NCBI GenBank assembly: GCA_036270155.1
Contig: DATBDB010000169.1
Coordinates: 4,316-68,315 of the forward strand
DNA: 64,000 nucleotides
Direction: 5' to 3'
Source: Gaiellaceae bacterium
GTDB lineage: Bacteria; Actinomycetota; Thermoleophilia; Gaiellales; Gaiellaceae
The notes beneath the pieces are model-generated. The model had not been told where the DNA came from. It ran no database searches and saw nothing but the letters and a program-made list of their open reading frames with translations. Positions 1 through 64,000 of this stretch are shown here, piece after piece; position 1 is the stretch's first letter, and each line of letters starts with the position of its first letter. A program made the translations under genes and the position numbers.

Positions 1-57
1 GTCGTCCGCGCCATCGAATGGCGCTTTGTCTCGCCACTCGAATCCGGCTGCACGAGC

Positions 58-606
58 GTGAATACGTATCCCGTGCTCGCGACGCCCGAAGACGACGTCG
101 TGGTCGGCGCCGCGATCGTTCTGCCGGACCATCCTCAGCTTGCCGCGGCGAGCAGGGGCAGTCTCTTTGACGCGACGGAGATCGAGGAAGCGCTCCTCTT
201 GCACGTGCGGGCGCTCTCGGACGGCGAGCGGGAGGCGATCGCCGCGGGAGACCCAAAGGTTGCGGAGATGATCGAGCGTGCGGCGACCGCGACGCAGGAG
301 GACATCATGCGCCTGCACGGGTTGATGCAGCCCACCGAGCCTGAGACACGCGGCGAGGACGAGACGACCGTCGGCGGCGTCACGGTTCGCCGCGGCGCGA
401 AGCTCGTGTTGCGCCCCCGCGCAGGCGCCGACGCACAGGACTTTCTGCTCGACGGCCGCACCGCCACCCTCGAGCGGATCTACGTCGACTACGACGACGC
501 GGTTCACCTCGCGGTCACGATCGACAGTGACCCGATGCAGCAGGTGCTGCGCGAGAGCGGCCGCTGTCTCTTCTTCAAGCCCGACGAGGTGGAGGTGACC
601 GCATGA
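58..606 (+). CDS. conserved hypothetical protein at the edge of a [NiFe]-hydrogenase maturation cluster; may start upstream of the window
   Basis: The frame is open from nt 1. The stop overlaps the ATG of the next gene (ATGA at 603-606). GC3 is high. I can name no motif. Confidence 0.5.
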   Translation: MNTYPVLATPEDDVVVGAAIVLPDHPQLAAASRGSLFDATEIEEALLLHVRALSDGEREAIAAGDPKVAEMIERAATATQEDIMRLHGLMQPTEPETRGEDETTVGGVTVRRGAKLVLRPRAGADAQDFLLDGRTATLERIYVDYDDAVHLAVTIDSDPMQQVLRESGRCLFFKPDEVEVTA

Positions 607-1088
607 TCCTGGTTGCAGCAGTCGGCAATCTCTGGCTCGGCGACGACGGCTTCGCCGGCGAGGTGGCCAAGGGCCTGCGCGCACGCGAGCTTGCCGACGA
701 CGTGGCGGTCGCCGACTTCGGCACCGGAGGCCTCGACCTCGCCTACGAGGTGATGCGCGGGTACGACGCGCTCGTTCTCGTCGACGTGAGCCGGCAGGGC
801 GGCGAGCCTGGGACGCTGTACGTGATGCAGGTCGATGAGGAGTCGGTCGAGGCGGGGATCGAGGACGGAGCTCAGATCGACCCGCACGGCATGGATCCGG
901 AGACCGTTTTGCGTTTCGTGAAAGCAACCGGCGGCTGGCCGGGGCAGGTCGTGGTCGTTGCGTGCGAGCCCGAACAGGTCGAGGAGGTCGGCATCGGCCT
1001 GACGCCGAGCGTCGCGGCAGCGGTCGACGACGCGGTCGAGCTCGTTGCGCTGACGGTTGAGGAGTTGCGGTGCACGAGCTCTCGCTAG
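603..1088 (+). CDS. hydrogenase maturation endopeptidase (HupD/HyaD/HybD family)
   Basis: N-terminus ILVAAVGNLWLGDDGFAGEV, and later DALVLVD and DPHG, are typical of the family. It sits directly upstream of hypA. Confidence 0.85.
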   Translation: MILVAAVGNLWLGDDGFAGEVAKGLRARELADDVAVADFGTGGLDLAYEVMRGYDALVLVDVSRQGGEPGTLYVMQVDEESVEAGIEDGAQIDPHGMDPETVLRFVKATGGWPGQVVVVACEPEQVEEVGIGLTPSVAAAVDDAVELVALTVEELRCTSSR

Positions 1089-1414
1089 CGAGCGCGATCG
1101 TCGACACCGTCGAGCGGCACGCGGCCGGCCGGCCGGTGAGCGTGATCACGATGCGCGTCGGCGCGCTGCGGCAGGTCGTGCCGGACTCGCTCGAGCTCTA
1201 CGTCGACCTGGTCGGCCGCGGCACCGTTTGCGACGGCGCTCGCCTCGACGTCGAGGTCGTGCCGGCGCGGCTTGCCTGCTGCGGCAATGAGTGGGAGCCG
1301 CCGAGCTTCCGCTGCCCGTCCTGCGGGAGCGGCGGCACGGTCGTCAGCGGCGACGAGTTTCTCGTCGAGTCCATCCAGGTCCAGGAGGTTGAGCCATGCA
1401 TCGCACGTACGTAA
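1070..1414 (+). CDS. hypA: hydrogenase nickel-insertion protein HypA
   Basis: MHELSLA N-terminus and a C-terminal CPSCG zinc-ribbon motif, at HypA-typical length (114 aa). GTG start overlaps the protease gene. Confidence 0.9.
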   Translation: MHELSLASAIVDTVERHAAGRPVSVITMRVGALRQVVPDSLELYVDLVGRGTVCDGARLDVEVVPARLACCGNEWEPPSFRCPSCGSGGTVVSGDEFLVESIQVQEVEPCIART

Positions 1415-2073
1415 AGGTGCTCGAGGACGTTCTGGACGCAAACGGGACGATCGCCGCCGCAAACCGCGACGACTTCGACCGCGCCGGAGTGACCACGATC
1501 AACTTGATGAGCGCGCCGGGGGCGGGGAAGACGACGCTGCTCGAGCGCTCGCTGCGGGGCCTCGACGTTCGGGTCGGCGTGATCGAGGGCGATGTCGCCT
1601 CCACGCTCGACGCGGACCGCATCGCGCATCTGCACGTGCCCGTCGTGCAGATCGACACCGATCCGAGCTTCGGCGGCGAGTGCCACCTCGACGCGAACAT
1701 GGTCCGGTCAGCGCTCCCGTCACTGCGGCTCGACGAGCTCGACCTCGTCTTGATCGAAAACGTCGGCAACCTCGTCTGCCCCGCCGAGTTCCTCGTCGGC
1801 GAGCACCATCGCGTGATGGTCTCGTCGATCGCCGAGGGCGAGGACAAGCCGCTCAAGTACCCGTTGATGTTCCGCGCCTGCGAGCTCGTGATCGTGAACA
1901 AGATCGATCTGCTGCCACACCTCGACTTCGATCTCGATCGCTACCTGCGCAACCTCGACGCAGTTCATCCGCGCGTCCCGCGGCTGCTCGTCAGCGCGAA
2001 AACGGGCGAAGGCATCGACGCGTGGCGCGCGTGGCTCGTTCGGGTCGGGACGCGGAACGCTGTGCCGGCGTGA
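1396..2073 (+). CDS. hypB: hydrogenase nickel-incorporation GTPase HypB
   Basis: P-loop SAPGAGKTTLL, ENVGNLVCP and NKIDL motifs. AGGAGG RBS at 1384-1389. Confidence 0.9.
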   Translation: MHRTYVKVLEDVLDANGTIAAANRDDFDRAGVTTINLMSAPGAGKTTLLERSLRGLDVRVGVIEGDVASTLDADRIAHLHVPVVQIDTDPSFGGECHLDANMVRSALPSLRLDELDLVLIENVGNLVCPAEFLVGEHHRVMVSSIAEGEDKPLKYPLMFRACELVIVNKIDLLPHLDFDLDRYLRNLDAVHPRVPRLLVSAKTGEGIDAWRAWLVRVGTRNAVPA

Positions 2074-3176
2074 TCGAGGCGCGCACCCAGGCGAACGAGC
2101 GCTTCTTCGCGGCCGAGGCCGGACGGATCTCAGAGTTGGCGTGGCGCCTCGCGGAGCGCTTCCTCGCGGGCGGGCGACTGCTCGCGGTCGGTAGCTCCCC
2201 GCAGGACCGCTCGGATGCGCATCACGTCGCAGTCGAGTTCGTGCATCCGGTGATCGTCGGCAAGCGCGCGCTTCCCGCGCTGATGCTCCGGCCCGATCAG
2301 GTGGCGTTGATCGCCGAGTCGGGCGACGCGCTGATCGCCTTCGGCTCGCCGGTTCACGCTCCGCGCGGCTGCCTGACGATCGGCTTCGTACCCGGAAGTG
2401 CGACGTGGGTGTTCGAGCCGCCGTCAAGCGATCCGTTCGTGCACCAGGAGCTGGTCGAGACGCTCTACCACGTGCTCTGGGAGACGGTGCACGTGTTCCT
2501 CGACCACCTCGGCTCGAGCCGCAGCGGCGCCGGTAGCTCGGCCTTTCTCTATCCGTTCCTCGAACGGACCGACGGCGACCTCGATTCGGTGCTCGAGGAC
2601 GTCGCGGCTTCCGTGCAGATCAAGGCGCGCGAGATCGGGGACCTGCGCGCACGCACGGTCGGCGACGGTCAGGAGCTCGTGGGTACAGCCTTGACGCTGC
2701 GGCAGCGCCTTGCCGCCGGCGGCAAGGTCCTCGCGTTCGGCAACGGTGGCTCGGCGACCGATGCAATGGATCTTGTCGCGGATCTCCAGGACGTGGGCTT
2801 GCGCGCGCTCGACCTGACCGCAGACGCTGCGATCCTCACGGCGCTCGCGAACGACGTCGGGCCCGAGGTGCTTTTTCAGCGGCAGGTCATCGCGCACGGC
2901 CGCGAAGACGACGTCGCACTCGCGTTCTCGACGAGCGGCGGGTCGGCGAACATCCTCCTGGCGCTCGCAGAGGCCCGGCGGCGTGGGCTCGAGACGATTG
3001 CGATCGTCGGCTACGGCGGCGGGCAGATCGCCGCCGAAGGGCTCGCCGATCACGTGATCGTCGCCCCGTCGGAGTACATTCCGCGGATCCAGGAGGCGCA
3101 CGCGACCGTTTACCACCTGCTCTGCGGGCTCGTCTCGGCCGAGACCCCGCTGCGCGCGGAGCTTGCTCAGGCATGA
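2070..3176 (+). CDS. tandem SIS-domain (GmhA/phosphoheptose-isomerase-like) protein
   Basis: GTG at 2070 overlaps the hypB stop (GTGA). There are two SIS-like halves (GGRLLAVGSS and GGKVLAFGNGGSATDA, STSGGSANI). The Arg-rich upstream part of ORF 1272..3176 overlaps hypA/hypB and is not coding. Confidence 0.75.
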   Translation: MIEARTQANERFFAAEAGRISELAWRLAERFLAGGRLLAVGSSPQDRSDAHHVAVEFVHPVIVGKRALPALMLRPDQVALIAESGDALIAFGSPVHAPRGCLTIGFVPGSATWVFEPPSSDPFVHQELVETLYHVLWETVHVFLDHLGSSRSGAGSSAFLYPFLERTDGDLDSVLEDVAASVQIKAREIGDLRARTVGDGQELVGTALTLRQRLAAGGKVLAFGNGGSATDAMDLVADLQDVGLRALDLTADAAILTALANDVGPEVLFQRQVIAHGREDDVALAFSTSGGSANILLALAEARRRGLETIAIVGYGGGQIAAEGLADHVIVAPSEYIPRIQEAHATVYHLLCGLVSAETPLRAELAQA

Positions 3177-4189
3177 GCCGCTGGGCCCGCACGCTCGACC
3201 GGCGTGAATGGCTGCGCCTCTCCGGTTTCGCCGGTGCCGTCGGTGCGCTGCACGTCGCGGGGTGGGGCCTCTTCGTCTACTACTCGCGCAGCCAGCCCGC
3301 GCTCGCAGGGCTCGGCACGCTCGCGTACTCGTTCGGGCTGCGGCACGCCTTCGACGCAGATCACATCGCGGCGATCGACAACACAACGCGCAAGTTCCTG
3401 CAGCAAGGGAAGCGCCCGCTCGGTGTGGGCTTCTTCTTCTCGCTCGGCCACTCGACGATCGTCTTTGCGCTCGTCGCTGCGCTGGCGCTCGGGACGACAA
3501 CCGTGGGCGCAGCCGTCCCGGGGCTGCACGGCTACGGGAGCTACGTCGGCCCCGGTGTCTCGGGAACGTTCCTCTGGATCATCGGCGTGCTCAACCTGAT
3601 CGTGCTCGTCGACATCGTTCGCATCTTTCGCGAGCTCCAGAGCGGGCGCTACGACCGCGAGCGGCTCGAAGAGCGACTGCTCGACCGGGGTTTCATGAAC
3701 CGGTTCTTCGTCGGTCGGTTCTTTCGGTTGATCGACCGGTCGTGGCACATGTACCCGCTCGGCGTCCTGTTCGGGCTCGGCTTCGACACCGCGACCGAGA
3801 TCGGGCTGCTCGCAATCGCGGCCGGAGTCGCGACGAACCAGGTTCCGTTGCTCGCGATCATGGCGCTGCCGTTGCTGTTCGCGGCGGGGATGTCGCTGAT
3901 GGACACCGCCGACGGCGCCTTCATGAGCCAGGCCTACGGCTGGGCGTTCTCGAACCCGGTCCGGAAGGTCTACTACAACATCACCGTCACGAGCCTCTCG
4001 GTTGCGGTCGCGCTCTTTGTCGGTTCGATCGAGCTGTTGCAGGTGGTGGGCTGGCGGAACGCTCCGGACTTCGAGCGACTCGGATACGCGATCGTCGCGC
4101 TCTTCGCGCTCACGTGGGCCGCATCGGTGGCGATCTGGAAGGGCCGCAGGATCGAAGAGCGCTGGTGCGGGACCATCGACACTCGGTGA
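3173..4189 (+). CDS. hoxN: NiCoT-family nickel/cobalt permease (HoxN/HupN/NixA type)
   Basis: Signature RHAFDADHIAAIDN and LGHSTIV, multi-TM profile, ATGA overlap with the SIS gene. Confidence 0.9.
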   Translation: MSRWARTLDRREWLRLSGFAGAVGALHVAGWGLFVYYSRSQPALAGLGTLAYSFGLRHAFDADHIAAIDNTTRKFLQQGKRPLGVGFFFSLGHSTIVFALVAALALGTTTVGAAVPGLHGYGSYVGPGVSGTFLWIIGVLNLIVLVDIVRIFRELQSGRYDRERLEERLLDRGFMNRFFVGRFFRLIDRSWHMYPLGVLFGLGFDTATEIGLLAIAAGVATNQVPLLAIMALPLLFAAGMSLMDTADGAFMSQAYGWAFSNPVRKVYYNITVTSLSVAVALFVGSIELLQVVGWRNAPDFERLGYAIVALFALTWAASVAIWKGRRIEERWCGTIDTR

Positions 4190-4221
4190 CGGAACCGAGC
4201 CGCTCGACCGCGCAGGTGGAC

Positions 4222-4260
4222 CTGCTGCGGGCGGCGTGCGCCGCCCGCAGCAGTCTTGTC
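4222..4260 (+). terminator. GC-rich hairpin after hoxN
   Basis: CTGCTGCGGGCGGCG / CGCCGCCCGCAGCAG inverted repeat (4222-4253) followed by TCTTGTC. Confidence 0.5.
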
Positions 4261-4412
4261 AGTCGAGCCGGCGTTCCGCGTCCGGCCCCCCATGTCAATC
4301 GCCTCAAGGAGAGTTTGGCGACAAGGGAGAGGCTCGCGCGCGAACCTAACGGCAGTCTGAGCGCTACCTAGGAATCCCCTCAGGAAGCGTCAGTTCACAA
4401 CTCGCTCTCAGG

Positions 4413-4757
4413 ATGCACCGGCAGCCTGGAAACATGGAGGTACTCCACTACGCAGACGTCGTCCTCGACGAGCGCCGCCGCGAAGTCTCACGGGGCGGCC
4501 GCAGGATCGAGCTGACGGCGACTGAGTACTCACTGCTGCGGTACTTCTTGCAACATCCGCGTCGCGTCGTATCCAAGCCGCAGCTCCTGCGGGAGGTCTG
4601 GCGGTACGAGCAAGGCGGCAGCGTGAATCTGGTCGAGACGTACGTGAGCTACCTCCGGCGGAAGCTGGAGCGCGACGGGCCGCCGTTGATCATCACCGTG
4701 CGCCAGTCGGGATACATGCTCGACGCCGGCGACGAGTCGAGGCCGGCACCGCCGTAG
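4413..4757 (+). CDS. stand-alone OmpR/PhoB-type winged-helix DNA-binding domain with no receiver; possible gene remnant
   Basis: LTATEYSLLRYFLQHPRRVVSKPQLLREVW and VETYVSYLRRKL match the Trans_reg_C pattern. There is no room for a receiver between hoxN and this ORF. Confidence 0.6.
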   Translation: MHRQPGNMEVLHYADVVLDERRREVSRGGRRIELTATEYSLLRYFLQHPRRVVSKPQLLREVWRYEQGGSVNLVETYVSYLRRKLERDGPPLIITVRQSGYMLDAGDESRPAPP

Positions 4758-4789
4758 ACCCCTTTTGCGACGTTTTTAGACCGTTGTTT

Positions 4790-5407
4790 TTAAACCGTGC
4801 CTGCGCGGCGCTCGCGGTCGAGCAGCCAGCGAGTGGCTTGCGTCCGGTTCGTCACCCGAAGCTTGCGATAGACGTTCGTGAGGTGGAACTTCACGGTCGG
4901 CTCGGAGACCCACAGCTTCATCGCGATCTCTCGGTTCGAAAGTCCGGTTGCGACTGCTTCGAGCACTTCCAGCTCGCGCGGCGAGAGGTCGAGCGTCTGC
5001 GCGGAATCATGATCCAACGGGGGCGGCGCGATCGTGTGAAACGCTGTGTGCTGGACAGCGTTCCGGATTGCCGTACCGAGGTCGCGCGGATCGATCGTGG
5101 TGAACACCACACCGCTTGCGCCGTGCCGGACAGCGGCGCGGATCTCGACCGGGTCTGTCACATCCGACAGCACGACAACCGCCACGGAGGGATAGGCCGT
5201 CCGGATGCGATCGACACTGGCCAGGCCCTCCAGTCCAGGTGTCCCCAAGTCGAGCAGAATCACGTCTGGGTGGCGCGCCGCGATCAGCTCCATCAACTCG
5301 GCACCGTGGTTCGCGACGCCGACGACCTCGAAATCGCCGTCGCGCGCGAGCACCTCACGTGCACCGGCAATGAGCAGGGGTCGATCGTTGGTGATGAGGA
5401 TCTTCAT
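4790..5407 (-). CDS. NarL/LuxR-family response regulator (conserved receiver Lys replaced by Thr)
   Basis: Receiver with LLDLGTPGLEG, and a C-terminal LSPRELEVL...SEPTVKFHLTNVYRKL HTH. FTTIDP occupies the place of the usual K-containing motif. Confidence 0.85.
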   Translation of the reverse strand: MKILITNDRPLLIAGAREVLARDGDFEVVGVANHGAELMELIAARHPDVILLDLGTPGLEGLASVDRIRTAYPSVAVVVLSDVTDPVEIRAAVRHGASGVVFTTIDPRDLGTAIRNAVQHTAFHTIAPPPLDHDSAQTLDLSPRELEVLEAVATGLSNREIAMKLWVSEPTVKFHLTNVYRKLRVTNRTQATRWLLDRERRAGTV

Positions 5408-5649
5408 GCAGCAGCAGCTTTTGGAGTTCGCCCTTTAGAACTTCGCCCGCCAAGAGGTTCCCCACACCGTATGGTCGAGGAGGGCCGAGCCTCCTAGTCG
5501 CACGTCGAGACGGAGGCCGCCGTGCCGCTAGTTCTCCGCCGCGTCAAACGGCTGATGCTGCACGTTTCGGTTGGGTGGCCCCAGCCGTTCGGCCTGTCAG
5601 TTCGTCCGACCTTCGTCCACACGCAGCCGTGGCCGGCGGGAGATTCCGT

Positions 5650-5835
5650 CTAGCGGGAGATCCGTCTGCCGCAGTTCGGGCAGATGAGCTGCTCGGGGAG
5701 CGGGCCGTTTGCCGGGAGCCCGATGGCCCGTCGACAAGCAGGGCACGGAATGAAAACGGCTACGCCCGGTCGCAACTTCGGCTTCGTCGCCATGCCGGAC
5801 ACCATGACAGGTTGCGCGGCTACCGTTTGGTGCAA
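5650..5835 (-). CDS. MJ0042-like CPxC...CPxC zinc-ribbon miniprotein (start uncertain: TTG 5835 or internal ATGs)
   Basis: IPCPACRRAI...LICPNCGRRISR. A paralogue with the same layout lies at 17956..18147. Confidence 0.55.
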   Translation of the reverse strand: MHQTVAAQPVMVSGMATKPKLRPGVAVFIPCPACRRAIGLPANGPLPEQLICPNCGRRISR

Positions 5836-5923
5836 GTTTTGACGATCTTCCGGTGCGCACTTTGCGCACTTTCAGCACGCGAGCTGCGTCGTGTCCGTGA
5901 GTTGTCCAAGGCGCGGTGCGCTC

Positions 5924-6559
5924 TTACGACGCTAGGTCGGCGGTGCGCTCCGCGACGAACCCCTGCGAGAACGCCCAGCGCGCGGCTTCGGTTCGATTGG
6001 AGACGTTCAGCTTCCGATAGATGTTGGTCAGGTGGAACTTCACCGTTTGCTCGGTCACCCAGAGCTCCTTGCCGATCGCCTGGCTCGAGAGCCCGCGAGC
6101 GACTGCCTTGACGATCTCGATCTCGCGCTCGGTGAGGCCGGCCAGCCGTGCCGAGGTGTCTTCGTTGAGTGCAGGAAGGCCGAAGGCGTGGTACGCGGTG
6201 CCGTCGACGGCCTGCCGGATCGCGGAGGTGAGGTCGTTGGCGTCGATGCTCTTGAGCACGTAGCCGCAGGCGCCACGCTTGAATGCAGCCTGGATCTGTT
6301 CGGGCTCCGCGCACATCGACAGCACGACGACCTTCAGCTTCGGATGGCGCGCGCGGACGCGTTCGAGGCAAGCGAGCCCGTCGAGTCCGGGCATCCGGAG
6401 GTCGAGGAGCAGGAGGTCGGGGTGGAGCCGTGAGACGAGCGGGAGAACCTCCGGTCCGTACCGGGCCTCGCCGATCACGTCGAACCCCTCTTCTCGACCC
6501 AGCAGGTCTCTCACGCCTGCAAGGAACAGTGGATGGTCGTCTGCAATCAATACATTCAT
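5924..6559 (-). CDS. NarL/LuxR-family response regulator (canonical)
   Basis: ADDHPL, LLLLDLRMPGLDG and YVLKS receiver motifs. LTEREIEIV...TEQTVKFHLTNIYRKL HTH. Confidence 0.9.
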   Translation of the reverse strand: MNVLIADDHPLFLAGVRDLLGREEGFDVIGEARYGPEVLPLVSRLHPDLLLLDLRMPGLDGLACLERVRARHPKLKVVVLSMCAEPEQIQAAFKRGACGYVLKSIDANDLTSAIRQAVDGTAYHAFGLPALNEDTSARLAGLTEREIEIVKAVARGLSSQAIGKELWVTEQTVKFHLTNIYRKLNVSNRTEAARWAFSQGFVAERTADLAS

Positions 6560-6684
6560 GCTGCGCCCCTCTATCCGTCAGTGAGTCGTGGGAGAGCGAA
6601 CCTATGAGGTTGTACTGACAGGTGTGACGGACAAAGGTCTAGGTCCTGCTCGACCAAGGACTCGATCCTGCACAAGGGGGTGGA

Positions 6685-7464
6685 TTGAGCAGACGCGAAA
6701 CCGGTATAGCGTCAGCTATGAGTGAAGAGCGAGGCAGTTTGCTGGTCGCCCGCGCCCTCGCGGCATCGACGAGTGACCCGCGCACGGCGACGGTCATCAC
6801 CGAGGTCTGCGACGAGCTGGAGGCCTTGCTCGAGACACAGGCGACCATTGGTTTCGACTTGCACGATGGACCTTTGCAGTCGCTCGCCGCGGTTCGCCTG
6901 GATCTCGAGCTCTTCCGCTCGCAGATCGCGGGTCTGACCGTCGGGGCCGCGGCGGATGTTCCGCTGCTCGGCCGGGTTGCCGATATCGGGGCGCGCCTCT
7001 CCGCCCTTGAGGCGGAGCTGCGAGACGTCGCCGTTGGGGCCATGGACGATCCCGGTGCCGTTTCGCTGACAGTGCTGATCGCGGAGCTCGCCTTCGAAGC
7101 CGCTGGCGAGCTCAGGGTCGAGCTCCGGCTCGATCCTGAGCTCGATCGACTCACGCTGGCCGAGCCGCAGCGGCTTGCGCTTGCACGGGTGGTCGGCGCC
7201 GCCGTGGCGAACGCGGCGCGGCACAGTGGTGCGCCGCTCATCGTCGTCACGGCGCAACTGCTGTCCGACTCCATCGAGGTCGAAGTTGTCGATACGGGCG
7301 CGGGCTTCGACCTGGCCGGCGCGGCGGCTCGGGCCAACCGCGAGGGTCGGCTCGGCCTGGTCGGGATGAAGGAGCGTATGCGCAGGCTCGGCGGAGAACT
7401 GCGAGTCAGGAGTGCAGTGGGCGAAGGAACGTCGGTTCGCGCGCGGTTGCCGCTCAGTAGCTAG
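6685..7464 (+). CDS. soluble HisKA_3-type sensor histidine kinase (start TTG 6685 or ATG 6719)
   Basis: H-box FDLHDGPLQSL, N-box ANAARHSGA, DTGAGF and GLVGMKERM. No TM segment. Divergent from the response regulator at 5924..6559. Confidence 0.8.
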   Translation: MSRRETGIASAMSEERGSLLVARALAASTSDPRTATVITEVCDELEALLETQATIGFDLHDGPLQSLAAVRLDLELFRSQIAGLTVGAAADVPLLGRVADIGARLSALEAELRDVAVGAMDDPGAVSLTVLIAELAFEAAGELRVELRLDPELDRLTLAEPQRLALARVVGAAVANAARHSGAPLIVVTAQLLSDSIEVEVVDTGAGFDLAGAAARANREGRLGLVGMKERMRRLGGELRVRSAVGEGTSVRARLPLSS

Positions 7465-7564
7465 AGCGGCATCGGCCGACGACCGGGACCATACGTTCGT
7501 CGTTGCGACTCCTGGCCGGGCGTGCGCCGAAGCCGCCGGTTTCACGCTCTAGCGTCGATGAGCG

Positions 7565-8722
7565 ATGGCAGAGGGATACGAAACCGCGGTGCTGATCGCG
7601 TGCAAGAACGGCGAGGCGACGATCGGGAACACCGTTCGCTCTGCAGTTGGCCAAGCCGACGTCTACGTCGTGTCCGACGGTTCCACCGACCGCACCTGCG
7701 AGGTCGCCGAAGCAATGGGAGCGCACGTGCTCGAGCTCACGACGAGCAGCGGCAAGCCGGTGGCCCTGCGAGCCGGCAACGACCGATTCGCGCTCGCTGC
7801 GCGCTATCGCCGGATCGCCGTGCTCGACGACGACACAACGATGGAGCCGAGATACATCGCGCGGCTCGAGAAGAGGATGGACTCGGACCCGCGCATCGCT
7901 GCGGCATCAGGGCGCATCGACTCGCTCTGGGATCACACGCGCCGCTGGAACCCGTTCATTGCCATGCGCGCGTTCACCTACTGGTCGTACCAGGTCACCG
8001 TCAAGCGCGGACAGAACGCGCTCCGTGTCGTGAACGTGATCTGCGGCGCGAACACACTCTTCCGTTCGGATGTGTTCGCGCAGTTGATCCGGGACGACGT
8101 CCCGTACGCCGTTGACGACATGTACTGGGTGGCCGAGATCGTCCGCCGCAAGCTCGGGCGCGTCGAATACGTTCCCGCCGCGCGCTCCTGGACGATCGAT
8201 CCGCATCGCTTTCGCGATTGGTACCGGCAGACGGTGCGCTGGTCCTGGGCGCAGTTCCAGTCCATCCGCGGCCATCGATTCGGGCGCCCGCTCGAGCGCA
8301 CGCGCGGGCGGGGTGTCGGCGTGCGTGTCTCTGGCTTCGACCTTGCCTACCTCGCGCTGATGTTGGACTGGATTCCGTACATGCTCGAACCGTTTGTGCT
8401 TCCTCCCGTTGCGTTCTTCCTCCGCGACTGGATCGACCCTCTGTGGTTCGGCATCTTCTACCTCGCCTCGAGCGTGGGCTGGATCGCCATCGCGGCGGCA
8501 GCCCTGCGAAAGCCGCGGCTGGTTGTGCTCGCTCCGGTTCTCATCGTGCTCGATCTCGTGTATCGCGCTTGCATGCTGCACGCCTTCGTCAAAACCCTGG
8601 TGACACCGAAGATCGAAAGTTGCACGTGGGTCTCGCCGCCGCGCTTCGCGCTCGAGACCGCTCCACCGACGGTCGCCGCTTCGGCCGCGCAACCAGTCAA
8701 ACCACCTCGACAAGGAGAATGA
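7565..8722 (+). CDS. processive family-2 glycosyltransferase (PgaC/NodC/cellulose-synthase-like) with a C-terminal TM bundle
   Basis: VSDGSTD, LDDD and QTVRWSW (QxxRW) motifs. Hydrophobic C-terminal third. Confidence 0.85.
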   Translation: MAEGYETAVLIACKNGEATIGNTVRSAVGQADVYVVSDGSTDRTCEVAEAMGAHVLELTTSSGKPVALRAGNDRFALAARYRRIAVLDDDTTMEPRYIARLEKRMDSDPRIAAASGRIDSLWDHTRRWNPFIAMRAFTYWSYQVTVKRGQNALRVVNVICGANTLFRSDVFAQLIRDDVPYAVDDMYWVAEIVRRKLGRVEYVPAARSWTIDPHRFRDWYRQTVRWSWAQFQSIRGHRFGRPLERTRGRGVGVRVSGFDLAYLALMLDWIPYMLEPFVLPPVAFFLRDWIDPLWFGIFYLASSVGWIAIAAAALRKPRLVVLAPVLIVLDLVYRACMLHAFVKTLVTPKIESCTWVSPPRFALETAPPTVAASAAQPVKPPRQGE

Positions 8723-9726
8723 CCGTGAAGGCATTGTTGACCGGGGGCGCCGGCTTCATCGGCTCCCACCTCTCTGAGTTGCTGCTCGAAAACGATGACG
8801 AGGTCTACGTGCTCGACGATCTGTCGACCGGATCGGTTGAGAACGTCAGCCATCTGCTCGACCGTCCGGGGTTCCACCTTGTCGTCGACAGCGTGTTGCA
8901 TCCTGCGGTTGTCTGCGAGCTCGTCCACAAGGTCGACGTCGTCTATCACCTTGCTGCAGCTGTCGGCGTGAAGACGATCGTGGAGCAGCCGGTCCGAACG
9001 TTGCACGTGAATCTCAAAGGCACAGAGACGGTTGTCGATGCGTGCTCGAAATTCGACAAGCCGGTCCTGATTGCGTCCACGTCGGAGGTGTACGGCGACC
9101 ACCGCACGGAGACGCCGCTGCGGGAGGATGCACGGCGGATCTATGGATCCACGACGCAGAAGCGTTGGGCGTACGCGGACTCGAAGGCGATGGACGAGTT
9201 CCTCGGGCTTGCCTACCACGAGGAGCACGCGCTCCAGACGGTGATCGTCCGCTTGTTCAACACGGTCGGGCCGAGGCAGACAGGCATGTACGGGATGGTC
9301 GTCCCGCGGTTCGTGGAACGCGCCCTGCGCGACGACGTGATCGAGATCTACGGCGACGGACTGCAAACCCGCTGCTTCTGTCATGTGAGCGACACCATCC
9401 GCGCTCTCCGCGATTTGATGGCCGATATCGATCGCACGACCGGCCAGATCTACAACGTCGGGGCGCCGAACCAGATCAGCGTGATCGGACTTGCCGAGCG
9501 GATCAAGCTGATGACCGGCTCGGGCTCGCCCACCGTTCACGTGCCATTCGCGGAGGTCTACGGCTCCGGCATCGACGACATGCTTCATCGCGTTCCGTGC
9601 GTCGACAAGGTGCGCGACGCGATCGGGTGGCTCCCGATGCGCACGCTCGAGGACATCCTTCGCGACGTGATCGAGCATGCAACCGCGCCGGTCGCGGCCG
9701 GCGTACCTGCGGAGATCGCGGCCTGA
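8719..9726 (+). CDS. NAD-dependent nucleotide-sugar epimerase/dehydratase (extended SDR)
   Basis: TGGAGFIGSHL, STSEVYG and YADSK. ATG at 8719 overlaps the GT2 stop (ATGA). AAGGAG RBS. Confidence 0.85.
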   Translation: MTVKALLTGGAGFIGSHLSELLLENDDEVYVLDDLSTGSVENVSHLLDRPGFHLVVDSVLHPAVVCELVHKVDVVYHLAAAVGVKTIVEQPVRTLHVNLKGTETVVDACSKFDKPVLIASTSEVYGDHRTETPLREDARRIYGSTTQKRWAYADSKAMDEFLGLAYHEEHALQTVIVRLFNTVGPRQTGMYGMVVPRFVERALRDDVIEIYGDGLQTRCFCHVSDTIRALRDLMADIDRTTGQIYNVGAPNQISVIGLAERIKLMTGSGSPTVHVPFAEVYGSGIDDMLHRVPCVDKVRDAIGWLPMRTLEDILRDVIEHATAPVAAGVPAEIAA

Positions 9727-9748
9727 ACCGGCGTCGGTTCGCACTGAG

Positions 9749-11899
9749 ATGAGCTGCCGCCTGACCTTCGTGTGCATTGGCCTCTTCGCGGTCGTCGGCG
9801 CGGGCCCTGCACATGCCGCCATCCAGGTGGCGATCACAGCGCCTCTGGCGCAAGCGAACGTCGGGGACGTTGGCGCAATCGTTCCCGTCAAGATCGACGC
9901 GTCTGCCGACCAGGGGATCTTCGGCGTGCAGTTGCTTGTCGACGGAACCCCATACGGGTCACTCGACACGACGCAGGTGGATCTCTACCGGTACGAGATC
10001 GCGTGGAACACCGCCGGCCTGGCAGTGGGCGCGCACACGCTCACTGTGGTCGCGACGGACTGGTCGTCGGTCGGCGGTGGCATTCAACTTACGTCGAGCC
10101 CGGTGACGGTGGACGTCGGACCCTCATATCCGACGATTGCGCTGACGGCCCCCGTCCCGGGCTCATCCGTTCACGGATCGATCGCGATCCGCGCGACCCA
10201 GACGAGCGCGGTGCTTCCCGCGTCGGTCACGTACTCGGTCGACGGGCAGCCGCTCCCGTCCGAGATCTGGGACACCACCACGACGCCCGACGGCGTCCAT
10301 TCCGTCTCAGCGACCGTGACAGACGGACGCGGTAAGACCGCGACCGCGACTGCGCAGGTGACCGTCGCCAACACGCCGGTGAACCTGCCGATCTCAGCGG
10401 TGCGCATCAGCGCGCCCGGCGACTACACCTTCGCGACCAACCCGACAACCGTCGTGGTATCGAATGTGACCGGCGGCACAGCCCCCTTCACCGGTCGGCT
10501 GCTGGTCGATGGTGTGGCGACGTCGCTCGTGCCCAACATCGTCGGAAGCACCCTGACTTTCCAATGGAGCACCAACGCACTGGTGGCGGGGTCGCACACC
10601 CTCACAGTTGGCGTCAGCGACGCGAGCGCGCTGACGGCGACCTCGCCGCCAGTCCACATCACAGTTGACAACGCGCCGCCGGTCGCGGTCATGTATCAGC
10701 CGTTGCCGTTCGCCGTGACCAATGGGCCGACGACGCTGCAGGTGCACGCGTCCGACGGCTACGGCGTCAAGTCGGTGCAGTTCACAATCGACGGGTCGCC
10801 CGTCGGTCCGCTGCTGACGACACCGGGCGCACCGGGCTCCTACCTCTACTCGACCATCTTCGACACGGCGACGTTGGCGGCCGGCTCGCACGCCGTTTCG
10901 GCAACTGTCGTCGATAACGCCGGAAATATCACCACAGCGAACCCCGTGTCGATCATGACGGGACCGGTCCAGACCGTGCCGGTGCTGAACTACCACGGGA
11001 TCATCGGGCCGCTCGATGCGAGCCCCGACATCTATGACCAGACGCCGGCGCAAGCCGACCAGGAGCTCGCGTATCTGAAGACGAACGGCTATCAGTCGCT
11101 GACCGTCGAGCAATACCAATCCTGGCTCGCGACGGGCTCCCTCCCGGCCGGTCTCACGAAGCCGGTCCTGATCACGGTCGACGACGGTCTCACCGACCAG
11201 TTGGCCTGGGATCCCCTCTTGCAGAAGTACGGGCTCACGGCCGTCCTCTACGTCGTCACGGGCTTTGCCGACAACAACACGCCGGGCGCAGACGACCCCG
11301 TCTCGAACATGTCGTGGCAGCAGATCCAGACGCTGGCCGGGAACGGGCGCTGGCAGATCGGGTTCCACGCCGGTCGCTACGGTCACGGGGAGTTCAGCGA
11401 CCGCACGAACACCATCACGCTCGCACCCGGGCAAGTCCAGCGCTACTCCGCCGCTTGCGGGAGCTACTACAGCTGCCTCGGCACGATCACCACGACCACC
11501 GGGTCGGGAGCGACCCGGCAGGTGACCACCGCGGCCGAGACGGCCGCTCAGCTCCAGGCGCAGGTCGCTGCCGAGATCCAGGCGGGCCTCGCCGAGCTCA
11601 AGCAACAGGTCCCGAGCGCCAGCCTGGCTTCTTGGGCGTGTCCCTGGAACGATTGCGGTCAATGGACGACCTTCTACAACGACCCCAGCGGCGCGGTCCA
11701 GTCCTGGCTGCCCGGATTCGCCTCGTCGACGTTCCCGATCGTCTTCACGCAGACGAATCCCGTCACGTATGCGCTCGCCTCGGGCACCGTCGGTGCGCTG
11801 AACGGCTTCCACCGGCGCTACCGCTTCGAGGTCCACACGGACACGACGCTCGCCCAGTTTGCCGCCGCCCTCGATGACACGGCGTTCGCGAGGCCCTAA
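9749..11899 (+). CDS. secreted Ig-like-repeat protein with a C-terminal CE4/NodB-type polysaccharide deacetylase domain
   Basis: Signal peptide MSCRLTFVCIGLFAVVGAGPAHA. Several repeats of about 90 aa (AGSHTLTV/AGSHAVSATV). PVLNYHGI and VLITVDDGLTDQ. Paralogue at 14635..16845. Confidence 0.8.
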   Translation: MSCRLTFVCIGLFAVVGAGPAHAAIQVAITAPLAQANVGDVGAIVPVKIDASADQGIFGVQLLVDGTPYGSLDTTQVDLYRYEIAWNTAGLAVGAHTLTVVATDWSSVGGGIQLTSSPVTVDVGPSYPTIALTAPVPGSSVHGSIAIRATQTSAVLPASVTYSVDGQPLPSEIWDTTTTPDGVHSVSATVTDGRGKTATATAQVTVANTPVNLPISAVRISAPGDYTFATNPTTVVVSNVTGGTAPFTGRLLVDGVATSLVPNIVGSTLTFQWSTNALVAGSHTLTVGVSDASALTATSPPVHITVDNAPPVAVMYQPLPFAVTNGPTTLQVHASDGYGVKSVQFTIDGSPVGPLLTTPGAPGSYLYSTIFDTATLAAGSHAVSATVVDNAGNITTANPVSIMTGPVQTVPVLNYHGIIGPLDASPDIYDQTPAQADQELAYLKTNGYQSLTVEQYQSWLATGSLPAGLTKPVLITVDDGLTDQLAWDPLLQKYGLTAVLYVVTGFADNNTPGADDPVSNMSWQQIQTLAGNGRWQIGFHAGRYGHGEFSDRTNTITLAPGQVQRYSAACGSYYSCLGTITTTTGSGATRQVTTAAETAAQLQAQVAAEIQAGLAELKQQVPSASLASWACPWNDCGQWTTFYNDPSGAVQSWLPGFASSTFPIVFTQTNPVTYALASGTVGALNGFHRRYRFEVHTDTTLAQFAAALDDTAFARP

Positions 11900-11997
11900 G
11901 GTGAGCACGACGGTCGAACCGGTTCGCCGCGGAGGGATTGCGGAGGCCGCCGTGTGTCGATAAGTGGTCAGTGGGTGCGGTCTCTCGGAGGGGATGA

Positions 11998-12678
11998 GTG
12001 GTCATGGCGTCCGGCATAACACGCCGAATCCGCATCCTGCTCGCGGACGACCATCCGTTGTTCCTTGTCGGCGTGCGCGCGACGCTCGAGGCGGATGGCG
12101 GCTTCGAGGTTGTCGGTGAGGCCCATTCCGGCCCGGAGGTGCTCCCTCTCGCCGGGCGCTCGCAGCCCGACGTGGTCCTGCTCGACATCGTCATGCCCGG
12201 CATCGACGGCCTTGGCTGCCTCGATCGCCTGCGGGATCGCTATCCGGAGATCATCGTCGTGATGTTCGCCGACGTCGCCGATCCTGGGCAGATCAATGCG
12301 GCCTTCGTGCGAGGGGCCAAGGGCTTCATCGTGAAGAGCGTGCGGGTGGCCGATTTCTCGGTTGCGATCCGGCAGATCATCGAAGGAACCGCGTATCAGG
12401 CGCTCGGCATGCCCGTGTTGAGCCCGGAGACGGTGGCTTCGGACGCAGGCCTGACGACGCGCGAGCTGGAGATCCTCCGGCGACTGATCCATGGGCTTTC
12501 GAACAAGGACATCGCTGCCGAGTTGTCGATCGCGGAACAGACGGTGAAGTTCCACCTGACGAGCCTCTACCGCAAGCTCGGAATCAGGAGCCGCACGCAG
12601 GCCGCTCGGTGGGCGCACGAGAACGGGATTCACCCGGGGGACCCGCCGGCCAGCCCGGTGGCGCCGCTGTCGAGGTAG
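11998..12678 (+). CDS. NarL/LuxR-family response regulator (canonical)
   Basis: ADDHPL, VLLDIVMPGIDG and FIVKS. LTTRELEIL...AEQTVKFHLTSLYRKL. Confidence 0.9.
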   Translation: MVMASGITRRIRILLADDHPLFLVGVRATLEADGGFEVVGEAHSGPEVLPLAGRSQPDVVLLDIVMPGIDGLGCLDRLRDRYPEIIVVMFADVADPGQINAAFVRGAKGFIVKSVRVADFSVAIRQIIEGTAYQALGMPVLSPETVASDAGLTTRELEILRRLIHGLSNKDIAAELSIAEQTVKFHLTSLYRKLGIRSRTQAARWAHENGIHPGDPPASPVAPLSR

Positions 12679-12827
12679 GGCGGCTGGCGTAAGCGCCAGG
12701 TGGGCCAGACCTCTGGGCGGTGGCCCCTGGACCTTCCTGTGGCTTGACTGTCTAGCGGTCGCCGTCGGTCGACGCTCGACCGAACTCGACCGAATCCTGC
12801 CATCCCCGCACAGGAGGTCTGCTGCCC

Positions 12828-13727
12828 GTGGTTCGCAGAGACTATTCGGCTGGTCCCACGTCCCGGCGCTACCCGCTTGCGCGCACACGGACGTCCCCGC
12901 TTCGGCTCGCACTGGCCATCGTCTCCTCACTGGTCGCCGCTACAGCGCTTGCCGCAGCCGGCCATACGTCTCCGACGACGACTTCGCCGGACGGCTCGAG
13001 CGCCTATCCGATGCACACCGGGATCGTCGGGACGACCTTCTGGGTCGGTGAGATCTTCAACGCGAACGCCGCCGACGGCTCCCAGGTCTGTTCGACCTAC
13101 GACTCCAACTGGGCGCTGCACTGGTCGGGCGGCGTCAACCAGGGCGCGTCGGCTCCCGGCACCGACTGCGCGGGCGCGCCTTACGGCGGCTGCGACGGCG
13201 TCCCGAGGGGAACGGGCGCCTCGTTCACGTGCACAACGGAGGCGCGGACCTCCGGCAACGGCAACTTCCCGACGAGTGCGTCGGTCCATCCGGCGGAGAA
13301 CCCCTTCTACCTGGATCTTCCCTACGACGACGTCAACGATGCGGCGGCGTTCGCCCAGCGTTGCAGCACGATCCCGTGGGCGTCGCAATATCCGGCCTCG
13401 TCCTGCCAGGACCCTCATTTCTCCTACATGAAGAACCATTGGGTGAAGCTCATCGGGGAGAACGGCAGCGTCTGTTACGGCCAGATCGAGGACGCCGGGC
13501 CGTTCACCTACAACGACACCACGTACGTCTTCGGCTCGGGAGACGCACGTCCGCAATCGGCCCAGGCGAATAACGCCGGCCTCGACGTGTCGCCTGCTGT
13601 CAACGGCTGCCTCGGCTTCAAGGAGCTCGACGGCGACACCGACAAGGTCTCCTGGCAATTCGTCGACGCATCACAGGTGCCGACAGGCCCCTGGACGCAG
13701 ATCGTCACGACGCGCGGCGTCTCCTAG
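12828..13727 (+). CDS. secreted protein of unknown family; the C-terminal half looks like a DPBB/RlpA-type barrel (inference)
   Basis: Signal peptide. Blocks conserved with the paralogue at 17011..17781: TxFWxGE, ENPFYLDxPY, PWAS, MKNxWVK, VCYGQxEDAGP, NAGxDVSPA, GPW..VTT. Confidence 0.7.
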   Translation: MVRRDYSAGPTSRRYPLARTRTSPLRLALAIVSSLVAATALAAAGHTSPTTTSPDGSSAYPMHTGIVGTTFWVGEIFNANAADGSQVCSTYDSNWALHWSGGVNQGASAPGTDCAGAPYGGCDGVPRGTGASFTCTTEARTSGNGNFPTSASVHPAENPFYLDLPYDDVNDAAAFAQRCSTIPWASQYPASSCQDPHFSYMKNHWVKLIGENGSVCYGQIEDAGPFTYNDTTYVFGSGDARPQSAQANNAGLDVSPAVNGCLGFKELDGDTDKVSWQFVDASQVPTGPWTQIVTTRGVS

Positions 13728-13983
13728 CCCGCGGTCCGCGATCGCCCCGTCGCCGCCCTACGGCGACAAGGCGATGCGGATCTGCAATGACCCTCGCCGA
13801 ACGTGTTTTCGCAGGCGTGAATGCGAAATAGCTGCCCTAGAAAACGAGCTTCGACCAGGTGGTTCACCGCTGCGGGCACCCGGCGAAGCGTGGACGTGGA
13901 GGTGATGAACAGGAGCTGCGCTCGACCTTCGATGTTGGACCGGGGGGTCGAAGGATGGTTCCGATCTCGGGCGCAGGCCGGCA

Positions 13984-14526
13984 GTGTTGTCCATTGCTGA
14001 GAGGGAGGTCAAGCCGGTGAGTAGTTCTCGGTCACGGCATGGCGAGGTTGAGAGTGAGCCCGCACGTGCGTCGCGCGACAGGCTGCTGAGGATCATGGTG
14101 GTCGACGATCAATGGATCCGCCGGGTCGCTGTTGCGGCCGCCCTGAAGGCAGATACCAGTCTCGAGATTGTGGGAGAGGTTCCATGCGGCTCCGACGTTC
14201 TGTCGCTCACGCGGTCGGCGGCACCGGATGTCGTCCTCCTCGGGACGCGCATCCCGAACCAGGACGGCCTCGGCTGTCTCTCGCTGCTGCGTGAGTGCCA
14301 TCCCGAGGTAAAGGTCGTCGTCTTCTCGGCCTCGGCTGATCTCGATCACGTCGAGGACGTGTTTCGCCTGGGAGCGTCCGGCTGCATTCTTTCGACGATT
14401 GCCCCCCTCGAGCTTGCAGCTGCGATTCGCAGGATCGTTGAAGCAGCCGAGTATCAGGCGAGCGCGCCGTTCCACAAGAGTGCGCCCGCGCACCTGTCGG
14501 GACTGGAGGCTCGAGAGCTGAACTGA
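13984..14526 (+). CDS. degenerate NarL-type receiver with truncated HTH; pseudo-receiver or pseudogene (start may be ATG 14095)
   Basis: VVDDQ pocket is kept, but VVLLGTRIPNQDG has Gly at the phospho-Asp position and ILSTI has no Lys. The ORF stops at LEARELN, where paralogues begin the HTH. Confidence 0.6.
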   Translation: MLSIAEREVKPVSSSRSRHGEVESEPARASRDRLLRIMVVDDQWIRRVAVAAALKADTSLEIVGEVPCGSDVLSLTRSAAPDVVLLGTRIPNQDGLGCLSLLRECHPEVKVVVFSASADLDHVEDVFRLGASGCILSTIAPLELAAAIRRIVEAAEYQASAPFHKSAPAHLSGLEARELN

Positions 14527-14634
14527 GCCGATTTCGGACGGTGGTGCACACGGCGCGTTCTTAGACGTTTGTCAGGTGGCTTCCCACTCGCGGGACTGGA
14601 CCCGCGCGACAGATGTCCGGCAAGGATCGCAGGC

Positions 14635-16845
<2,211 letters not shown>

Positions 16846-16854
16846 CCCGCGGTC

Positions 16855-17052
16855 TCAGGGCCAGAAGACTTGTCGCGTGGTGACGACGCGGCGCCCCAGC
16901 GGTACCGAGGGGACCGGGGCCGCCGAGGGCCGAGGACCTGTCGCGTGGTGACGAGCGGCGCCCAGCGAGAACCGAGCGATGCCTTTAGGGCCAGAAGACT
17001 TGTCGAGCCTTTAGGGCCAGAAGACTTGTCGCGTGGTGACGACGCGGCGCCA
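16855..17052. repeat. four direct copies (two good, two decayed) of the last ~40 nt of gene 17011..17781
   Basis: TCAGGGCCAGAAGACTTGTCGCGTGGTGACGACGCGGCGCC at 16855 and TTAGGGCCAGAAGACTTGTCGCGTGGTGACGACGCGGCGCC at 17011. A truncated copy lies at 16985-17006 and a diverged copy at 16927-16963. Confidence 0.9.
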
Positions 17053-17781
17053 GGGGCCGGGGGGAACCGCCGCCGCTTCGACGAATCGCCAGGAGAGCTT
17101 GTTCTCGTCGTTGTTCACGCCGGAGAACGCGAGACAGTCGCGGATTGCCGGGCTGACGTCCATGCCTGCGTTGTGCGCGAGACCGCTCGCCGGCCGCGCA
17201 TCGACACGAGAGAAGACGTAGTTGATGTCGTCGTAGACGTAGGGCCCGGCGTCCTCGACCTGTCCGTAGCAGACGCGCATCCGGCCGCCGGCAACGCGCC
17301 ACATCTTCACCCAGCGGTTCTTCATGAGCGAGAACGGTTTCCCCGTCTTTGCCGACTGCGCGAGCTGCGCCGCGTAGCGACTCGCCCACGGGACCGCCGT
17401 GCGATCGGCGCGCGGTTTCCCGTTGTCGGCGAAGTCGCTATAGGGCACGTCGAGGTAAAACGGGTTCTCGCGCGGCGTGAACGGAGGGAAATAGGGGAAG
17501 CGGCGCACAGACCGGTAGTCGTCGAACCCGCCGTAGTGCGCCTTCCACTTATCGTCATACGCAGAGAGTGCGTTGTCCTCCGACGAGCCATTGCCAACCG
17601 GCTCGCCGATCCAGAAGACCGTCGCCGTGATGTTCGAATGCACGGGATAGCTCACCGTGCTGTCGCGGGTGTGCGGAGCACCGAGTGCGGACGCGCTGCC
17701 TGTTGCCGCCGCAGCAGCAGCAGCGATTCCAAGGATCCGTGCACGACCGCGTGTCACCCCACGACCTTTGCCACCTTGCAC
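17011..17781 (-). CDS. secreted protein of unknown family, paralogue of 12828..13727
   Basis: Ala-rich signal-like N-terminus (RILGIAAAAAAATGSASALG). Same conserved blocks as the paralogue, ending VVTTRQVFWP. Confidence 0.75.
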   Translation of the reverse strand: MQGGKGRGVTRGRARILGIAAAAAAATGSASALGAPHTRDSTVSYPVHSNITATVFWIGEPVGNGSSEDNALSAYDDKWKAHYGGFDDYRSVRRFPYFPPFTPRENPFYLDVPYSDFADNGKPRADRTAVPWASRYAAQLAQSAKTGKPFSLMKNRWVKMWRVAGGRMRVCYGQVEDAGPYVYDDINYVFSRVDARPASGLAHNAGMDVSPAIRDCLAFSGVNNDENKLSWRFVEAAAVPPGPWRRVVTTRQVFWP

Positions 17782-17955
17782 GGGTCAGAAACCAGAAGGT
17801 CAGAGAACCTAGACGAACGTCCTAGAGGACACCGCGTCGCACTATTGAAGTCGATTGCATGACGCACCCCGGTGATGGTCTAATGGTGCTCGCGGCAGAG
17901 GGCCCGGAACGGCGGCGCCCTCATCGTTCTCGAGCAAAGGGTTGGTTGGTCAGCG

Positions 17956-18147
17956 GTGAATAACGAACGTCGAGCGGACGCCGGGCACCGGCCGGGGGCG
18001 CCGCGCCTGGTCGAGGACACCGACGGTGTTGCGAACCTCTACATCCCGTGCCCGGCTTGTCGCGCGCCGATCGCAGTCGACCGGCCGTTGGCGGCGTTGC
18101 CGCTGACGCTCACCTGCCCGGCGTGCTCCGCGGTCCTCGCCCGCTAG
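17956..18147 (+). CDS. MJ0042-like CPxC...CPxC zinc-ribbon miniprotein, paralogue of 5650..5835
   Basis: IPCPACRAPI...LTCPACSAVLAR at the C-terminus. Confidence 0.55.
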   Translation: MNNERRADAGHRPGAPRLVEDTDGVANLYIPCPACRAPIAVDRPLAALPLTLTCPACSAVLAR

Positions 18148-18470
18148 CGGGCTACTCCTTGACGAAAGCCCCACGGTCTCTCGACCTCCGGAGGGCCTGG
18201 CTGCGCGCGCGGGTTCGTACAGTCCGCGTATGCCCATCGTTAACCAATGCACGGTGCCCGGGTGTGCGACCCTCACCATGGGCGTTCGCTGCCTCGAGCA
18301 TGAACTTCCCGACTTCTTGTTCTTGTCGGCTGGCCGCCGCCCGCGGCGGCAACCGCGCGTAGCCCACCGCGCGAGGACTTTCGGCTAAAGCTTCGCAGGC
18401 GAGGGGGCCTGCGTTGACACTCGCCGTGGCCGCCGCCGCAAGCGGCTTCGGTGAGAGGGGCGATGAACAT

Positions 18471-18505
18471 AACGCGGTCGCGCAATGCCCTCGCGCGACC
18501 GCGTT
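18471..18505. other. perfect 13-bp stem hairpin in a long intergenic region
   Basis: AACGCGGTCGCGC / GCGCGACCGCGTT with a 9-nt loop. No clear U-tract on the plus strand. Confidence 0.4.
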
Positions 18506-18672
18506 CGCCTGCCGCCCCAAGGTCCACGTAGGACGAGTCGCTGGTCGAGGTGCGACCAGCCGATCGCATGGGGTGGAGCCTCGTGCTCGACCGAAGAATC
18601 AGCCATACCGGATCGAGCGATTCGAGGCAGTCGGCGGCTGCAACTCCCGCCCAAATCAAGCAAGGAGCATCA

Positions 18673-18816
18673 ATGAGCAACATCCAGGTCGCCGGCGCAC
18701 GGGCCCTTCCATTCACCGGACTCGCGACGCTCCCGATCCTGCTGATCGGAGCTGCGATCAGCCTCATCGGATTCGTGCTGATGATCCTCCGGCCGAAGCC
18801 GGCTCGTTCGCACTAG
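18673..18816 (+). CDS. 47-aa miniprotein that is essentially a bare LPXTG-type sorting signal (LPFTG + TM + basic tail)
   Basis: AAGGAG RBS at 18662-18667, ATG at 18673. MSNIQVAGARA-LPFTG-LATLPILLIGAAISLIGFVLMIL-RPKPARSH. The TAG stop directly abuts the sortase GTG. Confidence 0.65.
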   Translation: MSNIQVAGARALPFTGLATLPILLIGAAISLIGFVLMILRPKPARSH

Positions 18817-19509
18817 GTGCGACGCAAGGTCGGTTTCGCGCTACTCGTCTTCGGCCTGAGCGTGCTGGCTTGGGCGGGTGTATCGCTGCGCTGGGGCGAC
18901 CCACTCACCTCGATCTACACAGCACACGAGCAGCGCGTGCTTGCCGGGCAACTCGCGAAGGAGCAGCGCAGCTGGCTTGCGTCACCGGTTCGCGCACGTG
19001 CCCTGGTTGACAAATCGGCCACGGTAAGCGCGGCTCGGATCATCAAGCTTCGCGCGCAGCGGTTCGCGCTGAGGCTCCACGACGGCGCGCCGATCGGGCG
19101 AATCGTCATTCCCAAACTCGGGTTGAACATGATCGTCGTCGAAGGAACATCGGAGAGAGATCTCGCGAAGGGACCCGGTCATTACAACGCCGCATCGGGC
19201 GTAGCCACGGCGCTCCCCGGCACCGGCGGTGTCGTTGCCATTGCTGGGCATCGCACGACGTTCCTGCATCCATTCCGCTACGTCGACCGGCTGCGTTCCG
19301 GCGACAACGTCTATCTCGAGATGCCCTACGGCACGCTGCGCTATCGGATCTACTTCCGGAAGATCGTCGCTGCGACCGACTGGTCGATTCTCGGCGGGCG
19401 TCCGTACGAGAAGCTCGTGTTGAGCGCATGCCACCCGCTGTACTCGGCGACCCATCGCATCGTGATCTTCGCGCGGCTCGCCGGCGCATCGACGAAGAGC
19501 AGCCTGTGA
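18817..19509 (+). CDS. sortase (class E-like transpeptidase)
   Basis: N-terminal TM segment, AIAGHRTT (His), LVLSACHP (catalytic Cys) and THRIVIFARL (Arg). Confidence 0.85.
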   Translation: MRRKVGFALLVFGLSVLAWAGVSLRWGDPLTSIYTAHEQRVLAGQLAKEQRSWLASPVRARALVDKSATVSAARIIKLRAQRFALRLHDGAPIGRIVIPKLGLNMIVVEGTSERDLAKGPGHYNAASGVATALPGTGGVVAIAGHRTTFLHPFRYVDRLRSGDNVYLEMPYGTLRYRIYFRKIVAATDWSILGGRPYEKLVLSACHPLYSATHRIVIFARLAGASTKSSL

Positions 19510-19540
19510 GGCAGCTAGCTTCCCGCGCACACCTGCCCGC

Positions 19541-20227
19541 TTAGCCGGTGTCTCCGGCAGGAACGTTGAGGCTGAGCCCGGCTACGGTCATAGGGACCGC
19601 TGCGGCTGCACGCTGTTCGATCTCCCGCCATGCCTTGTTCCGGATCAGCTCCCGTGGAGCCGGCCAGGAGCCTCCGACTGCCGCGACGTTGCGGAGCTCG
19701 AGGTAGTCCGCGGCGTTGCCCGCGTCGACACCTCCGCTCGGGCAGAAGCGCGCATCGGGGAACAGTTCGCCCAGCGCGCCGAGCATCTTCGCGCCTCCCA
19801 TCTGCGCGGCCGGGAAGAACTTGAACGTCCGCGCTCCGTGCTCTCGCGCGAGCATCGCCTCCGACGGAGTGGCGACGCCGGGCAGAAGCGGTAGTCCGGC
19901 CTGCGTTGCGGCGGCAACGAGCTTCGGGGTGCAGCCGGGGCTGACGGCGAAGTCCACGCCGAGCTTCGAGACGCGGACGACCTCCTCCGGACGGGTCACG
20001 GTTCCCGCTGCGACCGTCATCCGTTCGACACTGCCGACGATTCGCTCGATCGCGTCCCATGCGGCGGGCGTGCGCAGCGTCACTTCGATTGCGCGCAACC
20101 CTCCGGCCGCAAGGGCGTTCGCCAGCGGGAGAGCATCGTCGGCATCGTCGATCACGACCACCACGACGACGGGCGCGTCGCGAATCGTGTCGAGGATCTC
20201 GCCCGTGTCCGGGAACGCGGCCGTCAC
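19541..20227 (-). CDS. eda: 2-dehydro-3-deoxyphosphogluconate (KDPG) aldolase
   Basis: [29 protein letters not shown] and CPSGGV. GTGA overlap with edd. Confidence 0.85.
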
Positions 20228-22083
20228 GTAGTACCGTTGTCCGCGAACGAGCTCGCGCCTTCCTCCGGAGACGAGACGGCGCCGCGCAGCGTTGTGAAGA
20301 GCTCGCGTCCCATGCCATGGACGCCGCGGTCCGGCGGCGCCGCCGGACGACGGCGAGCGAGCTCGCCGTCGGTGCGTTCCACTTCGAGGACCCCGCTGTC
20401 AGCGTCGAGCGTCACCAGGTCTCCGTCGCGAAGCCGAGCCAGCACACTCGATGCGATCGCCTCGGGCGAGACGTGAAGCGCCGTCGGGACCTTGCCGGAT
20501 GCGCCTGACATCCGTCCGTCGGTGACGAGAGCGACCTCGTGGCCGCGGTCCTGCAGCACCCCGAGCGCGGGGCTCAGCTTGTGCAGCTCGGGCATCCCGT
20601 TCGCACGCGGTCCCTGGAAGCGGAGAACGACGACGACGTCCCGGTCGAGCTCGCCTCTCGCGAAGCACTCGAGCACCGCGTCCTGGTCGTCGAAGACCGC
20701 GACCGGCGCGCGTACGCGTCGGTGCTCGCGCTTGACGGCCGAAACCTTGCAGATCGCGCGCCCGAGGTTGCCGCTGACGAGGCGAAGGCCGCCCTCAGCG
20801 TCGAACGGATCGTCGACCGAGCGAAGGACCTCCGGGTCGAGTGAACGTGCGGGCGGCGGGCCCCAGACGAGCGCGCCGTCGTGCAGAAAGGGTTTTCGCG
20901 CGTAGGCGGCGAGCCCGCCTCTGGCAACGGTCCGAGCGTCGGCGTGCATGAGGCCGGCCCGGAGCAGTTGGCCGACAAGGAAGCTCGTCCCGCCTGCGCG
21001 CTCGAACTGATTCACATCCGCTGCGCCGTTCGGGTAGACGCGCGCGAGCAGCGGCACGGTCCGCGAAAGGTCGGCAAAGTCGTCCCAGGTCAGGGTGATG
21101 CCGGCGGCGCGTGCGATTGCGACGAGATGGATCGTGTGGTTTGTCGATCCGCCGGTCGCGAGCATCGCCACGATTCCGTTGACGAGCGCGCGCTCGTCGA
21201 TGATCTCGCCGATCCCGTAGCCGTCGTCCGCGCCAGCGAGCTCCGCGACGCGCTTTCCCGCGGCGGCCGTCAGCGCAGTGCGCAACTCCGTCCCGGGGTT
21301 GACGAACGCCGCGCCCGGCATGTGGAGACCCATCAGCTCCATCAGCATCTGGTTGCTGTTTGCCGTTCCGTAGAACGTGCACGTTCCCGGCGAGTGGTAC
21401 GACTGTGCCTCCGCCTCGAGCAGCTTCTCGCGGCCGACCTTGCCCTCCGCGTGGAGTTGCCGGATGCGGGACTTCTCTCTGTTCGGCAGACCCGAGGGCA
21501 TCGGCCCCGCCGGGACGAGGATGGACGGCAGATGACCGAAGGCGAGCATGCCGATGAGGAGGCCGGGGACGATCTTGTCGCAGACGCCGAGCGCGAGCAC
21601 GCCGTCGAAGAGGTCGTGCGAGAGCGCCACTGCGGTCGACATCGCGATCACGTCGCGGCTGAACAGGCTCAGCTCCATTCCCGTGCGCCCTTGCGTGACG
21701 CCGTCGCACATTGCCGGTACGCCGCCGGCGAACTGGGCCACGGCGCCGCCCTCCGCGGCGGCCGCCTTGAGCAACGCTGGATACTCGCCGAGCGGCTGGT
21801 GCGCGGAGAGGATGTCGTTGTAGGCGGAGACGATCGCGAGGTTCGGCTTCACGTCCGCCAGCAGGTCGTGCTTCTCCGCGACCGCGCACGCTGCGGCGCC
21901 GTGAGCGAGGTTCCCGCAGGAGAGCGTGCGCCGCTGCGGACCTTCCGACTTCGCTTGGCGCACCCGCTCGAGGTAGGCGCCGCGCTCTACGCGGCTCCGC
22001 TCGGCGACGCGCTCCGTCACCTCGAGCACCGTCCCGTCCAGGTGCTGCCCGTTCTTCTCGCGCGCGCCGCTGATCCTGTTCAA
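20224..22083 (-). CDS. edd: phosphogluconate dehydratase (IlvD/Edd family)
   Basis: [17 protein letters not shown] and CDKIVPG. I place the start at TTG 22083 behind a GAAGGAG RBS. ATG 22131 and the ORF-track start 22176 are alternatives. Confidence 0.8.
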
Positions 22084-22289
22084 CAGTGCGTCACTCCTTC
22101 TGAGTTGGGACTCGCGGCCGCCCCGATGCATCGGCCCACGACGTTCAGACTGCGGTGCCTCGCCGGCGCGAACCACTGGCCCTCGTGACGGAGTGCGCCG
22201 TCCGTGTGGCCCCTGCGGCCGATGGGCCAGGTTGAGTGCCGACTACGGGACAGGTGTGCATGAGGATCCGCTGAAGCAGGCTCTCGGGC

Positions 22290-23825
22290 GTGGCGCAGTC
22301 GAACGCAGGACGAGTGATGCGCGTCGACGAGGTCGACCGTGTCGAGGAGTCGGCGGGCGCGCTGCGCAGCCGGTCAGAGCCGTGCGTGATCGTCGTGTTC
22401 GGCGCCTCCGGCGATCTCGCGAGACGGAAGCTTTTTCCCGCGCTCTACTCGCTGGCCTACCGGCGGCTGCTGCCGCGGGAGTTCGGGTTGGTGGGTGTCG
22501 CGCGGATGCGGCAGTCGACCGCGCAGTTCCACGCGGCGATGAAGGAGGCGGTGCAGGAGTTCGGCCGCGACCCGTTCCGGCAGGACGTCTGGGACGAGCT
22601 CGAGGAGGCTGCCGTCTACATCTCCGCCGACGCAGACGGCAAGTCCGGCGCGGACGAAGTGGGCGATGCCCTGGCGCAGATCGATCGTGAACGCGCGACG
22701 CTCGGCAACCGCCTGTACTACCTCGCCGTGCCGCCCGGCGCCTTCGAGCCGATCGTCGAGCAGATCGGTCGTCGCAGCGCACGCGAGGGTCGCGTGCGGC
22801 TGGTCGTCGAGAAGCCTTTCGGTCGTGACCTCGCGACGGCGCACTCGCTGAACGAGCTCCTTCGCCGCTGGTTTGTCGAGGAGCAGATCTTTCGGATCGA
22901 CCACTACCTCGGCAAGGAGACCGTCCAGAACATGCTGGCGCTGCGGTTCGCGAACGGCATCTTCGAGCCGATCTGGAACCGCCAGTTCGTCGATCACGTG
23001 CAGATCACGGTCGCCGAGTCGATCGGGATCGAGGGACGCGCCGGCTACTACGAGCGTGCGGGCGCGATCCGCGACATCTTCCAGAACCACCTGCTGCAGC
23101 TGCTTGCGCTGATTGCGATGGAGCCGCCCACCGACTTCAGCGCCGACGCGGTTCGAAACGAGAAGGTCAAGGTGCTGAAGGCACTGCAGTCACCTGGCCC
23201 CGCGATGATCGTGCGCGGCCAGTACGGGCCCGACGTCGCAGGCAGCGAGGTCGTGCTGGGCTATCGCGACGAACGCGATGTCGCCGCTGCCTCGTTGACC
23301 GAGACGTTCTTCGCCGCGAAGCTCTTTGTCGACAGCTGGCGCTGGGCAGGCACGCCGTTCTACGTGCGCACGGGCAAACGCCTCGCGCGCCGCGAAACGA
23401 CGATCGCGATCCAGTTCAAATCGGCGCCGCGGCCGCCGTTCGAGGAGATCTCCGCCGACGGCCTCCGTCCGAACGTCCTGCTCATCCGCGTTCAGCCCGA
23501 CGAAGGAGTCTCACTCGAGATCGGCGCGAAAGTGCCGGGATCGGGAATGAACATCGGCACGGTGCAGCTGGACTTCCAGTACGGCGGCTCCTTCGACATC
23601 GATCTCCCAGAGGCCTACGAGCGCCTCGTGCTGGACGCGATGCTCGACGACGCGACGCTGTTCACGCGCGAGGACGAAGTCGAGGAGCAGTGGAAGATCG
23701 TGGACGGGATCGTCGGCGGCTGGCTCCGCGACCGCCCGGCGTTCCCGAACTACACCGCGGGCACCTGGGGCCCGCGAGCTGCCACAGACCTGATTGGCCG
23801 CGACGGCCGCGCCTGGCGGCAGTAG
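22290..23825 (+). CDS. zwf: glucose-6-phosphate 1-dehydrogenase
   Basis: VVFGASGDLARRKLFPAL, RIDHYLGKE and EKPFG. Start is GTG 22290 or ATG 22317. Confidence 0.9.
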   Translation: MAQSNAGRVMRVDEVDRVEESAGALRSRSEPCVIVVFGASGDLARRKLFPALYSLAYRRLLPREFGLVGVARMRQSTAQFHAAMKEAVQEFGRDPFRQDVWDELEEAAVYISADADGKSGADEVGDALAQIDRERATLGNRLYYLAVPPGAFEPIVEQIGRRSAREGRVRLVVEKPFGRDLATAHSLNELLRRWFVEEQIFRIDHYLGKETVQNMLALRFANGIFEPIWNRQFVDHVQITVAESIGIEGRAGYYERAGAIRDIFQNHLLQLLALIAMEPPTDFSADAVRNEKVKVLKALQSPGPAMIVRGQYGPDVAGSEVVLGYRDERDVAAASLTETFFAAKLFVDSWRWAGTPFYVRTGKRLARRETTIAIQFKSAPRPPFEEISADGLRPNVLLIRVQPDEGVSLEIGAKVPGSGMNIGTVQLDFQYGGSFDIDLPEAYERLVLDAMLDDATLFTREDEVEEQWKIVDGIVGGWLRDRPAFPNYTAGTWGPRAATDLIGRDGRAWRQ

Positions 23826-23828
23826 CCG

Positions 23829-24743
23829 ATGTCGAAGAGCCGCATTCCTTCTACGCGCGGCGCCTTCCTCGTGCGGCTCTGCCTCGCGCTCGGCGCTCTC
23901 GCCGGCGCGGTCGTGTTGCTGGGCGGGATCGCCCAGGCCGGTTTCGACGGCCCTGCCGGGTTCAACGCCGGCAGCTTCCCTCTCGCCTCGGGGACGGGGC
24001 ACGAGAGCAAGCTGATACTCCACTCCGCCCCAACGCGAGCCGGCAGCGACCGCGCCACCCGCGCGCGCGTCGTCGCCACCCCGGCGCCGCTTCCGCGCCC
24101 GCCGGCGGCGACCCAGACGGCGGCAAGAGGCGCTACCTATACGGCGGCACGGGGTGCCGCCCGTCCGGCCGTGGCCCTGCCCGCAAGCGGCCGGCCCGCG
24201 CCAACCGCGCCGCCGCCCGCGCCGGCTCCGCCTGCGCCACCGCCACCGCCTCCGCCTCCGCCTCCGCCTCCGCCTCCGCCTCCGCCTCCGCCTCCGCCTC
24301 CGCCACCGCCTTCGCCGCCACCGGGTCCGCCCGCGCCGCCGCCGGCACCTGCACCTGTTCCGGCGACGCCTGCGCCGACCGTCACGCCGCCCACCGAGCC
24401 GAGTGCGCCGCCGGCCGCCCAGCCACAAGGCGGCGACGAGAACCGGCACGGCCATGGCCACGGCCACTGGCACGGCCATGGGCACCACAACGCCGACGCG
24501 CCGAGTCAGCCCGCAGCGGTGCCTGCTCCGACCCTCCAGCCGCAGGGCGGCGACGGGTCCGGGAATGGCGACGAGAGCGACAACGGGAGCGGCAGCTGGA
24601 ACGGGAACGGCGACGAGAGTGACAACGGGAGCGGCAGCTGGAACGGGAACGGCGACGAGAACGGAAACGGCAACTCGCACGACGACGGACAGGGCGACGG
24701 GCACGACAACGGGAGCGGCAATGGCGACGGCGGGAACGACTGA
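23829..24743 (+). CDS. membrane-anchored or secreted low-complexity protein: poly-Pro run, His-Gly cluster, Asp/Asn/Gly repeats
   Basis: ATG 4 nt after the zwf stop. Hydrophobic N-terminus LCLALGALAGAVVLLGGIAQA. 25 consecutive Pro codons at 24237-24311. HGHGHGHWHGHGHH. GNGDESDNGSGSWN occurs twice. Confidence 0.6.
   Translation: MSKSRIPSTRGAFLVRLCLALGALAGAVVLLGGIAQAGFDGPAGFNAGSFPLASGTGHESKLILHSAPTRAGSDRATRARVVATPAPLPRPPAATQTAARGATYTAARGAARPAVALPASGRPAPTAPPPAPAPPAPPPPPPPPPPPPPPPPPPPPPPPPPSPPPGPPAPPPAPAPVPATPAPTVTPPTEPSAPPAAQPQGGDENRHGHGHGHWHGHGHHNADAPSQPAAVPAPTLQPQGGDGSGNGDESDNGSGSWNGNGDESDNGSGSWNGNGDENGNGNSHDDGQGDGHDNGSGNGDGGND
24246..24299 (+). repeat. (CCGCCT)x9 perfect hexanucleotide microsatellite inside the poly-Pro run
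   Basis: Counted directly in the sequence. The repeat stays in frame (2 codons per unit). Confidence 0.95.
24567..24650 (+). repeat. 42-bp tandem duplication (1 mismatch) plus a partial third copy
   Basis: GGCGACGAGAG(C/T)GACAACGGGAGCGGCAGCTGGAACGGGAAC occurs twice. Confidence 0.9.
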
Positions 24744-24793
24744 GTGAGAGACGACGGCGGTCCGGCGCTCTTCCCGCCGCGCGTGGGTCGCCC

Positions 24794-26044
24794 GTGAGCG
24801 GTCTGCGCGGTCGCATCGTCGCTGTCGTGGTGGCGGTTGCGCTCGTCCTGGTTGCGCTCGTGCTGTACGGCGCATTCCGTAGCGCCACCTCCGCGGCGAA
24901 CAGCAAGCTCCGGGCGCAGACGACCTTGCAGCTGGCCGGTGCCCGCGTCGACCTCGGGAGCCAGCTCAGCCAGTCCGACTCGCAGCTGTACTTGTCGGGG
25001 AAGCTCCTGCGGCCGCAGGCGTCGGGGCGGGCGCGTGTGTTCGGGACCCGCCTGAGCGCTTTGAAGCTCGTGCACGCCGGCAACGCGTACCGGCTCGAGC
25101 GGGAACTGGCCGTCGGCAGCAGCGTCGCGCCGCTTGTCCGGCTGCACCAGCAGCTCCCGGTGAGTGCCGCCCTGCTCGACGGGCTCGGCGAGCCCAAGGT
25201 CGACGCGCAAGCGCTGAGTGCGTTGTCGCGCCACGGCGTTGTGATCGCCGGGGACCGGTCGCTGCTCGGGCGCCGCCTTCCGACACGCGGCAGCGTCACG
25301 GTCGCCGGCCGGAGCTATTCGGTTGGGTCCTCGCCGCTCGCCGTCCACGCCTCGCTGCAGGTGCTCGTCCCGGAGGCGAGGATCCACGCACAGCTGGCGT
25401 CGACCCGCTGGAAGTTGCTGGGCGGCGGCGTGCTCGTCCTGCTGGCGCTCGGCGTCTGCCTCTACCTGCTCGGCCGTCCGCTCTGGCGTTCGCTCGGTGA
25501 GGTGATCGAGGCCACAGATGACACCCCGACCGACGAACTGACGGGTCTCATCCCGCGGCGTGCATTCCGCGTTGCGCTCGCGGTCGAGCTCGAGCGCTCA
25601 ACGCGTAACCAGAAGCCCCTCTCGCTCGTGCTCTTCGACGTGGACGACTTCGAGCAAATCGAGGACAGCCTCGGGCGTCCGGCCGGCGACTCGGCGCTGC
25701 GTTCGCTGGCGGGTGTGGTCAGCGGCGCGCTGCGCGCGGACGGGATCGCGGCACGCACCGGTCGCGACGAGTTCGCGCTGCTGTTGCCCGACACCGATCT
25801 CGGCGCCGCCGCCGAGGTGGCCGAGCGCGTGCGCATCGCTCTCGAAGAGGCCGATCTCCGTTACGGCCACGCCGTCTTTCGCAGGACCGCATCCTTCGGC
25901 GCCGCGACGAGCGGCGCGACGACGGTGCCACAGGAGCTGCTGCGCGCAGCCGAGGAGGCGCTCTACCGGGCGAAGGCGGCGGGCAAGAATCGGGTCGAGC
26001 TGGCCGTGCCGGAGCCGTTGAGCGCTCCCGCGTTTGCCGACTGA
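24794..26044 (+). CDS. membrane sensor protein with a GGDEF-family domain carrying a GRDEF variant motif
   Basis: Two TM segments flank an extracytoplasmic region of about 180 aa. DELTGLIPRRAF, LVLFDVDDFEQIED, RTGRDEFALLL and ALYRAKAAGKNRV. Confidence 0.8.
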   Translation: MSGLRGRIVAVVVAVALVLVALVLYGAFRSATSAANSKLRAQTTLQLAGARVDLGSQLSQSDSQLYLSGKLLRPQASGRARVFGTRLSALKLVHAGNAYRLERELAVGSSVAPLVRLHQQLPVSAALLDGLGEPKVDAQALSALSRHGVVIAGDRSLLGRRLPTRGSVTVAGRSYSVGSSPLAVHASLQVLVPEARIHAQLASTRWKLLGGGVLVLLALGVCLYLLGRPLWRSLGEVIEATDDTPTDELTGLIPRRAFRVALAVELERSTRNQKPLSLVLFDVDDFEQIEDSLGRPAGDSALRSLAGVVSGALRADGIAARTGRDEFALLLPDTDLGAAAEVAERVRIALEEADLRYGHAVFRRTASFGAATSGATTVPQELLRAAEEALYRAKAAGKNRVELAVPEPLSAPAFAD

Positions 26045-26213
26045 GCGCGGCTCACGCCCTCCATCCACTTCCCCACCTGCGCGATGCTCGTGGCGATTCG
26101 CAGGCGGACCGAGAGAGCAGGCGGACCGAGATGAGAGCGGGCCGACGAGCAGGGAGCCCGGCGGGAGGGCACGACCGCCTTGTCGGCGGTCGGCCCCCGC
26201 GCGGCTCGACTGG

Positions 26214-26687
26214 TTAGTGGTGCGCCCGAACCTTGTGCTTGGTTCGACGACCGGCGCCCTTCGCGTGCTTCGGGCGTGAGGTCGCATGCGCTTTCTTGGC
26301 CGTCGGTGACTTCGGCGTCACCTTCGTGGCCGCCGGTGCGCTGGGTGTGGCAGTGCCGGTGGCAGTGCCGTTAGCCGGTGCGGCGCTCGGGCACGCTTGA
26401 TTTGCAGCGCTCCCCACTGCGCCGAGCGGGCCGTTCGGGCCGAGCGGGCCATCGGGGCCGAGCGAGCTGGGGTTGATGTTCGAACCGACGCAGCCGCCGC
26501 CCTTCAGCGGGCCTGACGAGCCGAGCGGCCCGTCAGGGCCGAGGACGCCCGACTGCTGCAGGATGCTGACCACGGTGACGGGTGGCGGTGTGGCATCCGC
26601 GATGGTTGCGGCGCTTGCGCCCGCCGGGGCGCCAACCGAGATCGCACCGGCGACCGCCAGAACCGCACTGAGTCTTATCCGGGACAT
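26214..26687 (-). CDS. small secreted protein with two short Gly-X-Y (collagen-like) runs around a Cys knot, and a basic C-terminal tail
   Basis: AAGGAGG RBS, ATG at 26687. Signal peptide MSRIRLSAVLAVAGAISVGAPAGASA. GVLGPDGPLGSSGPL-KGGGCVGSNINPSSL-GPDGPLGPNGPLGAVGSA. Paralogue at 32785..33162. Confidence 0.65.
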   Translation of the reverse strand: MSRIRLSAVLAVAGAISVGAPAGASAATIADATPPPVTVVSILQQSGVLGPDGPLGSSGPLKGGGCVGSNINPSSLGPDGPLGPNGPLGAVGSAANQACPSAAPANGTATGTATPSAPAATKVTPKSPTAKKAHATSRPKHAKGAGRRTKHKVRAHH

Positions 26688-26790
26688 TGCGTCGCACCTC
26701 CTTGTGGTGGGCTGATGTCTTTCAATGCTCGCGGCGTCGCCCGCGCCGGTCGTCGGGCGTGAGAGGGCTCTTCGCGTACCCCCGCGGGCG

Positions 26791-27833
<1,043 letters not shown>

Positions 27834-28154
27834 TCCGGCGTTCAGGAAGAGCGGCGAGGTCAAGGAAGGCCGAGGGGCGAGGGAATCCGGTCGCCGAGCC
27901 GGTCACAAGGGCCATTCACGACCGGAGCCTTGGCGGAAACGGCGGGCGGGCGCGCAGCCGACCTTGCGCTCCGCTCCTTAGAGTCGGCTCGGCCGCTCCG
28001 CGAAGAATCGAGTTGGTCGTAGGCCCAGAACATCACTACGGATGATCGCGACCTCGATCCTCGATGGCCTCACGGCGGGTGTCCATCTCGTCTCCCCGCC
28101 TCCCGCAAACCTCGTCTACCCGCTGGCGGGAACGGCGTGCGTTCGCTGACGCGG

Positions 28155-29546
28155 CTACAAGGCCTTGGTCGCTGCGATCAGTTCGTCGATGGAGTCCTTC
28201 GCATCGCCGAAGAGCATCGTGGTCTTGGGGTTCAGGAAGAGCGGATTGTCGATACCGGCGAAGCCGGGGTTCATCGAGCGCTTGAGCACGACGACGGCGT
28301 CAGCCTGGTCGACATTCAGGATCGGCATCCCGTAGATCGGGCTGCCGGGGTTGTTCCGTGCGTCGAGGTTGACGACATCGTTTGCGCCGACGACGAGCGC
28401 AACGTCGGTCTGCGGGAACTCCGGGTTGATCTCGTCCATCTCCTTCAGCTGCGGGTAGGGCACGTTGGCCTCGGCGAGCAGCACGTTCATGTGACCGGGC
28501 ATGCGGCCGGCAACCGGGTGGATCGCATAGGAGACGTTGACGCCCTTTTCCTTGAGCAGGTCGGCGAGCTGGCGCAAGTCATGCTGCGCCTGTGCGACCG
28601 CCAGGCCGTAGCCGGGGACGACGACGACGCGGTGCGCGTATGCGAGCATCACGGCGACGTCGTCCGGGGTCGTCGAGCGCACCGCTCCGCCGTTCGAGGC
28701 CGCTGCTGCGGAGCCGCTTGCGGCGACTGTGCCGAACGCGCCGAAGAGGACGTTCGCGATCGAGCGGTTCATCGCGCGCCCCATCTTGACGGTGAGCAGG
28801 GTGCCCGAGGCCCCGACCAGCATGCCGGCCACGATCAAGACGTTGTTCTGGAGCTCGAAGCCTGTCGCTGCGGCGGCGAGCCCCGTGAACGCGTTGAGCA
28901 GCGAGATCACAACCGGCATGTCTGCGCCGCCGATCGGTAGGACGAACAGGATCCCGAACAGGCCGGCGCCGAGGCCGAGGGCGCCGAGCAGCCACTGGTG
29001 CTCGTAGCCGGCGACGATGACGACGCCGGCTGCGACGCAAGCGGCGAACAGCACCAGGTTGACGACCTTTTGACCGGGATAGGTGATCGGCCGGCCTCGA
29101 ACCAGCTCCTGCAACTTGGCGAACGCCACCATCGAGCCGGTGAACGAGATCGAGCCGATCAGTGCCGAGAGAACGAGCGAGATCGAGACGTCCCGCGGCA
29201 GGTCCCCGGCAGCCGGTGCGCGTGTGTGGAACTCCGCGAGTGAGATCAGCGCCGCCGCCCCGCCGCCGACGCCGTTGAACAGCGCGACCATCTGCGGCAT
29301 CGCCGTCATCTTCACGCGTCGCGCCGCCACCGCTCCGGACGCGCCGCCGATGATCATCCCGACGACGATCTCCCAGTAGCTCACGACGCGCGCGTTCGCG
29401 AAGGTGACTGCGATTGCGACGAGCATCCCGACCGCGCCGATCTGGTTGCCACGGCGCGCGGTTGCCGGATTGGAGAGGAACCGCAGAGCCAGAATGAAGC
29501 TCACGATCGTGACCAGGTACACCAGGTTCGTGATGTCGTTACTCAC
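28155..29546 (-). CDS. pntB: NAD(P) transhydrogenase subunit beta
   Basis: Multi-TM N-terminal half. C-terminal dIII motifs VVPGYGLAVAQAQ, AIHPVAGRMPGHMNVLLAEA and GANDVVN. Confidence 0.9.
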   Translation of the reverse strand: MSNDITNLVYLVTIVSFILALRFLSNPATARRGNQIGAVGMLVAIAVTFANARVVSYWEIVVGMIIGGASGAVAARRVKMTAMPQMVALFNGVGGGAAALISLAEFHTRAPAAGDLPRDVSISLVLSALIGSISFTGSMVAFAKLQELVRGRPITYPGQKVVNLVLFAACVAAGVVIVAGYEHQWLLGALGLGAGLFGILFVLPIGGADMPVVISLLNAFTGLAAAATGFELQNNVLIVAGMLVGASGTLLTVKMGRAMNRSIANVLFGAFGTVAASGSAAAASNGGAVRSTTPDDVAVMLAYAHRVVVVPGYGLAVAQAQHDLRQLADLLKEKGVNVSYAIHPVAGRMPGHMNVLLAEANVPYPQLKEMDEINPEFPQTDVALVVGANDVVNLDARNNPGSPIYGMPILNVDQADAVVVLKRSMNPGFAGIDNPLFLNPKTTMLFGDAKDSIDELIAATKAL

Positions 29547-29856
29547 GTCCGTCCTTCTCTGGCGCTTCGCGCTTCCTGAACATTTCGAGCATGCGATCGG
29601 TGACGACGAAGCCGCCGACGACGTTCGCCGACGCGAGCACGACCGCCACGAGGCCGACGACGAGCGTGAGCGTGTCCTTGTGGCCGAGACCGGCGACGAG
29701 CATCGCTCCGACGATCACGATCCCGTGGATCGCGTTCGTGCCGGACATGAGCGGCGTGTGCAGCAGCGTCGGCACCTTCGAGATCACCTCGAAGCCGAGG
29801 AAGATCGCGAGGACCAGGATCGTCAGCTCGAAGACGATCAGCGTCGTATGGCTCAC
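29539..29856 (-). CDS. pntA: NAD(P) transhydrogenase alpha subunit, membrane part (PntAB/alpha-2)
   Basis: FLGFEVISKVPTLLHTPLMSGTNAIHGIV. GTG at 29856 overlaps the pntAA stop (GTGA). Confidence 0.8.
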   Translation of the reverse strand: MSHTTLIVFELTILVLAIFLGFEVISKVPTLLHTPLMSGTNAIHGIVIVGAMLVAGLGHKDTLTLVVGLVAVVLASANVVGGFVVTDRMLEMFRKREAPEKDGRE

Positions 29857-30935
29857 GCTGCGAGCTCCTCGCTGTGGGTGACGCACGTGCCCGCGGTGAT
29901 CTCGTCCTTCCAGTCGAGCGCGAGCTCGCCGTTGGGCGCGAGGTGCTGCAGCAGCGCGATCACGTTGCGTGCATAGAGCTGGCTCGCGTGGTTCGGCATC
30001 CTTGCCGGCAGGTTGGTCAGGCCGACGATTCGGACGCCGTCACGCACGACCTCCTCGCCGGGCGCGGTCAGCTCGCAGTTACCGCCCGCCTCAGCGGCCA
30101 GGTCGACGATCACCGAACCGGGCCGCATCGCGTGCACCGCGGCGGCCGGGATCAGCTTCGGTGCCGGTCGACCGGGGATCAGCGCCGTCGTGATCACCAC
30201 GTCGTAATCGGGCAGTTGCTGCTCCAGCGCGCGTTGCTGCGCTGCCTGTTGCTCGGCGCTGAGCTCCGTCGCGTAGCCGCCCGCCGTCTCCTCACCGCGA
30301 ACACCGAGGTCGAGGAAGTTCGCGCCCAACGACTCGACCTGCTCGCGCACGACCGGCCGGACATCGAAGCCGGCCACCACAGCACCCAGCCGGCGCGCGG
30401 TCGCGATCGCCTGCAAGCCGGCGACACCAGCGCCCATGACCAGCACCTTCGCAGGCGGGATCGTTCCCGCCGCCGTCATCAACAGAGGGAAGAACTTCGG
30501 CAACCGCTCAGCTGCGATCAGCGTTGCGTGGTAGCCCGCCACCGTCGCCTGTGACGACAGCGCGTCCATCGACTGGGCTCGCGTGATCCGCGGCACCGAT
30601 TCCATCGCGAACGCGACGACGCCCTGCCGTGCAAGCCGTTCGATGCCCTCGGTGTCCGTCAGCGGTTGCAGGAAGGCGATCAACACCGATCCGTCGCGCA
30701 ACCGCGCCGTCTCCTCCGCGCTCGGCTTTTCCACCTTGACCACGATCTCCGCCGTCCACGGATCACCGATTACCGCGCCCACGTCCACGTATGCCTGGTC
30801 GCTGAACCCCGCTTCGACGCCCGCGCCGGACTCGACCACGACGTCGAAGCCGTCGAGCCGTCCGATTGCCTCGGGGACGAGCGCCACCCGGCGCTCCCCC
30901 GAAGCGAGCTCCTTGGGAACGCCGATGCGGCTCAG
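29853..30935 (-). CDS. pntA: NAD(P) transhydrogenase alpha subunit, soluble dI part (PntAA); probable CTG start
   Basis: Alanine-dehydrogenase/PNT fold ([22 protein letters not shown]). The conserved N-terminal [16 protein letters not shown] lies upstream of the first GTG (30887). See the finding for this region. Confidence 0.8.
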
Positions 30936-32131
30936 CTTTGCGACCCGTTCATTCCGTTGCGAACGATGATCGCCTGGCCTTCTCCGCCTCCGACGCAGAG
31001 GGCGGCGACCCCGCGCGTCGCATGCGCGCGCTTCAGCTCGTGCAGCAGGGTGACGAGGATCCGTCCCCCGCTCGCGCCGATGGGATGACCGAGGGCGATC
31101 GCGCCGCCGTTCGGGTTGACGCGGCCGGGATCGACGCCGAGCTCGTTCAGCACCGCCACGGCCTGTGCTGCGAACGCTTCGTTCAGCTCGAAGAGGTCGA
31201 CGTCGGCGAGTTGCAGGCCGGCCCGCTCGAGCGCCTTGCGAACCGCGGGGACCGGGCCGATGCCCATGATGCTCGGCTCGACGCCGACCGACGCATGACC
31301 CTCGACGAGCGCGAGCGGCTCCAGTCCGAGCTCGCCCGCCTTGCGCGCCGACATCAGCATGAGCGCCGCGGCGCCGTCGTTCAGGCCGGACGAGTTGCCT
31401 GCCGTAACGGTTCCGCCTTCGCGACGAAAGGCGGGGCGGAGGCGGCCCAGCTTCTCGACCGTCGTCGCGGGACGCGGATGCTCATCCGTCGTCACGACGA
31501 CGGGACCTTCCGACGAGGGAACCTCGATCGGAACGATCTCAGCGTCGAAGACGCCGTCTTCGACCGCGCGGCCGGCCTTCTGCTGGCTCGCAGCCGCAAA
31601 CGCGTCCTGCTCATCCCGGCTGATCCCGAACTGCTCGGCGACGTTCTCGGCCGTGATCCCCATGTGGATGTCGCCGAAGACGTCCCAAAGACCGTCCCGG
31701 ATCATCGAGTCGACAAGCGCGGTGTCGCCCATGCGCGCGCCGAAGCGGGTCGCCGGGCTCAGGTACGGGGCGCGTGACATGTTCTCCATGCCGCCGGCGA
31801 CGACGATCTCGGCATCCCCGGCCCGGATCATCTGCGAGGCGAGGGTGACCGCCTTCAGGCCCGACCCGCAGACCATGTTCACGGTGGTCGAAGGGGTTTC
31901 CTTCGGGATTCCTGCGAGCATCGCCGCCTGACGCGCGGGGTTCTGTCCGAGGCCTGCCTGGAGGACGCAGCCAAGCACGACTTCGTCTATTTCGTCGGCG
32001 GCGACCTGCGCGCGCAGGCGCGCTGCATTAATGGCCTGCGCGCCGAGCTCCGTCGCGGGAATGTCTTTGAACTGGCCGCCGAAACTTCCGACCGGCGTCC
32101 GTACTGCACTGACGATTACGGCGTCTTCCAT
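30932..32131 (-). CDS. acetyl-CoA C-acetyltransferase (thiolase II)
   Basis: [41 protein letters not shown]-type motif ([17 protein letters not shown]) and CVGGGEG. Confidence 0.9.
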
Positions 32132-32367
32132 CGCGAAAAGGCTCCCTCGGGTGGCGGGCAACAATCGTCCTCGAAGCTATCCCCGGCCCCGCGACGCGGG
32201 ACCTGATCCGATGGCGCGGGCGAACCGTCCCGGCGGGCAGCCGCACACCAACGGTCCGAGAGCGAAGGTCAAGCGGGGGCGCGCGAACTCTTGTGACGCC
32301 CGATCGGCGCGCTCCGCCGCAGCCGCGATGCGGCGGAGCGCCCCACCCGAACCGAGAGGGGGTGAGC

Positions 32368-32565
32368 GTGCTCTACGACACCATCGATCCCACGGCTTGC
32401 ATCCGCTGCGGCAACGCCGTTGGCGCCGGCGCGGTGTCGTATTGCTATCCGTGCCTGTGGGCCGTGCGCGCGGAGGTCGAGGAAGGCTTCGGCGAGCTCG
32501 AGGAGCTTCTGCGCAAGGCGGCGTTGGAGGTGTGGCTCCGTGAGCATGAGGGCGGTCACGAATGA
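32368..32565 (+). CDS. possible small CxxC...CxxC protein
   Basis: GAGGGGG RBS and GTG at 32368. ACIRCGN...YCYPCLW followed by an acidic helix. Confidence 0.4.
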   Translation: MLYDTIDPTACIRCGNAVGAGAVSYCYPCLWAVRAEVEEGFGELEELLRKAALEVWLREHEGGHE

Positions 32566-32784
32566 AGACGTGTACTCCCGCCGCGGTAAGCCCCGTACCA
32601 AAACCTGCGGTATCGAAAAGTGTCGTCTGTCGGGCGACGTCAAGACCTCCGCCCGCAGGGACCATGCACGTGCGATCAAGCAGACAACGTCAAGTTCGGC
32701 AGGGCGTGCTGAAAAAACGGTGCTCCGATTTCGAGTTGCCCCGGCGATAGCCCTGGTCGCCGAGGGCGCGAGGAGGAACGACTG

Positions 32785-33162
32785 ATGTTCTCAAGCAAGC
32801 ATAAGAAAGCGGTCCTGGCAGTGGCCGGAGCGCTCGCCCTCGGCGTCCCGGCAGCCTCGAGCGCCGCGATCATCCTTCCCGGCCTCGGATTGACGGGGGT
32901 CGGCGCGGCATCGACGGCACCGGCGCCCACCCCCGTCACGAGCGTCGTGGGCGCAAACGGCGGCGTCCTCGGCGCGGACGGCCCGCTCGGCGCGAACGGC
33001 CCGCTCCATGGAGCCGGCTGCGTGGGGGCGAACGTCAACCCGAACTCCCTCGGGATCGACGGCCCGCTCGGTCCTGACGGCCCGCTCGGTCCAGGTGGGA
33101 TCGGAGCCAACCTCACCTGCGCGACGAACGGCATCGGCCTCGTGGGCCTGTTCGGCTTCTAA
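32785..33162 (+). CDS. small secreted protein with two short Gly-X-Y runs around a Cys knot, paralogue of 26214..26687
   Basis: AGGAGG RBS. Signal peptide KKAVLAVAGALALGVPAASSA. GVLGADGPLGANGPL-HGAGCVGANVNPNSL-GIDGPLGPDGPLGPGGIG. Confidence 0.65.
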   Translation: MFSSKHKKAVLAVAGALALGVPAASSAAIILPGLGLTGVGAASTAPAPTPVTSVVGANGGVLGADGPLGANGPLHGAGCVGANVNPNSLGIDGPLGPDGPLGPGGIGANLTCATNGIGLVGLFGF

Positions 33163-33178
33163 CGGCTGCATCGATTCG

Positions 33179-33214
33179 GCAGACGCGCGGCGGCATCGTC
33201 CACCGCGCGTCTGC
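33179..33214 (+). terminator. perfect 12-bp stem hairpin after 32785..33162
   Basis: GCAGACGCGCGG / CCGCGCGTCTGC with a 12-nt loop. No strong U-tract. Confidence 0.5.
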
Positions 33215-33287
33215 GTGTCGAACTTCCGCGTTTCGAACTTCCGCGTTTCGAACTTCTGCGTTTCGAAAGTCTGCGTGTTCCGGAGTA
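33213..33287. repeat. 15-bp tandem array (4 good units plus 1 decayed), with a TCGAA core in all four good units (full TTCGAA in units 2-4)
   Basis: GCGTGTCGAACTTCC GCGTTTCGAACTTCC GCGTTTCGAACTTCT GCGTTTCGAAAGTCT GCGTGTTCCGGAGTA. Confidence 0.9.
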
Positions 33288-33346
33288 CCGGGGCTACCTC
33301 CCGGAAGGCAGCGCAAAGAGCCACCCGCGGGCCGACGACCGGCCCG

Positions 33347-34330
33347 ATGCCCGGCCGCCACCATCCAATGGTGGCCGTGAGCGATCCGTACGACGTCTAC
33401 CACCAGGTGCCCGTTGCCGGCGGGACGCTGCGTCTCGCACGTGCAGGCTTCCCGGCTGAGGAGGCCAACGGAGTGGTGCTGGCGGTGCACGGCATCACCT
33501 CGTCATTGATGGTTTGGCGGACGATTGCGCGCGATCTGACCAGCCGCCTGGATATCTGCCTGCTCGCACCCGACCTGCGCGGGCGCGGCCAGAGTGCTCG
33601 CCTGCCGGGGCCGTACGGATTCGCCGCGCATACCGCCGACCTCCTTGCAGTCCTCGACTATGCGCGCGTCGAGCGGGCAGTGCTGGTGGGGCACTCGATG
33701 GGGGCCTATGCCATCGCCCGCCTTGCGGCGGAACACCCGGAGCGTGCGGCAGCGGTGGTGCTCGTCGACGGCGGTATGCCGTATGCCGACGCGCCCGAGG
33801 GCGATCCCGACGTCGTCCTCGAGGAGGCCGCCGAGCCTCTGACCGAGCGCTTGCACAAGACATTCGCGTCCGTCGACGCGTACGTGGACCACTGGGCCGC
33901 GCACCCGGCGTTCACGAACGCGTGGGGCGACGACGTGGAGGCGTACGCACGCTACGACGTGGAGGGGGAGCCCGGTTCGATGCGCTCGGTCGTCGCCGAA
34001 AGCGGCGTGATGGTCGACCTGAACGAGCTCCTGTTCGACGAGGCGACCAGGACGGCGCTCGACCGGGTCCGCGCGCCGATCCACGTCGTCCGGGCCGCGC
34101 GCGGGCTGCTGGACGAGCCGGAGAAGCCGCTGATTGAGGCGGACTTCCTGACCGATTTCGCAGCCAAGCGACTCGACGTATCCGTTGAATGCGTCCCGAG
34201 GGCGAACCACTACACCGTCGTGCTCGGCGCGGGCGACGGACCGCTCGTCGTTGCGGGCGCGATCGAGCGAGCCCTGCGTCAAACCGGATCGGAGGCGAAC
34301 TTCAGTGCTGCAACTGAGCGATCCGTTTGA
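33347..34330 (+). CDS. alpha/beta-fold hydrolase
   Basis: VLAVHGITSS and nucleophile elbow GHSMGA. The upstream part of ORF 33008.. is non-coding (repeat array). Confidence 0.8.
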   Translation: MPGRHHPMVAVSDPYDVYHQVPVAGGTLRLARAGFPAEEANGVVLAVHGITSSLMVWRTIARDLTSRLDICLLAPDLRGRGQSARLPGPYGFAAHTADLLAVLDYARVERAVLVGHSMGAYAIARLAAEHPERAAAVVLVDGGMPYADAPEGDPDVVLEEAAEPLTERLHKTFASVDAYVDHWAAHPAFTNAWGDDVEAYARYDVEGEPGSMRSVVAESGVMVDLNELLFDEATRTALDRVRAPIHVVRAARGLLDEPEKPLIEADFLTDFAAKRLDVSVECVPRANHYTVVLGAGDGPLVVAGAIERALRQTGSEANFSAATERSV

Positions 34331-35264
34331 GGCGCGCTACGACGTACCGGTCGCAGGCGGCAAACTCCACGTCGCCCTCGCGGGCACACCTCCCGACGAG
34401 GCGGACGCCGTCGTGCTGGCCATCCACGGCCTGACCTCGTCGCTGATGGTCTGGCGGACCGTCGCACGTGAGCTCTCGCATCGCACGCGCGTCTGTCTGA
34501 TCGCTCCGGACCTACGAGGTCGAGGGCGCAGCGCCGAGCTCGCCGCGCCATTCGGCTTCGACGCACACCTCGCCGACCTCCTCGACGTCCTCGACTACTT
34601 CTCGGTTCAGCGCGCAGTGGTCGTCGGCCATTCGATGGGCGCGTATCTCGCCGGCTGCCTCGCGGCATGGCATCCGGAGCGTGTGGCGGCTGTCGTGCTC
34701 GCCGATTCCGGGTTGCCGTTCCGGTACGTGCCGAAGGGCGACCCCGCAGAGGTGGTCGAGCGTGCGTTCGGCGCCGCGATCGGGCGGCTGCGGATGACGT
34801 TTGACTCGGTGGAGGAGTACGTCGCACACTGGCGTGCTCATCCTGCGTTCGCGTCCGTCTTTCAGCCGGGCTTCGTACGCGCGTGGAACGACGACATCGA
34901 TGCCTACGCGCGCTACGAGACCACCGGTGAGCCCGGCGCGATCCGCTGCGTCGTCTCCGAGTCAGCCGTGTTCGCCGACAGCGAGGAGATGCTGCTCAAC
35001 GAGAGCACGAGGACGGCACTCGACAGCGTGCGTGTGCCGATCGTCCTCCTGCGCGCGTCCCGCGGCGTGAACGGCTACGACCTCCCCCTGATCGCGCGCC
35101 ATCAGCTCCTCCGGCTCGCCGCTCAGCACCCGGATGCGTACGTCCAGGACGTATGGGGCGCGAACCACTACACGCTTGTGCTCGGACCGACCCTCGGGGC
35201 CCGACGCGTCGCGACGGCGCTGGCGCGCGCTTCGCGCCTGGCCGAGACGCCGGTCTGGGCTTGA
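34305..35264 (+). CDS. alpha/beta-fold hydrolase, tandem paralogue of 33347..34330
   Basis: GGAGG RBS and GTG at 34305. VLAIHGLTSSLMVWRT, APDLRGRGRS and GHSMGA align with the upstream gene. Confidence 0.8.
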   Translation: MLQLSDPFEARYDVPVAGGKLHVALAGTPPDEADAVVLAIHGLTSSLMVWRTVARELSHRTRVCLIAPDLRGRGRSAELAAPFGFDAHLADLLDVLDYFSVQRAVVVGHSMGAYLAGCLAAWHPERVAAVVLADSGLPFRYVPKGDPAEVVERAFGAAIGRLRMTFDSVEEYVAHWRAHPAFASVFQPGFVRAWNDDIDAYARYETTGEPGAIRCVVSESAVFADSEEMLLNESTRTALDSVRVPIVLLRASRGVNGYDLPLIARHQLLRLAAQHPDAYVQDVWGANHYTLVLGPTLGARRVATALARASRLAETPVWA

Positions 35265-35271
35265 GCACGGC

Positions 35272-36540
35272 TCACGAGCCCGTGAGCGCGGCGTGCTTCA
35301 AGCTGAGGACGAGGACGAGCAGGTCGTTCACGTCGTGAACCTCGCGGCCCGTCAGCTGCTCGATGCGGTGGAGACGGTAGGCGACCGTGTTCGGATGAGC
35401 GTGGAGAGCGGCGGCGCTCTTCGTGATGTTGAAGCCGGCATCGACGAAGGCTCGAAGCGTTCCGACGAGATTGGCCTGCCGCGCGAGGTCGTATTCGACG
35501 AGCGGCCGGAGCGTTTCGGTCAGGGCACGCTCGATCGCGGGGCTTGAGCGCACGATGTGGTCGATCAGAACCTCGTCGAACGTGAGCGCGTGCCCGTTGT
35601 CGCCGGTCGCCTCGGCCAGGCGCTCGGCCGCCCTTGCCTCCGCGTAACCGGCTGCGATCGCCCCGGAGCCCGCGTGCCAGCCGCTGATGCCGATGTTGAT
35701 GCCCGGTGCGATGAGCGACTCCGACAGCTCCGCGCACTCGCGCCTCACCACCGCGACGCCCTCGCGGGTGTCGAGCGGGTACGCCACCACGACCTCGCGC
35801 TCCCGGATGCCGACGAGCAGCGGGCCTTCGAGCGGCGTGAGGTGCGCGCGCACACCTTCGACGATCCGGCGGAGAGCTGAGTAGCCCTCGGCTTGCAGAT
35901 CGGCGGCGTCGAGCGTCCTCCCGTTCGCATCGCGCATGACCACGACCACGTACCCGTCCGCGAGTCGGACGTGCAGCGCCTGCGCGCGGCGCCGAATCTG
36001 CTCGGGCTCGCCGCCGCCTGAAACGAGCGCCTCCAGGAGATCACGGCGCAACAGCCCGAGATCGCTGAGGGGATTCTGCAACTCGTCGAGGTACGCCTGA
36101 ATGCCGGCGGTGGTTGCCGCGTCGACATGGCGAAGAAGTCGCGCCGCCGCTTGGAGCGCCGCAGTGCTGTCGGCGGGGCTGTCGGCCCGGACCGTTTCGA
36201 GAACGGCGGTCCACGCCGTCTGACCGAACAGGCGCCACGCACGCTCGAGCGCTTCCAGTGGGACCTCGTGCGCGCGTCGTGCGGCGGCGCTCCTGACCCG
36301 CTCGAACTCGGCGTCGGACGCCCCGTCCCCGGTCTCGAGGTCGTCGAGCAGTGCGTCGATATTGGCCAACGTGAAAGCGTAGAGATCCGTCTGGTGGTCG
36401 TCGTCGGCGAACCGGTAATCGACGACCTCTTTGCGGAGGCGCTCGAGGAACTGCTGCGCGAGTGCCTCCTTGCGGTCTCTGATCCGCGCGGCGACTTCCG
36501 CGAGCGCCGCGTTCGCCTCCGGCCGTTGCGACTGCTTCAT
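35272..36540 (-). CDS. PucR/CdaR-family transcriptional regulator
   Basis: C-terminal HTH LVGTLRAFVDAGFNITKSAAALHAHPNTVAYRLHRIEQLTG. Confidence 0.8.
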   Translation of the reverse strand: MKQSQRPEANAALAEVAARIRDRKEALAQQFLERLRKEVVDYRFADDDHQTDLYAFTLANIDALLDDLETGDGASDAEFERVRSAAARRAHEVPLEALERAWRLFGQTAWTAVLETVRADSPADSTAALQAAARLLRHVDAATTAGIQAYLDELQNPLSDLGLLRRDLLEALVSGGGEPEQIRRRAQALHVRLADGYVVVVMRDANGRTLDAADLQAEGYSALRRIVEGVRAHLTPLEGPLLVGIREREVVVAYPLDTREGVAVVRRECAELSESLIAPGINIGISGWHAGSGAIAAGYAEARAAERLAEATGDNGHALTFDEVLIDHIVRSSPAIERALTETLRPLVEYDLARQANLVGTLRAFVDAGFNITKSAAALHAHPNTVAYRLHRIEQLTGREVHDVNDLLVLVLSLKHAALTGS

Positions 36541-36756
36541 TCCGTGCGCGAGCAGCTGTGCTCGATGGGGAAGCAGGCGCGGATCGACATGCTCCCTATC
36601 CTCGTCGCAGCGCGATGGGCTGCGCGTCGGGCAGCCGGCGGCTGTCGGCTACCGCGCGCGGCGGGACCGCGGAGCCGTGCCCTACGCCCTGGGCGGTACG
36701 TGAAGGCGGGCCTGGGAGGCGATGCCGCGCGGCCGTGCGGCCACCAAGATTGGGCC

Positions 36757-37491
36757 GTGCGCGCAGCACTCGTCACCGGGGCGGCGGGCGGCATCGGCCG
36801 GGCCGTCGCCGAGCGGCTTGCGGCGGAAGGCGTTGGAGTGCTCGCGGTCGACCTGGCGGCCGACCCGACGGCACCTGGTGAGCCCTTCGCTGCCGATCTC
36901 ACGACGCGGGAGGGCAATCGCGCCAGTGTGGAGGCGGCGATCGAGAACTTCGGCCGGCTCGACGTGATCGTCGCGAACGCCGGATTCCAGAACGTCGCGC
37001 CGGTCGTGGACTTCCCCGAGGACAGCTGGGACGCCTTGGTCGCGCTGATGCTGACGAGCCCGTTCCTGCTCGCCAAGTACGCGTGGGGGCACCTCCGCGC
37101 GAGCGGCGCAGGCCGGTTCGTCGCGGTCGCGTCCGCGCACGGGGTCGTGGCCTCGCCGTACAAGGCGGGCTACGTCGCCGCGAAACACGGGGTGGTCGGG
37201 CTCGTCAAGACACTTGCGCTCGAGGGCGCTGCTGACGGGATCACCGCGAACGCCGTCTGTCCCGGCTACGTCCGCACGCCCCTCGTCGAGCGGCAGATCG
37301 CGGCCCAGGCGCAGGCCAACGGGATCACGGAGGAGCGCGTGCTCGAGGACGTCATCCTTGCGCCGCACGCGATCAAGCGGCTGATCGAGCCGACAGAGGT
37401 CGCCGACGTGATCGCCTTCCTGGCCGGCCCGGCCGGCGCCTCCATCACCGGCGGACCGGTGCTGGTGGACGCCGGCTGGACGGCGCACTAA
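36757..37491 (+). CDS. bdhA: 3-hydroxybutyrate dehydrogenase (classical SDR)
   Basis: TGAAGGIG, NAGFQ, YKAGYVAAKHG, CPGYVRTPLVERQI and the terminal VDAGWTAH. GTG start at 36757. Confidence 0.8.
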   Translation: MRAALVTGAAGGIGRAVAERLAAEGVGVLAVDLAADPTAPGEPFAADLTTREGNRASVEAAIENFGRLDVIVANAGFQNVAPVVDFPEDSWDALVALMLTSPFLLAKYAWGHLRASGAGRFVAVASAHGVVASPYKAGYVAAKHGVVGLVKTLALEGAADGITANAVCPGYVRTPLVERQIAAQAQANGITEERVLEDVILAPHAIKRLIEPTEVADVIAFLAGPAGASITGGPVLVDAGWTAH

Positions 37492-37495
37492 CTCG

Positions 37496-38134
37496 CTAGT
37501 TCGCGTGCTTGGAGTTCCGGATGATCTCGCAGAAGTTGGCGCGGACGAAGCCGGGGAGCTTCTCGGCCAGCACGTCGTCGTTCATCGTCCCGAACGTCGT
37601 GTCGGGCCTCTCCGCCATGCCGTCGGCGAAGGCCTGGATGATCGACTCCTTGAAGTCCACCCGGGGGTAGGCGGCGAGGACGGCCTCGCGGTCTTCGGAG
37701 TCGATGTCGTCGTAGCCGAGCCCGAGCACGTCGAGCTCGACCCCCGCGGTGACGAGGGCCACCTCGGGCTCCTTGTGCGGCGGAATGCCGGGCGTCGTGT
37801 GCAACGCGATCGCGTCCCACACGATGCGCACGGCGTCGGGGGCGACGCCGTGCTCAACGAGGAACTCCCGCGCGGCGTTGGCGCCGTCGACCTCGAACCG
37901 ATCGTGTGCGCTGCGATGTCCGTCGACAAGACCGATGTCGTGGAACATCGCACCGATGAACAACAGCTCGGGGTCGTAGCTCAGGCCAAGCCGGTTGCCC
38001 TGCAGGGCGCCGAACGAGTAGACACGGAGCGAGTGGTTGTAGAGCAGGTCTGACTCCACACTCCGGATCAGCTCGGTCGCGTCCCGCGCAAGGCGGCTGT
38101 CGGGGACAGCGATCGGAGAATGAGTAACGGCCAT
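37496..38134 (-). CDS. HD-domain metal-dependent phosphohydrolase
   Basis: GAMFHDIGL and ALHTTPG. ATG at 38134, 2 nt after the catalase stop. Confidence 0.8.
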   Translation of the reverse strand: MAVTHSPIAVPDSRLARDATELIRSVESDLLYNHSLRVYSFGALQGNRLGLSYDPELLFIGAMFHDIGLVDGHRSAHDRFEVDGANAAREFLVEHGVAPDAVRIVWDAIALHTTPGIPPHKEPEVALVTAGVELDVLGLGYDDIDSEDREAVLAAYPRVDFKESIIQAFADGMAERPDTTFGTMNDDVLAEKLPGFVRANFCEIIRNSKHAN

Positions 38135-38136
38135 GA

Positions 38137-39621
38137 CTACGCCGCCCTGCTCTTCGCTGCGTCGCCGTACCCGAGCCCGGACGCGACGCGGCTTCCAAGC
38201 TCGGCGTCCACGTTCGTCCAGTAGGTGATCACTCGGGCCTGAACGGCGGGGGAGACGCCGTCGCTCGCGTGCGCCACGATGTTCGAGGCGAGATGCTCGC
38301 GGTCGGTCGGGCTCATGACATCGCGGACCATCGTCCCCGGCTGACCGAAGTCGTCGTCCTCGGCGTGCAGTTCGTAGGCGTAGCGGCCGATCTCCGACGC
38401 CTCCACCCACCACGTCGGCAGCTCCTTGCTCGGGTCGGCTTGCGGCCCGCCGTAGGAGTTCGGTGCGTAGACCGGGGTGTTGCCTGCATGGCGAAACGCC
38501 ATCGGGCCATCCTTCGTGTACGTGTGCACCGGCGACTTGGCCGAGTTGATCGGCAGCTGCTCATAGTTCGCGCCGATGCGGTGCAGGTGCGTGTCGTGAT
38601 ACGAGAAGACGCGCCCCATCAGCATCTTGTCAGGGCTCAGTCCGATCCCCGGCACGAGGTTGCCCGGCGAGAAGGCTGCCTGCTCGACCTCCGCGAAGTG
38701 GTTCTCGGGATTGCGGTCGAGGACCATGCGCCCGATCGTGATCGGCGGATAGTCCGCGTGCGGCCAAACCTTCGTCAGGTCGAACGGGTTGAAGCGGTAG
38801 TCCGCCGCGTCCTCGAACGGCATGATCTGCATCTCCAGGCGCCACTCCGCCGCGTCGCCGCGGGCGATCGCGTCCCACAGGTCACGCCGATGGAAGTCCG
38901 GGTCCTCGACGACCATCGCCGCGGCCTCGGCGTTGGTGAAGTTCTCGATTCCCTGGACGGTCTTGAAGTGGTACTTGACCCAGAAGCGCTCGCCCTTCGC
39001 GTTCATCCACGAATAGGTGTGACTCGAGTAGCCGTTCATGTTGCGCATGGTGCGCGGCGTCCCGCGGTCGGAGAAAAGCGTCGTGACCTGGTGGGCGCTC
39101 TCGGGCTTCAGCGTCCAGAAGTCCCACTGCATGTCGTTCGAGCGGATGCCGGTATCCGGCATGCGCTTCTGCGAGTGGATGAAGTCCAGGAACTTCGACG
39201 CGTCGCGGATGAAGAACACCGGCGTGTTGTTGCCGACGAGGTCGTAGTTGCCCTCTTCGGTGTAGAACTTCAACGCGAAGCCGCGCGGGTCGCGAACGGT
39301 GTCCGCGCTTCCCAGTTCGCCGGCGACGGTCGAGAAGCGCGCGAACATCGGCGTCTTCTTCCCGACCTCCGAGAGGAAGTTCGCGCACGTCCACTGCGTG
39401 ACGTCCTCCGTCACCTCGAAGAACCCGTGTGCGCCGGCGCCCTTCGCGTGGACGACCCGCTCCGGGACGCGTTCGCGGTTGAACCCCTGCATCTTCTGGA
39501 CGACGTAGGAGTCGTGCAGCACCGTCGGGCCGTTCGGACCGACGGTGAGCGAGTTGTCGTCGCTCGTTGCAGGAATTCCGACGTTCGTGGTCGTCGTGGG
39601 CGGGTGCTTGGCGTCGCTCAT
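38137..39621 (-). CDS. katA: monofunctional heme catalase (small-subunit type)
   Basis: RERVPERVVHAKGAGAHGFF, VFFIRD and FSYHDTHLHRIG-type motifs. 494 aa. Confidence 0.95.
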   Translation of the reverse strand: MSDAKHPPTTTTNVGIPATSDDNSLTVGPNGPTVLHDSYVVQKMQGFNRERVPERVVHAKGAGAHGFFEVTEDVTQWTCANFLSEVGKKTPMFARFSTVAGELGSADTVRDPRGFALKFYTEEGNYDLVGNNTPVFFIRDASKFLDFIHSQKRMPDTGIRSNDMQWDFWTLKPESAHQVTTLFSDRGTPRTMRNMNGYSSHTYSWMNAKGERFWVKYHFKTVQGIENFTNAEAAAMVVEDPDFHRRDLWDAIARGDAAEWRLEMQIMPFEDAADYRFNPFDLTKVWPHADYPPITIGRMVLDRNPENHFAEVEQAAFSPGNLVPGIGLSPDKMLMGRVFSYHDTHLHRIGANYEQLPINSAKSPVHTYTKDGPMAFRHAGNTPVYAPNSYGGPQADPSKELPTWWVEASEIGRYAYELHAEDDDFGQPGTMVRDVMSPTDREHLASNIVAHASDGVSPAVQARVITYWTNVDAELGSRVASGLGYGDAAKSRAA

Positions 39622-39844
39622 TCAGGTACCTCCATCATTCGGATCGCGTTTCCGACGAATCGTCCCCGCGCAAGCCCGTCACGGCGTCGGCTGCGGGTCG
39701 GCTCTTTGCCCTGCCGCGGGAGGAGAACCGGCTCTGCGCCGTGGAGCGGACGGCGTACCTCCTGCGTGGTAGACCGATGCCTCGTTCGGCGCAGGTGAAG
39801 AGCCAACTCAGGGTGGACGACAAGGTCGGCTCCGGTAATCAGGA

Positions 39845-40279
39845 TTGTCCGCGATGACCTCACTCCCACCGAGTGCAGATCAACCGACCGCAGATGAACG
39901 GCCTGAGGCGAACGGCGCCGGGCCGAGCGCCGGCCCCGATCTCCGCCGCTTCCTGGAGGAAGCCGAATCCAGTTTCGCCCAGGCGCTCGAGAAGATGGTG
40001 GCCGGTCCGATGTTCGGCATGCTGCTCGCGCAGACCGCCGAGAACATGGTTGCGCTGAGCAAGATCGCACGCGATTCGGCTGATCTCGCTGTGTCCAACC
40101 TGCGAATCGCAGGCCGCCGCGACGTTGTTCGCCTCGAGCGCCAGCTCGGGCGGGCAGAAGACAAGCTCGAGACGCTGCTGCAGGAGCTCGAAGGGGTGCG
40201 CAGCGAGTTGGCGAGCAGTCCTCGCGTCGCCGATCGCGCGCCGGATCTCGCTCCGGCGAGCGACGAAGTACCGTCGTAG
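39845..40279 (+). CDS. PhaE/phasin-like coiled-coil protein (start TTG 39845 or ATG 39854)
   Basis: C-terminal NLRIAGRRDVVRLERQLGRAEDKLETLLQELE resembles the conserved tail of PHA synthase small subunits and PHA-granule proteins. This is pattern recognition only. Confidence 0.5.
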   Translation: MSAMTSLPPSADQPTADERPEANGAGPSAGPDLRRFLEEAESSFAQALEKMVAGPMFGMLLAQTAENMVALSKIARDSADLAVSNLRIAGRRDVVRLERQLGRAEDKLETLLQELEGVRSELASSPRVADRAPDLAPASDEVPS

Positions 40280-40397
40280 GGCACGACCGTGGTCAGATCT
40301 CGGCGCCCAGGCCGAGCTCGTCCCGGACCAGTCGTAACCGCGGGTTTCCTGCTAGCTACCTTGCGCACCCGCGTCTGGAATTGCGAGGCTGTCTAAA

Positions 40398-40784
40398 ATG
40401 ACGCTTCGCTGCCTGATCGTGGATGACAGCCGGCTCTATCTCGAGGCGGCCAGGGCGCTGCTCGAGCGAGAGGGAATCGACGTCGCCGGCGTCGCCTCGG
40501 AATCAGCCGAGGCGCTGCTGCAAGCGGAGGCGCTCCGGCCGGATGTGATCCTGGTCGACATCGTGCTGGGAGAGGAGAGCGGCCTCGACCTCGTTCGTCG
40601 CCTGTCCGAGGACAGCCGGGCCGGGGGTGCAGCGCTGATCCTGATCTCGACGCACACCGAAGCCGACTTCTCGGCGCTGATCGACGAGAGCCCAGCGGCC
40701 GCGTTCATCCCGAAGCCGGACCTCTCGGCCGAAGCGATTCGCCGTGCCCTCAATGGTGGGGCCTCCGGCGATCGCGTTCAGTGA
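40398..40784 (+). CDS. single-domain CheY-like response regulator
   Basis: VDDS, ILVDIVLGEESG and FIPKP. No output domain. Confidence 0.85.
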   Translation: MTLRCLIVDDSRLYLEAARALLEREGIDVAGVASESAEALLQAEALRPDVILVDIVLGEESGLDLVRRLSEDSRAGGAALILISTHTEADFSALIDESPAAAFIPKPDLSAEAIRRALNGGASGDRVQ

Positions 40785-40801
40785 CAGGCGTCGCAGCCAC
40801 G

Positions 40802-41011
40802 TCAGCGGACGATGTCGAGCGCGAGGTGCGGCGAGCAGCCGCGCTTGACCAAATCGGCGATCTCGTGCCAGTCGACGAGCCCGGCGCAGACGTCGGCGAT
40901 CGCCCACGAGAAGCCAAGCCGTTGCAATTGTTCGGTTCGCCATGCGTTGACGGCTTGCTCCTCGTCGCTGCTCTCGACGAACTCGCCTGCGAAAATCTCA
41001 ATCTGTTCCAT
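40802..41011 (-). CDS. small conserved hypothetical protein (69 aa)
   Basis: GGAGGG RBS and ATG at 41011. The C-terminal VDWHEIADLVKRGCSPHLALDIV motif recurs in small actinobacterial proteins (from memory, unverified). Confidence 0.55.
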   Translation of the reverse strand: MEQIEIFAGEFVESSDEEQAVNAWRTEQLQRLGFSWAIADVCAGLVDWHEIADLVKRGCSPHLALDIVR

Positions 41012-41167
41012 CGCTCGTCCCTCCGAATCACGTTGCGTGGTCGCTTAAAAAGATCGCGCGACACGCTCGCGGCGTCATGTAGGGCAGCCGCGATTCGTTG
41101 GCGGGGGTAGCGGTACTTCTAAACGTCCCGTTAACCGGAACGCAACGCCGGCCCGCGCGACGCTTCG

Positions 41168-41887
41168 TCAGCGAGCGTCGAGAAACGTGATCACTGCGCG
41201 AACCCGGCGGTTGTCGTCGGATGTCTCCTGCAGTCGGAGCTTCCCGAGGATGCTGTGCACATGCTTCTCGACCGTCGCTTCGGTGACCCACAGCTGACGG
41301 GCGATACCGACGTTGGAGCGGCCTTCGGCCATCAACGCGAGCACCTCGCGCTCGCGCGCGGTCAGCACCTCGAGCGGATCGTCGACCGCCCGCGGGGAGA
41401 CCAACTCCCGTACGAGCGCGGGGTCCACGACGGAGCCGCCTTTGAGGATTCGCTCGAGCGTGTCGATGAACTCCACGATGTCGGTGACGCGGCTCTTGAG
41501 CAAATAGCCGACCGGGCTCCCGCTCGCGAGCAAGTCCCTCGCGTGCTCGACCTCGACGTGCGCGGAGAACACCAGGATCGCCGTCTCCGGAGCCTCGGCG
41601 CGGATCGCCCGCGCCGCATCCAGACCCTCGGTCGTATGGCTCGGTGGCATCCGGATGTCCACGACTGCGAGGTCGGGCCGGTGCTCCCGCACGAGTGCGA
41701 CCAGCTCCGACCCGTCGCCGGATTGGCCGACGACCTCGAACCCGGAACGCTCGAGGAGGCTCGCGAGACCCTCGCGCAGGACGACATCGTCGTCCGCCAC
41801 CACAACCGATCCGCGTCGCTCCGAGGGTGGGCCTTCTGGTTCTGCCGACACCCTCTTCACCTTATGCCTGCCCGCTGGGTGCAGCAA
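41168..41887 (-). CDS. NarL/LuxR-family response regulator (start may be GTG 41851)
   Basis: VVADDD, LAVVDIRMPP, YLLKS, and LTAREREVL...TEATVEKHVHSILGKL. Confidence 0.85.
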   Translation of the reverse strand: MLHPAGRHKVKRVSAEPEGPPSERRGSVVVADDDVVLREGLASLLERSGFEVVGQSGDGSELVALVREHRPDLAVVDIRMPPSHTTEGLDAARAIRAEAPETAILVFSAHVEVEHARDLLASGSPVGYLLKSRVTDIVEFIDTLERILKGGSVVDPALVRELVSPRAVDDPLEVLTAREREVLALMAEGRSNVGIARQLWVTEATVEKHVHSILGKLRLQETSDDNRRVRAVITFLDAR

Positions 41888-41996
41888 GGCTAGCTCTACG
41901 CCGGGCGCGGTAGGCGCCGGAACCCGGTCGTAGCGCCTCGCGGTAGTCGAAGATGGGCCCCGCGCCCGACGACGCTAGCCCTCCGAACGGCCACGC

Positions 41997-43079
41997 TTGT
42001 CGCACATGACTTCGGCGACGAGCACGAGCGGTGAGGCTCCGTGGCCGGTAAGGCTGCTGCCTGCCGCGCTCGAGTTCTCGAACATCCTCCTCACGACAGA
42101 TGACGCGATGATCGGGACGTCGGAGAAGGACGTCGTCTGGACGCACCGCAAAACGACGCTGTACCGCTATCGCTCCGCGCGCCGGGACGGCGGCATCCCG
42201 ATCGTGCTCGTGTTCGCGCTGATCAACCGGCCCGACATCTTCGACCTGCGACCGGGCAACTCTCTGGTCGAGTTTCTGCTCGAGGAGGGCTTCGACGTCT
42301 ACCTGCTCGACTGGGGCGTCCCCGATGAGGCCGACGGCGACACCGGCCTCGACTACTACGTTTGCGACGCGCTCCCGTGGGCGATCCGTGAGGTCCTGCG
42401 CTCGAGTGGGGCCCACGAGGTCACGCTTACCGGCTGGTGCATCGGTGGAACGTTGTGCGCAAGCTACTGCGCGTTGAACCCCGACGCCCCCGTGCGCAAC
42501 CTCGTGCTGCTGACGACGCCGATCGACGGTCGCGAGTCGCTCTACGCGACGTGGCTGGAGGAACTCGACATCGACGGGATCGCGTCGGCTGCGCCGCTCA
42601 TTCCCGGGCGTCTGATCGACGAGGCAAACAAGCTGATGAAGCCGGTCGCGAATCACTGGACGACCTACCGGAAGCTTTGGCAAGGCGTGCTCGACGGCGT
42701 CCCTCGCCGTGAGGCCTACCAGTCGATGGCGAAGTGGGTCGGCGACACGCCGTCCTTCCCCGCGCGCGCCTGGCACGAGTGGACGACCTGGATGTACACG
42801 GAGGGACAGCTCGTGCGCGGCGGAGCCAGCCTGCGTGGACAACCCGTCGACCTGCGTTCCATCGACCAGAGCCTGCTCGTTGTCACGGCGCAGCAAGACC
42901 ACATCACACCCCCCGGGAACACGGCGCCGATCTTCGAGCTCGTCGCGAGCACCGACGTCACGCACCTCGATCGTCCCGGCGGTCACATCGGCCTCATCGC
43001 AGGCTCGAGCGCGCGACGCCAGATCTGGCCGGCGATGGCCGGCTGGCTCGACGAGCGCTCTCACCCCCATACCCATTGA
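41997..43079 (+). CDS. phaC: class III/IV-type poly(3-hydroxyalkanoate) synthase catalytic subunit
   Basis: About 360 aa. Lipase-box variant GWCIGG, YLLDWG, and a conserved His near the C-terminus (GGHIG). Confidence 0.85.
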   Translation: MSHMTSATSTSGEAPWPVRLLPAALEFSNILLTTDDAMIGTSEKDVVWTHRKTTLYRYRSARRDGGIPIVLVFALINRPDIFDLRPGNSLVEFLLEEGFDVYLLDWGVPDEADGDTGLDYYVCDALPWAIREVLRSSGAHEVTLTGWCIGGTLCASYCALNPDAPVRNLVLLTTPIDGRESLYATWLEELDIDGIASAAPLIPGRLIDEANKLMKPVANHWTTYRKLWQGVLDGVPRREAYQSMAKWVGDTPSFPARAWHEWTTWMYTEGQLVRGGASLRGQPVDLRSIDQSLLVVTAQQDHITPPGNTAPIFELVASTDVTHLDRPGGHIGLIAGSSARRQIWPAMAGWLDERSHPHTH

Positions 43080-43092
43080 AGGAGGACGACGA

Positions 43093-43923
43093 ATGTCGAC
43101 AGTTGAAGCGAAGACAGACAACGAGGGGGTCGCACCGGGGCCCGGCTCGCTGCGCGGAAAGGTCGCGCTGGTCACCGGCGGCACGCGCGGCATCGGCGCG
43201 GCCATCTCCCGCAACCTCGGACTGGCAGGAGCCACGGTCGCCGCCGGATACAACACCAACCGCGAGCAGGCCGACGCGTTCCTCACTGAGTTGAACGCGC
43301 TCGGCGCCGACGCCACCGCGCACCCGGGCAACGTCGCGGATGCAGACGAGTGCCGGCGCACGGTTGAAGAGGTGATCGAGCAGCACGGCCGCCTCGACGT
43401 GCTCGTGAACAACGCCGGCATCACGATCGACCGAACAGTGTCGAAGATGAGCTACGAGGACTGGGCCACCGTCCTTGCCGTCAACCTGTCGGGAGCCTTC
43501 TTCGCCGCCCAGGCGGCCCTGCCGCACATGATCGAGCGGGGCTCGGGACGGATCGTGAACATCTCGTCGATCATCGGCGAGCAGGGCAACATCGGCCAGG
43601 CGAACTACGCCGCGTCGAAGTCAGGGCTCTTCGGGCTGACCAAGACGCTGGCGCGCGAAGCCGCGTTCCAGTTGCACCGTGCGGGGAGGCTCGACCCGTT
43701 CGGGCCGAACGTGACCGTCAACTGCGTCGCGCCCGGCTTCATCGCGACTGAGATGGTCGAGACGATCCCTCAGAAAGTCCTCGAGCGCATCACCTCGCAG
43801 ATCCCACTGGCACGGCTCGGTCGGACCGACGAGGTTGCGCGCGTCGTTCACTTCCTCTGCTCCGACGAGTCCGCCTACATCACGGGGCAGGTCTGGAACG
43901 TCAACGGCGGCATGGAGATGTAA
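43093..43923 (+). CDS. phaB: acetoacetyl-CoA reductase / 3-oxoacyl reductase (SDR)
   Basis: GGAGGA RBS. VTGGTRGIG, NNAGI, YAASKSG and the terminal NVNGGMEM. Directly downstream of phaC. Confidence 0.8.
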   Translation: MSTVEAKTDNEGVAPGPGSLRGKVALVTGGTRGIGAAISRNLGLAGATVAAGYNTNREQADAFLTELNALGADATAHPGNVADADECRRTVEEVIEQHGRLDVLVNNAGITIDRTVSKMSYEDWATVLAVNLSGAFFAAQAALPHMIERGSGRIVNISSIIGEQGNIGQANYAASKSGLFGLTKTLAREAAFQLHRAGRLDPFGPNVTVNCVAPGFIATEMVETIPQKVLERITSQIPLARLGRTDEVARVVHFLCSDESAYITGQVWNVNGGMEM

Positions 43924-44023
43924 GCCGCCGGCGGCTCCTAGCCGCCCTCCCCCTCACCACCGCACGACCCCGACCGGGGATGCACGAGCGGTGGTCCAAC
44001 CGGCCGCACCGGAGGTCTTTCAT

Positions 44024-45343
44024 GTGCAGGTTCGCCCCCTGATGGAGTACGTCCGCCTCAACGCACTCGACGAGCTGTTCCTGCACCTGGATCACCGGGA
44101 GGAGCCGTGGGTCGTCCACTACGAGGTCCGCATCGCGGGCCGGCTCGACGCGGATCGACTCGCCGCCGCGGTCGCCGCGGCAGCAGCGCGACATCCGATC
44201 GCCCGAGCAAGGCTCGCGGGCTGGCACGGCTCCGACCTGGGGTATCGCTGGGAGATTGCGGACGTGCTCGACACGCCGTTGACGATCGTCAATTGCGCCG
44301 ACGAAGCGGAGCTCGCCGCTGTGCGAGAGCGCCTCTACTCCGTCAGCCCGTCGCTTGCGGTTGCACCACCGTTCATCGTGGTGCTCGCGCAGACCGCCGT
44401 CGGCGATTCGCTGCTGCTCAATCTGCATCATGCGGCCGGAGACGGCATCGGCGCCGCCCGTCTCGTGCTCTCGATCCTGCGCGCGTACGCCGGCGTCGAG
44501 GATCTGCTCCCGCCGATCGACCCACTCGAGGTTCGCGACGTCTACGCCCTGGCCGGCGCCGCCTCCCCGGCGGAACGCTTCGAGCGGAGGCGCGCCGCGT
44601 GGCTGCAGGCCGTCGACGACTGGCTGGCGGGACCTCCGGCGCGGCTCGCGACGGAGGGCGGCGCCGACTGCCCGGGCTACGGCTTCGAGTTGCTCGCGCT
44701 GTCCGCGGAGGAGACGGAGGTCTTCCGCGGCCACCGTTCGCCCGGCACGACCCTCAACGATGTCCTGCTCGCAGGCCTCGCAGTGGCGATCGAGCGCTGG
44801 AACCGGGAGCACCACCGGCCGGCGCGTCGAATCGCGTTGACGATGCCGGTCAATCTTCGGCCGCCCGAATGGCGTACCGAGGTCCTCGCCAACCTCGCCT
44901 CCTACACGACCGTCTCGGTCGGCCGCGGCCAACGAGACGATCTGGAGACCGCCCTCGAGGCGGCTGTGAAAGGGACGCGCAGGATCAAGGAGCAGCGGCT
45001 TGCCGGGTCGGTTGTGGACCAGCTGCGGCGGTTGAGCACCCTGCCTCTTGCGATCAAGCGGATGCTCCCGGCGCTGATCCCCCTCACCGGCAACGTCGTC
45101 GTCGACACCGCCTCGTTGTCGAACCTTGGTGTGCTCGGGGACTTCCCGCGGTTGGGTGATGACGCAGGCACGATCGATGCGGTGTGGTTCTCGCCGCCGA
45201 ACCGCATGCCGCTCGGGGCGTCCTTCGGCGTCGCGACGTTCGACGACCGGCTCCACATCGCGCTGCGCTATCGCCGCGCGCAGTTCGACAGCGACGCAGC
45301 GGCAGCGTTCGCGAAGCTCTACCGCGACGTCCTCTCGACTTGA
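44024..45343 (+). CDS. WS/DGAT-like (condensation-domain superfamily) acyltransferase
   Basis: GGAGG RBS and GTG at 44024. Catalytic HHAAGDG (HHxxxDG). Confidence 0.75.
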   Translation: MQVRPLMEYVRLNALDELFLHLDHREEPWVVHYEVRIAGRLDADRLAAAVAAAAARHPIARARLAGWHGSDLGYRWEIADVLDTPLTIVNCADEAELAAVRERLYSVSPSLAVAPPFIVVLAQTAVGDSLLLNLHHAAGDGIGAARLVLSILRAYAGVEDLLPPIDPLEVRDVYALAGAASPAERFERRRAAWLQAVDDWLAGPPARLATEGGADCPGYGFELLALSAEETEVFRGHRSPGTTLNDVLLAGLAVAIERWNREHHRPARRIALTMPVNLRPPEWRTEVLANLASYTTVSVGRGQRDDLETALEAAVKGTRRIKEQRLAGSVVDQLRRLSTLPLAIKRMLPALIPLTGNVVVDTASLSNLGVLGDFPRLGDDAGTIDAVWFSPPNRMPLGASFGVATFDDRLHIALRYRRAQFDSDAAAAFAKLYRDVLST

Positions 45344-45354
45344 GCTCGCGCGCC

Positions 45355-46173
45355 CTACGCTGCCTCGTGCTGGAGCAGGAACTTGGCGATTTCCTCGTCG
45401 GCGCGCGGCTCGTCGGTGACGTAGGCGTGGCCGGCGCCAGGCCACATCTGCAGCTCCGCTCCGGGGATCGTTTCCGCCATGATGCGGGCGTTCTCTGGCG
45501 ACATCGTGGCGTCTTCCTCTCCGTGAACGACGAGTGTCGGTGCGGTGATGTGCGCGACGTTGAGCATCCGGTTGTGCGTCGCCGCGACGGCCACCTGGTG
45601 GATGTAGGCGAGCGTGGCGAGCGGCATGTTCTCCGGACGGGAATCGAGGCGCCGCGCGATGTCCTCCGCGATCCGTTGCGCGTGCATGCGGCGGGTCGTG
45701 AGGCCGTATGTGTAGGGCACAGCGGCCCACTCGGCCTCTTCGGGCGCCATCGCGCCGACGCGGGCAAAGAAGGTCAGCGTCTGCGGGTCGTGCGGAATCG
45801 CAGTTGGGCCGCCCGCTGTCGTGGCCCCGAGGACGAGGGCGCGCACCCGATCAGGATGGCGCAGCGCGAGGTCGAGCGCGACGATCCCGCCGAGTGAGAT
45901 CCCGTAGACGTGGGCGCTCTCCTCGTCCGCGGCGTCGAGCACGGCGATCGCGTCGTCTGCCATTTGCATCGCCGAGTACGGCAACGGCGTGAACGAGCTT
46001 TGCCCAGTGTCGCGATTGTCGAAAGCGAGCACGCGAAACGAGCGAGCGAGGACGTCGATCGTCCGCCAGGCCGAGTCGAGTGTCGTGCCCTGTCCGTTGA
46101 TCAAAAGCACCGGCGTGCCCGTCCCGGTCGACTCGTAATAGAGGCGGATCAACCTGTGCCGCGCGTAAGGCAT
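45355..46173 (-). CDS. alpha/beta-fold hydrolase (start ATG 46173 or 46218)
   Basis: VLLINGQG, GISLGG elbow, HGEEDATM and GAGH. Confidence 0.8.
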   Translation of the reverse strand: MPYARHRLIRLYYESTGTGTPVLLINGQGTTLDSAWRTIDVLARSFRVLAFDNRDTGQSSFTPLPYSAMQMADDAIAVLDAADEESAHVYGISLGGIVALDLALRHPDRVRALVLGATTAGGPTAIPHDPQTLTFFARVGAMAPEEAEWAAVPYTYGLTTRRMHAQRIAEDIARRLDSRPENMPLATLAYIHQVAVAATHNRMLNVAHITAPTLVVHGEEDATMSPENARIMAETIPGAELQMWPGAGHAYVTDEPRADEEIAKFLLQHEAA

Positions 46174-46454
46174 CAGGCGGGCGCCCTCCGATTCGCTCGC
46201 ATCGCGCACAGCATTCATCCCGTCGGCATCGAGGAGGCCTGGAAGCTGGGTCAGCGCCGACCGTCCGTGCGGACAGCCGCGTGGCAGGACGGGGGGAGGC
46301 ATCGTGGTGACATGCCTCGGGCCTGCTCCATCCTCCCCGGCGTCGGCCCGAGCGTCGTACCGCCGCTTCCCCGGCCGGCGGTTCCCGGTTCGCTCGTCGT
46401 CCATCGACTGCGGACCGGGAACTGCCGCTGGGTCGCTTTCGGCGGCAGGCTCGC

Positions 46455-47468
46455 ATGACCGGGTTCCCGATGATCGTCTCCCGCGGGCTCGGCAAGTCGT
46501 ACGGCTCGAACGTGGCCCTCGCCGGAGTCGACCTCGTCGTCTCACAGGGAACCATCCTCTGCCTCCTCGGTCGCAACGGCGCTGGGAAGACCACGCTGGT
46601 CCGCATCTTGGCGACGCTGTTGGCGCCCGACACGGGCTGGGCGCAGATTGCCGGTATCGAGATCCGCCGCGACGCCGCGCGGGTGCGCCAGCTGATCGGT
46701 CTCGCGGGCCAGTTCGCCGCGGTGGACGACGGCCTCAGCGGCCGTGAGAACCTGGAGCTCGTCGCCGGCCTGTACGGGCTGCATCGCCGCGATGCGCGTG
46801 CGCGGTCGCAGGAGGTGCTCGAGCGGCTCGGGCTGGCGCAGGTCGGCAATCAGCTCGTCCGCACGTACTCGGGCGGCATGCGTCGTCGGCTCGACCTCGG
46901 GGCGAGCCTCGTGGGGAAGCCCGCCGTGTTGATCATGGACGAGCCGACCACCGGCCTCGACCCGGCCAACCGCATTGAGCTTTGGAAGCTGATCGAGGAT
47001 CTCGTCCGCGACGGCACCACCATGCTCTTGACGACGCAGTACCTGGAGGAGGCCGACCGGCTCGCGGATCAGATCGTCGTGATCGAGCGGGGACGCGTGA
47101 TCGCCGGCGGCACTCCGGACGAGCTCAAGCAGCGCGTCGGCGGGGACGTGTTGGAGGTGCGCGCGACGAACGCCGCCGACGTCGACCGCATCGTCCAGTT
47201 GCTCGACGGGCTCGGCACGGGCCGGCCCGTCGCCGACATGCGCGACCAACGCGTCACCTTGCCGACGACCGAACGGGTACAGACGCTCCTGGCGGCCGCG
47301 CGCCGAATCGAGGAGTCGAACATCTCGATCGCCGATCTCGGTGTACGTCGGCCGTCGCTCGACGACGTCTTCCTCGCTCTGACGGCCCCCGGCGCGGAGT
47401 CGCGCGCCGCCGTCGCACGGCCATCATCTCCCGGCCGCAGTACCGAGACCCGGACGGCGCCGGCGTGA
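46455..47468 (+). CDS. ABC transporter ATP-binding protein (DrrA-like, ABC-2 exporter)
   Basis: Walker A GRNGAGKTT, signature YSGGMRRRL and Walker B LIMDEPTTGLD. Confidence 0.9.
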   Translation: MTGFPMIVSRGLGKSYGSNVALAGVDLVVSQGTILCLLGRNGAGKTTLVRILATLLAPDTGWAQIAGIEIRRDAARVRQLIGLAGQFAAVDDGLSGRENLELVAGLYGLHRRDARARSQEVLERLGLAQVGNQLVRTYSGGMRRRLDLGASLVGKPAVLIMDEPTTGLDPANRIELWKLIEDLVRDGTTMLLTTQYLEEADRLADQIVVIERGRVIAGGTPDELKQRVGGDVLEVRATNAADVDRIVQLLDGLGTGRPVADMRDQRVTLPTTERVQTLLAAARRIEESNISIADLGVRRPSLDDVFLALTAPGAESRAAVARPSSPGRSTETRTAPA

Positions 47469-48277
47469 GCGCGTTCCCGGTCCCCGAAGGCATCAGCCTC
47501 GGCAGGTCCCAGAATCCGTGGACCTTCGTCGTGGACACGCTCCGGCTGACGCGACGCAGCCTCTTGCTTGCTGTGCGCATGCCGCAGCTGATCATTCTCG
47601 GCCTGCTCCTGCCGACCATGTTCGTCTTGCTCTTTCGCTACGTCTTCGGCGGGGCGATCATCGTTCCGGGCTATCCCAGCTACGTCGACTACCTGATCCC
47701 GGGCATCGTCGTGCAGACCGCCCTCTTCGGAGGCTCGTCCTCCGCCGTGGGTGTGGCGGACGACCTCAGCAAGGGAGCGACGGACCGGTTCCGATCCCTG
47801 CCGACGAGCCGCGGCGCGATTCTCGCGGCACGTACGTTGGCGGATCTGGTGCGGCTCGCGTACACGATCGCGTTGATCATCGGCCTTGGTCTCCTCGTCG
47901 GCTTCCGCTTCCACAACAGCTGGCCTCAGGTCGTTGCCGGCGCCGGACTCGCCTTGCTCTTCGGCTACGCGGTCTCGTGGTTCTTCACCTTGATCGGGCT
48001 CTTCATGCGCAATACGGAAACCGCCGCGGTCGCCGGGTCGGTCATCGCCTTCCCGCTTGTTTTCGCGGCGTCGACGTTCACCGCGACGGCGTCGATGCCC
48101 TACTGGCTCAGGGCGTTCGCCGACCGGCAGCCGGTCAGCTACACGGCCAATGCGATCCGCGCGCTGATGCTGGGAACGGGGCCGGTGCGGAGTCCGGTGC
48201 TCTACGCCGTCGCGTGGTGCTGCGGGATCATCGTCGTTTCGGCGAGCCTCGCAACCTGGCGCTTCAAGAAGCTATAG
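47465..48277 (+). CDS. ABC-2-type transporter permease
   Basis: GTGA overlap with the ATPase gene. Six hydrophobic segments. Confidence 0.85.
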
Positions 48278-48907
48278 ATGATGGATCGGGGCTGCGGTCG
48301 CAGCCTCGACGTCGTCGCGCGTGACGCCGGGCGCGAGCTCCACGAGCTCGAGCCCGCCGTCCGTCACGTCGAGGACGCAGAGGTCGGTGACGACACGATC
48401 GACGACACCGACACCGGTCAGCGGCAGTGTGCACTCCGGCAGGATCTTCGGCTGACCCTTGGCCGTGTGCTCCATCAGCACGACGACGCGCCGACTGCCC
48501 GCGACCAGATCGATCGCACCGCCCATTCCCTTGACCATCTTGCCCGGGATCATCCAATTGGCGAGGTCGCCGCGGGCGGAAACCTGCATGCCGCCGAGGA
48601 TCGCGAGATCGACGTGGCCGCCGCGGATCATGGCGAAGCTTTCGGCGCTGCAGAAGGTGCTTGCTCCGGGGACGGTGGTGATCGTCTGCTTGCCGGCGTT
48701 GATCAGGTCGGGGTCGACCTCGTCCTCGCGTGGAAATGGGCCGATCCCCAGCAGGCCGTTCTCGCTTTGTAGCCAGACGTCGACCCCCTCGGGGATGTAG
48801 CTGGCGACGAGAGTGGGGAGGCCGATACCGAGATTGACGTAGAAGCCGTCGCTCAACTCCTGCGCGGCGCGCTCCGCCATCTGGTCGCGGGTCCAGGCCA
48901 CGGTCAC
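48272..48907 (-). CDS. scoB: 3-oxoacid CoA-transferase subunit B
   Basis: [13 protein letters not shown] (catalytic Glu context) and [13 protein letters not shown] overlap with scoA. Confidence 0.9.
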
Positions 48908-49599
48908 TCCCTCACGGTGCGCTGCTCGACCCGCTTCTCGGGAGTCGGGTTCAGGACGATCCGGTCGACGTAGATGCCCGGCGTGTGGATCTGGTCGGGG
49001 TCGAGCTCGCCGGTGTCGACCAGGTGCTCGACCTCCGCAACGCACACACGGCCCGCGGCGGCGCACACGGGGTTGAAGTTCCGCGCCGTCCGCCGGTACA
49101 CCAGGTTGCCCGAGCGATCGCCCTTCCAGGCCTGCACGAGGGACACGTCGGCGACGAGGGCCTCCTCCAGGATGTGCCAGCGGCCGTCGAACTCCCGCGC
49201 CTCCTTTCCCTCTGCGACGACCGTGCCGTAGCCGGTCGCCGTGAAGAAGGCCGGGATGCCCGCACCCCCTGCGCGCAGCTTCTCGGCGAGGCTGCCCTGC
49301 GGCGTCAGCTGGACCTCGAGCTCGCCGGCGAGATACTGCCGCTCGAACTCCTTGTTCTCGCCGACGTAGGACGAGATCATCCGGGAGAGCTGACGCGTCT
49401 CGAGTAGGAGCCCCAGGCCGAATCCGTCGACGCCGGCGTTGTTGCTGATCACGGTGAGGTCGCGCCGGCCGGTGTCGCGGAGCGCTCTGATCAGCGCCTC
49501 CGGGATACCGCACAAGCCGAAGCCGCCGACGGCGAGCGTACTCCCGTCGTCGACCAGGTCCGCGACCGCGGCGTCAGCGCTCGGATAGAGCTTGTTCAT
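48904..49599 (-). CDS. scoA: 3-oxoacid CoA-transferase subunit A
   Basis: [17 protein letters not shown] and [20 protein letters not shown]. Confidence 0.9.
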
Positions 49600-49798
49600 C
49601 GCGGACGGGCGTCCCGCTGGAGCGTGGACATTCGGCCAGCGTAGGCACGGAAACGTGGAAAGGAAGCTGTCCCAGAGAGCAGGTCCGCCTGCCCCGCGTA
49701 CCGCACTGGACGTAAAGCGCTACGTCGCGTGCCTCAACCGAAAGAGTCACCGGCCGACCGACGACGGCGCCCCCGCCGCAGCGGATCATGTGTGCTCC

Positions 49799-51181
49799 AT
49801 GAGCGTAGACTTTGCTTCCCTCGATCTTGTCCCCCAGCCCTCGGCCCAGGCCGCCGCGCAGCGCCACCCGGCCGGCGAAGAGCTCGACGCCGGCGCGCTC
49901 GCCGCTCTCGTGTGCGCGCCTCGCTCGGAGCTCGCCGACCGGGCACAGGCTGCGCTACGGCCCCTCGTTCCACACGATGCTCTGGTGCTGGTAACGCCAG
50001 GATCGTCGACATCGCCGGTTCAGGTCGCCGCTCCGCCCAACTTGAGCGAGCGGCTCGCCGAAGCCGAGTGGTGGAAGCTCTGCGGGAACGCGCAGCCGGC
50101 GCACGGCGACGTGTATCCGCTCGACCTGCCCGACGTCGTTGGTGGACTTCGCATCAGCGGCTGGGTGGCGAACGTCGAAGGTTGCGACGTGGCGCTGATC
50201 GTCGGCGCCACCGCTCCGTTGACGGTCGGTCCGCGCCAGGAGCGCGCCGCGACACAAGTCGCGCTGCTTGCCGCGGCCCGTCTTCGCGGACTCGAGGTCG
50301 ACCCGGCTCCGGGAACGCTCGGATTCGTGCGCGCGGTGAGCGCGGAGCGTGAGCGGATCCGCGTCGACCTTTCCAGCCGCCACAGTGCGACCCTGTCGTC
50401 GTTGTTGCACACGTTGCGGGCCGCGACCGCGGCCTCAGGCCTCCGCAACGCGCCGGCCGGTGTTGCTCAGGCGATCGACCTCGCCTCCGAGGCATTGATG
50501 GAGCTGCGCGCGTCGGCGGAACATGAGCTCGCGGCTACGCAGGTCGCGCTCCAGACCGTCTTTGCCGAAGTGGCGGTGGAGACTGGAGGGTTCGCTCAGT
50601 CGGCAGGGCTTCGGCTCGTGACCGGGCTGGACGATCCGGAAGACGCACGCGTAGACAGTTCGATCGCACAGGCAGGCCGGCTCGTCACCCGCACGGCCGT
50701 GCTCAACGCGATCCGCCGCGGCGAGGCCACGAAGCTCCGGGTGCATTGGCGGCTCACGTCGGACGCGCTGACGGTGACGATCGCAGACGACGGCGCGGCG
50801 GCCGATGGAGGGGCCGATCTCGCGACGGAGGCTGCCGACATCCAGCGGATCGTCGCGCCCCTCCGTGGGATTTCGGCTGTCGACTCCGCCATGCACTGGG
50901 GAACGACCCTGACCTGCGAGCTGCCTCGGCACGAGGCCGCGGCGCCGCCCGACACACCTGCTGTGAGACGCCTGATCGGGCTCGGCGAGCGCGAGCGTGA
51001 GGTGCTCGAACTGGTGGTCGCGGGCCTCAGGAACCGCGAGATCGCCGAACGGCTCTTCATCGCCGACCGGACAGTGAAGTTCCACGTCTCGAACATCCTT
51101 CAGAAGCTCGAGGTACGGTCGCGCACCGAGGCGATCGCCCTCGCTCACGCTGCGGGCATCACCGCCTCCACCGCTGCCTGA
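49799..51181 (+). CDS. one-component regulator: unknown N-terminal domain + degenerate HisKA_3/HATPase-like region + LuxR HTH
   Basis: ERERIRVDLSSRHSATLSSL sits where ERxRIARELHDxxxQxL is expected. NAIRRGEA replaces the N-box and DDGAAADGG replaces DxGxG. C-terminal GEREREVLELVVAGLRNREIAERLFIADRTVKFHVSNILQKL. Confidence 0.7.
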   Translation: MSVDFASLDLVPQPSAQAAAQRHPAGEELDAGALAALVCAPRSELADRAQAALRPLVPHDALVLVTPGSSTSPVQVAAPPNLSERLAEAEWWKLCGNAQPAHGDVYPLDLPDVVGGLRISGWVANVEGCDVALIVGATAPLTVGPRQERAATQVALLAAARLRGLEVDPAPGTLGFVRAVSAERERIRVDLSSRHSATLSSLLHTLRAATAASGLRNAPAGVAQAIDLASEALMELRASAEHELAATQVALQTVFAEVAVETGGFAQSAGLRLVTGLDDPEDARVDSSIAQAGRLVTRTAVLNAIRRGEATKLRVHWRLTSDALTVTIADDGAAADGGADLATEAADIQRIVAPLRGISAVDSAMHWGTTLTCELPRHEAAAPPDTPAVRRLIGLGEREREVLELVVAGLRNREIAERLFIADRTVKFHVSNILQKLEVRSRTEAIALAHAAGITASTAA

Positions 51182-51341
51182 TCCCCGAACGTGTGCCCAA
51201 CGGGGCGGCTCATCCTGGTCCACGGGCCAGCCGACCACGAGGGCCGGAAGCTGCAGGCTAGGCCATTCATGTTGTCGCCCAGGTCGGGGACCGGCGGTGG
51301 GCGGCGCGTCCTAGCGTAATTCGACCGGAGGTTTCGATCAG

Positions 51342-52193
51342 ATGAGCTCTCTACTGAGGCGGCGGATAACGCTGCTGTTCACGGCCGTGATGTTGGCCAG
51401 CTCAGGAGTCGCCGCCGCGACGATCTCGTCCGCGGCAGCGGAGGGCAACGGGCCGACGACGACGTCAACAGCGTCCACCACACCGCCGCAGCCGACGACT
51501 GGAGCGACGACGTCGACGGATCCGTCGACCACGGCGACCACGCCGACGACGTCTGGGAGGACCAGGACGACGGGAACGACGACTTCGAGCGATCCAACGA
51601 CGACCTCCGACGATCCGACGACGACCTCCGATGATCCGACGACGACCTCCGACGATTCGACGACCACCTCCATCGATCCGGCGGTCACCTCCACCGATCC
51701 GACCCGGGCCGGTCTGCCGAAGTTCGTTCCGCCGGTGCTGCCGGGTGGCTTCGCTCAGGCGGTCACGACGGTGACGACGGTCGTCGTCGGGGCTCCGATC
51801 ACGGTGGCGGGCACGATCTCGACCACGCCGGTGACCAACAACACCACCAACACCACGATCATCAACAACCCTCCACCCACGGTTGCGACTCCCGATGTTT
51901 GCGTCAACCTGGCGGGCAGCCAGCCGTCCGTACCGGTGGGCCATGTGCTCACGCTCGCCAAGAACGGCGCGCTCGTCTGCGTGACGCCGGCGATCGCACG
52001 CGTTCTCCATCCGGCCGCCGTTGCCTACGAGGTGCCGGCAGGCAACCGGATCGTCTTTCCGAAGCGTGGCGGGGGCGTCTGCGTCGGTCGCGCCCGGCCG
52101 AACGCGAAGCCGGTGATCGTGCCCGCGGACACGAGCGCCAAGAAGGTCATTGCCCTCGCCAAGACCGGAAAGCTCGTCTGCCTAGGCCCGTGA
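51342..52193 (+). CDS. secreted Thr-rich protein with DPTTTSD repeats and a Cys-containing C-terminal region
   Basis: Signal peptide LLFTAVMLASSGVAAATISSAAA. The stop overlaps the lipase GTG. Confidence 0.6.
   Translation: MSSLLRRRITLLFTAVMLASSGVAAATISSAAAEGNGPTTTSTASTTPPQPTTGATTSTDPSTTATTPTTSGRTRTTGTTTSSDPTTTSDDPTTTSDDPTTTSDDSTTTSIDPAVTSTDPTRAGLPKFVPPVLPGGFAQAVTTVTTVVVGAPITVAGTISTTPVTNNTTNTTIINNPPPTVATPDVCVNLAGSQPSVPVGHVLTLAKNGALVCVTPAIARVLHPAAVAYEVPAGNRIVFPKRGGGVCVGRARPNAKPVIVPADTSAKKVIALAKTGKLVCLGP
51591..51674 (+). repeat. 21-bp tandem repeat x4 (encodes DPTTTSD)
   Basis: GATCC(A/G)ACGACGACCTCCGA(C/T) occurs three times, plus one diverged unit. Confidence 0.9.
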
Positions 52194-53074
52194 GTCGTTG
52201 GGTGGTGGGGGCAGTTGCGGCGGCGGTCCTGTTCGCCGCCGCCGCCTTCGTGCTCGCCCTGGTGATCTTGCTGCACCCGCGGAGCTCCGGCGGCGCAGCC
52301 CCCGCCGGGAGCGCCTCCCCTGCCGGGAGCGCACCCGCCGCCGAGAACGCCGCTGCCCCCAAGAGTGCCGCTGCCGCCAAGCGGGGTGGCTCAGGCTCGT
52401 GCAGGCCGAGCGCGCGCCATCCGTATCCGGTGCTGCTCGTGCCTGGCACGATCGTGGTGACGAAGTGGGACGTCCTTGCCCCCGCTCTCGTGAAGCGCGG
52501 CTACTGCGTCTACCGATTCGAGTACGGCAACGACGGCACCGCGGAGATCGGAGGATCGGCGCGGAAGCTCGCGAGCTTCATCACCGACGTCCTGGCCCGA
52601 ACGCATGCAACCAAGGTCTCGATCGTCGGCCACTCGCAGGGCGGGATGTTGCCGCGCTACTACATCAAGTTCCTCGACGGAGCTCAGAAGGTCGAAGACT
52701 TGATCGGCCTCTCGCCGTCGAACCACGGGACGATGAATCCCGCGATCGCGGCCACGGGCTCGCCCTGCGCCGCATGCGTCGAGCAGCTCTGGGGATCCGC
52801 ATTCCTCACGAAGCTGAACCGCGGCGACGAGACTCCAGGCCCGGTGGACTACACCGTCGTACAGTCACTCGACGATGCGATCCTTGTTCCGTACACCTCG
52901 GCCTTCCTTACCGGGCCGGCCATCCGCGTGACGAATGTCACAATCCAGACCGACTGTCCGGCCGACTACGTCTCCCATCTGTCGATCCCGTCCGACCCGG
53001 TCGCCCTGCAGTGGGTCGAGAACGCGCTGGCCCGCAAGGGCCCTGCGAATCCCGGCTTTACCCCCGTCTGCTGA
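52190..53074 (+). CDS. secreted or membrane-anchored class-2 lipase/esterase
   Basis: N-terminal TM segment and GHSQGG nucleophile elbow. PVLLVPG. Cys pairs. Confidence 0.8.
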   Translation: MSRWVVGAVAAAVLFAAAAFVLALVILLHPRSSGGAAPAGSASPAGSAPAAENAAAPKSAAAAKRGGSGSCRPSARHPYPVLLVPGTIVVTKWDVLAPALVKRGYCVYRFEYGNDGTAEIGGSARKLASFITDVLARTHATKVSIVGHSQGGMLPRYYIKFLDGAQKVEDLIGLSPSNHGTMNPAIAATGSPCAACVEQLWGSAFLTKLNRGDETPGPVDYTVVQSLDDAILVPYTSAFLTGPAIRVTNVTIQTDCPADYVSHLSIPSDPVALQWVENALARKGPANPGFTPVC

Positions 53075-53181
53075 GTCCCAGAGCGGCTCGGCGCCGGCTT
53101 GTGAACGTGCACCAGACGGTGTTTCGAACTTCTCGGTGTTTCGGGATGGACGCTACCGGTACCTCCGCCTAGCGTGGAGAC

Positions 53182-54429
53182 ATGAGCAGATACGCACGAA
53201 ACTCCGCGGCCGTGTGCGCAGTTCTCGCACTATCGGCCTTCGTCGCAGGCGTCGCGCGCGCCGCCTCGGCGACCCCAACGCGAACCGTCCCGACCGGATC
53301 GGGACTGACCCTGCCGTGGCCCTGGTCGTTACTCCCGGGCTCCACGCTCCCGGGCTCGACGCTGCCCGGGCTTCCGGGCTCCACACTGCCCGGGCTGCCG
53401 GGCTCCACGCTCCCCGGCTCGACGCTGCCGGGACTGCCGGGCTCGACGCTGCCGGGATCGGGATCGACACTGCCCGGCTCGACGGCGCCCGCACCACCGC
53501 CCGGAGGTACCTCCGGCTCGGCTTCCTCTGGCGCGGCCGGAACCCTCTCCAACGACAGCTACACAAACGCCGCCGGCACACGGCAGTTCCAGCTCTACGT
53601 GCCGTCCACCTACAAGGCCGGAACCGCGGTGCCACTGATCGTCGCTCTGCACGGTTGCACCGAATCGGCCGACGTCTTCAGACAGCTCTCGGCGCTCGAC
53701 ACGATCGCAGAGTCGAAGGGCTTCATCGTTGTCTATCCCACACAACCGTCGAGCGCGAATCAGCAAAGCTGCTGGAACTGGTTCACGCAGGCGAACATGC
53801 AGCGCGGCGCCGGTGAGGCTTCGATCATCGCCGGCATCACGCAGCAGGTCCAGCAGCAGTACTCGATCGACAAGAAGCGCACGTATGTCCTCGGCTTCTC
53901 CGCAGGCGGCGCGATGGCGAACGTCATGGGCGCGAGCTACCCGGACCTCTACGCCGCAGTCGGCAGCGGCTCGGGCTGCGAGTACAACGGCCTCCCGTGC
54001 GTCGGCTCTCCGGGGCCTGACCCCACGGCTGCAGGCCAGGCCGCGTACAAGGCGATGGGCGCCCAGGCGCGGGCGGTGCCGGTCATCGTCTTCCAGGGGG
54101 ACGCGGACACCACTGTCGTTCCGGCGAACGGTGACCGCATCGTGCGCGAGTGGCAAGTGACAGACGACCTGGCCGATGACGGCTCGGGCAACGGCTCGAT
54201 CCCCGTCGCGGCGACCTCGACGGCCAACAAGCAGGTGTCCGGTGGACGCTCGTACACCGTCACCAGCTACGGCAACGGCCACGGGGGCGAGTTGATCCAG
54301 TACTGGGTCATCCACGGAATGAACCACGCGTGGTCGGGTGGCTGCGGTTGCGAGCCCTACTCCGACCCCTCAGGCCCGAGCGAGAGCCAGGCGATGGTCG
54401 ACTTCTTCCTGCAGCACACACTGCCGTAG
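53182..54429 (+). CDS. extracellular PHB-depolymerase-family esterase (LpqC/COG3509 type) with an N-terminal PGSTL repeat region
   Basis: Signal peptide. PLIVALHGC, GFIVVYPTQ, CWNWF, GFSAGGAMA and YPDLYAAV. Confidence 0.8.
   Translation: MSRYARNSAAVCAVLALSAFVAGVARAASATPTRTVPTGSGLTLPWPWSLLPGSTLPGSTLPGLPGSTLPGLPGSTLPGSTLPGLPGSTLPGSGSTLPGSTAPAPPPGGTSGSASSGAAGTLSNDSYTNAAGTRQFQLYVPSTYKAGTAVPLIVALHGCTESADVFRQLSALDTIAESKGFIVVYPTQPSSANQQSCWNWFTQANMQRGAGEASIIAGITQQVQQQYSIDKKRTYVLGFSAGGAMANVMGASYPDLYAAVGSGSGCEYNGLPCVGSPGPDPTAAGQAAYKAMGAQARAVPVIVFQGDADTTVVPANGDRIVREWQVTDDLADDGSGNGSIPVAATSTANKQVSGGRSYTVTSYGNGHGGELIQYWVIHGMNHAWSGGCGCEPYSDPSGPSESQAMVDFFLQHTLP
53332..53486 (+). repeat. imperfect 15/18-bp tandem repeats encoding (L)PGSTL x ~9
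   Basis: CTCCCGGGCTCCACG / CTGCCCGGGCTTCCGGGCTCCACA and similar units, read directly. Confidence 0.85.
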
Positions 54430-54451
54430 CGAAGAGGCCCTGTGAACATCC

Positions 54452-54490
54452 GGCGGCGCCCGCGGACTGCGGGCGCCGCCGCGTTTTCAG
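54452..54490. terminator. bidirectional rho-independent-type terminator between convergent genes
   Basis: GGCGGCGCCCGC ggact GCGGGCGCCGCC (12-bp perfect stem) followed by GCGTTTTC. Confidence 0.6.
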
Positions 54491-54501
54491 GCAGCGGTTT
54501 T

Positions 54502-55389
54502 TCAGGCGGCGGCTTCGAGCAGCTCGCCCCGGTGAGCGATCAGCACGTCGCGAAGCGGGCGCGGCTCCCTTCCGGTGAGCCGTTCGACGTCGGAGTCGAC
54601 CACGTCGTAGTACCCCTCGCGAATCGCTTTGCCGAACTCCACGATCTCGCGGGCGATCGGCTTGGGGAATCCCGACTTCGTGAGTCCCCAGCCGAGGATC
54701 CGGTCGGTCACGTTATGCACCTTCACGGCACGTCCGCTGACCTCCGAGAGGAGCGCCGCGAGGTCTTGCTGCGAGAGCCGATCCGGGCCGGTGATGTCGT
54801 AGGTCTTGCCCTCGTGCCCGTCGCCCGTCAGTACGGCCGCCGCGGCTGCGGCGCAGTCGCGACGCGAGACCGGGGCCACGAGACCGTTCCCTGCGTTCGT
54901 GTACATCTTGCCGTGGGCAACCGCGAGCGACCCGGGCGGAACCTGAACCTCTGAGTAGCTTCCGTAGCGCAAGATCGTCCACGCAGGTCCGCTCGACCGG
55001 AGCACCTCCTCGGTCGCCCGGCTCTCGTCCGACACGACCCGCTGCGGGTTTCCCTTGGCTGGGTTGGAGATCGACGTGTAGACGACGTGCTGCGCGCCGG
55101 CCCCCGCCGCGGCTTCGATCGCTGCGCGATGCTGGTCGACGCGCCGGCCAAGGTTGTTCAGGCCGCTGCTGATCACGAGCACCCGCGTAGCGCCGGCGAA
55201 CGCTTCGACAAGCGAGGCGGGATCGTCGAAGTCGCCATGGCGAACGGCGAGACCGCGGTCGGCAAGATCACGCAGGCTCTCCGGCCGATGGCTGACGAGC
55301 ACTACCTCTCCGGGCGACACGAGCTCGAGCAGTTCGTGTGCGACAAGCCGGCCGAGCTGCCCGGATGCTCCAGTGACGACGATGCCCAC
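54502..55389 (-). CDS. NmrA-like / atypical SDR NAD(P)H-binding protein
   Basis: IVVTGASGQLG Rossmann motif. No catalytic YxxxK is evident. Confidence 0.8.
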   Translation of the reverse strand: MGIVVTGASGQLGRLVAHELLELVSPGEVVLVSHRPESLRDLADRGLAVRHGDFDDPASLVEAFAGATRVLVISSGLNNLGRRVDQHRAAIEAAAGAGAQHVVYTSISNPAKGNPQRVVSDESRATEEVLRSSGPAWTILRYGSYSEVQVPPGSLAVAHGKMYTNAGNGLVAPVSRRDCAAAAAAVLTGDGHEGKTYDITGPDRLSQQDLAALLSEVSGRAVKVHNVTDRILGWGLTKSGFPKPIAREIVEFGKAIREGYYDVVDSDVERLTGREPRPLRDVLIAHRGELLEAAA

Positions 55390-55636
55390 GGCGTTCTCCG
55401 TTCTCCTTGATTACGCGGTGCAGCACAACGCTACGGCGGTCCGGCCCGCAGGCGCCACTGACCTTCGTGACGGGAGGAGCTGCCCGCCGCAGCCGTCCGT
55501 GTGTGCTTCGAGCGGCGTATGCCTCGTCGTCTCGCGTGGTAAGCGAAAGAGCATCTCAACAGCCGATGACGCAGAACCGCGCCACGGCGAGGATCCACAG
55601 GAGAGGTTCCGCACGTTCGGATTCGGAGGTCGAGAC

Positions 55637-55909
55637 ATGAGCTTCAACCTGATGGACATGAACGAGGCCCAGCAGCAGTTCCTGGATTTCCTCGACACGA
55701 TGAAGAACGCCCAGCAGACGTTCGCCGACGCGGTGGAGTCCTGGGGCGGAGCCTTCGACGTCGGCCAGTCTGCGTCGAGCTGGTCGCTCGAACCGCTTCC
55801 ACCGAGAGAGCTCGTCGAGACGACGTTCGACCTGGTCGAGCGCCTGCTTGCTGCGCAGAAGCAGTTGGCCATCGCACTCGTCGACGCGACAGGGGCCGAG
55901 GCGACGTAG
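55637..55909 (+). CDS. phasin-like small helical protein
   Basis: GGAGG RBS and ATG at 55637. Helical, acidic/Gln-rich sequence (QQQFLDFLDTMKNAQQTFADAVE). Confidence 0.5.
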   Translation: MSFNLMDMNEAQQQFLDFLDTMKNAQQTFADAVESWGGAFDVGQSASSWSLEPLPPRELVETTFDLVERLLAAQKQLAIALVDATGAEAT

Positions 55910-55939
55910 GCCTACGGCCGCCGGCGACCCAATTCTCTG

Positions 55940-56080
55940 ATGAACCCCGCCTTCGTCATGGCCTTCCTCCTGGCCAGCGTCGTTCTTTGGTCGCTCTACG
56001 AGCACGAGGGCGTGTGTCCGCGCTGCTTGGGTCGCGGCGGTCACCGGGCGGACTGCCCGCGTGGCGGGGACGATCACTGA
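55940..56080 (+). CDS. possible 46-aa membrane miniprotein with a CxxC-x9-C tail (below the ORF-track cutoff)
   Basis: MNPAFVMAFLLASVVLWSLYEHEGVCPRCLGRGGHRADCPRGGDDH. Strongly GC3-biased. No obvious RBS. Confidence 0.35.
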   Translation: MNPAFVMAFLLASVVLWSLYEHEGVCPRCLGRGGHRADCPRGGDDH

Positions 56081-56249
56081 GCTCGCCCGGCGCCGGCGCC
56101 GCCCGCGGCAGCCGAGCTCGAATAGCTGCACCGGACAGGTAAGACAGTCCCGTCGACCACCTCGACGGCCTCACGGCAGAGCAACCATCTCCTTGCGAGC
56201 GCTCGCGCGCTTGCCCATTCGTCAATCCCACACGGAAGGAGGCGGAAGC

Positions 56250-57776
56250 GTGGACAGCATCCGTCCCGATACGAACGCCATCGCACCCTCCGGTGACGCC
56301 CTTGCGCCGCGGGTCAACGTCTCCCCTCAGCCGTCGCCGGCCTACAGCATCACCTTGCGCATGCGCGTCCCTCGGCAGCGCGGATCTCTTGCACGGGTCG
56401 CCGGCGTGATCAGGGACGCCGGCGCGATCGTCGGCGCGATCGATCTCGTTCGCGTCGAGAACGGCGAGGTCATACGCGACGTCACCTTTCAGTGCTCCGA
56501 CCCCGCACACGGGGAGGCCGTAAGCGCCCAGGTGCGGGCGCTTGCCGGGGTGGAGGTCGAGAACGTCTCGGACCGCACGTTCCTGTTGCACGTCGGCGGC
56601 AAGATCGAGATCCAGGGGCGGACGCGAGTCAAGACACGCGACGAACTTTCGATGGTTTACACCCCCGGGGTCGCTCGTGTCTGCACGGCGATCCACGAGG
56701 ACCCGGCGAAGGCTTGGGCGTTGACGATCAAGGCCAACACGGTTGCGATCGTCAGCGACGGCAGCGCCGTGCTCGGCCTTGGCAATATCGGCCCGGCTGC
56801 GGCAATGCCCGTCATGGAAGGCAAGGCGCTGCTCTTCAAGGAGTTCGCCGGTGTCGACGCGTTCCCGCTCTGCGTCGATTCGCAAGACGTCGACGAGATC
56901 GTCCGGTTTGTCCGGATGCTCGCGCCCACGGTCGGGGGCGTGAATCTCGAGGACATCTCCGCGCCACGGTGCTTCGAGATCGAGCAGCGGCTGCGCGAGG
57001 AGCTCGACATTCCCGTCTTCCACGACGACCAGCACGGGACTGCGATCGCCGTCGTGGCCGCGCTGGTCAATGCGCTGCGGGTGGTGGGGAAGCGCGCTGA
57101 GGACGCGCGCGTCGTCATCGTCGGCGCCGGCGCAGCCGGGGCCGCCACCGCGGAAATCCTCCTCGCCGAGGGTGTCGGCGAGCTGATCGTCACCGACATC
57201 GACGGCGTGCTCTACTCCGGCCGCCCGGGCCTCGACCCGGTGCGCGCGAGGATCGCCGAACGGACGAATCCCGAAGGCAGACGCGGGAGCGCCGACGACG
57301 TCATTCCAGGTGCCGACGTCGTCATCGGGCTGTCCGTGCCCGGCGCGTTCTCCGCCGCGGCGGTTCGCCGGATGGCACGGGACGCGATCGTCTTCGCAAT
57401 GGCAAATCCCGTCCCCGAGGTCTCGCCCGAGGAAGTCGGACTCGACGTTGCGATCATGGCGACCGGCCGCTCGGATTACCCGAACCAGATCAACAACGTG
57501 CTGGCGTTCCCCGGCGTCTTCCGCGGCGCACTCGCAGCGCGGGCGAGCACGATCAACGAGGAGATGAAGCTCGCCGCTGCGGAGGCGATCGCCGCCGTCG
57601 TCAGCGACGACGAGCTCTGCGCTGAGTACATCGTTCCCAGCGTCTTCAACCGCGACGTCGCAGAAGCCGTCGCCCGAGCGGTCGCAGACGCCGCCGCGGA
57701 AACAGGAGTTGCGCGCCGCGACCATCACAGCGACCACCACGTCCACCAGGTGTGGGCCGAGCGAACGGCGGCGTAG
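56250..57776 (+). CDS. NAD(P)-dependent malic enzyme with an N-terminal ACT-like domain
   Basis: GGAAGGAGG RBS and GTG at 56250. VYTPGVA, AIVSDGSAVLGLGNIG, FHDDQHGTA and GAGAAG. Confidence 0.9.
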   Translation: MDSIRPDTNAIAPSGDALAPRVNVSPQPSPAYSITLRMRVPRQRGSLARVAGVIRDAGAIVGAIDLVRVENGEVIRDVTFQCSDPAHGEAVSAQVRALAGVEVENVSDRTFLLHVGGKIEIQGRTRVKTRDELSMVYTPGVARVCTAIHEDPAKAWALTIKANTVAIVSDGSAVLGLGNIGPAAAMPVMEGKALLFKEFAGVDAFPLCVDSQDVDEIVRFVRMLAPTVGGVNLEDISAPRCFEIEQRLREELDIPVFHDDQHGTAIAVVAALVNALRVVGKRAEDARVVIVGAGAAGAATAEILLAEGVGELIVTDIDGVLYSGRPGLDPVRARIAERTNPEGRRGSADDVIPGADVVIGLSVPGAFSAAAVRRMARDAIVFAMANPVPEVSPEEVGLDVAIMATGRSDYPNQINNVLAFPGVFRGALAARASTINEEMKLAAAEAIAAVVSDDELCAEYIVPSVFNRDVAEAVARAVADAAAETGVARRDHHSDHHVHQVWAERTAA

Positions 57777-57856
57777 GGCGTGTGGACGGGATTCGTGGAG
57801 CCAGCGTTCCGGCTAGCGCGTAGTCCGAAACTCCGGCCGGTCGGGACGTGAGATAG

Positions 57857-58108
57857 GTGCTGACCGTGACGACGGCGAGGCGGCCGACCGCGATCCTGGA
57901 CCTCGTGAATGCGAACCCCCTCACTGCATGCTCGGTGTGCCTGCGCGTGCTGCGCGGTGAGGAGTGGGTCGAAGCCGAGCGCGCGATCCGGGACCTGCGC
58001 TCCTTCGCGTCCCCCGCACCCCCGAGGCTCGAATCCGCGCTGTGCGAGCACTGCGCGGAATCGATCCGCAGTCGGCGAAGCGAGCCGAGGGAGACGCTCG
58101 CGGCGTGA
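57857..58108 (+). CDS. small CxxC...CxxC protein translationally coupled to the MoxR ATPase
   Basis: ACSVCLRV...LCEHCAESI. High GC3. The stop overlaps the next gene's GTG (GTGA at 58105-58108). Confidence 0.5.
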   Translation: MLTVTTARRPTAILDLVNANPLTACSVCLRVLRGEEWVEAERAIRDLRSFASPAPPRLESALCEHCAESIRSRRSEPRETLAA

Positions 58109-59190
58109 GCGACGACGTCGAGCGCCGCATCGTGGGGGCACCGAGCAATCCGACCGCTTACCTGGTCCGGGCCGGGCGCTCGGCGCGGGGACCGCGTCTT
58201 CATTCGGTGCCGGCGGCGGAGCCGAAGGGGCGCGGATTCGATCGCGCCGTCGAGATCGCGCAGCGCCTCACGGCCAACCTCGAGTCGGTTGTTCGCGGCA
58301 AGTCGGACCAGATCCGCCTCGTCGTGACCGCGCTGGCGTGCGAGGGCCATGTCCTGTTCGAGGACGTGCCGGGCACCGCCAAGACGATGCTCGCACGGAC
58401 GATTGCCGGCTCCATCGATGGCGCCGAGTGCTCCCGGATCCAGTGCAGCTCCGATCTGCAGCCGATGGACGTCACGGGCATGTCGGTCTTCAACCAGGGC
58501 ACCCGTGAGCTCGAGTTTCGGCCAGGTCCGGTCTTCGCGCACGTCGTACTCGTCGACGAGATCAACCGCGCCACCCCGAAGGCGCAGTCGGCGCTGTTCG
58601 AAGCGATGGCCGAACGACAGGTGACCGCGGACGGCAGGACACGGCAGTTGCCGCACCCGTTCTTCGTCCTGGCGACGGAGAATCCCATCGAGTACGAGGG
58701 CACCTTTCCCTTGCCGGAAGCGCAGCTCGATCGCTTCTTCCTGCGCACGGCGCTCGGCTACCCCGGACCGGACGACGAGCTGCAGATCATTCGCGACCAG
58801 CGCAACGGGCACCCGCTCGACAGCTTGCGCCCGTCGGTGACGATCGACGAGGTGTGCGAGCTGCAGCGTGCAGTCGCGGACGTCTATGTCGACAGTCTCC
58901 TGCTGAAATGGATCGTCGATCTCGTCGGAGCGACGCGTGAACTCGACATCGTCGAGCTCGGAGCGTCGGTGCGCGGCTCGCTCGCGCTCGAGCGCGCCGT
59001 GCGCGCGTTCGCGCTTCTGAACGGACGCATGCACGTCGAGCCGGAGGACATCGAGACGCTGTTCCTCTCCGTGCTCGGGCACCGCATCATCTTCACGAAC
59101 GCGTTCGTTGCGGCGACGCGCTCGCAGTCTCGGGAAGAGTCCTTCGAGCAGTTCCGTGAGCTCTGCGTCTCACGCGCAGGGCGCCCCTAG
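58105..59190 (+). CDS. MoxR-family AAA+ ATPase
   Basis: Walker A-like DVPGTAKT, Walker B LVDEINRA, and ATENPIEYEGTFPLPEAQLDRF. Confidence 0.9.
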   Translation: MSDDVERRIVGAPSNPTAYLVRAGRSARGPRLHSVPAAEPKGRGFDRAVEIAQRLTANLESVVRGKSDQIRLVVTALACEGHVLFEDVPGTAKTMLARTIAGSIDGAECSRIQCSSDLQPMDVTGMSVFNQGTRELEFRPGPVFAHVVLVDEINRATPKAQSALFEAMAERQVTADGRTRQLPHPFFVLATENPIEYEGTFPLPEAQLDRFFLRTALGYPGPDDELQIIRDQRNGHPLDSLRPSVTIDEVCELQRAVADVYVDSLLLKWIVDLVGATRELDIVELGASVRGSLALERAVRAFALLNGRMHVEPEDIETLFLSVLGHRIIFTNAFVAATRSQSREESFEQFRELCVSRAGRP

Positions 59191-59208
59191 GAGGGCGTCC
59201 GGGTACCC

Positions 59209-60021
59209 GTGACTGCAGAGCCCGCTGTCCCGCTGGTCCCTCGACGGCGAGTCAACGCTTCCGCTCACGGCGCGCTTCGCTCGGCACGCCGGGGCCGCGG
59301 CGGCGATCTCGTCGGCACGCGTCCGTACCAGCACGGGGACGATGTGCGGCGGATCGACCATCGCGCATCGGCGCGGCTCTCCTCGGCCTCGGGGCGGGAC
59401 GAACTCGTTGTTCGCGAGCACTTCGCCGAGAACGCGACGCAGGTCCTGTTCGTCCGCGACCGTCGGCCGTCGATGGCGCTCTTTCCGAACTGGTCGCCCT
59501 GGCTCTGCAAGCCGTACGCGTGCGGCTCGGCGGGACGCGTGCTCAGCGCGAGCGCACGGCGCGCGCGCTGCGTCTTCCGCGAGGAGGACAACGACCTCGC
59601 GCACGCGCTCGAGGCCCTCGCGATCGGGAGGCTCGGCAGGGGCAGTTTCGTCTTCGTGATCTCGGACTTTCTGGCTCTCCCGCCCGAGGACGTCTGGCGG
59701 GAAGCGGTCGAACGGGGCTGGGACATCGTCCCCGTCGTGCTCCAGGACCCCGTGTGGGAACAGAGCTTCCCGGAGGCGGACGGCGTGGTGCTGCCGATCT
59801 GGGACCCGGATGCTCGGCAGGTGCGCCCGACACTCCTGACGCGGCGGGAGTGCGCTGCGCGGCGCATGGCAAACGAGGAACGCTTCCTCGCGTTGTCCGC
59901 GCAGTTCGACCGGCTCGGGCTGGACACGATCCAGCTCGCACACCACGACGACGCGTCGGTCTGGCGGGGTTTCCACGAGTGGGCGGAGGCGCGGTCCGTG
60001 GGCGTCCGCGGCCGCCTTTGA
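59209..60021 (+). CDS. DUF58-family protein (vWA-like, MoxR partner)
   Basis: GDLVGTRPYQHGDDVRRIDHRASAR matches the DUF58 signature. Confidence 0.85.
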   Translation: MTAEPAVPLVPRRRVNASAHGALRSARRGRGGDLVGTRPYQHGDDVRRIDHRASARLSSASGRDELVVREHFAENATQVLFVRDRRPSMALFPNWSPWLCKPYACGSAGRVLSASARRARCVFREEDNDLAHALEALAIGRLGRGSFVFVISDFLALPPEDVWREAVERGWDIVPVVLQDPVWEQSFPEADGVVLPIWDPDARQVRPTLLTRRECAARRMANEERFLALSAQFDRLGLDTIQLAHHDDASVWRGFHEWAEARSVGVRGRL

Positions 60022-60872
60022 AAGCGGCGGCGGCGGCGGTGCTCGGGCTTGCGATTGCGGTCGCACTCGTTTCGCTGCTCGTGAACCGAGGGAGCGGTGC
60101 GCGGCCGCAACTGCCGCTGACCGTGGTCGCTGCTGTGACTCCACGTGCGCACCTCTTCGGTGACAGGGTTCGAGCCGGTGTCACTGTCGCGCTTGACCCG
60201 CGCCGAGTAGATCCGCGAACCGTCACGATCGACGCGAGCTTCGGGCCGTACAAACCGGTTGGGCATGCTCGAGTCGTGCGCAAGCCGACGTCGGTGCGGC
60301 TCGACGCAACGCTCGTCTGCATCACGCTCTCGTGCGCTCCCGGTGTAGCTCAGAGGACGGTCGCCTTCGCGCCCGCGCGCGTGCATTACCGCGACCGGAG
60401 CGGGCGCCTGCACTTGGCCGAGGCGGCGTGGCCGCCGCTCCTTGCCGCCTCGCGGCTCACGCCTGCGGATCGGCGCCGGCCGCAGCTCCGCGTTGCCGAA
60501 GCGTTGCCGCCTGCGTCGAGCGCCCTCGATCCGACGCTCGTCGGCCGCGTCCTTGTCGTCGCGGCCGTCGCGTTGCTCGTTGCTGCGGCCGCGGGACTTG
60601 CCCGGCGGCGGGGGAGACCGGCCGAAGCAACGCTCGCACCTGTCGAGGTGCCCGCGCTCCTGTCGGCGCTCGCCGGCGTAGAGCGCCTCGCACACGAGAG
60701 TGACGGCAAGCGGCGCTCTGCGGTCGACCGGCTTGCGCGGGAGCTCGGTGAAGCCGGTCTCGCGCAGCTCGCGCCGGCCGCACGCGAGCTGGCATGGTCG
60801 TCCTCGGCGCCCGCTGCAGAGCCGATGCTCAAGCTCTCCACCGAGGTGCAGAAAGCGGTCGGTAGCGTCTGA
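60018..60872 (+). CDS. two-TM membrane protein of the MoxR/vWA operon
   Basis: TTG at 60018 overlaps the DUF58 stop (TTGA). An N-terminal and a central TM segment. Confidence 0.6.
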   Translation: MKAAAAAVLGLAIAVALVSLLVNRGSGARPQLPLTVVAAVTPRAHLFGDRVRAGVTVALDPRRVDPRTVTIDASFGPYKPVGHARVVRKPTSVRLDATLVCITLSCAPGVAQRTVAFAPARVHYRDRSGRLHLAEAAWPPLLAASRLTPADRRRPQLRVAEALPPASSALDPTLVGRVLVVAAVALLVAAAAGLARRRGRPAEATLAPVEVPALLSALAGVERLAHESDGKRRSAVDRLARELGEAGLAQLAPAARELAWSSSAPAAEPMLKLSTEVQKAVGSV

Positions 60873-60961
60873 GCCCCCGGAGCGCACTGCCTCTTGCCGA
60901 TGCGGCTCTGCTCGGTCACGCCGCGCGTCGCACCGCCCTTGTCCGGTCGACATTTGCGGTC

Positions 60962-61735
60962 GTGCTCGTGGCTGCGCTCGCTGCGGAGGCGTTCGTCTTC
61001 AGCCACGGCGCCCGACGCGCCGCGGCGGATTACGCACCCAAGAACACGATCGTCGTGCTCGATCTCTCCGGCAGCATCGAAGGCCCGGCGTACGCCCAGG
61101 TCGGCTCGCTCTTGGACTCGCTCGCCGCGAACACCGGCGGCGGTCGGCGAGTCGGCCTCGTTCTCTTCTCCGACGTCGCGCAGGAGGCGCTTCCACCGGG
61201 CACGAAGCCGGCGGAGCTCCGCGCATACGCGCGGTATTTCCGACCGTTGCGGACGGGACGACCATCCAGGTCGGACCTGGGGATCAGGACCGACGCTGCG
61301 TATCCGGACAACCCCTGGATGAACAGCTTCAGCGGCGGCACCAACATCTCGAGTGGGCTCGCCCTTGCGCGGCGTCTGGTCGCACGGGACCGCGTGGGCT
61401 CGACCCGGGTGCTGCTCGTGAGTGACCTCTTCGATGGCGTCGGCGACTACCGGCGGCTGAAGTCCGAGCTGCTTGCCTACACGCGTACACCCGGGGTCGA
61501 GCTGCGCGTGCTGCCGATCGAGCCGCGCTCCAAGGAGACCATGAGCATGTTCGCGTCCTACCTCGGCACGCACCGCGTTGCCGTGGCCGCCCCTCCGCCG
61601 AGGCGCGTCGCGTCGGCCGGCCCCGCGGCGGCGTTCCCCGTCGCATTCGTCGTGCTGCTCGGCGTCGTCGCAGTGGCGCTGGCCGGGAACGAGATCGTCG
61701 CGCCACGACTCCGGTGGCGGGTGCCGCAGCCGTGA
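60962..61735 (+). CDS. membrane-anchored vWA-like protein (start uncertain)
   Basis: IVVLDLSGSI (DxSxS MIDAS) and VLLVSD. C-terminal TM segment. Confidence 0.7.
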   Translation: MLVAALAAEAFVFSHGARRAAADYAPKNTIVVLDLSGSIEGPAYAQVGSLLDSLAANTGGGRRVGLVLFSDVAQEALPPGTKPAELRAYARYFRPLRTGRPSRSDLGIRTDAAYPDNPWMNSFSGGTNISSGLALARRLVARDRVGSTRVLLVSDLFDGVGDYRRLKSELLAYTRTPGVELRVLPIEPRSKETMSMFASYLGTHRVAVAAPPPRRVASAGPAAAFPVAFVVLLGVVAVALAGNEIVAPRLRWRVPQP

Positions 61736-62337
61736 GGTCGGCAGTCGTCAAGCTGACGCTGCGCTTCTGGCCGGCGGTCGCCGTCACGGCCGCGCTGGCG
61801 CTCGCGCTGCTCGCCTCCGGGGTGCTCGCCGCGGCGCGGGACATGAGGTCGGGAACGCCGCCCGGGCCGCTGGCGAGGATCGGCGGCACCCTCGTCGGCG
61901 TGAACGACCAGTCAGAGCTCCGCCGCGGGCGCGCTCTCGCTGACGAGGCGGCCAGGCCCGGGCTGTCTCCCGGTGCGGCGTTCAAGCGGCGCGGGCTTGC
62001 CGGTGCGTCGCTCGCTCAGGCGGCGCTGCACGGTCCGGCAGCCGATCGGGCGCGCGCCTCGCATCTCCTGGCCGTGCTCGCCCTCGCCGACGCCGCCGCC
62101 GACCCGCGGTCCTCGGCGCGGTACGTGGCCGTCGCGCGAAACGGGTTCGCGGACGCGATCCGGCTCGACCCGCACGACGATGCCTCGAAGTACGACCTCG
62201 AGCTGCTACTCGCCCTCGAGCGCAAGCGGCAGCAGGCGCGAGACCAGGCCACGCGGCGCCCACATTCGGGTACGAGTCGTCCAGCCGGGAAGCCCAAGTC
62301 TGCTCCGGGATCAGGCAACGCTGGCAGCGGCTATTGA
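61732..62337 (+). CDS. membrane-anchored helical protein (BatC/TPR-like position in the operon)
   Basis: GTGA overlap with the upstream gene. N-terminal TM segment, an Ala-rich helical body and a basic tail. Confidence 0.55.
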   Translation: MRSAVVKLTLRFWPAVAVTAALALALLASGVLAAARDMRSGTPPGPLARIGGTLVGVNDQSELRRGRALADEAARPGLSPGAAFKRRGLAGASLAQAALHGPAADRARASHLLAVLALADAAADPRSSARYVAVARNGFADAIRLDPHDDASKYDLELLLALERKRQQARDQATRRPHSGTSRPAGKPKSAPGSGNAGSGY

Positions 62338-63386
62338 TCGGGGTCACCTTCCTGACCCCGCTCGCCGCGCTCGCCGGCGTTGCCGCGCTGGTGCCGCTCG
62401 CGGCGCTGGCCGCACGCGAGCGCCGCGCCGCCCGGCTTCGCCGAACGCTCGGGCTCGCCCACCCACCGTGGAGTGCACGGGTCGGCCGCGCTCTCGCCGT
62501 CGTGACGCTGGTGGGCCTCCTGGCGGCCGCGGCGGCGCAACCTGTCGTTCGCACGAGCCGCGCAGCCGTCCTGCGGCGGGATGCGCAGGCGTTCTTCGTG
62601 GTCGACGTCTCGCGCTCGATGGAAGCATCGCGGGCAGCGCACGCGCCAACCCGCCTCGCGCGCGCCGTCGAAGTCGCCGAGCGCCTGCGGGCACAGCTGC
62701 CGGACGTGCCGGCCGGGATCGCGACGTTGACCGACCGGCTGCTGCCGAACCTCTTCCCGACGGGAGACGCTGCCGGCTTCTCTCGCGTCGCCGAGCACTC
62801 GCTCGCGATCGACGAGCCGCCGCCCGCGCAGGTTCGCAAGCGCTCGACCGACTTCGGTGCGCTCTCGCAGCTCGTGCTCGGGAACTACTTCAGATCGCAG
62901 GCTCGCCATCGCCTCGTAGTGCTCCTGACCGACGGGGAAAGCAGCGCCTTCGACGTTGGGAGCACTGCACGATCGCTTCGCGAGGCACGGATCGACCTGA
63001 TCGTCGTCCGCTTCTGGCACGCCGATGAACGGGTCTACGCCGGCTCGCGCGCGGACGAGACCGGCTACCGGCCCGACCCGACGGCCACTGCGTGGGCCGA
63101 CAGGCTCGCCCCGGCCGTGTCCGGGTCGGCGCCGTTTGCCGAGGGCGACCTCGCCGGGGCTGGTGCAGCCGCGCGCAAGCTCTTGGGCCACGGCCCGGCC
63201 GGCCCGACCTCACGAGTGGTGCAGGAGCGTCCGCTCTCGTCCTACCTCGCTGCCGCGGCGGGGCTCCCGCTCGCGTTGCTCTTGTTCGGGGGGAGCTTTC
63301 GCATCCGCCTGCGGCAGACGACCTGGCGCCGACGCCGCGGGCGCACGTCTGCGCGTCGCAACCCCGGGTTGTCGCAGCCGTTTTAG
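62334..63386 (+). CDS. membrane-anchored vWA-domain protein (BatA/BatB-like)
   Basis: TTGA overlap. Two N-terminal TM segments. FVVDVSRSM MIDAS motif, VLLTDGES and a C-terminal TM segment. Confidence 0.8.
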   Translation: MIGVTFLTPLAALAGVAALVPLAALAARERRAARLRRTLGLAHPPWSARVGRALAVVTLVGLLAAAAAQPVVRTSRAAVLRRDAQAFFVVDVSRSMEASRAAHAPTRLARAVEVAERLRAQLPDVPAGIATLTDRLLPNLFPTGDAAGFSRVAEHSLAIDEPPPAQVRKRSTDFGALSQLVLGNYFRSQARHRLVVLLTDGESSAFDVGSTARSLREARIDLIVVRFWHADERVYAGSRADETGYRPDPTATAWADRLAPAVSGSAPFAEGDLAGAGAAARKLLGHGPAGPTSRVVQERPLSSYLAAAAGLPLALLLFGGSFRIRLRQTTWRRRRGRTSARRNPGLSQPF

Positions 63387-64000
63387 AGCTGGCCGCCGGC
63401 GGCGAGCAAGAGCCCTGCCGGCACCGAGATGCCCGTCACCGGCGGCGCGAGCGCGTGGCCGGGGTAGACGAGACCGGTCTCGTACGCAAGCACGACGAGC
63501 TGCGCGCGGTCGTGAGCGCCGAGCTTGCGCATCGCACGGCTGACGTGCGTCTTGGCTGTCGCGGGCGACACCACGAGGCGCGCGGCGATCTCGCCGTTGC
63601 TGAGCCCGGCGGCGACGAGCGCCATGACCTCACGCTCACGGTCGGTGAGCCGGTCGAGTTGCTCCGGGCCTGCGCCGGGCCGCTCGGGCCGAGCGGCAAA
63701 CTCGCCGACCAGCCGGCGCGTGACACTCGGTGAGAGCACGGCCTCGCCGGCGGCGATGACGCGAATCGCTCGCACGAGCTCCGACGGATCGGTGTCCTTG
63801 AGCAGAAAGCCGCTGGCGCCGCCGCGGAGCGCGCCATAGATGTACTCGTCCAGCTCGAAGGTCGTCAGGATCAACACGCGCACCTCGGGAAGCGCTTCGA
63901 CGATCTGCCGTGTTGCCTCGAGGCCGTCGACCCCCCGCATGCGGATGTCCATCACGACGACGTCGGGGCGGAGCCGGGACGCCAGAAGGACCGCTTCGGC
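63383..64000 (-). CDS. NarL/LuxR-family response regulator (5' end beyond the window)
   Basis: VVVMDIRMRGVDG, FLLKD, and LTDREREVMALVAAGLSNGEIA...ATAKTHVSRAMRKL. The frame is open to nt 64000. Confidence 0.85.
   Translation of the reverse strand, partial: AEAVLLASRLRPDVVVMDIRMRGVDGLEATRQIVEALPEVRVLILTTFELDEYIYGALRGGASGFLLKDTDPSELVRAIRVIAAGEAVLSPSVTRRLVGEFAARPERPGAGPEQLDRLTDREREVMALVAAGLSNGEIAARLVVSPATAKTHVSRAMRKLGAHDRAQLVVLAYETGLVYPGHALAPPVTGISVPAGLLLAAGGQL

Follow-up and report, generated by a model that had tools for sequence, protein, structure and literature searches.

We analysed a 64-kb stretch of DNA (the window) and found that it carries a conserved, uncharacterised gene cluster of Gaiellales, in soil actinobacteria, whose product is most likely a secreted amino-sugar polysaccharide that is both made and trimmed by its genes. 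We consider it fairly probable that the locus is a synthase-dependent system, with a secreted or wall-associated amino-sugar polysaccharide as its predicted product. All 13 genes listed in an initial annotation were present, at or within ~65 bases of the coordinates given there, with coding-type composition (GC at third codon positions, GC3, 0.72-0.86, coding-typical for a window of 65-70% GC) and with the families stated, as assigned by Pfam and NCBIfam searches. Together with a mini-ORF beyond those coordinates and the sortase gene that it abuts, they are:

4790..5407, minus strand: RR1, NarL/LuxR-type response regulator with an atypical receiver (Response_reg 64.6 bits, GerE 77.8 bits)
5650..5805, minus strand: Zn1, 51-aa CPxC...CPxC zinc-ribbon miniprotein (from its translation)
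5924..6559, minus strand: RR2, canonical NarL-type response regulator (Response_reg 94.7 bits, GerE 68.5 bits)
6685..7464, plus strand: soluble HisKA_3-type histidine kinase (HATPase_c 48.5 bits; HisKA_3 19.5 bits, below the 24-bit cut-off)
7565..8722, plus strand: GT2, putative processive-type synthase, 385 aa (Pfam Glycos_transf_2, Glyco_tranf_2_3, Glyco_trans_2_3)
8719..9726, plus strand: extended SDR of the UDP-uronic-acid decarboxylase type, UXS/ArnA/UXNAcS-like (NCBIfam, PDB, BLASTP, motifs)
9749..11899, plus strand: BigCE4a, signal peptide, Ig-like (Big_7) stalk and C-terminal CE4 domain (Big_7 89 bits, Polysacc_deac_1 25 bits)
11998..12678, plus strand: RR3, NarL-type response regulator with the canonical phospho-acceptor set (Response_reg 77 bits, GerE 78 bits)
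12828..13727, plus strand: DPBBa, secreted, predicted double-psi beta-barrel core with a Cys-rich insert (AF2, Foldseek)
13984..14526, plus strand: RECd, degenerate receiver-only protein (Response_reg only, 62 bits)
14635..16845, plus strand: BigCE4b, BigCE4a paralogue with a membrane anchor, Thr/Pro-rich linker, Ig-like domains and a CE4-like domain (Big_13, PgaB-N)
17011..17781, minus strand: DPBBb, divergent DPBBa paralogue without the Cys-rich insert (40% identity)
17956..18147, plus strand: Zn2, second zinc-ribbon miniprotein (from its translation; Zn1 paralogue)
18673..18816, plus strand: 47-aa mini-ORF consisting of a sorting signal only (LPFTG, hydrophobic helix, basic tail)
18817..19509, plus strand: sortase, best match class E (Pfam Sortase 87 bits)

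In Gaiellales, GT2 and SDR were adjacent in 9/9 loci and an Ig/CE4 gene occurred in 8/9, so that the arrangement is beyond chance; the Ig/CE4 gene lay directly 3' of SDR in most, the kinase upstream of GT2 in 7/9, and a sortase within 10 kb of GT2 also in 7/9. A DPBB gene was within 10 kb in only 6/9 GT2-centred loci, and most DPBB-centred Gaiellales loci had no GT2 nearby. The co-localisation proposed in the initial annotation extended from related to distant Actinomycetota: among 60 DPBB-centred genome loci of at least 18 kb from this phylum, a non-independent sample whose counts Arthrobacter genomes dominate, a GT2 homologue lay within 10 kb of the DPBB-family gene in 44, and CE4 was found in 43, SDR in 39, a dehydrogenase in 37, GH18 in 37 and a second DPBB copy in 35. 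The DPBB, CE4 and GH18 genes (GH18 as part of the Micrococcales cassette) were interleaved with those for GT2, SDR and dehydrogenase, forming one cassette in several orders.

The duplications described earlier proved to be genuine paralogy, with 51% identity between BigCE4a and BigCE4b (515 aa), 40% between DPBBa and DPBBb (251 aa) and 45% between Zn1 and Zn2 (40 aa, 4/4 Cys shared), but one copy, the DPBBa gene (12784-13729), is precisely absent from the closest relative, L003. The three full regulators share ~42-55% identity among themselves and ~31-40% with the receiver-only protein. Judged by these sequences, the paralogues are old and do not stem from recent duplication. Searches of 4300-19600 with Pfam and NCBIfam gave no match to Wzx/Wzy, ABC exporter, PgaD, PelD or BcsB families, as noted initially.

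GT2 comprises an N-terminal GT-A domain, an interface helix with QTVRW (QTVRWSW, residues 222-228) and three C-terminal hydrophobic helices, the first weakly so. Its D, DxD, DD and QTVRW motifs are present, and D38, D88/D90, D185 and Q222/R225/W226 are invariant in 28-32 homologues; QxxRW, conserved throughout and borne on an interface helix, marks processive synthases, and GT2 would be of this type. In profile searches of the PDB it matched hyaluronan synthase (HAS, 2.7e-9) and chitin synthases (5e-8 to 1e-6), but dolichol-P-mannose synthase at just 0.013 and over the N-terminal part alone. The top 13 Foldseek matches of its AF2 model (pLDDT 79) were all HAS (TM 0.65-0.68 over ~400 columns), the best being those of Chlorella virus and Xenopus, followed by Chs1 and BcsA; the DPMS-like PcManGT ranked 30 (TM 0.53), and no GtrB or ArnC entry was among the top 50. 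These data support the processive, membrane-embedded synthase type that had been proposed, closest to hyaluronan and chitin synthases and away from dolichol-phosphate-type enzymes. Source annotations of homologues read 'PgaC' or 'PNAG synthase'. GT2 scored 63.7 bits against a cut-off of 422 for PgaC_IcaA, its best NCBIfam match, and 34 against 550 for NodC, and the cluster was rejected as a member of Pga/Ica or NodBC; of the PNAG/NodBC logic earlier attributed to the pairing of GT2 and deacetylase, the synthase-dependent system stands and these memberships do not.

The SDR gene starts before GT2 ends, with a 4-base overlap at the GT2 stop codon, and SDR is translationally coupled to GT2. It scored below every NCBIfam equivalog cut-off (best match PRK11908, 161 bits; cut-off 294). 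Its best PDB match was human UXS1 (1e-46), and by BLASTP it shares 38.9% identity (218 bits) with UXNAcS, the experimentally used UDP-XylNAc synthase of Bacillus cereus, and 33.4% (168 bits) with human UXS1 (hUXS1). PelX-type and GalE-type epimerases also matched its profile (1e-35 to 1e-29), as did ArnA decarboxylase domains (about 1e-31 to 1e-34). The UXS/ArnA-type motifs STSEVYG, YADSK and RLFNTVGPRQ occur in its sequence, and it has a TSE motif, as decarboxylases and dehydratases do. With UXS1 and UXNAcS as closer relatives than any epimerase, it is of the decarboxylase type and not the generic epimerase/dehydratase of the initial annotation. Its substrate has no local source, because UDP-sugar dehydrogenase and GlmS are absent from the 64-kb window. 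In relatives, a UDP-HexNAc-type dehydrogenase stood alongside SDR in 37 of the 39 DPBB-centred loci with an SDR; it scored 270, 233 and 206 bits with UDP-ManNAc/GlcNAc dehydrogenase models, compared to 188 and 133 with UDP-glucose dehydrogenase models, and is 46% identical to the B. cereus UDP-GlcNAc 6-DH. GlmS lay inside the cluster or next to it in L001, L085 and L013. Together, SDR, dehydrogenase and GlmS point toward a polymer built with a decarboxylated (pentose-type) amino sugar, which may include XylNAc.

A PNAG-, chitin- or Pel-like system without a pentose-type sugar, in which GT2 would polymerise UDP-GlcNAc, or UDP-GalNAc supplied by SDR as a PelX-like C4-epimerase, and the CE4 enzymes would partly de-N-acetylate the chain, we regard as rather unlikely. 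It would account for the ranking of PgaC_IcaA and the names given to homologues, for the CE4 matches to PgaB-N, BpsB, PgaB and IcaB (below), for the PelX match of SDR (6wjb, 2.7e-35), and for GlmS and the Micrococcales GH18 in relatives. However, the PgaC_IcaA and NodC scores fall far below their cut-offs, neither a PgaD- nor an IcaD-like partner turned up, and a 6-dehydrogenase of UDP-HexNAc type would be useless for a plain GlcNAc/GalNAc polymer. The constant partner of GT2 is a UXS/UXNAcS-type decarboxylase, coupled in relatives to dehydrogenase and GlmS, which argues against plain PNAG or chitin.

The genes for UDP-sugar dehydrogenase, ArnA-like decarboxylase, GT2 and CE4 recall the established set Ugd-ArnA-ArnC-ArnD, and the ArnA matches of SDR, the short GT2, whose membrane part is purely C-terminal like that of DPMS/GtrB-type enzymes, and weak N-terminal GT2 matches to PpgS and DPMS would fit a lipid-carrier pathway in place of a polymer synthase. 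There, dehydrogenase and decarboxylase would yield an unusual UDP-pentosamine, GT2, in the manner of ArnC, PpgS or GtrB, would load a single sugar onto polyprenyl phosphate, CE4 would deacylate it (like ArnD) and the sugar would decorate a wall polymer. This is highly improbable given the processive hallmarks of GT2 and the placing of HAS, Chs and BcsA far above PcManGT; moreover, the CE4 domains are extracytoplasmic on Ig stalks, unlike ArnD, which acts at the cytoplasmic face, and no GT-C transferase, flippase or aminotransferase was found in the cluster.

BigCE4a has a hydrophobic N-terminal segment, three Big_7 domains and a PgaB/IcaB/PplD-like CE4 domain (about 10949-11896) that matches Polysacc_deac_1 weakly and PgaB-N at 31 bits (NCBIfam). 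BigCE4b, which likely starts at 14635 (listed ORF 14569-16845), has a hydrophobic anchor, a weak PgaB-N match (36 bits, NCBIfam) and catalytic-type residues. Beyond Pfam alone, the CE4 identity is based on a profile search of solved structures, which matched deacetylase domains of PplD, BA0330, BpsB, PgaB and IcaB, with 6dq3 at 2e-9, the BA0330/BC0361 type at 8e-8 (solved relatives that are reported as inactive) and BpsB/PgaB/IcaB at 4e-6 to 2e-3. H16, D78, D79, H140 and H146, equivalent to catalytic and metal residues, are invariant, with two His six residues apart compared to the canonical four; because the His, Asp-Asp and His/His residues are conserved, the domains probably deacetylate. 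In Micrococcales, a classic NodB-type CE4 fills the corresponding cassette position. That two different CE4 subtypes occupy one slot, depending on lineage, suggests that deacetylation is a function of the cassette itself.

Neither DPBBa nor DPBBb matched a Pfam or NCBIfam family, and DPBBa had no PDB sequence match. With more than 2,114 homologues, all without a name, theirs is a family of secreted proteins, predicted to fold as a barrel, for which Pfam and NCBIfam have no model. The DPBBa AF2 model (pLDDT 88.9) matched kiwellin, barwin, expansin, cerato-platanin, MltA and RlpA in Foldseek at low TM-scores (0.2-0.4), and QIEDAGP and LDVSPA motifs occur in its sequence. We predict a glycan-associated double-psi beta-barrel (RlpA/expansin/kiwellin-like), a fold that includes non-enzymatic proteins. 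DPBBa and the CE4 proteins bear export signals. Non-processive GT2 affinity, lack of conserved co-localisation and membership of the secreted proteins in characterised families unrelated to glycans had been named as grounds for abandoning the initial reading; none of the three was observed.

DPBBb orthologues (61-71% identity) lie no more than about 1-3 kb from a sortase gene in L087, L088 and L089, and L009 has a DPBB paralogue (40%) near its sortase. The sortase scored 104.8 bits with class_E_sortase (NCBIfam cut-off 160). The mini-ORF abuts its start codon; orthologues are intact in L001, L009, L085/L010, L086, L087 and L089, with a tblastn match in L088, directly beside the sortase gene in all cases. 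Sortase and mini-gene are more constant neighbours than the zinc ribbons, which among the scanned loci occur only in the present window, L003 and L009 and are lineage-specific. Both miniproteins reported earlier are present (GC3 0.81 for Zn1, 0.86 for Zn2), Zn1 with sub-threshold zinc-ribbon Pfam matches only. In its L003 orthologue (84% identity) a stop codon precedes the Met, so the Zn1 start is probably at 5805, and the listed 5650-5835 would include an untranslated 5' extension. The L009 orthologue of Zn2 retains its position and all Cys.

The constant sortase, the SpoIID-like genes near the locus in L088 and L089, the wall-associated enzymes (6dq3, 4v33/4hd5) among the closest solved relatives of CE4 and the RlpA and MltA fold matches could suggest a general cell-wall locus, with CE4 as a peptidoglycan deacetylase and DPBB as an RlpA-like lytic transglycosylase, the two sharing no more than their regulation with a GT2/SDR pair of separate function. 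We give this little credence in view of the interleaved cassette, the CE4 slot shared by two subtypes and the Ig/CE4 gene directly 3' of SDR in most Gaiellales loci.

The kinase, whose likely start is Met at 6718, has no sensor domain, predicted membrane helix or hydrophobic window, and matched the kinase cores of MctS, NarQ and UhpB below threshold in NCBIfam. In an alignment of the four receivers, RR2 has complete phospho-acceptor residues, RR1 has ND for DD and Thr for the conserved Lys, and RECd has Gly for the phospho-Asp, Ser for the Lys and no HTH. By sequence, only RR2 and RR3 are canonical, and the earlier suggestion that a single kinase serves as many as four receivers was overstated. 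RR2 orthologues lie upstream of the kinase in L001, L003, L085, L013 and L086; L003 also has orthologues of RR1 (92% identity), RR3 (96%) and RECd (83%, 180 aa).

Altogether, we propose that SDR, in the cytoplasm, acts as decarboxylase on a UDP-uronic acid, most likely turning UDP-GlcNAcA into UDP-XylNAc, and is fed by a UDP-HexNAc 6-dehydrogenase that lies inside the cluster in relatives and here would be encoded beyond the window. GT2, a minimal relative of hyaluronan/chitin synthases by motifs and fold, would polymerise the donor(s) and pass the chain through its C-terminal helices. Solved synthases have more membrane helices than its predicted three C-terminal and no N-terminal ones; it probably works as an oligomer or with a further partner, none being identified in the cluster. 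Outside the membrane, the two Ig-stalked PgaB-like CE4 enzymes would strip part of the N-acetyl groups, and the two secreted DPBB proteins, to judge from fold and gene linkage, may bind, loosen or cut the glycan, a trimming role that falls to hydrolases or lyases in other synthase-dependent systems. The sensor-less kinase would act on RR2 and RR3, with RR1 and the truncated pseudo-receiver RECd as possible modifiers, in a mode of control like that of DegS-DegU.

The gene content proposed in the initial annotation was borne out by Pfam and NCBIfam searches. GC content is 0.64-0.71 across the region and, since spurious long ORFs are frequent in high-GC DNA, genes were chosen by third-position GC (GC3), which is 0.72-0.86 for every gene of the earlier finding. 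All families proved to be as listed there, and only small start corrections were needed, in one zinc-ribbon miniprotein gene (Zn1) and in the second Ig/CE4 gene. The cluster comprises:

4790-5407, minus strand: REC+GerE regulator (RR1)
start at 5805 (corrected): CPxC...CPxC miniprotein Zn1; a second such miniprotein is Zn2
5924-6559, minus strand: REC+GerE regulator (RR2)
6685-7464, plus strand: kinase core, no predicted membrane helix
7565-8722, plus strand: GT2 synthase
8719-9726, plus strand: extended SDR, its start overlapping the GT2 stop codon
9749-11899, plus strand: first Ig-repeat protein, weak CE4/PgaB-N match
11998-12678, plus strand: REC+GerE regulator (RR3)
12828-13727, plus strand: first protein without family match (DPBBa)
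13984-14526, plus strand: receiver-only protein
~14635-16845, plus strand: second Ig-repeat protein, weak CE4/PgaB-N match (start corrected to 14635)
17011-17781, minus strand: second protein without family match (DPBBb)
18673-18816, plus strand: sorting-signal mini-ORF (47 aa), directly followed by the sortase gene (18817-19509)

The paralogies proposed earlier are real and old, with 40-55% identity for most pairs, and the same searches returned no family of the Wzx/Wzy, ABC exporter, PgaD, PelD or BcsB kind. Consensus scans for promoters and terminators over 4300-19700 returned sites no more numerous than in shuffled sequence, and hence carry no information on operon structure. The upstream flank (window 1396-4189) encodes a CobW/HypB-type GTPase and a NicO nickel transporter, and the downstream flank (window 19541-23825) KDPG aldolase and phosphogluconate dehydratase of the Entner-Doudoroff pathway and glucose-6-phosphate dehydrogenase; both are unrelated housekeeping sets, which places the cluster borders at ~4790 and 19509. 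A 114-aa protein encoded at window 4413-4757 (plus strand), flanked by the nickel transporter gene on one side and the cluster on the other, consists of an OmpR/PhoB-type winged-helix DNA-binding domain alone (Trans_reg_C, 87.8 bits) and lacks a receiver.

The nearest public sequences are from Gaiellaceae/Gaiellales metagenome-assembled genomes (MAGs). The closest, MAG contig L003 (GCA_025964395.1), shares ~90% DNA identity across the cluster and has its genes in the same order. It differs in two respects: the DPBBa gene (window 12784-13729) is precisely missing (L003 13767-13778), a clean single-gene presence/absence, and the first Ig/CE4 gene has shrunk to 177 aa via seamless repeat-to-repeat junctions, which reflects either real recombination or an assembly collapse of the MAG. 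With a profile of the DPBB family, to which both unmatched secreted proteins belong, we scanned one genome per species and obtained 347 loci. We counted neighbours within 10 kb at 60 loci with at least 18 kb among the best 79 of the 347, a sample dominated by Arthrobacter and Pseudarthrobacter: a GT2 homologue is present at 44/60 loci, a CE4 gene at 43/60, an SDR 44-51% identical to that of the window at 39/60, a dehydrogenase and a GH18-like gene at 37/60 each, and a second DPBB copy at 35/60. The cassette also occurs in Herbiconiux, Curtobacterium, Allobranchiibius, Arsenicicoccus, Propionibacteriaceae, Nocardioidaceae, Mycobacteriales and Nakamurella. When neighbourhoods were instead centred on GT2 in Gaiellales (n=9: the window, L001, L003, L085, L013 and L086-L089), all nine had adjacent GT2 and SDR genes and NarL-type regulators nearby; an Ig/CE4 gene was found near GT2 in 8/9, the kinase in 7/9, the sortase with its mini-ORF in 7/9, a DPBB gene in 6/9, the dehydrogenase in 4/9, GlmS in 3/9 and the zinc ribbon in 2/9 (the window and L003), the last being found additionally in the DPBB-centred locus L009. 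Gaiellales loci centred on DPBB frequently lack a neighbouring GT2, since these genomes carry several DPBB paralogues. The proposed co-localisation is therefore conserved for the core and partially for DPBB within Gaiellales, but not for the zinc ribbons, which are lineage-specific. A secreted protein of ~230 aa with no Pfam or NCBIfam match also recurs in Gaiellales, its gene adjoining DPBB genes in L085 (6325-7014) and regulators in L086 (6764-7474); it is absent from the window and may be a further accessory protein.

GT2 has the motifs and the predicted fold of a processive synthase. In an alignment of 28 homologues, which takes in Arthrobacter and Nakamurella proteins of ~30% identity, D38, D88, D90, D185, Q222, R225 and W226 are invariant (28/28), and D38, D88-D90, D184-D185 and Q222-T-V-R225-W226 correspond to the D, DxD, (E/D)D and Q(Q/R)xRW of processive synthases, with motifs reading DAD and IED in the Micrococcales homologues. 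Compared with solved structures, the family profile matched Chlorella virus hyaluronan synthase (HAS; 2.7e-9) and several chitin synthases, but dolichol-phosphate-mannose synthase (DPMS) only at 0.013 and solely over the N-terminal Rossmann part. Consistent with this, a Foldseek search with the AlphaFold model (pLDDT 79) placed HAS on top (E 5e-15, TM 0.65-0.68, ~400 aligned columns), followed by chitin synthase 1 (Chs1) and BcsA, with the DPMS-like PcManGT at rank 30. GT2 is thus predicted, from its motifs and modelled fold, to be a processive membrane-embedded synthase of the BcsA, HAS, Chs and NodC type. Motifs, profile and fold ranking led us to reject a dolichol-phosphate or GtrB-type identity, and the placement in a non-processive clade that had been named as a possible refutation was not found. 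Nor is GT2 an equivalog of PgaC/IcaA (NCBIfam TIGR03937: 63.7 bits over residues 7-227 only, cut-off 422.3), of NodC (TIGR04242: 34.2 bits, cut-off 550) or, again by score, of EpsD, AglJ or MdoH.

At 385 aa GT2 is unusually small. Its model has an interface helix with QTVRW and three C-terminal helices (257-285, 292-313 and 323-346) but no N-terminal helix, while the Micrococcales homologues have an additional N-terminal segment. Given so few helices, and invariant acidic residues in the first C-terminal one, the channel may need oligomerisation or a partner protein. No ORF or family match for a small PgaD/IcaD-like membrane partner was found in 4300-19600, which is weak evidence given how poorly conserved such partners are. 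Behind the last membrane helix, residues 353-361 (window 8621-8647) form a tail motif, C-x-W-x-S-P-x-R-F, whose W, S, P and R are invariant also in the Arthrobacter and Nakamurella homologues of ~30% identity; model confidence is low there, and the motif could be a partner-binding or regulatory site.

The SDR, labelled an epimerase/dehydratase in the initial annotation, appears instead to be of the decarboxylase type. Its GGAGFIGS, STSEVYG, YADSK and RLFNTVGPRQ stretches are those typical of UDP-uronic-acid decarboxylases rather than of 4-epimerases, and, as an extended SDR with GxxGxxG, T-S-E and YxxxK, it can be assigned putatively to the class that includes UXS, the ArnA C-domain and UXNAcS. 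The best curated model, that of the UDP-4-keto-pentose/UDP-xylose synthase family (PRK11908), scored 161.3 bits, below its cut-off of 294, and no curated decarboxylase equivalog cut-off in NCBIfam was reached. Among solved relatives human UXS1 was best (1e-46), followed by ArnA (~1e-31 to 1e-34), with PelX and GalE weaker. In BLASTP, identity was higher to Bacillus cereus UXNAcS (38.9%, 218 bits) than to UXS1 (33.4%, 168 bits); the UXNAcS sequence was that of the supplement to PMC5078965, where typing errors cause a frameshift that we bridged by joining two reading frames.

A tblastn search of the whole 64-kb window found no UDP-sugar dehydrogenase, GlmS or GH18. In relatives, a UDPG_MGDP_dh gene lies inside the cluster (L085, L013, L087, L089, Nakamurella and Arthrobacter), and GlmS in or beside it (L001, L085 and L013). 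For the relatives' dehydrogenase, UDP-ManNAc/GlcNAc dehydrogenase models outscore UDP-glucose dehydrogenase models, and identity to the B. cereus UDP-GlcNAc 6-dehydrogenase is 36-46%. In the simplest reading, UDP-GlcNAc would be converted to UDP-GlcNAcA and this to UDP-XylNAc, which would then be used by the synthase; an equally good fit is UDP-xylose, or a polymer in which GlcNAcA and XylNAc are mixed.

Both Ig/CE4 proteins have an N-terminal signal or anchor followed by Ig-like stalks, so that their CE4 domains are predicted to act outside the membrane. A profile built from the C-terminal domains of six Gaiellales sequences matched, among solved structures, the streptococcal deacetylase 6dq3 (2e-9) and Bacillus BA0330/BC0361-type proteins, and also BpsB, PgaB and IcaB (4e-6 to 2e-3); the PgaB equivalog model gave 31-36 bits against a cut-off of 322. 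The domain (window 10949-11896 in the first protein) appears to belong to the CE4 subgroup with permuted motif order. Residues of catalytic type are conserved in it: a first-strand His (NYH), an Asp-Asp pair (VDDG) and two His (FHAGxYGHG) are invariant, the spacing of the His pair departing from the canonical HxxxH. In Micrococcales cassettes the slot is filled by a classic NodB-type CE4 protein with a C-terminal extension; that an enzyme which is not orthologous takes over here speaks for deacetylation as an integral part of the system. The second Ig/CE4 gene also encodes a long Thr/Pro-rich linker (window ~15000-15400) with runs of TTTTTTTTTTTTP, where a local GC peak (0.71) goes along with a strongly negative GC skew, a positive AT skew and a long spurious Val/Gly-rich ORF on the opposite strand.

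The two secreted proteins without family match belong to a family that numbers more than 2,114 proteins in the collection searched; none of these has a name, and their precomputed Pfam domains are limited to occasional fused Ig, PKD or dockerin modules. Searches with both window copies and 42 members gave no Pfam, NCBIfam or PDB sequence match at E up to 1. A structural model derived from 42 sequences (pLDDT 88.9) had significant Foldseek scores to double-psi beta-barrel (DPBB) proteins alone, namely kiwellin, barwin, expansins, cerato-platanin, PA4485, MltA and RlpA-like phage proteins; probability was 0.98-1.0 for kiwellin, PA4485 and RlpA-like proteins, and TM-scores were low (0.2-0.4) because the barrel core alone aligns. 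The model thus predicts a DPBB fold for the family. Two stretches are invariant, QIEDAGP and (L/M)DVSPA, in which we see a likeness to the two motifs that mark barrels of the RlpA/expansin type. GH75 chitosanase (V-Csn) structures cover the whole model and have the highest TM-scores against it (0.31-0.33), with E-values of only 0.1-0.2, and may offer a weak lead. Since the predicted fold is glycan-associated, the unmatched proteins did not turn out to belong to families unrelated to glycans, the outcome against which the initial annotation had set its reading. An unlikely rival explanation is that the deacetylases and barrels are secreted enzymes in peptidoglycan remodelling; the MltA and RlpA-like matches speak for it, the recurrence of a GT2 homologue near DPBB genes against it. 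DPBB genes with 52-68% identity to the window copy were also met on contigs labelled as Thermoplasmata archaeon, Chloroflexi, Myxococcales/Polyangiaceae and Caulobacterales MAGs (L014, L011, L015, L017 and L049), and probably reflect mis-binned actinobacterial contigs or horizontal transfer.

Regulation had been described as one kinase serving up to four receivers. There is indeed one kinase, lacking both a membrane helix and a recognisable sensor domain, but alignment of the four receivers points to two likely substrates and two atypical modifiers. RR2 has a fully canonical phospho-acceptor set, and RR3 has the acidic pair, phospho-Asp and Lys; in RR1, Asn-Asp replaces Asp-Asp and Thr replaces Lys, and in the receiver-only protein, which ends just before the HTH and is kept in L003 (83% identity), Gly replaces the phospho-Asp and Ser the Lys. 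The kinase (HisKA_3 match below threshold), RR2 and RR3 would therefore conform to a NarL-type two-component system, from which RR1 and the receiver-only protein deviate and look like phosphorylation-independent modifiers. The closest functional analogy, and no more than an analogy, may be DegS-DegU of Bacillus subtilis, likewise a soluble HisKA_3-type kinase with a NarL-type regulator, which controls exopolymer genes; here the sensor-less kinase lies beside three full regulators and a pseudo-receiver at a putative exopolymer locus.

The sorting-signal mini-ORF always lies directly upstream of the sortase gene and near the GT2 cluster. Its counterparts in relatives are:

L001: 5642-5782
L009: 18977-19123
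L085: 17630-17761
L086: 13055-13183
L087: 8977-9132
L089: 4275-4415

At 42-51 aa, these ORFs encode a sorting signal and nothing else: LPFTG is preceded by 8-14 residues and followed by a hydrophobic helix and then a basic tail, with no signal peptide and no family match. Cleavage would leave only ~10-15 residues for ligation.

Altogether, the best-supported reading is that the locus makes an amino-sugar polysaccharide, partly de-N-acetylated, by a synthase-dependent route, its new features being a UXNAcS-like donor-forming enzyme, a minimal HAS-like synthase, Ig-stalked PgaB-like deacetylases and a DPBB accessory family. The core of the earlier interpretation, a synthase-dependent exopolysaccharide, is thus sound, but it has to be revised in its PNAG/NodBC framing, equivalog scores lying far below their cut-offs, and in its regulatory claim. 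Going further, we tentatively propose, as a possibility that we consider rather unlikely, that the cassette, built from a minimal HAS-like GT2, a UXNAcS-like decarboxylase, a UDP-GlcNAc-type dehydrogenase, a CE4 protein and two DPBB proteins, in some cases with GH18, makes a so-far undescribed, partly de-N-acetylated XylNAc polymer, a 'pentose chitin/chitosan' or XylNAc-GlcNAcA copolymer, widespread in soil Actinomycetota from Gaiellales to Arthrobacter, with the DPBB family as a dedicated glycanase or loosening factor and the Gaiellales sortase and its sorting-signal-only mini-substrate functionally tied to it. To our knowledge, synthase-dependent exopolysaccharides are well understood for only a few polymers (cellulose, alginate, PNAG, Pel and hyaluronan), there is almost no such work in Actinomycetota, and B. 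cereus UXNAcS is the only known UDP-XylNAc synthase. The cassette joins a HAS/chitin-synthase-like enzyme of very small size, a decarboxylase whose closest relative is that UDP-XylNAc synthase and a secreted family of more than 2,100 proteins without a family model; were a 2-acetamido-pentose indeed present in the polymer, abundant soil bacteria would have a structural or matrix glycan of a new type, and the DPBB proteins would be a new family of glycan-active enzymes. As the cassette spans uncultured Gaiellales to cultivable Arthrobacter, it is experimentally accessible.

The main rival, a plain PNAG-, chitin- or Pel-like polymer, draws on the likeness to PNAG systems (PgaABCD of E. coli and IcaADBC of staphylococci; general features in PMC7112194), which share a membrane GT2 with QxxRW and the absence of Wzx/Wzy or an ABC exporter, and whose extracytoplasmic PgaB/IcaB de-N-acetylases the CE4 proteins of the locus resemble by profile. 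Unlike them, the locus has a GT2 far under the PgaC_IcaA equivalog score, no recognisable PgaD/IcaD, PgaA or IcaC, an obligatory UXS/UXNAcS-like SDR, an Ig-repeat stalk on the putative deacetylase, and DPBB proteins presumably in place of the C-terminal hydrolase domain of PgaB. If the polymer were ordinary and PNAG/chitosan-like, the value would be smaller, that of a Gram-positive variant with new accessory proteins. Another rival, an Arn-like lipid-carrier decoration pathway, is suggested by the Arn pathway of lipid A modification (Ugd, ArnA, ArnC and ArnD), where a UDP-sugar dehydrogenase, an SDR decarboxylase, a GT2 and a CE4-fold deacylase likewise occur together. Here, however, GT2 has QxxRW and a predicted HAS-like fold, CE4 should lie outside the membrane, and aminotransferase, formyltransferase, flippase and GT-C transferase are lacking; with HAS-like matches outranking DPMS-like ones and no flippase or GT-C transferase in any cluster, the locus does not qualify as an Arn-type polyprenyl-phosphate pathway.

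For sugar supply, the B. cereus UDP-XylNAc pathway consists of a UDP-GlcNAc 6-dehydrogenase and UXNAcS (PMC5078965), and supplies a XylNAc/GlcNAcA exopolysaccharide, which is mentioned in PMC8861577. The SDR (38.9% to UXNAcS) and the relatives' dehydrogenase (36-46%) resemble its enzymes, although the dehydrogenase is absent from the window. We know of no single HAS-like synthase as maker of the Bacillus XylNAc polymer, nor of CE4 or DPBB partners for it. Literature on XylNAc, UXNAcS, Arthrobacter exopolysaccharides and actinobacterial synthase-dependent systems yielded no matching cassette, with coverage incomplete and novelty hence unproven; Actinoplanes clusters are of the Wzx/Wzy and GtrA type (PMC13390465).

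The DPBB proteins share with RlpA, expansin, kiwellin, barwin and cerato-platanin the predicted core fold, secretion and a glycan context, and their EDAGP and LDVSPA stretches resemble DPBB signatures. They differ in matching no Pfam DPBB model by sequence, in TM-scores of only 0.2-0.4 and in being ~245 aa long and extensively elaborated, one subtype also carrying a Cys-rich insert. As for the synthase, HAS has six membrane helices, whereas the 385-aa GT2 has three C-terminal and no N-terminal ones, and its identity to class I HAS (Chlorella virus HAS, vertebrate HAS1) and chitin synthases is 13-17%. These are nonetheless its closest solved relatives by both profile and predicted fold, and are likewise single-polypeptide synthase-translocases for HexNAc-containing polymers.

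Follow-up and report, generated by a model that had tools for sequence, protein, structure and literature searches.

In the current view, sortases either anchor exported folded proteins or build pili. They cleave LPXTG motifs between T and G, and the acyl-enzyme is resolved by an amine nucleophile, by default a peptidoglycan precursor. The locus described here raises the question of what such an enzyme would do with a partner that offers almost nothing to anchor. It lies in a window of 64,000 nucleotides from a Gaiellaceae bacterium (the window being the whole stretch of DNA that was analysed), where a gene of 47 codons encoding little more than an LPFTG sorting signal directly abuts a sortase gene. 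The account given below is partly supported: the anatomy and conservation of the pair hold when homologous loci are compared, and its function is only predicted.

The miniprotein gene and the adjacent sortase

The two genes and their parts are as follows, counted from the first letter of the window.

18483..18661, + strand: probable 5′ leader of the two-gene operon, with blocks conserved among the closer loci (alignment of seven loci)
18662..18667, + strand: Shine-Dalgarno sequence AAGGAG, read directly, with a 5-nt spacer to the miniprotein ATG
18673..18816, + strand: miniprotein gene from the ORF call, ATG, 47 codons and TAG (18814-18816)
18673-18705, + strand: miniprotein N-tail MSNIQVAGARA, aa 1-11, from the ORF translation
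18706-18720, + strand: miniprotein LPFTG, aa 12-16, from the ORF translation
18721-18789, + strand: miniprotein hydrophobic span LATLPILLIGAAISLIGFVLMIL, aa 17-39 (23 residues), from the ORF translation
18790-18813, + strand: miniprotein basic tail RPKPARSH, aa 40-47, from the ORF translation
18817..19509, + strand: sortase gene for 230 aa, its GTG directly after the miniprotein TAG (Pfam PF04203)
19249-19251, + strand: sortase His145, invariant in homologues, GHRTT context
19429-19431, + strand: sortase Cys205, invariant in homologues, SACHP context
19456-19458, + strand: sortase Arg214, invariant in homologues, HR context

The complete miniprotein is MSNIQVAGARALPFTGLATLPILLIGAAISLIGFVLMILRPKPARSH. 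The same 47-aa ORF is held by NCBI as HEX4679786.1, a "hypothetical protein" from a Gaiellaceae MAG, and its GC3 is 0.81 compared with 0.78 for the sortase gene. An earlier note on this DNA had described an AAGGAG with a 5-nt spacer before the ATG at 18673, and a TAG abutting the GTG of a sortase with His, Cys and Arg motifs in order; both read as described, with the three residues located at positions 145, 205 and 214. Its structural reading, a tripartite sorting signal with an 11-residue cargo and no signal peptide, gains in strength from the family conservation set out below. It had also stated that the window encodes no second LPXTG or LAXTG protein, and a six-frame scan of the whole 64 kb for the pattern L[PAS]x[TAS][GSAN] ahead of a hydrophobic segment and a short tail returned the miniprotein alone. 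Measured against a canonical sortase substrate, the C-terminal LPXTG, hydrophobic span and positive tail are present at all 22 loci compared, and the N-terminal Sec signal peptide is absent, with 11-12 residues before the LPFTG. The miniprotein has no significant match in Pfam or NCBIfam and none to the curated anchor models TIGR01167 and Gram_pos_anchor; its only matches are below threshold, to an LPxTATN sorting domain (14.9 bits vs 32) and to DUF3188 (15.8 vs 24.6).

The enzyme belongs to the sortase family PF04203 (MEROPS C60), scoring 87.3 bits over a cut-off of 26.6 (E 8.6e-25), and it also passes TIGR01076 (68.3 vs a cut-off of 39.35). It consists of an N-terminal membrane helix (aa ~6-25), a helical stalk and a catalytic domain. 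Its start is fixed by MRRK/MxRK in orthologues, and a WGDPxTSxYT segment just outside the membrane is invariant in homologues. In the membrane helix Gly13 is invariant and Gly6 nearly so, a 7-residue spacing equal to that between two conserved glycines of the miniprotein span (Gly+10 and Gly+17, counted from the motif Gly). A sequence search found 5786 sortase homologues; the His-Cys-Arg triad is in order and invariant across 55 homologues. The sortase fold, an eight-stranded beta-barrel, is supported by modelling: AF2 models the catalytic domain with pLDDT >90, and Foldseek matches this model to class D, E and C sortases (E 1e-12, TM 0.77-0.78 to SrtD and SrtE structures). By both sequence and fold the closest solved structures are class E, D and C enzymes, and in NCBI records close homologues carry the name class D in some cases and class E in others. 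Among the NCBIfam class models, class E (NF033747) scores highest, at 104.8 bits, a value that stays below the cut-off of 160 and so leaves the enzyme outside formal class membership; nor is the adjacent signal the cognate LAXTG of class E, being LPFTG or LPLTG. On these comparisons the enzyme is class-E-like.

Conservation of the miniprotein and its linkage to one sortase clade

At one locus (L003) a stop lies six codons 5′ of the miniprotein ATG, and across the compared loci the sequence 5′ of this ATG shows no in-frame conservation; the start therefore cannot be further upstream. These two observations rule out an alternative start that would give a conventional secreted substrate, a case for which the earlier note had allowed, and they leave no space for a signal peptide. 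A longer ORF of 88 aa with a signal peptide (GTG at 18550) is rejected on the same grounds, and it is absent from the protein collection, in which the 47-aa form is present. Database versions of the miniprotein that are longer all contain the internal MS start. Adjoining orthologous sortases, 22 distinct nucleotide versions of the ORF are found, each complete with Shine-Dalgarno sequence, start codon and stop codon. A purine-rich sequence of the GGAG type precedes the start by 5-12 nt in 22/22 distinct homologous loci, and the start codon is ATG with the exception of TTG at one locus.

A profile search with 24 aligned miniprotein sequences yields 362 clusters at 90% identity (E up to 1). Their lengths are nearly all 45-52 aa, and almost all of the best 120 lie within 42-52 aa. 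A narrower profile used in an exhaustive HMM search gives 24 representatives at 50% identity. Since 22 nucleotide versions and 362 protein clusters exist, the miniprotein is far beyond chance, and on this comparative evidence it is a real, conserved gene family.

Conservation statistics were taken from 124 members out of the 362 clusters. The protein starts with MS in 122/124, and residue 3 is Gly (84 members), Asn, Ala or Ser. The N-tail is 11 residues long in 99 members and 12 in 20, together 119 of 122. It is rich in small residues and glutamine (26% Gly, 17% Ala, 13% Gln), has no Asp or Glu in any of the 124 members and carries a net charge of +1 in 117, with one Arg or Lys; any Lys at all occurs in only 8/122 N-tails. 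RA directly precedes the motif in 91 members. The motif itself is LPFTG in 122/124 and LPLTG in 2/124, with Ala never at P3. Counted from the motif Gly, the hydrophobic part has Pro+5 in 124/124 members, Gly+10 in 123, Ser/Thr+14 in 122, Gly+17 in 124, Thr+21 in 104 and Arg+24 in 111. Their spacing of 3-5 residues puts the conserved span positions on one face of a helix. Across 22 loci the span measures 21-25 residues, and the C-tail has a net charge of +1 to +5 in 22/22, mostly +3 to +5.

Selection is unevenly distributed over these regions. Among the 22 nucleotide versions the LPFTG codons vary only synonymously, with four codons used for Leu, three for Pro, two for Phe, three for Thr and four for Gly. 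Over nine independent pairs, dN/dS is 0.014 for LPFTG and the next five residues, 0.15 for the N-tail, 0.43 for the rest of the membrane span and 0.78, nearly neutral, for the C-tail. N-tail sequences diverge between subclades. Taken together, the codon and residue patterns indicate selection on the LPFTG, on the N-tail and along one face of the membrane helix.

Ordinary proteins of 124-246 aa also end in LPFTG-x4-P-x4-G-x6-G, and those of 124-158 aa (P0143, P0148, P0150, P0152 and P0155) have clear N-terminal signal peptides. Because proteins with signal peptides carry the same pattern, it can be taken as a working sorting signal, and Pro+5, Gly+10 and Gly+17 are not special to the miniprotein.

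The earlier note had staked its reading on a conserved small ORF upstream of orthologous sortases, and such an ORF is present by every route that was followed. A scan of one genome per species gave 80 sortase loci. At each of the four evaluable loci with the closest orthologues (L001-L004, 55-58% identity), a 45-46-aa MS...LPFTG...basic-tail ORF lies just 5′ of the sortase; at the more distant sortases of this genome scan it was not found. A metagenome scan by the miniprotein pattern produced 15 loci, with an orthologous sortase in 13/13 of those that have downstream room. Looking up sortase homologues of 57-65% identity first, a called gene of 46-51 aa with the same architecture lies directly upstream in 7/7 cases, and starting from the miniprotein the sortase lies directly downstream in 3/3. 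In a neighbour-joining tree of 100 sortases, the enzymes linked to a miniprotein form one clade, of which 22 members have the miniprotein, two are at contig ends and one (L005) has a different small membrane ORF; it is thus present in 22/23 evaluable members. None is found next to the roughly 70 sortases outside the clade in the tree. As resolved by this tree, the clade is one monophyletic sortase group of Gaiellales and related Thermoleophilia, and the miniprotein is strictly linked to it.

The distance from the miniprotein stop to the sortase start is 0-30 nt in every evaluable locus (gaps of 0, 1, 2, 7, 12, 16, 19, 24, 26 and 30 nt were observed). The two ORFs are in frame in the window, and stop-codon readthrough to a miniprotein-sortase fusion was considered; the gap lengths show that the frame is unconserved, and the idea is rejected. 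That the genes abut stop to start and that the sortase lacks a ribosome-binding site of its own suggests coupled synthesis, and the two genes are probably co-transcribed and translationally coupled.

The 5′ leader has conserved blocks that comprise a hairpin CTGGTCGAGGTGCGACCAG, the stretch GAAGAATCAG and a second hairpin GCAGTCGGCGGCTGC, and its conservation reaches about 190 nt upstream of the miniprotein gene in the closer loci. Rfam gives no credible match to the leader, the one hit being at chance level, on the opposite strand and far below the gathering score (E 0.22). The RNAalifold consensus is weak with weak covariation support, and the folding z-score is -1.8; on these results an RNA element in the leader is rejected.

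Several genes recur around the pair: two small Cys-rich genes and one for a secreted protein of 250 aa, genes for SpoIID and CAP-domain proteins, and genes for a GT2 glycosyltransferase, an epimerase and large Big_7/Big_13/polysaccharide-deacetylase proteins. Response regulators of the GerE type also recur, together with histidine kinases, and the adjacent kinases (L096, L099 and L107) are soluble proteins without membrane helices. In the window a receiver-domain gene occupies 13984-14526. No SafA-like ORF occurs 3′ of the sortase in 96 loci.

Predicted fate of the miniprotein

The reading put first here, tentatively and with somewhat less than even confidence, is that the miniprotein inserts into the membrane N-out, that the sortase cleaves it between T and G, and that a peptide of 14-15 residues is transferred, most likely to peptidoglycan precursors. 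Topology, cleavage, acceptor and physiological purpose are what we infer in this scheme. The miniprotein would insert post-translationally, without a signal peptide or Sec, in the manner of the Pf3 coat protein. Its N-terminal end of 16 residues would lie outside and its basic C-tail inside, an orientation predicted from the strong positive charge of the C-tail vs +1 on the N-tail. The LPFTG would thereby come to the outer membrane surface, the same place as in an ordinary sorting intermediate. Cys205 would then attack the Thr15-Gly16 bond, leaving a 32-residue C-peptide (GLATLP...RPKPARSH) in the membrane and holding the 14-15-residue peptide (M)SNIQVAGARALPFT on the sortase as a thioester. 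Passage of this peptide to an amine nucleophile, most likely a peptidoglycan precursor, would cap the wall or lipid II with a short, glycine-rich peptide of charge +1.

Wall transfer is taken as most likely because it uses known chemistry only and because the N-tail, the part that would be transferred, is clearly constrained; constraint in length, composition and sequence is what would be expected if the released peptide is the product. The intact triad and the sortase fold speak for the cleavage step. Three points count against the scheme. The N-tail has one basic residue and none of the acidic residues that help the Pf3 coat N-tail across the membrane. The polar or small face of Pro+5, Gly+10, Ser/Thr+14, Gly+17 and Thr+21 is conserved to a degree far beyond what a disposable anchor requires. 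A wall adduct of 14 residues has no obvious use. An AF2 model of a miniprotein-sortase fusion does not place the LPFTG in the active site with confidence and gives miniprotein residues 1-21 a pLDDT <50, a result that counts only weakly against the scheme, as the fusion is artificial and was modelled from a sortase-only alignment with no alignment depth for the miniprotein; AF2 in single-sequence mode reaches a pLDDT of 46.

The conserved helix face indicates a specific helix-helix contact, and this is also what the main rival predicts. According to this rival, which is rather unlikely as it stands, the miniprotein is an uncleaved or slowly turned-over partner or pseudo-substrate: its LPFTG would sit in the active-site groove and its helix would bind the sortase stoichiometrically, so as to stabilise, position, gate or protect the enzyme. 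It would then be a functional analogue of SafA and not a homologue. The coupled synthesis suggested by the abutting genes suits such a role, as does the matching 7-residue spacing of Gly6 and Gly13 in the sortase helix. The lack of a SafA-like gene after these sortases also fits, SafA being present in most Actinobacteria (PMC9282373). The occurrence of the same signal in ordinary proteins is a further point in favour, as the enzyme may have other true substrates. However, the glycines and the proline that such proteins share with the miniprotein may be no more than part of the recognition signal. A pure helix partner would need neither an invariant cleavable LPFTG nor an N-tail of fixed length, and cleavage would be the expected outcome when a sortase with an intact triad meets a perfect motif.

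Cleavage could also matter for the fragment that stays behind. The membrane-retained 32-residue C-peptide might act as a signal on another membrane protein and report sortase or lipid II activity, a proposal that is improbable here. The most conserved positions outside the motif do fall in the C-peptide part, GerE-type regulators and histidine kinases recur beside the pair, the window has its receiver-domain gene, and there is a precedent in Streptococcus gordonii in the passage of PMC11502775 that cites Hall et al. 2019. But the adjacent kinases, without membrane helices, could not sense a membrane peptide directly, which weakens the idea of sensing by a neighbouring histidine kinase. The C-tail is nearly neutral, and the N-tail is constrained although the proposal has no need of it.

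In self-ligation the product would again be the N-tail, this time joined to itself: after removal of Met, the amine of Ser2 would resolve the acyl-enzyme and give either a head-to-tail cyclic 14-mer released outside or a head-to-tail polymer of 14-residue units. The MS start followed by Gly, Asn, Ala or Ser makes a small, unhindered N-terminus, and the near-fixed length of 11 or 12 residues, the Gly/Ala/Gln-rich composition, the lack of a conserved Lys and the purifying selection on the N-tail are all compatible with it. In vitro, sortase A turns short peptides into rings and oligomers, depending on their length (PMC5614665). The proposal would nevertheless come as a surprise: Ser at the N-terminus is only a presumed nucleophile for this enzyme, the acceptors of known sortases in vivo are wall precursors or pilin lysines, lipid II would compete, and divergence of the N-tail between subclades is unusual for a bioactive peptide. 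The corresponding view of the sorting signal as a follower peptide, with the sortase joining Ser2 to Thr15 extracellularly and no transporter involved, is likewise a long shot.

That the miniprotein has no function at all, being a chance ORF, the remnant of a decayed substrate gene or a uORF driving sortase translation, could be argued from its very short length without a significant Pfam or NCBIfam match and from the abundance of spurious ORFs in high-GC genomes, but this has next to no chance of being right and is effectively refuted by the conservation data: 362 clusters with conserved length and motif, purely synonymous LPFTG codon variation, dN/dS well below 1, GC3 typical of coding sequence, and a gene kept while the clade's sortases diverged to about 54% identity. 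An arrest peptide of the MifM/SecM type that would control the sortase gene is rejected by inference, since the membrane span would still be in the ribosome tunnel at termination and the invariance of LPFTG would go unexplained.

Significance and comparison with known systems

Several hundred or more sorting signals that have neither cargo nor signal peptide, each tied to its own sortase, point to a role not described in the field. No description of such miniproteins was found in the literature, of which coverage was incomplete, so that an earlier one is possible; LPFTG is mentioned there only in an unrelated context. Candidate roles include a short peptide that decorates or caps the wall, as in the wall-transfer scheme preferred above, built-in control of the enzyme by a pseudo-substrate, and production of a ligated peptide. 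If self-ligation were true, the sortase would be a natural macrocyclase or polymerase making a new class of ribosomal peptide product; asparaginyl endopeptidase (butelase) and PatG are macrocyclases and would offer a mechanistic parallel. With a substrate of 46 residues and an enzyme of 230, the pair is a tractable natural model, both for sortase recognition of the membrane part of the signal (Pro+5, Gly+10 and Gly+17) and for reaching the sortase without the Sec pathway. It also adds biology to the Gaiellales and related Thermoleophilia, actinobacteria that abound in soil and of which hardly any have been cultured.

One close paradigm is the canonical LPXTG signal and SrtA of Staphylococcus aureus, with which the pair shares the LPXTG, a span of 21-25 residues and a basic tail, beside a sortase fold with its triad. 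The miniprotein differs in having no signal peptide and a cargo of 11-12 residues, and its span carries conserved positions that are usually missing from ordinary anchors. The class E housekeeping sortases of Actinobacteria typically use LAXTG, in contrast to the LPFTG of this pair, although in vitro SrtE1 accepts Pro at P3 as well (PMC5148588); the score of the present enzyme is below the class cut-off.

SafA is a small sortase-associated membrane protein of Actinomyces oris, present in most Actinobacteria, that blocks signal-peptidase cleavage of the sortase (PMC9282373). Like the miniprotein it has about 50 aa, a single span, linkage to an actinobacterial sortase and a conserved extracytoplasmic minimotif beside the membrane. 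However, the SafA gene lies downstream of its sortase gene srtA, and the protein is N-in/C-out with PGP and FPW motifs, whereas the miniprotein is encoded upstream, is predicted to be N-out/C-in and has LPFTG. The miniprotein has no sequence similarity to SafA and no PGP or FPW motif, and does not belong to the SafA family. Homology to SafA or DUF3188 is therefore rejected on the wrong side of the sortase, the opposite predicted topology, the lack of common motifs and the sub-threshold DUF3188 match.

For membrane entry a close parallel is the Pf3 coat protein, which is YidC-dependent and Sec-independent and adopts an N-out/C-in topology. It resembles the miniprotein in its length of about 45 aa, short N-tail, single span, basic C-terminus and lack of a signal peptide, and the sequence features of a Pf3-like N-out single-span protein are all found in the miniprotein: its N-tail counts 16-17 residues with the motif and has a net charge of +1, and the charge of its C-tail is mostly +3 to +5. 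In Pf3, however, acidic residues of the N-tail assist translocation, whereas the N-tail here has no Asp or Glu and one Arg or Lys. In S. gordonii, adhesin C-peptides signal after sortase cleavage, according to the passage of PMC11502775 that cites Hall et al. 2019. A putative membrane-retained fragment and nearby two-component genes are common to both cases, but on that account the streptococcal C-peptide comes from large adhesins, and the kinases beside the miniprotein pair are soluble.

Finally, a cognate motif protein encoded beside its sortase, with the pairing conserved in a clade, is also seen for SrtB and IsdC, for class D sortases and spore proteins, and for class C sortases and pilins. 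The conserved Lys of the pilin motif, sought as the mark of a class C substrate, is absent here, Lys being confined to the few N-tails counted above. The substrates in SrtB-IsdC-type pairs are full-size, secreted proteins with a signal peptide and folded domains, whereas in the pair described here the putative substrate amounts to the bare signal.

Polysaccharide genes and small ORFs beside the pair

The gene pair formed by the 47-aa LPFTG miniprotein and its class-E-like sortase lies beside a cell-envelope polysaccharide cluster, with which it is syntenic in many of the homologous loci. The cluster and the genes leading up to the pair are as follows (window positions).

7565-16845: polysaccharide cluster with a GT2 glycosyltransferase, an NAD-dependent epimerase and two large deacetylase proteins
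9677-11899: first large Big_7/Big_13 and polysaccharide-deacetylase protein
13984-14526: receiver-domain-only response regulator
14569-16845: second large Big_7/Big_13 and polysaccharide-deacetylase protein, with a Thr/Pro-rich linker
17011-17781, minus strand: 256-aa protein with a signal peptide, C-terminal end RRVVTTRQVFWP
17956-18147, plus strand: 63-aa ORF, zinc ribbon with two CPxC pairs
18230-18388, plus strand: 52-aa ORF, N-terminus MPIVNQCTVPGCATLTMGVRCLEHE
18483-18661: conserved 5′ leader upstream of the miniprotein gene

Deacetylases yield free sugar amines, and sortase A can accept such amines as nucleophiles in vitro; the cluster may be linked to the sortase. The 256-aa protein has no match in Pfam and also adjoins the pair in loci L098 and L101; it represents an uncharacterised secreted family. 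The 52-aa ORF, likewise unmatched in Pfam, carries a Cys-x4-Cys...Cys-x2-His pattern that is conserved on the upstream side of the pair in L098, L099, L100 and L101; in L101 the ORF is fused with the gene that follows it. Its product is probably a small zinc-binding protein. The 63-aa ORF gives weak matches to Pfam zinc ribbons, and L100 has a similar gene at the same position.

Hairpins occur at two places in the leader, CTGGTCG-AGGTG-CGACCAG and GCAGTC-GGC-GGCTGC, and its GAA(G/C)AAT block is invariant. It shows weak covariation and has a folding z-score of -1.8. The sole Rfam match to the leader is at chance level and on the opposite strand (E 0.22).

Downstream of the pair, positions 19541-23825 hold Entner-Doudoroff and pentose-phosphate genes, which have no relation to the miniprotein-sortase finding. 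The Pfam comparison of the three covered the aldolase only.

19541-20227, minus strand: KDPG aldolase
20224-22176, minus strand: probable 6-phosphogluconate dehydratase
22290-23825, plus strand: probable glucose-6-phosphate dehydrogenase

Other partners of Thermoleophilia sortases

L005 is the sole member of the miniprotein-linked sortase clade that does not have the miniprotein. Directly upstream of its sortase is a small ORF (L005:2165-2624; C-terminal end ...ETPYIAILGVFLFLAPVLVVLMGLGFLAGHLAG) with one membrane span and no LPXTG. This ORF may encode a partner that replaces the miniprotein, or it may be a decayed copy. In a distinct Gaiellales sortase clade (L007, L009-L012, L014, L020 and L051) a membrane protein gene always lies upstream of the sortase match. 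The C-terminus of this membrane protein reads ...APRALVAMIASGYLSP...GRYGPPHPPV and its reading frame in L020 and L051 spans 578 codons. Signals of the LPFTG(L/M)D type are found on proteins of 110-160 aa no more than a few kb from other Thermoleophilia sortases, which suggests that the class holds several sortase-partner modules.

A motif behind the sortase membrane helix

18895-18924: GDPLTSIYTA, sortase residues 27-36, directly after the membrane helix

Comparison of orthologues reveals an invariant W-G-D-P-(F/I/L/V)-T-S-(L/I/M)-Y-T at this place, with DPFTS as the core in most of them. The related form WGDPxT(S/A)xY also occurs in related sortases that have no miniprotein. The motif could be a built-in pseudo-substrate or a lid; its DPFTS core echoes the LPFTG of the miniprotein and also resembles the DP(F/W/Y) motif in the lid of class C sortases.
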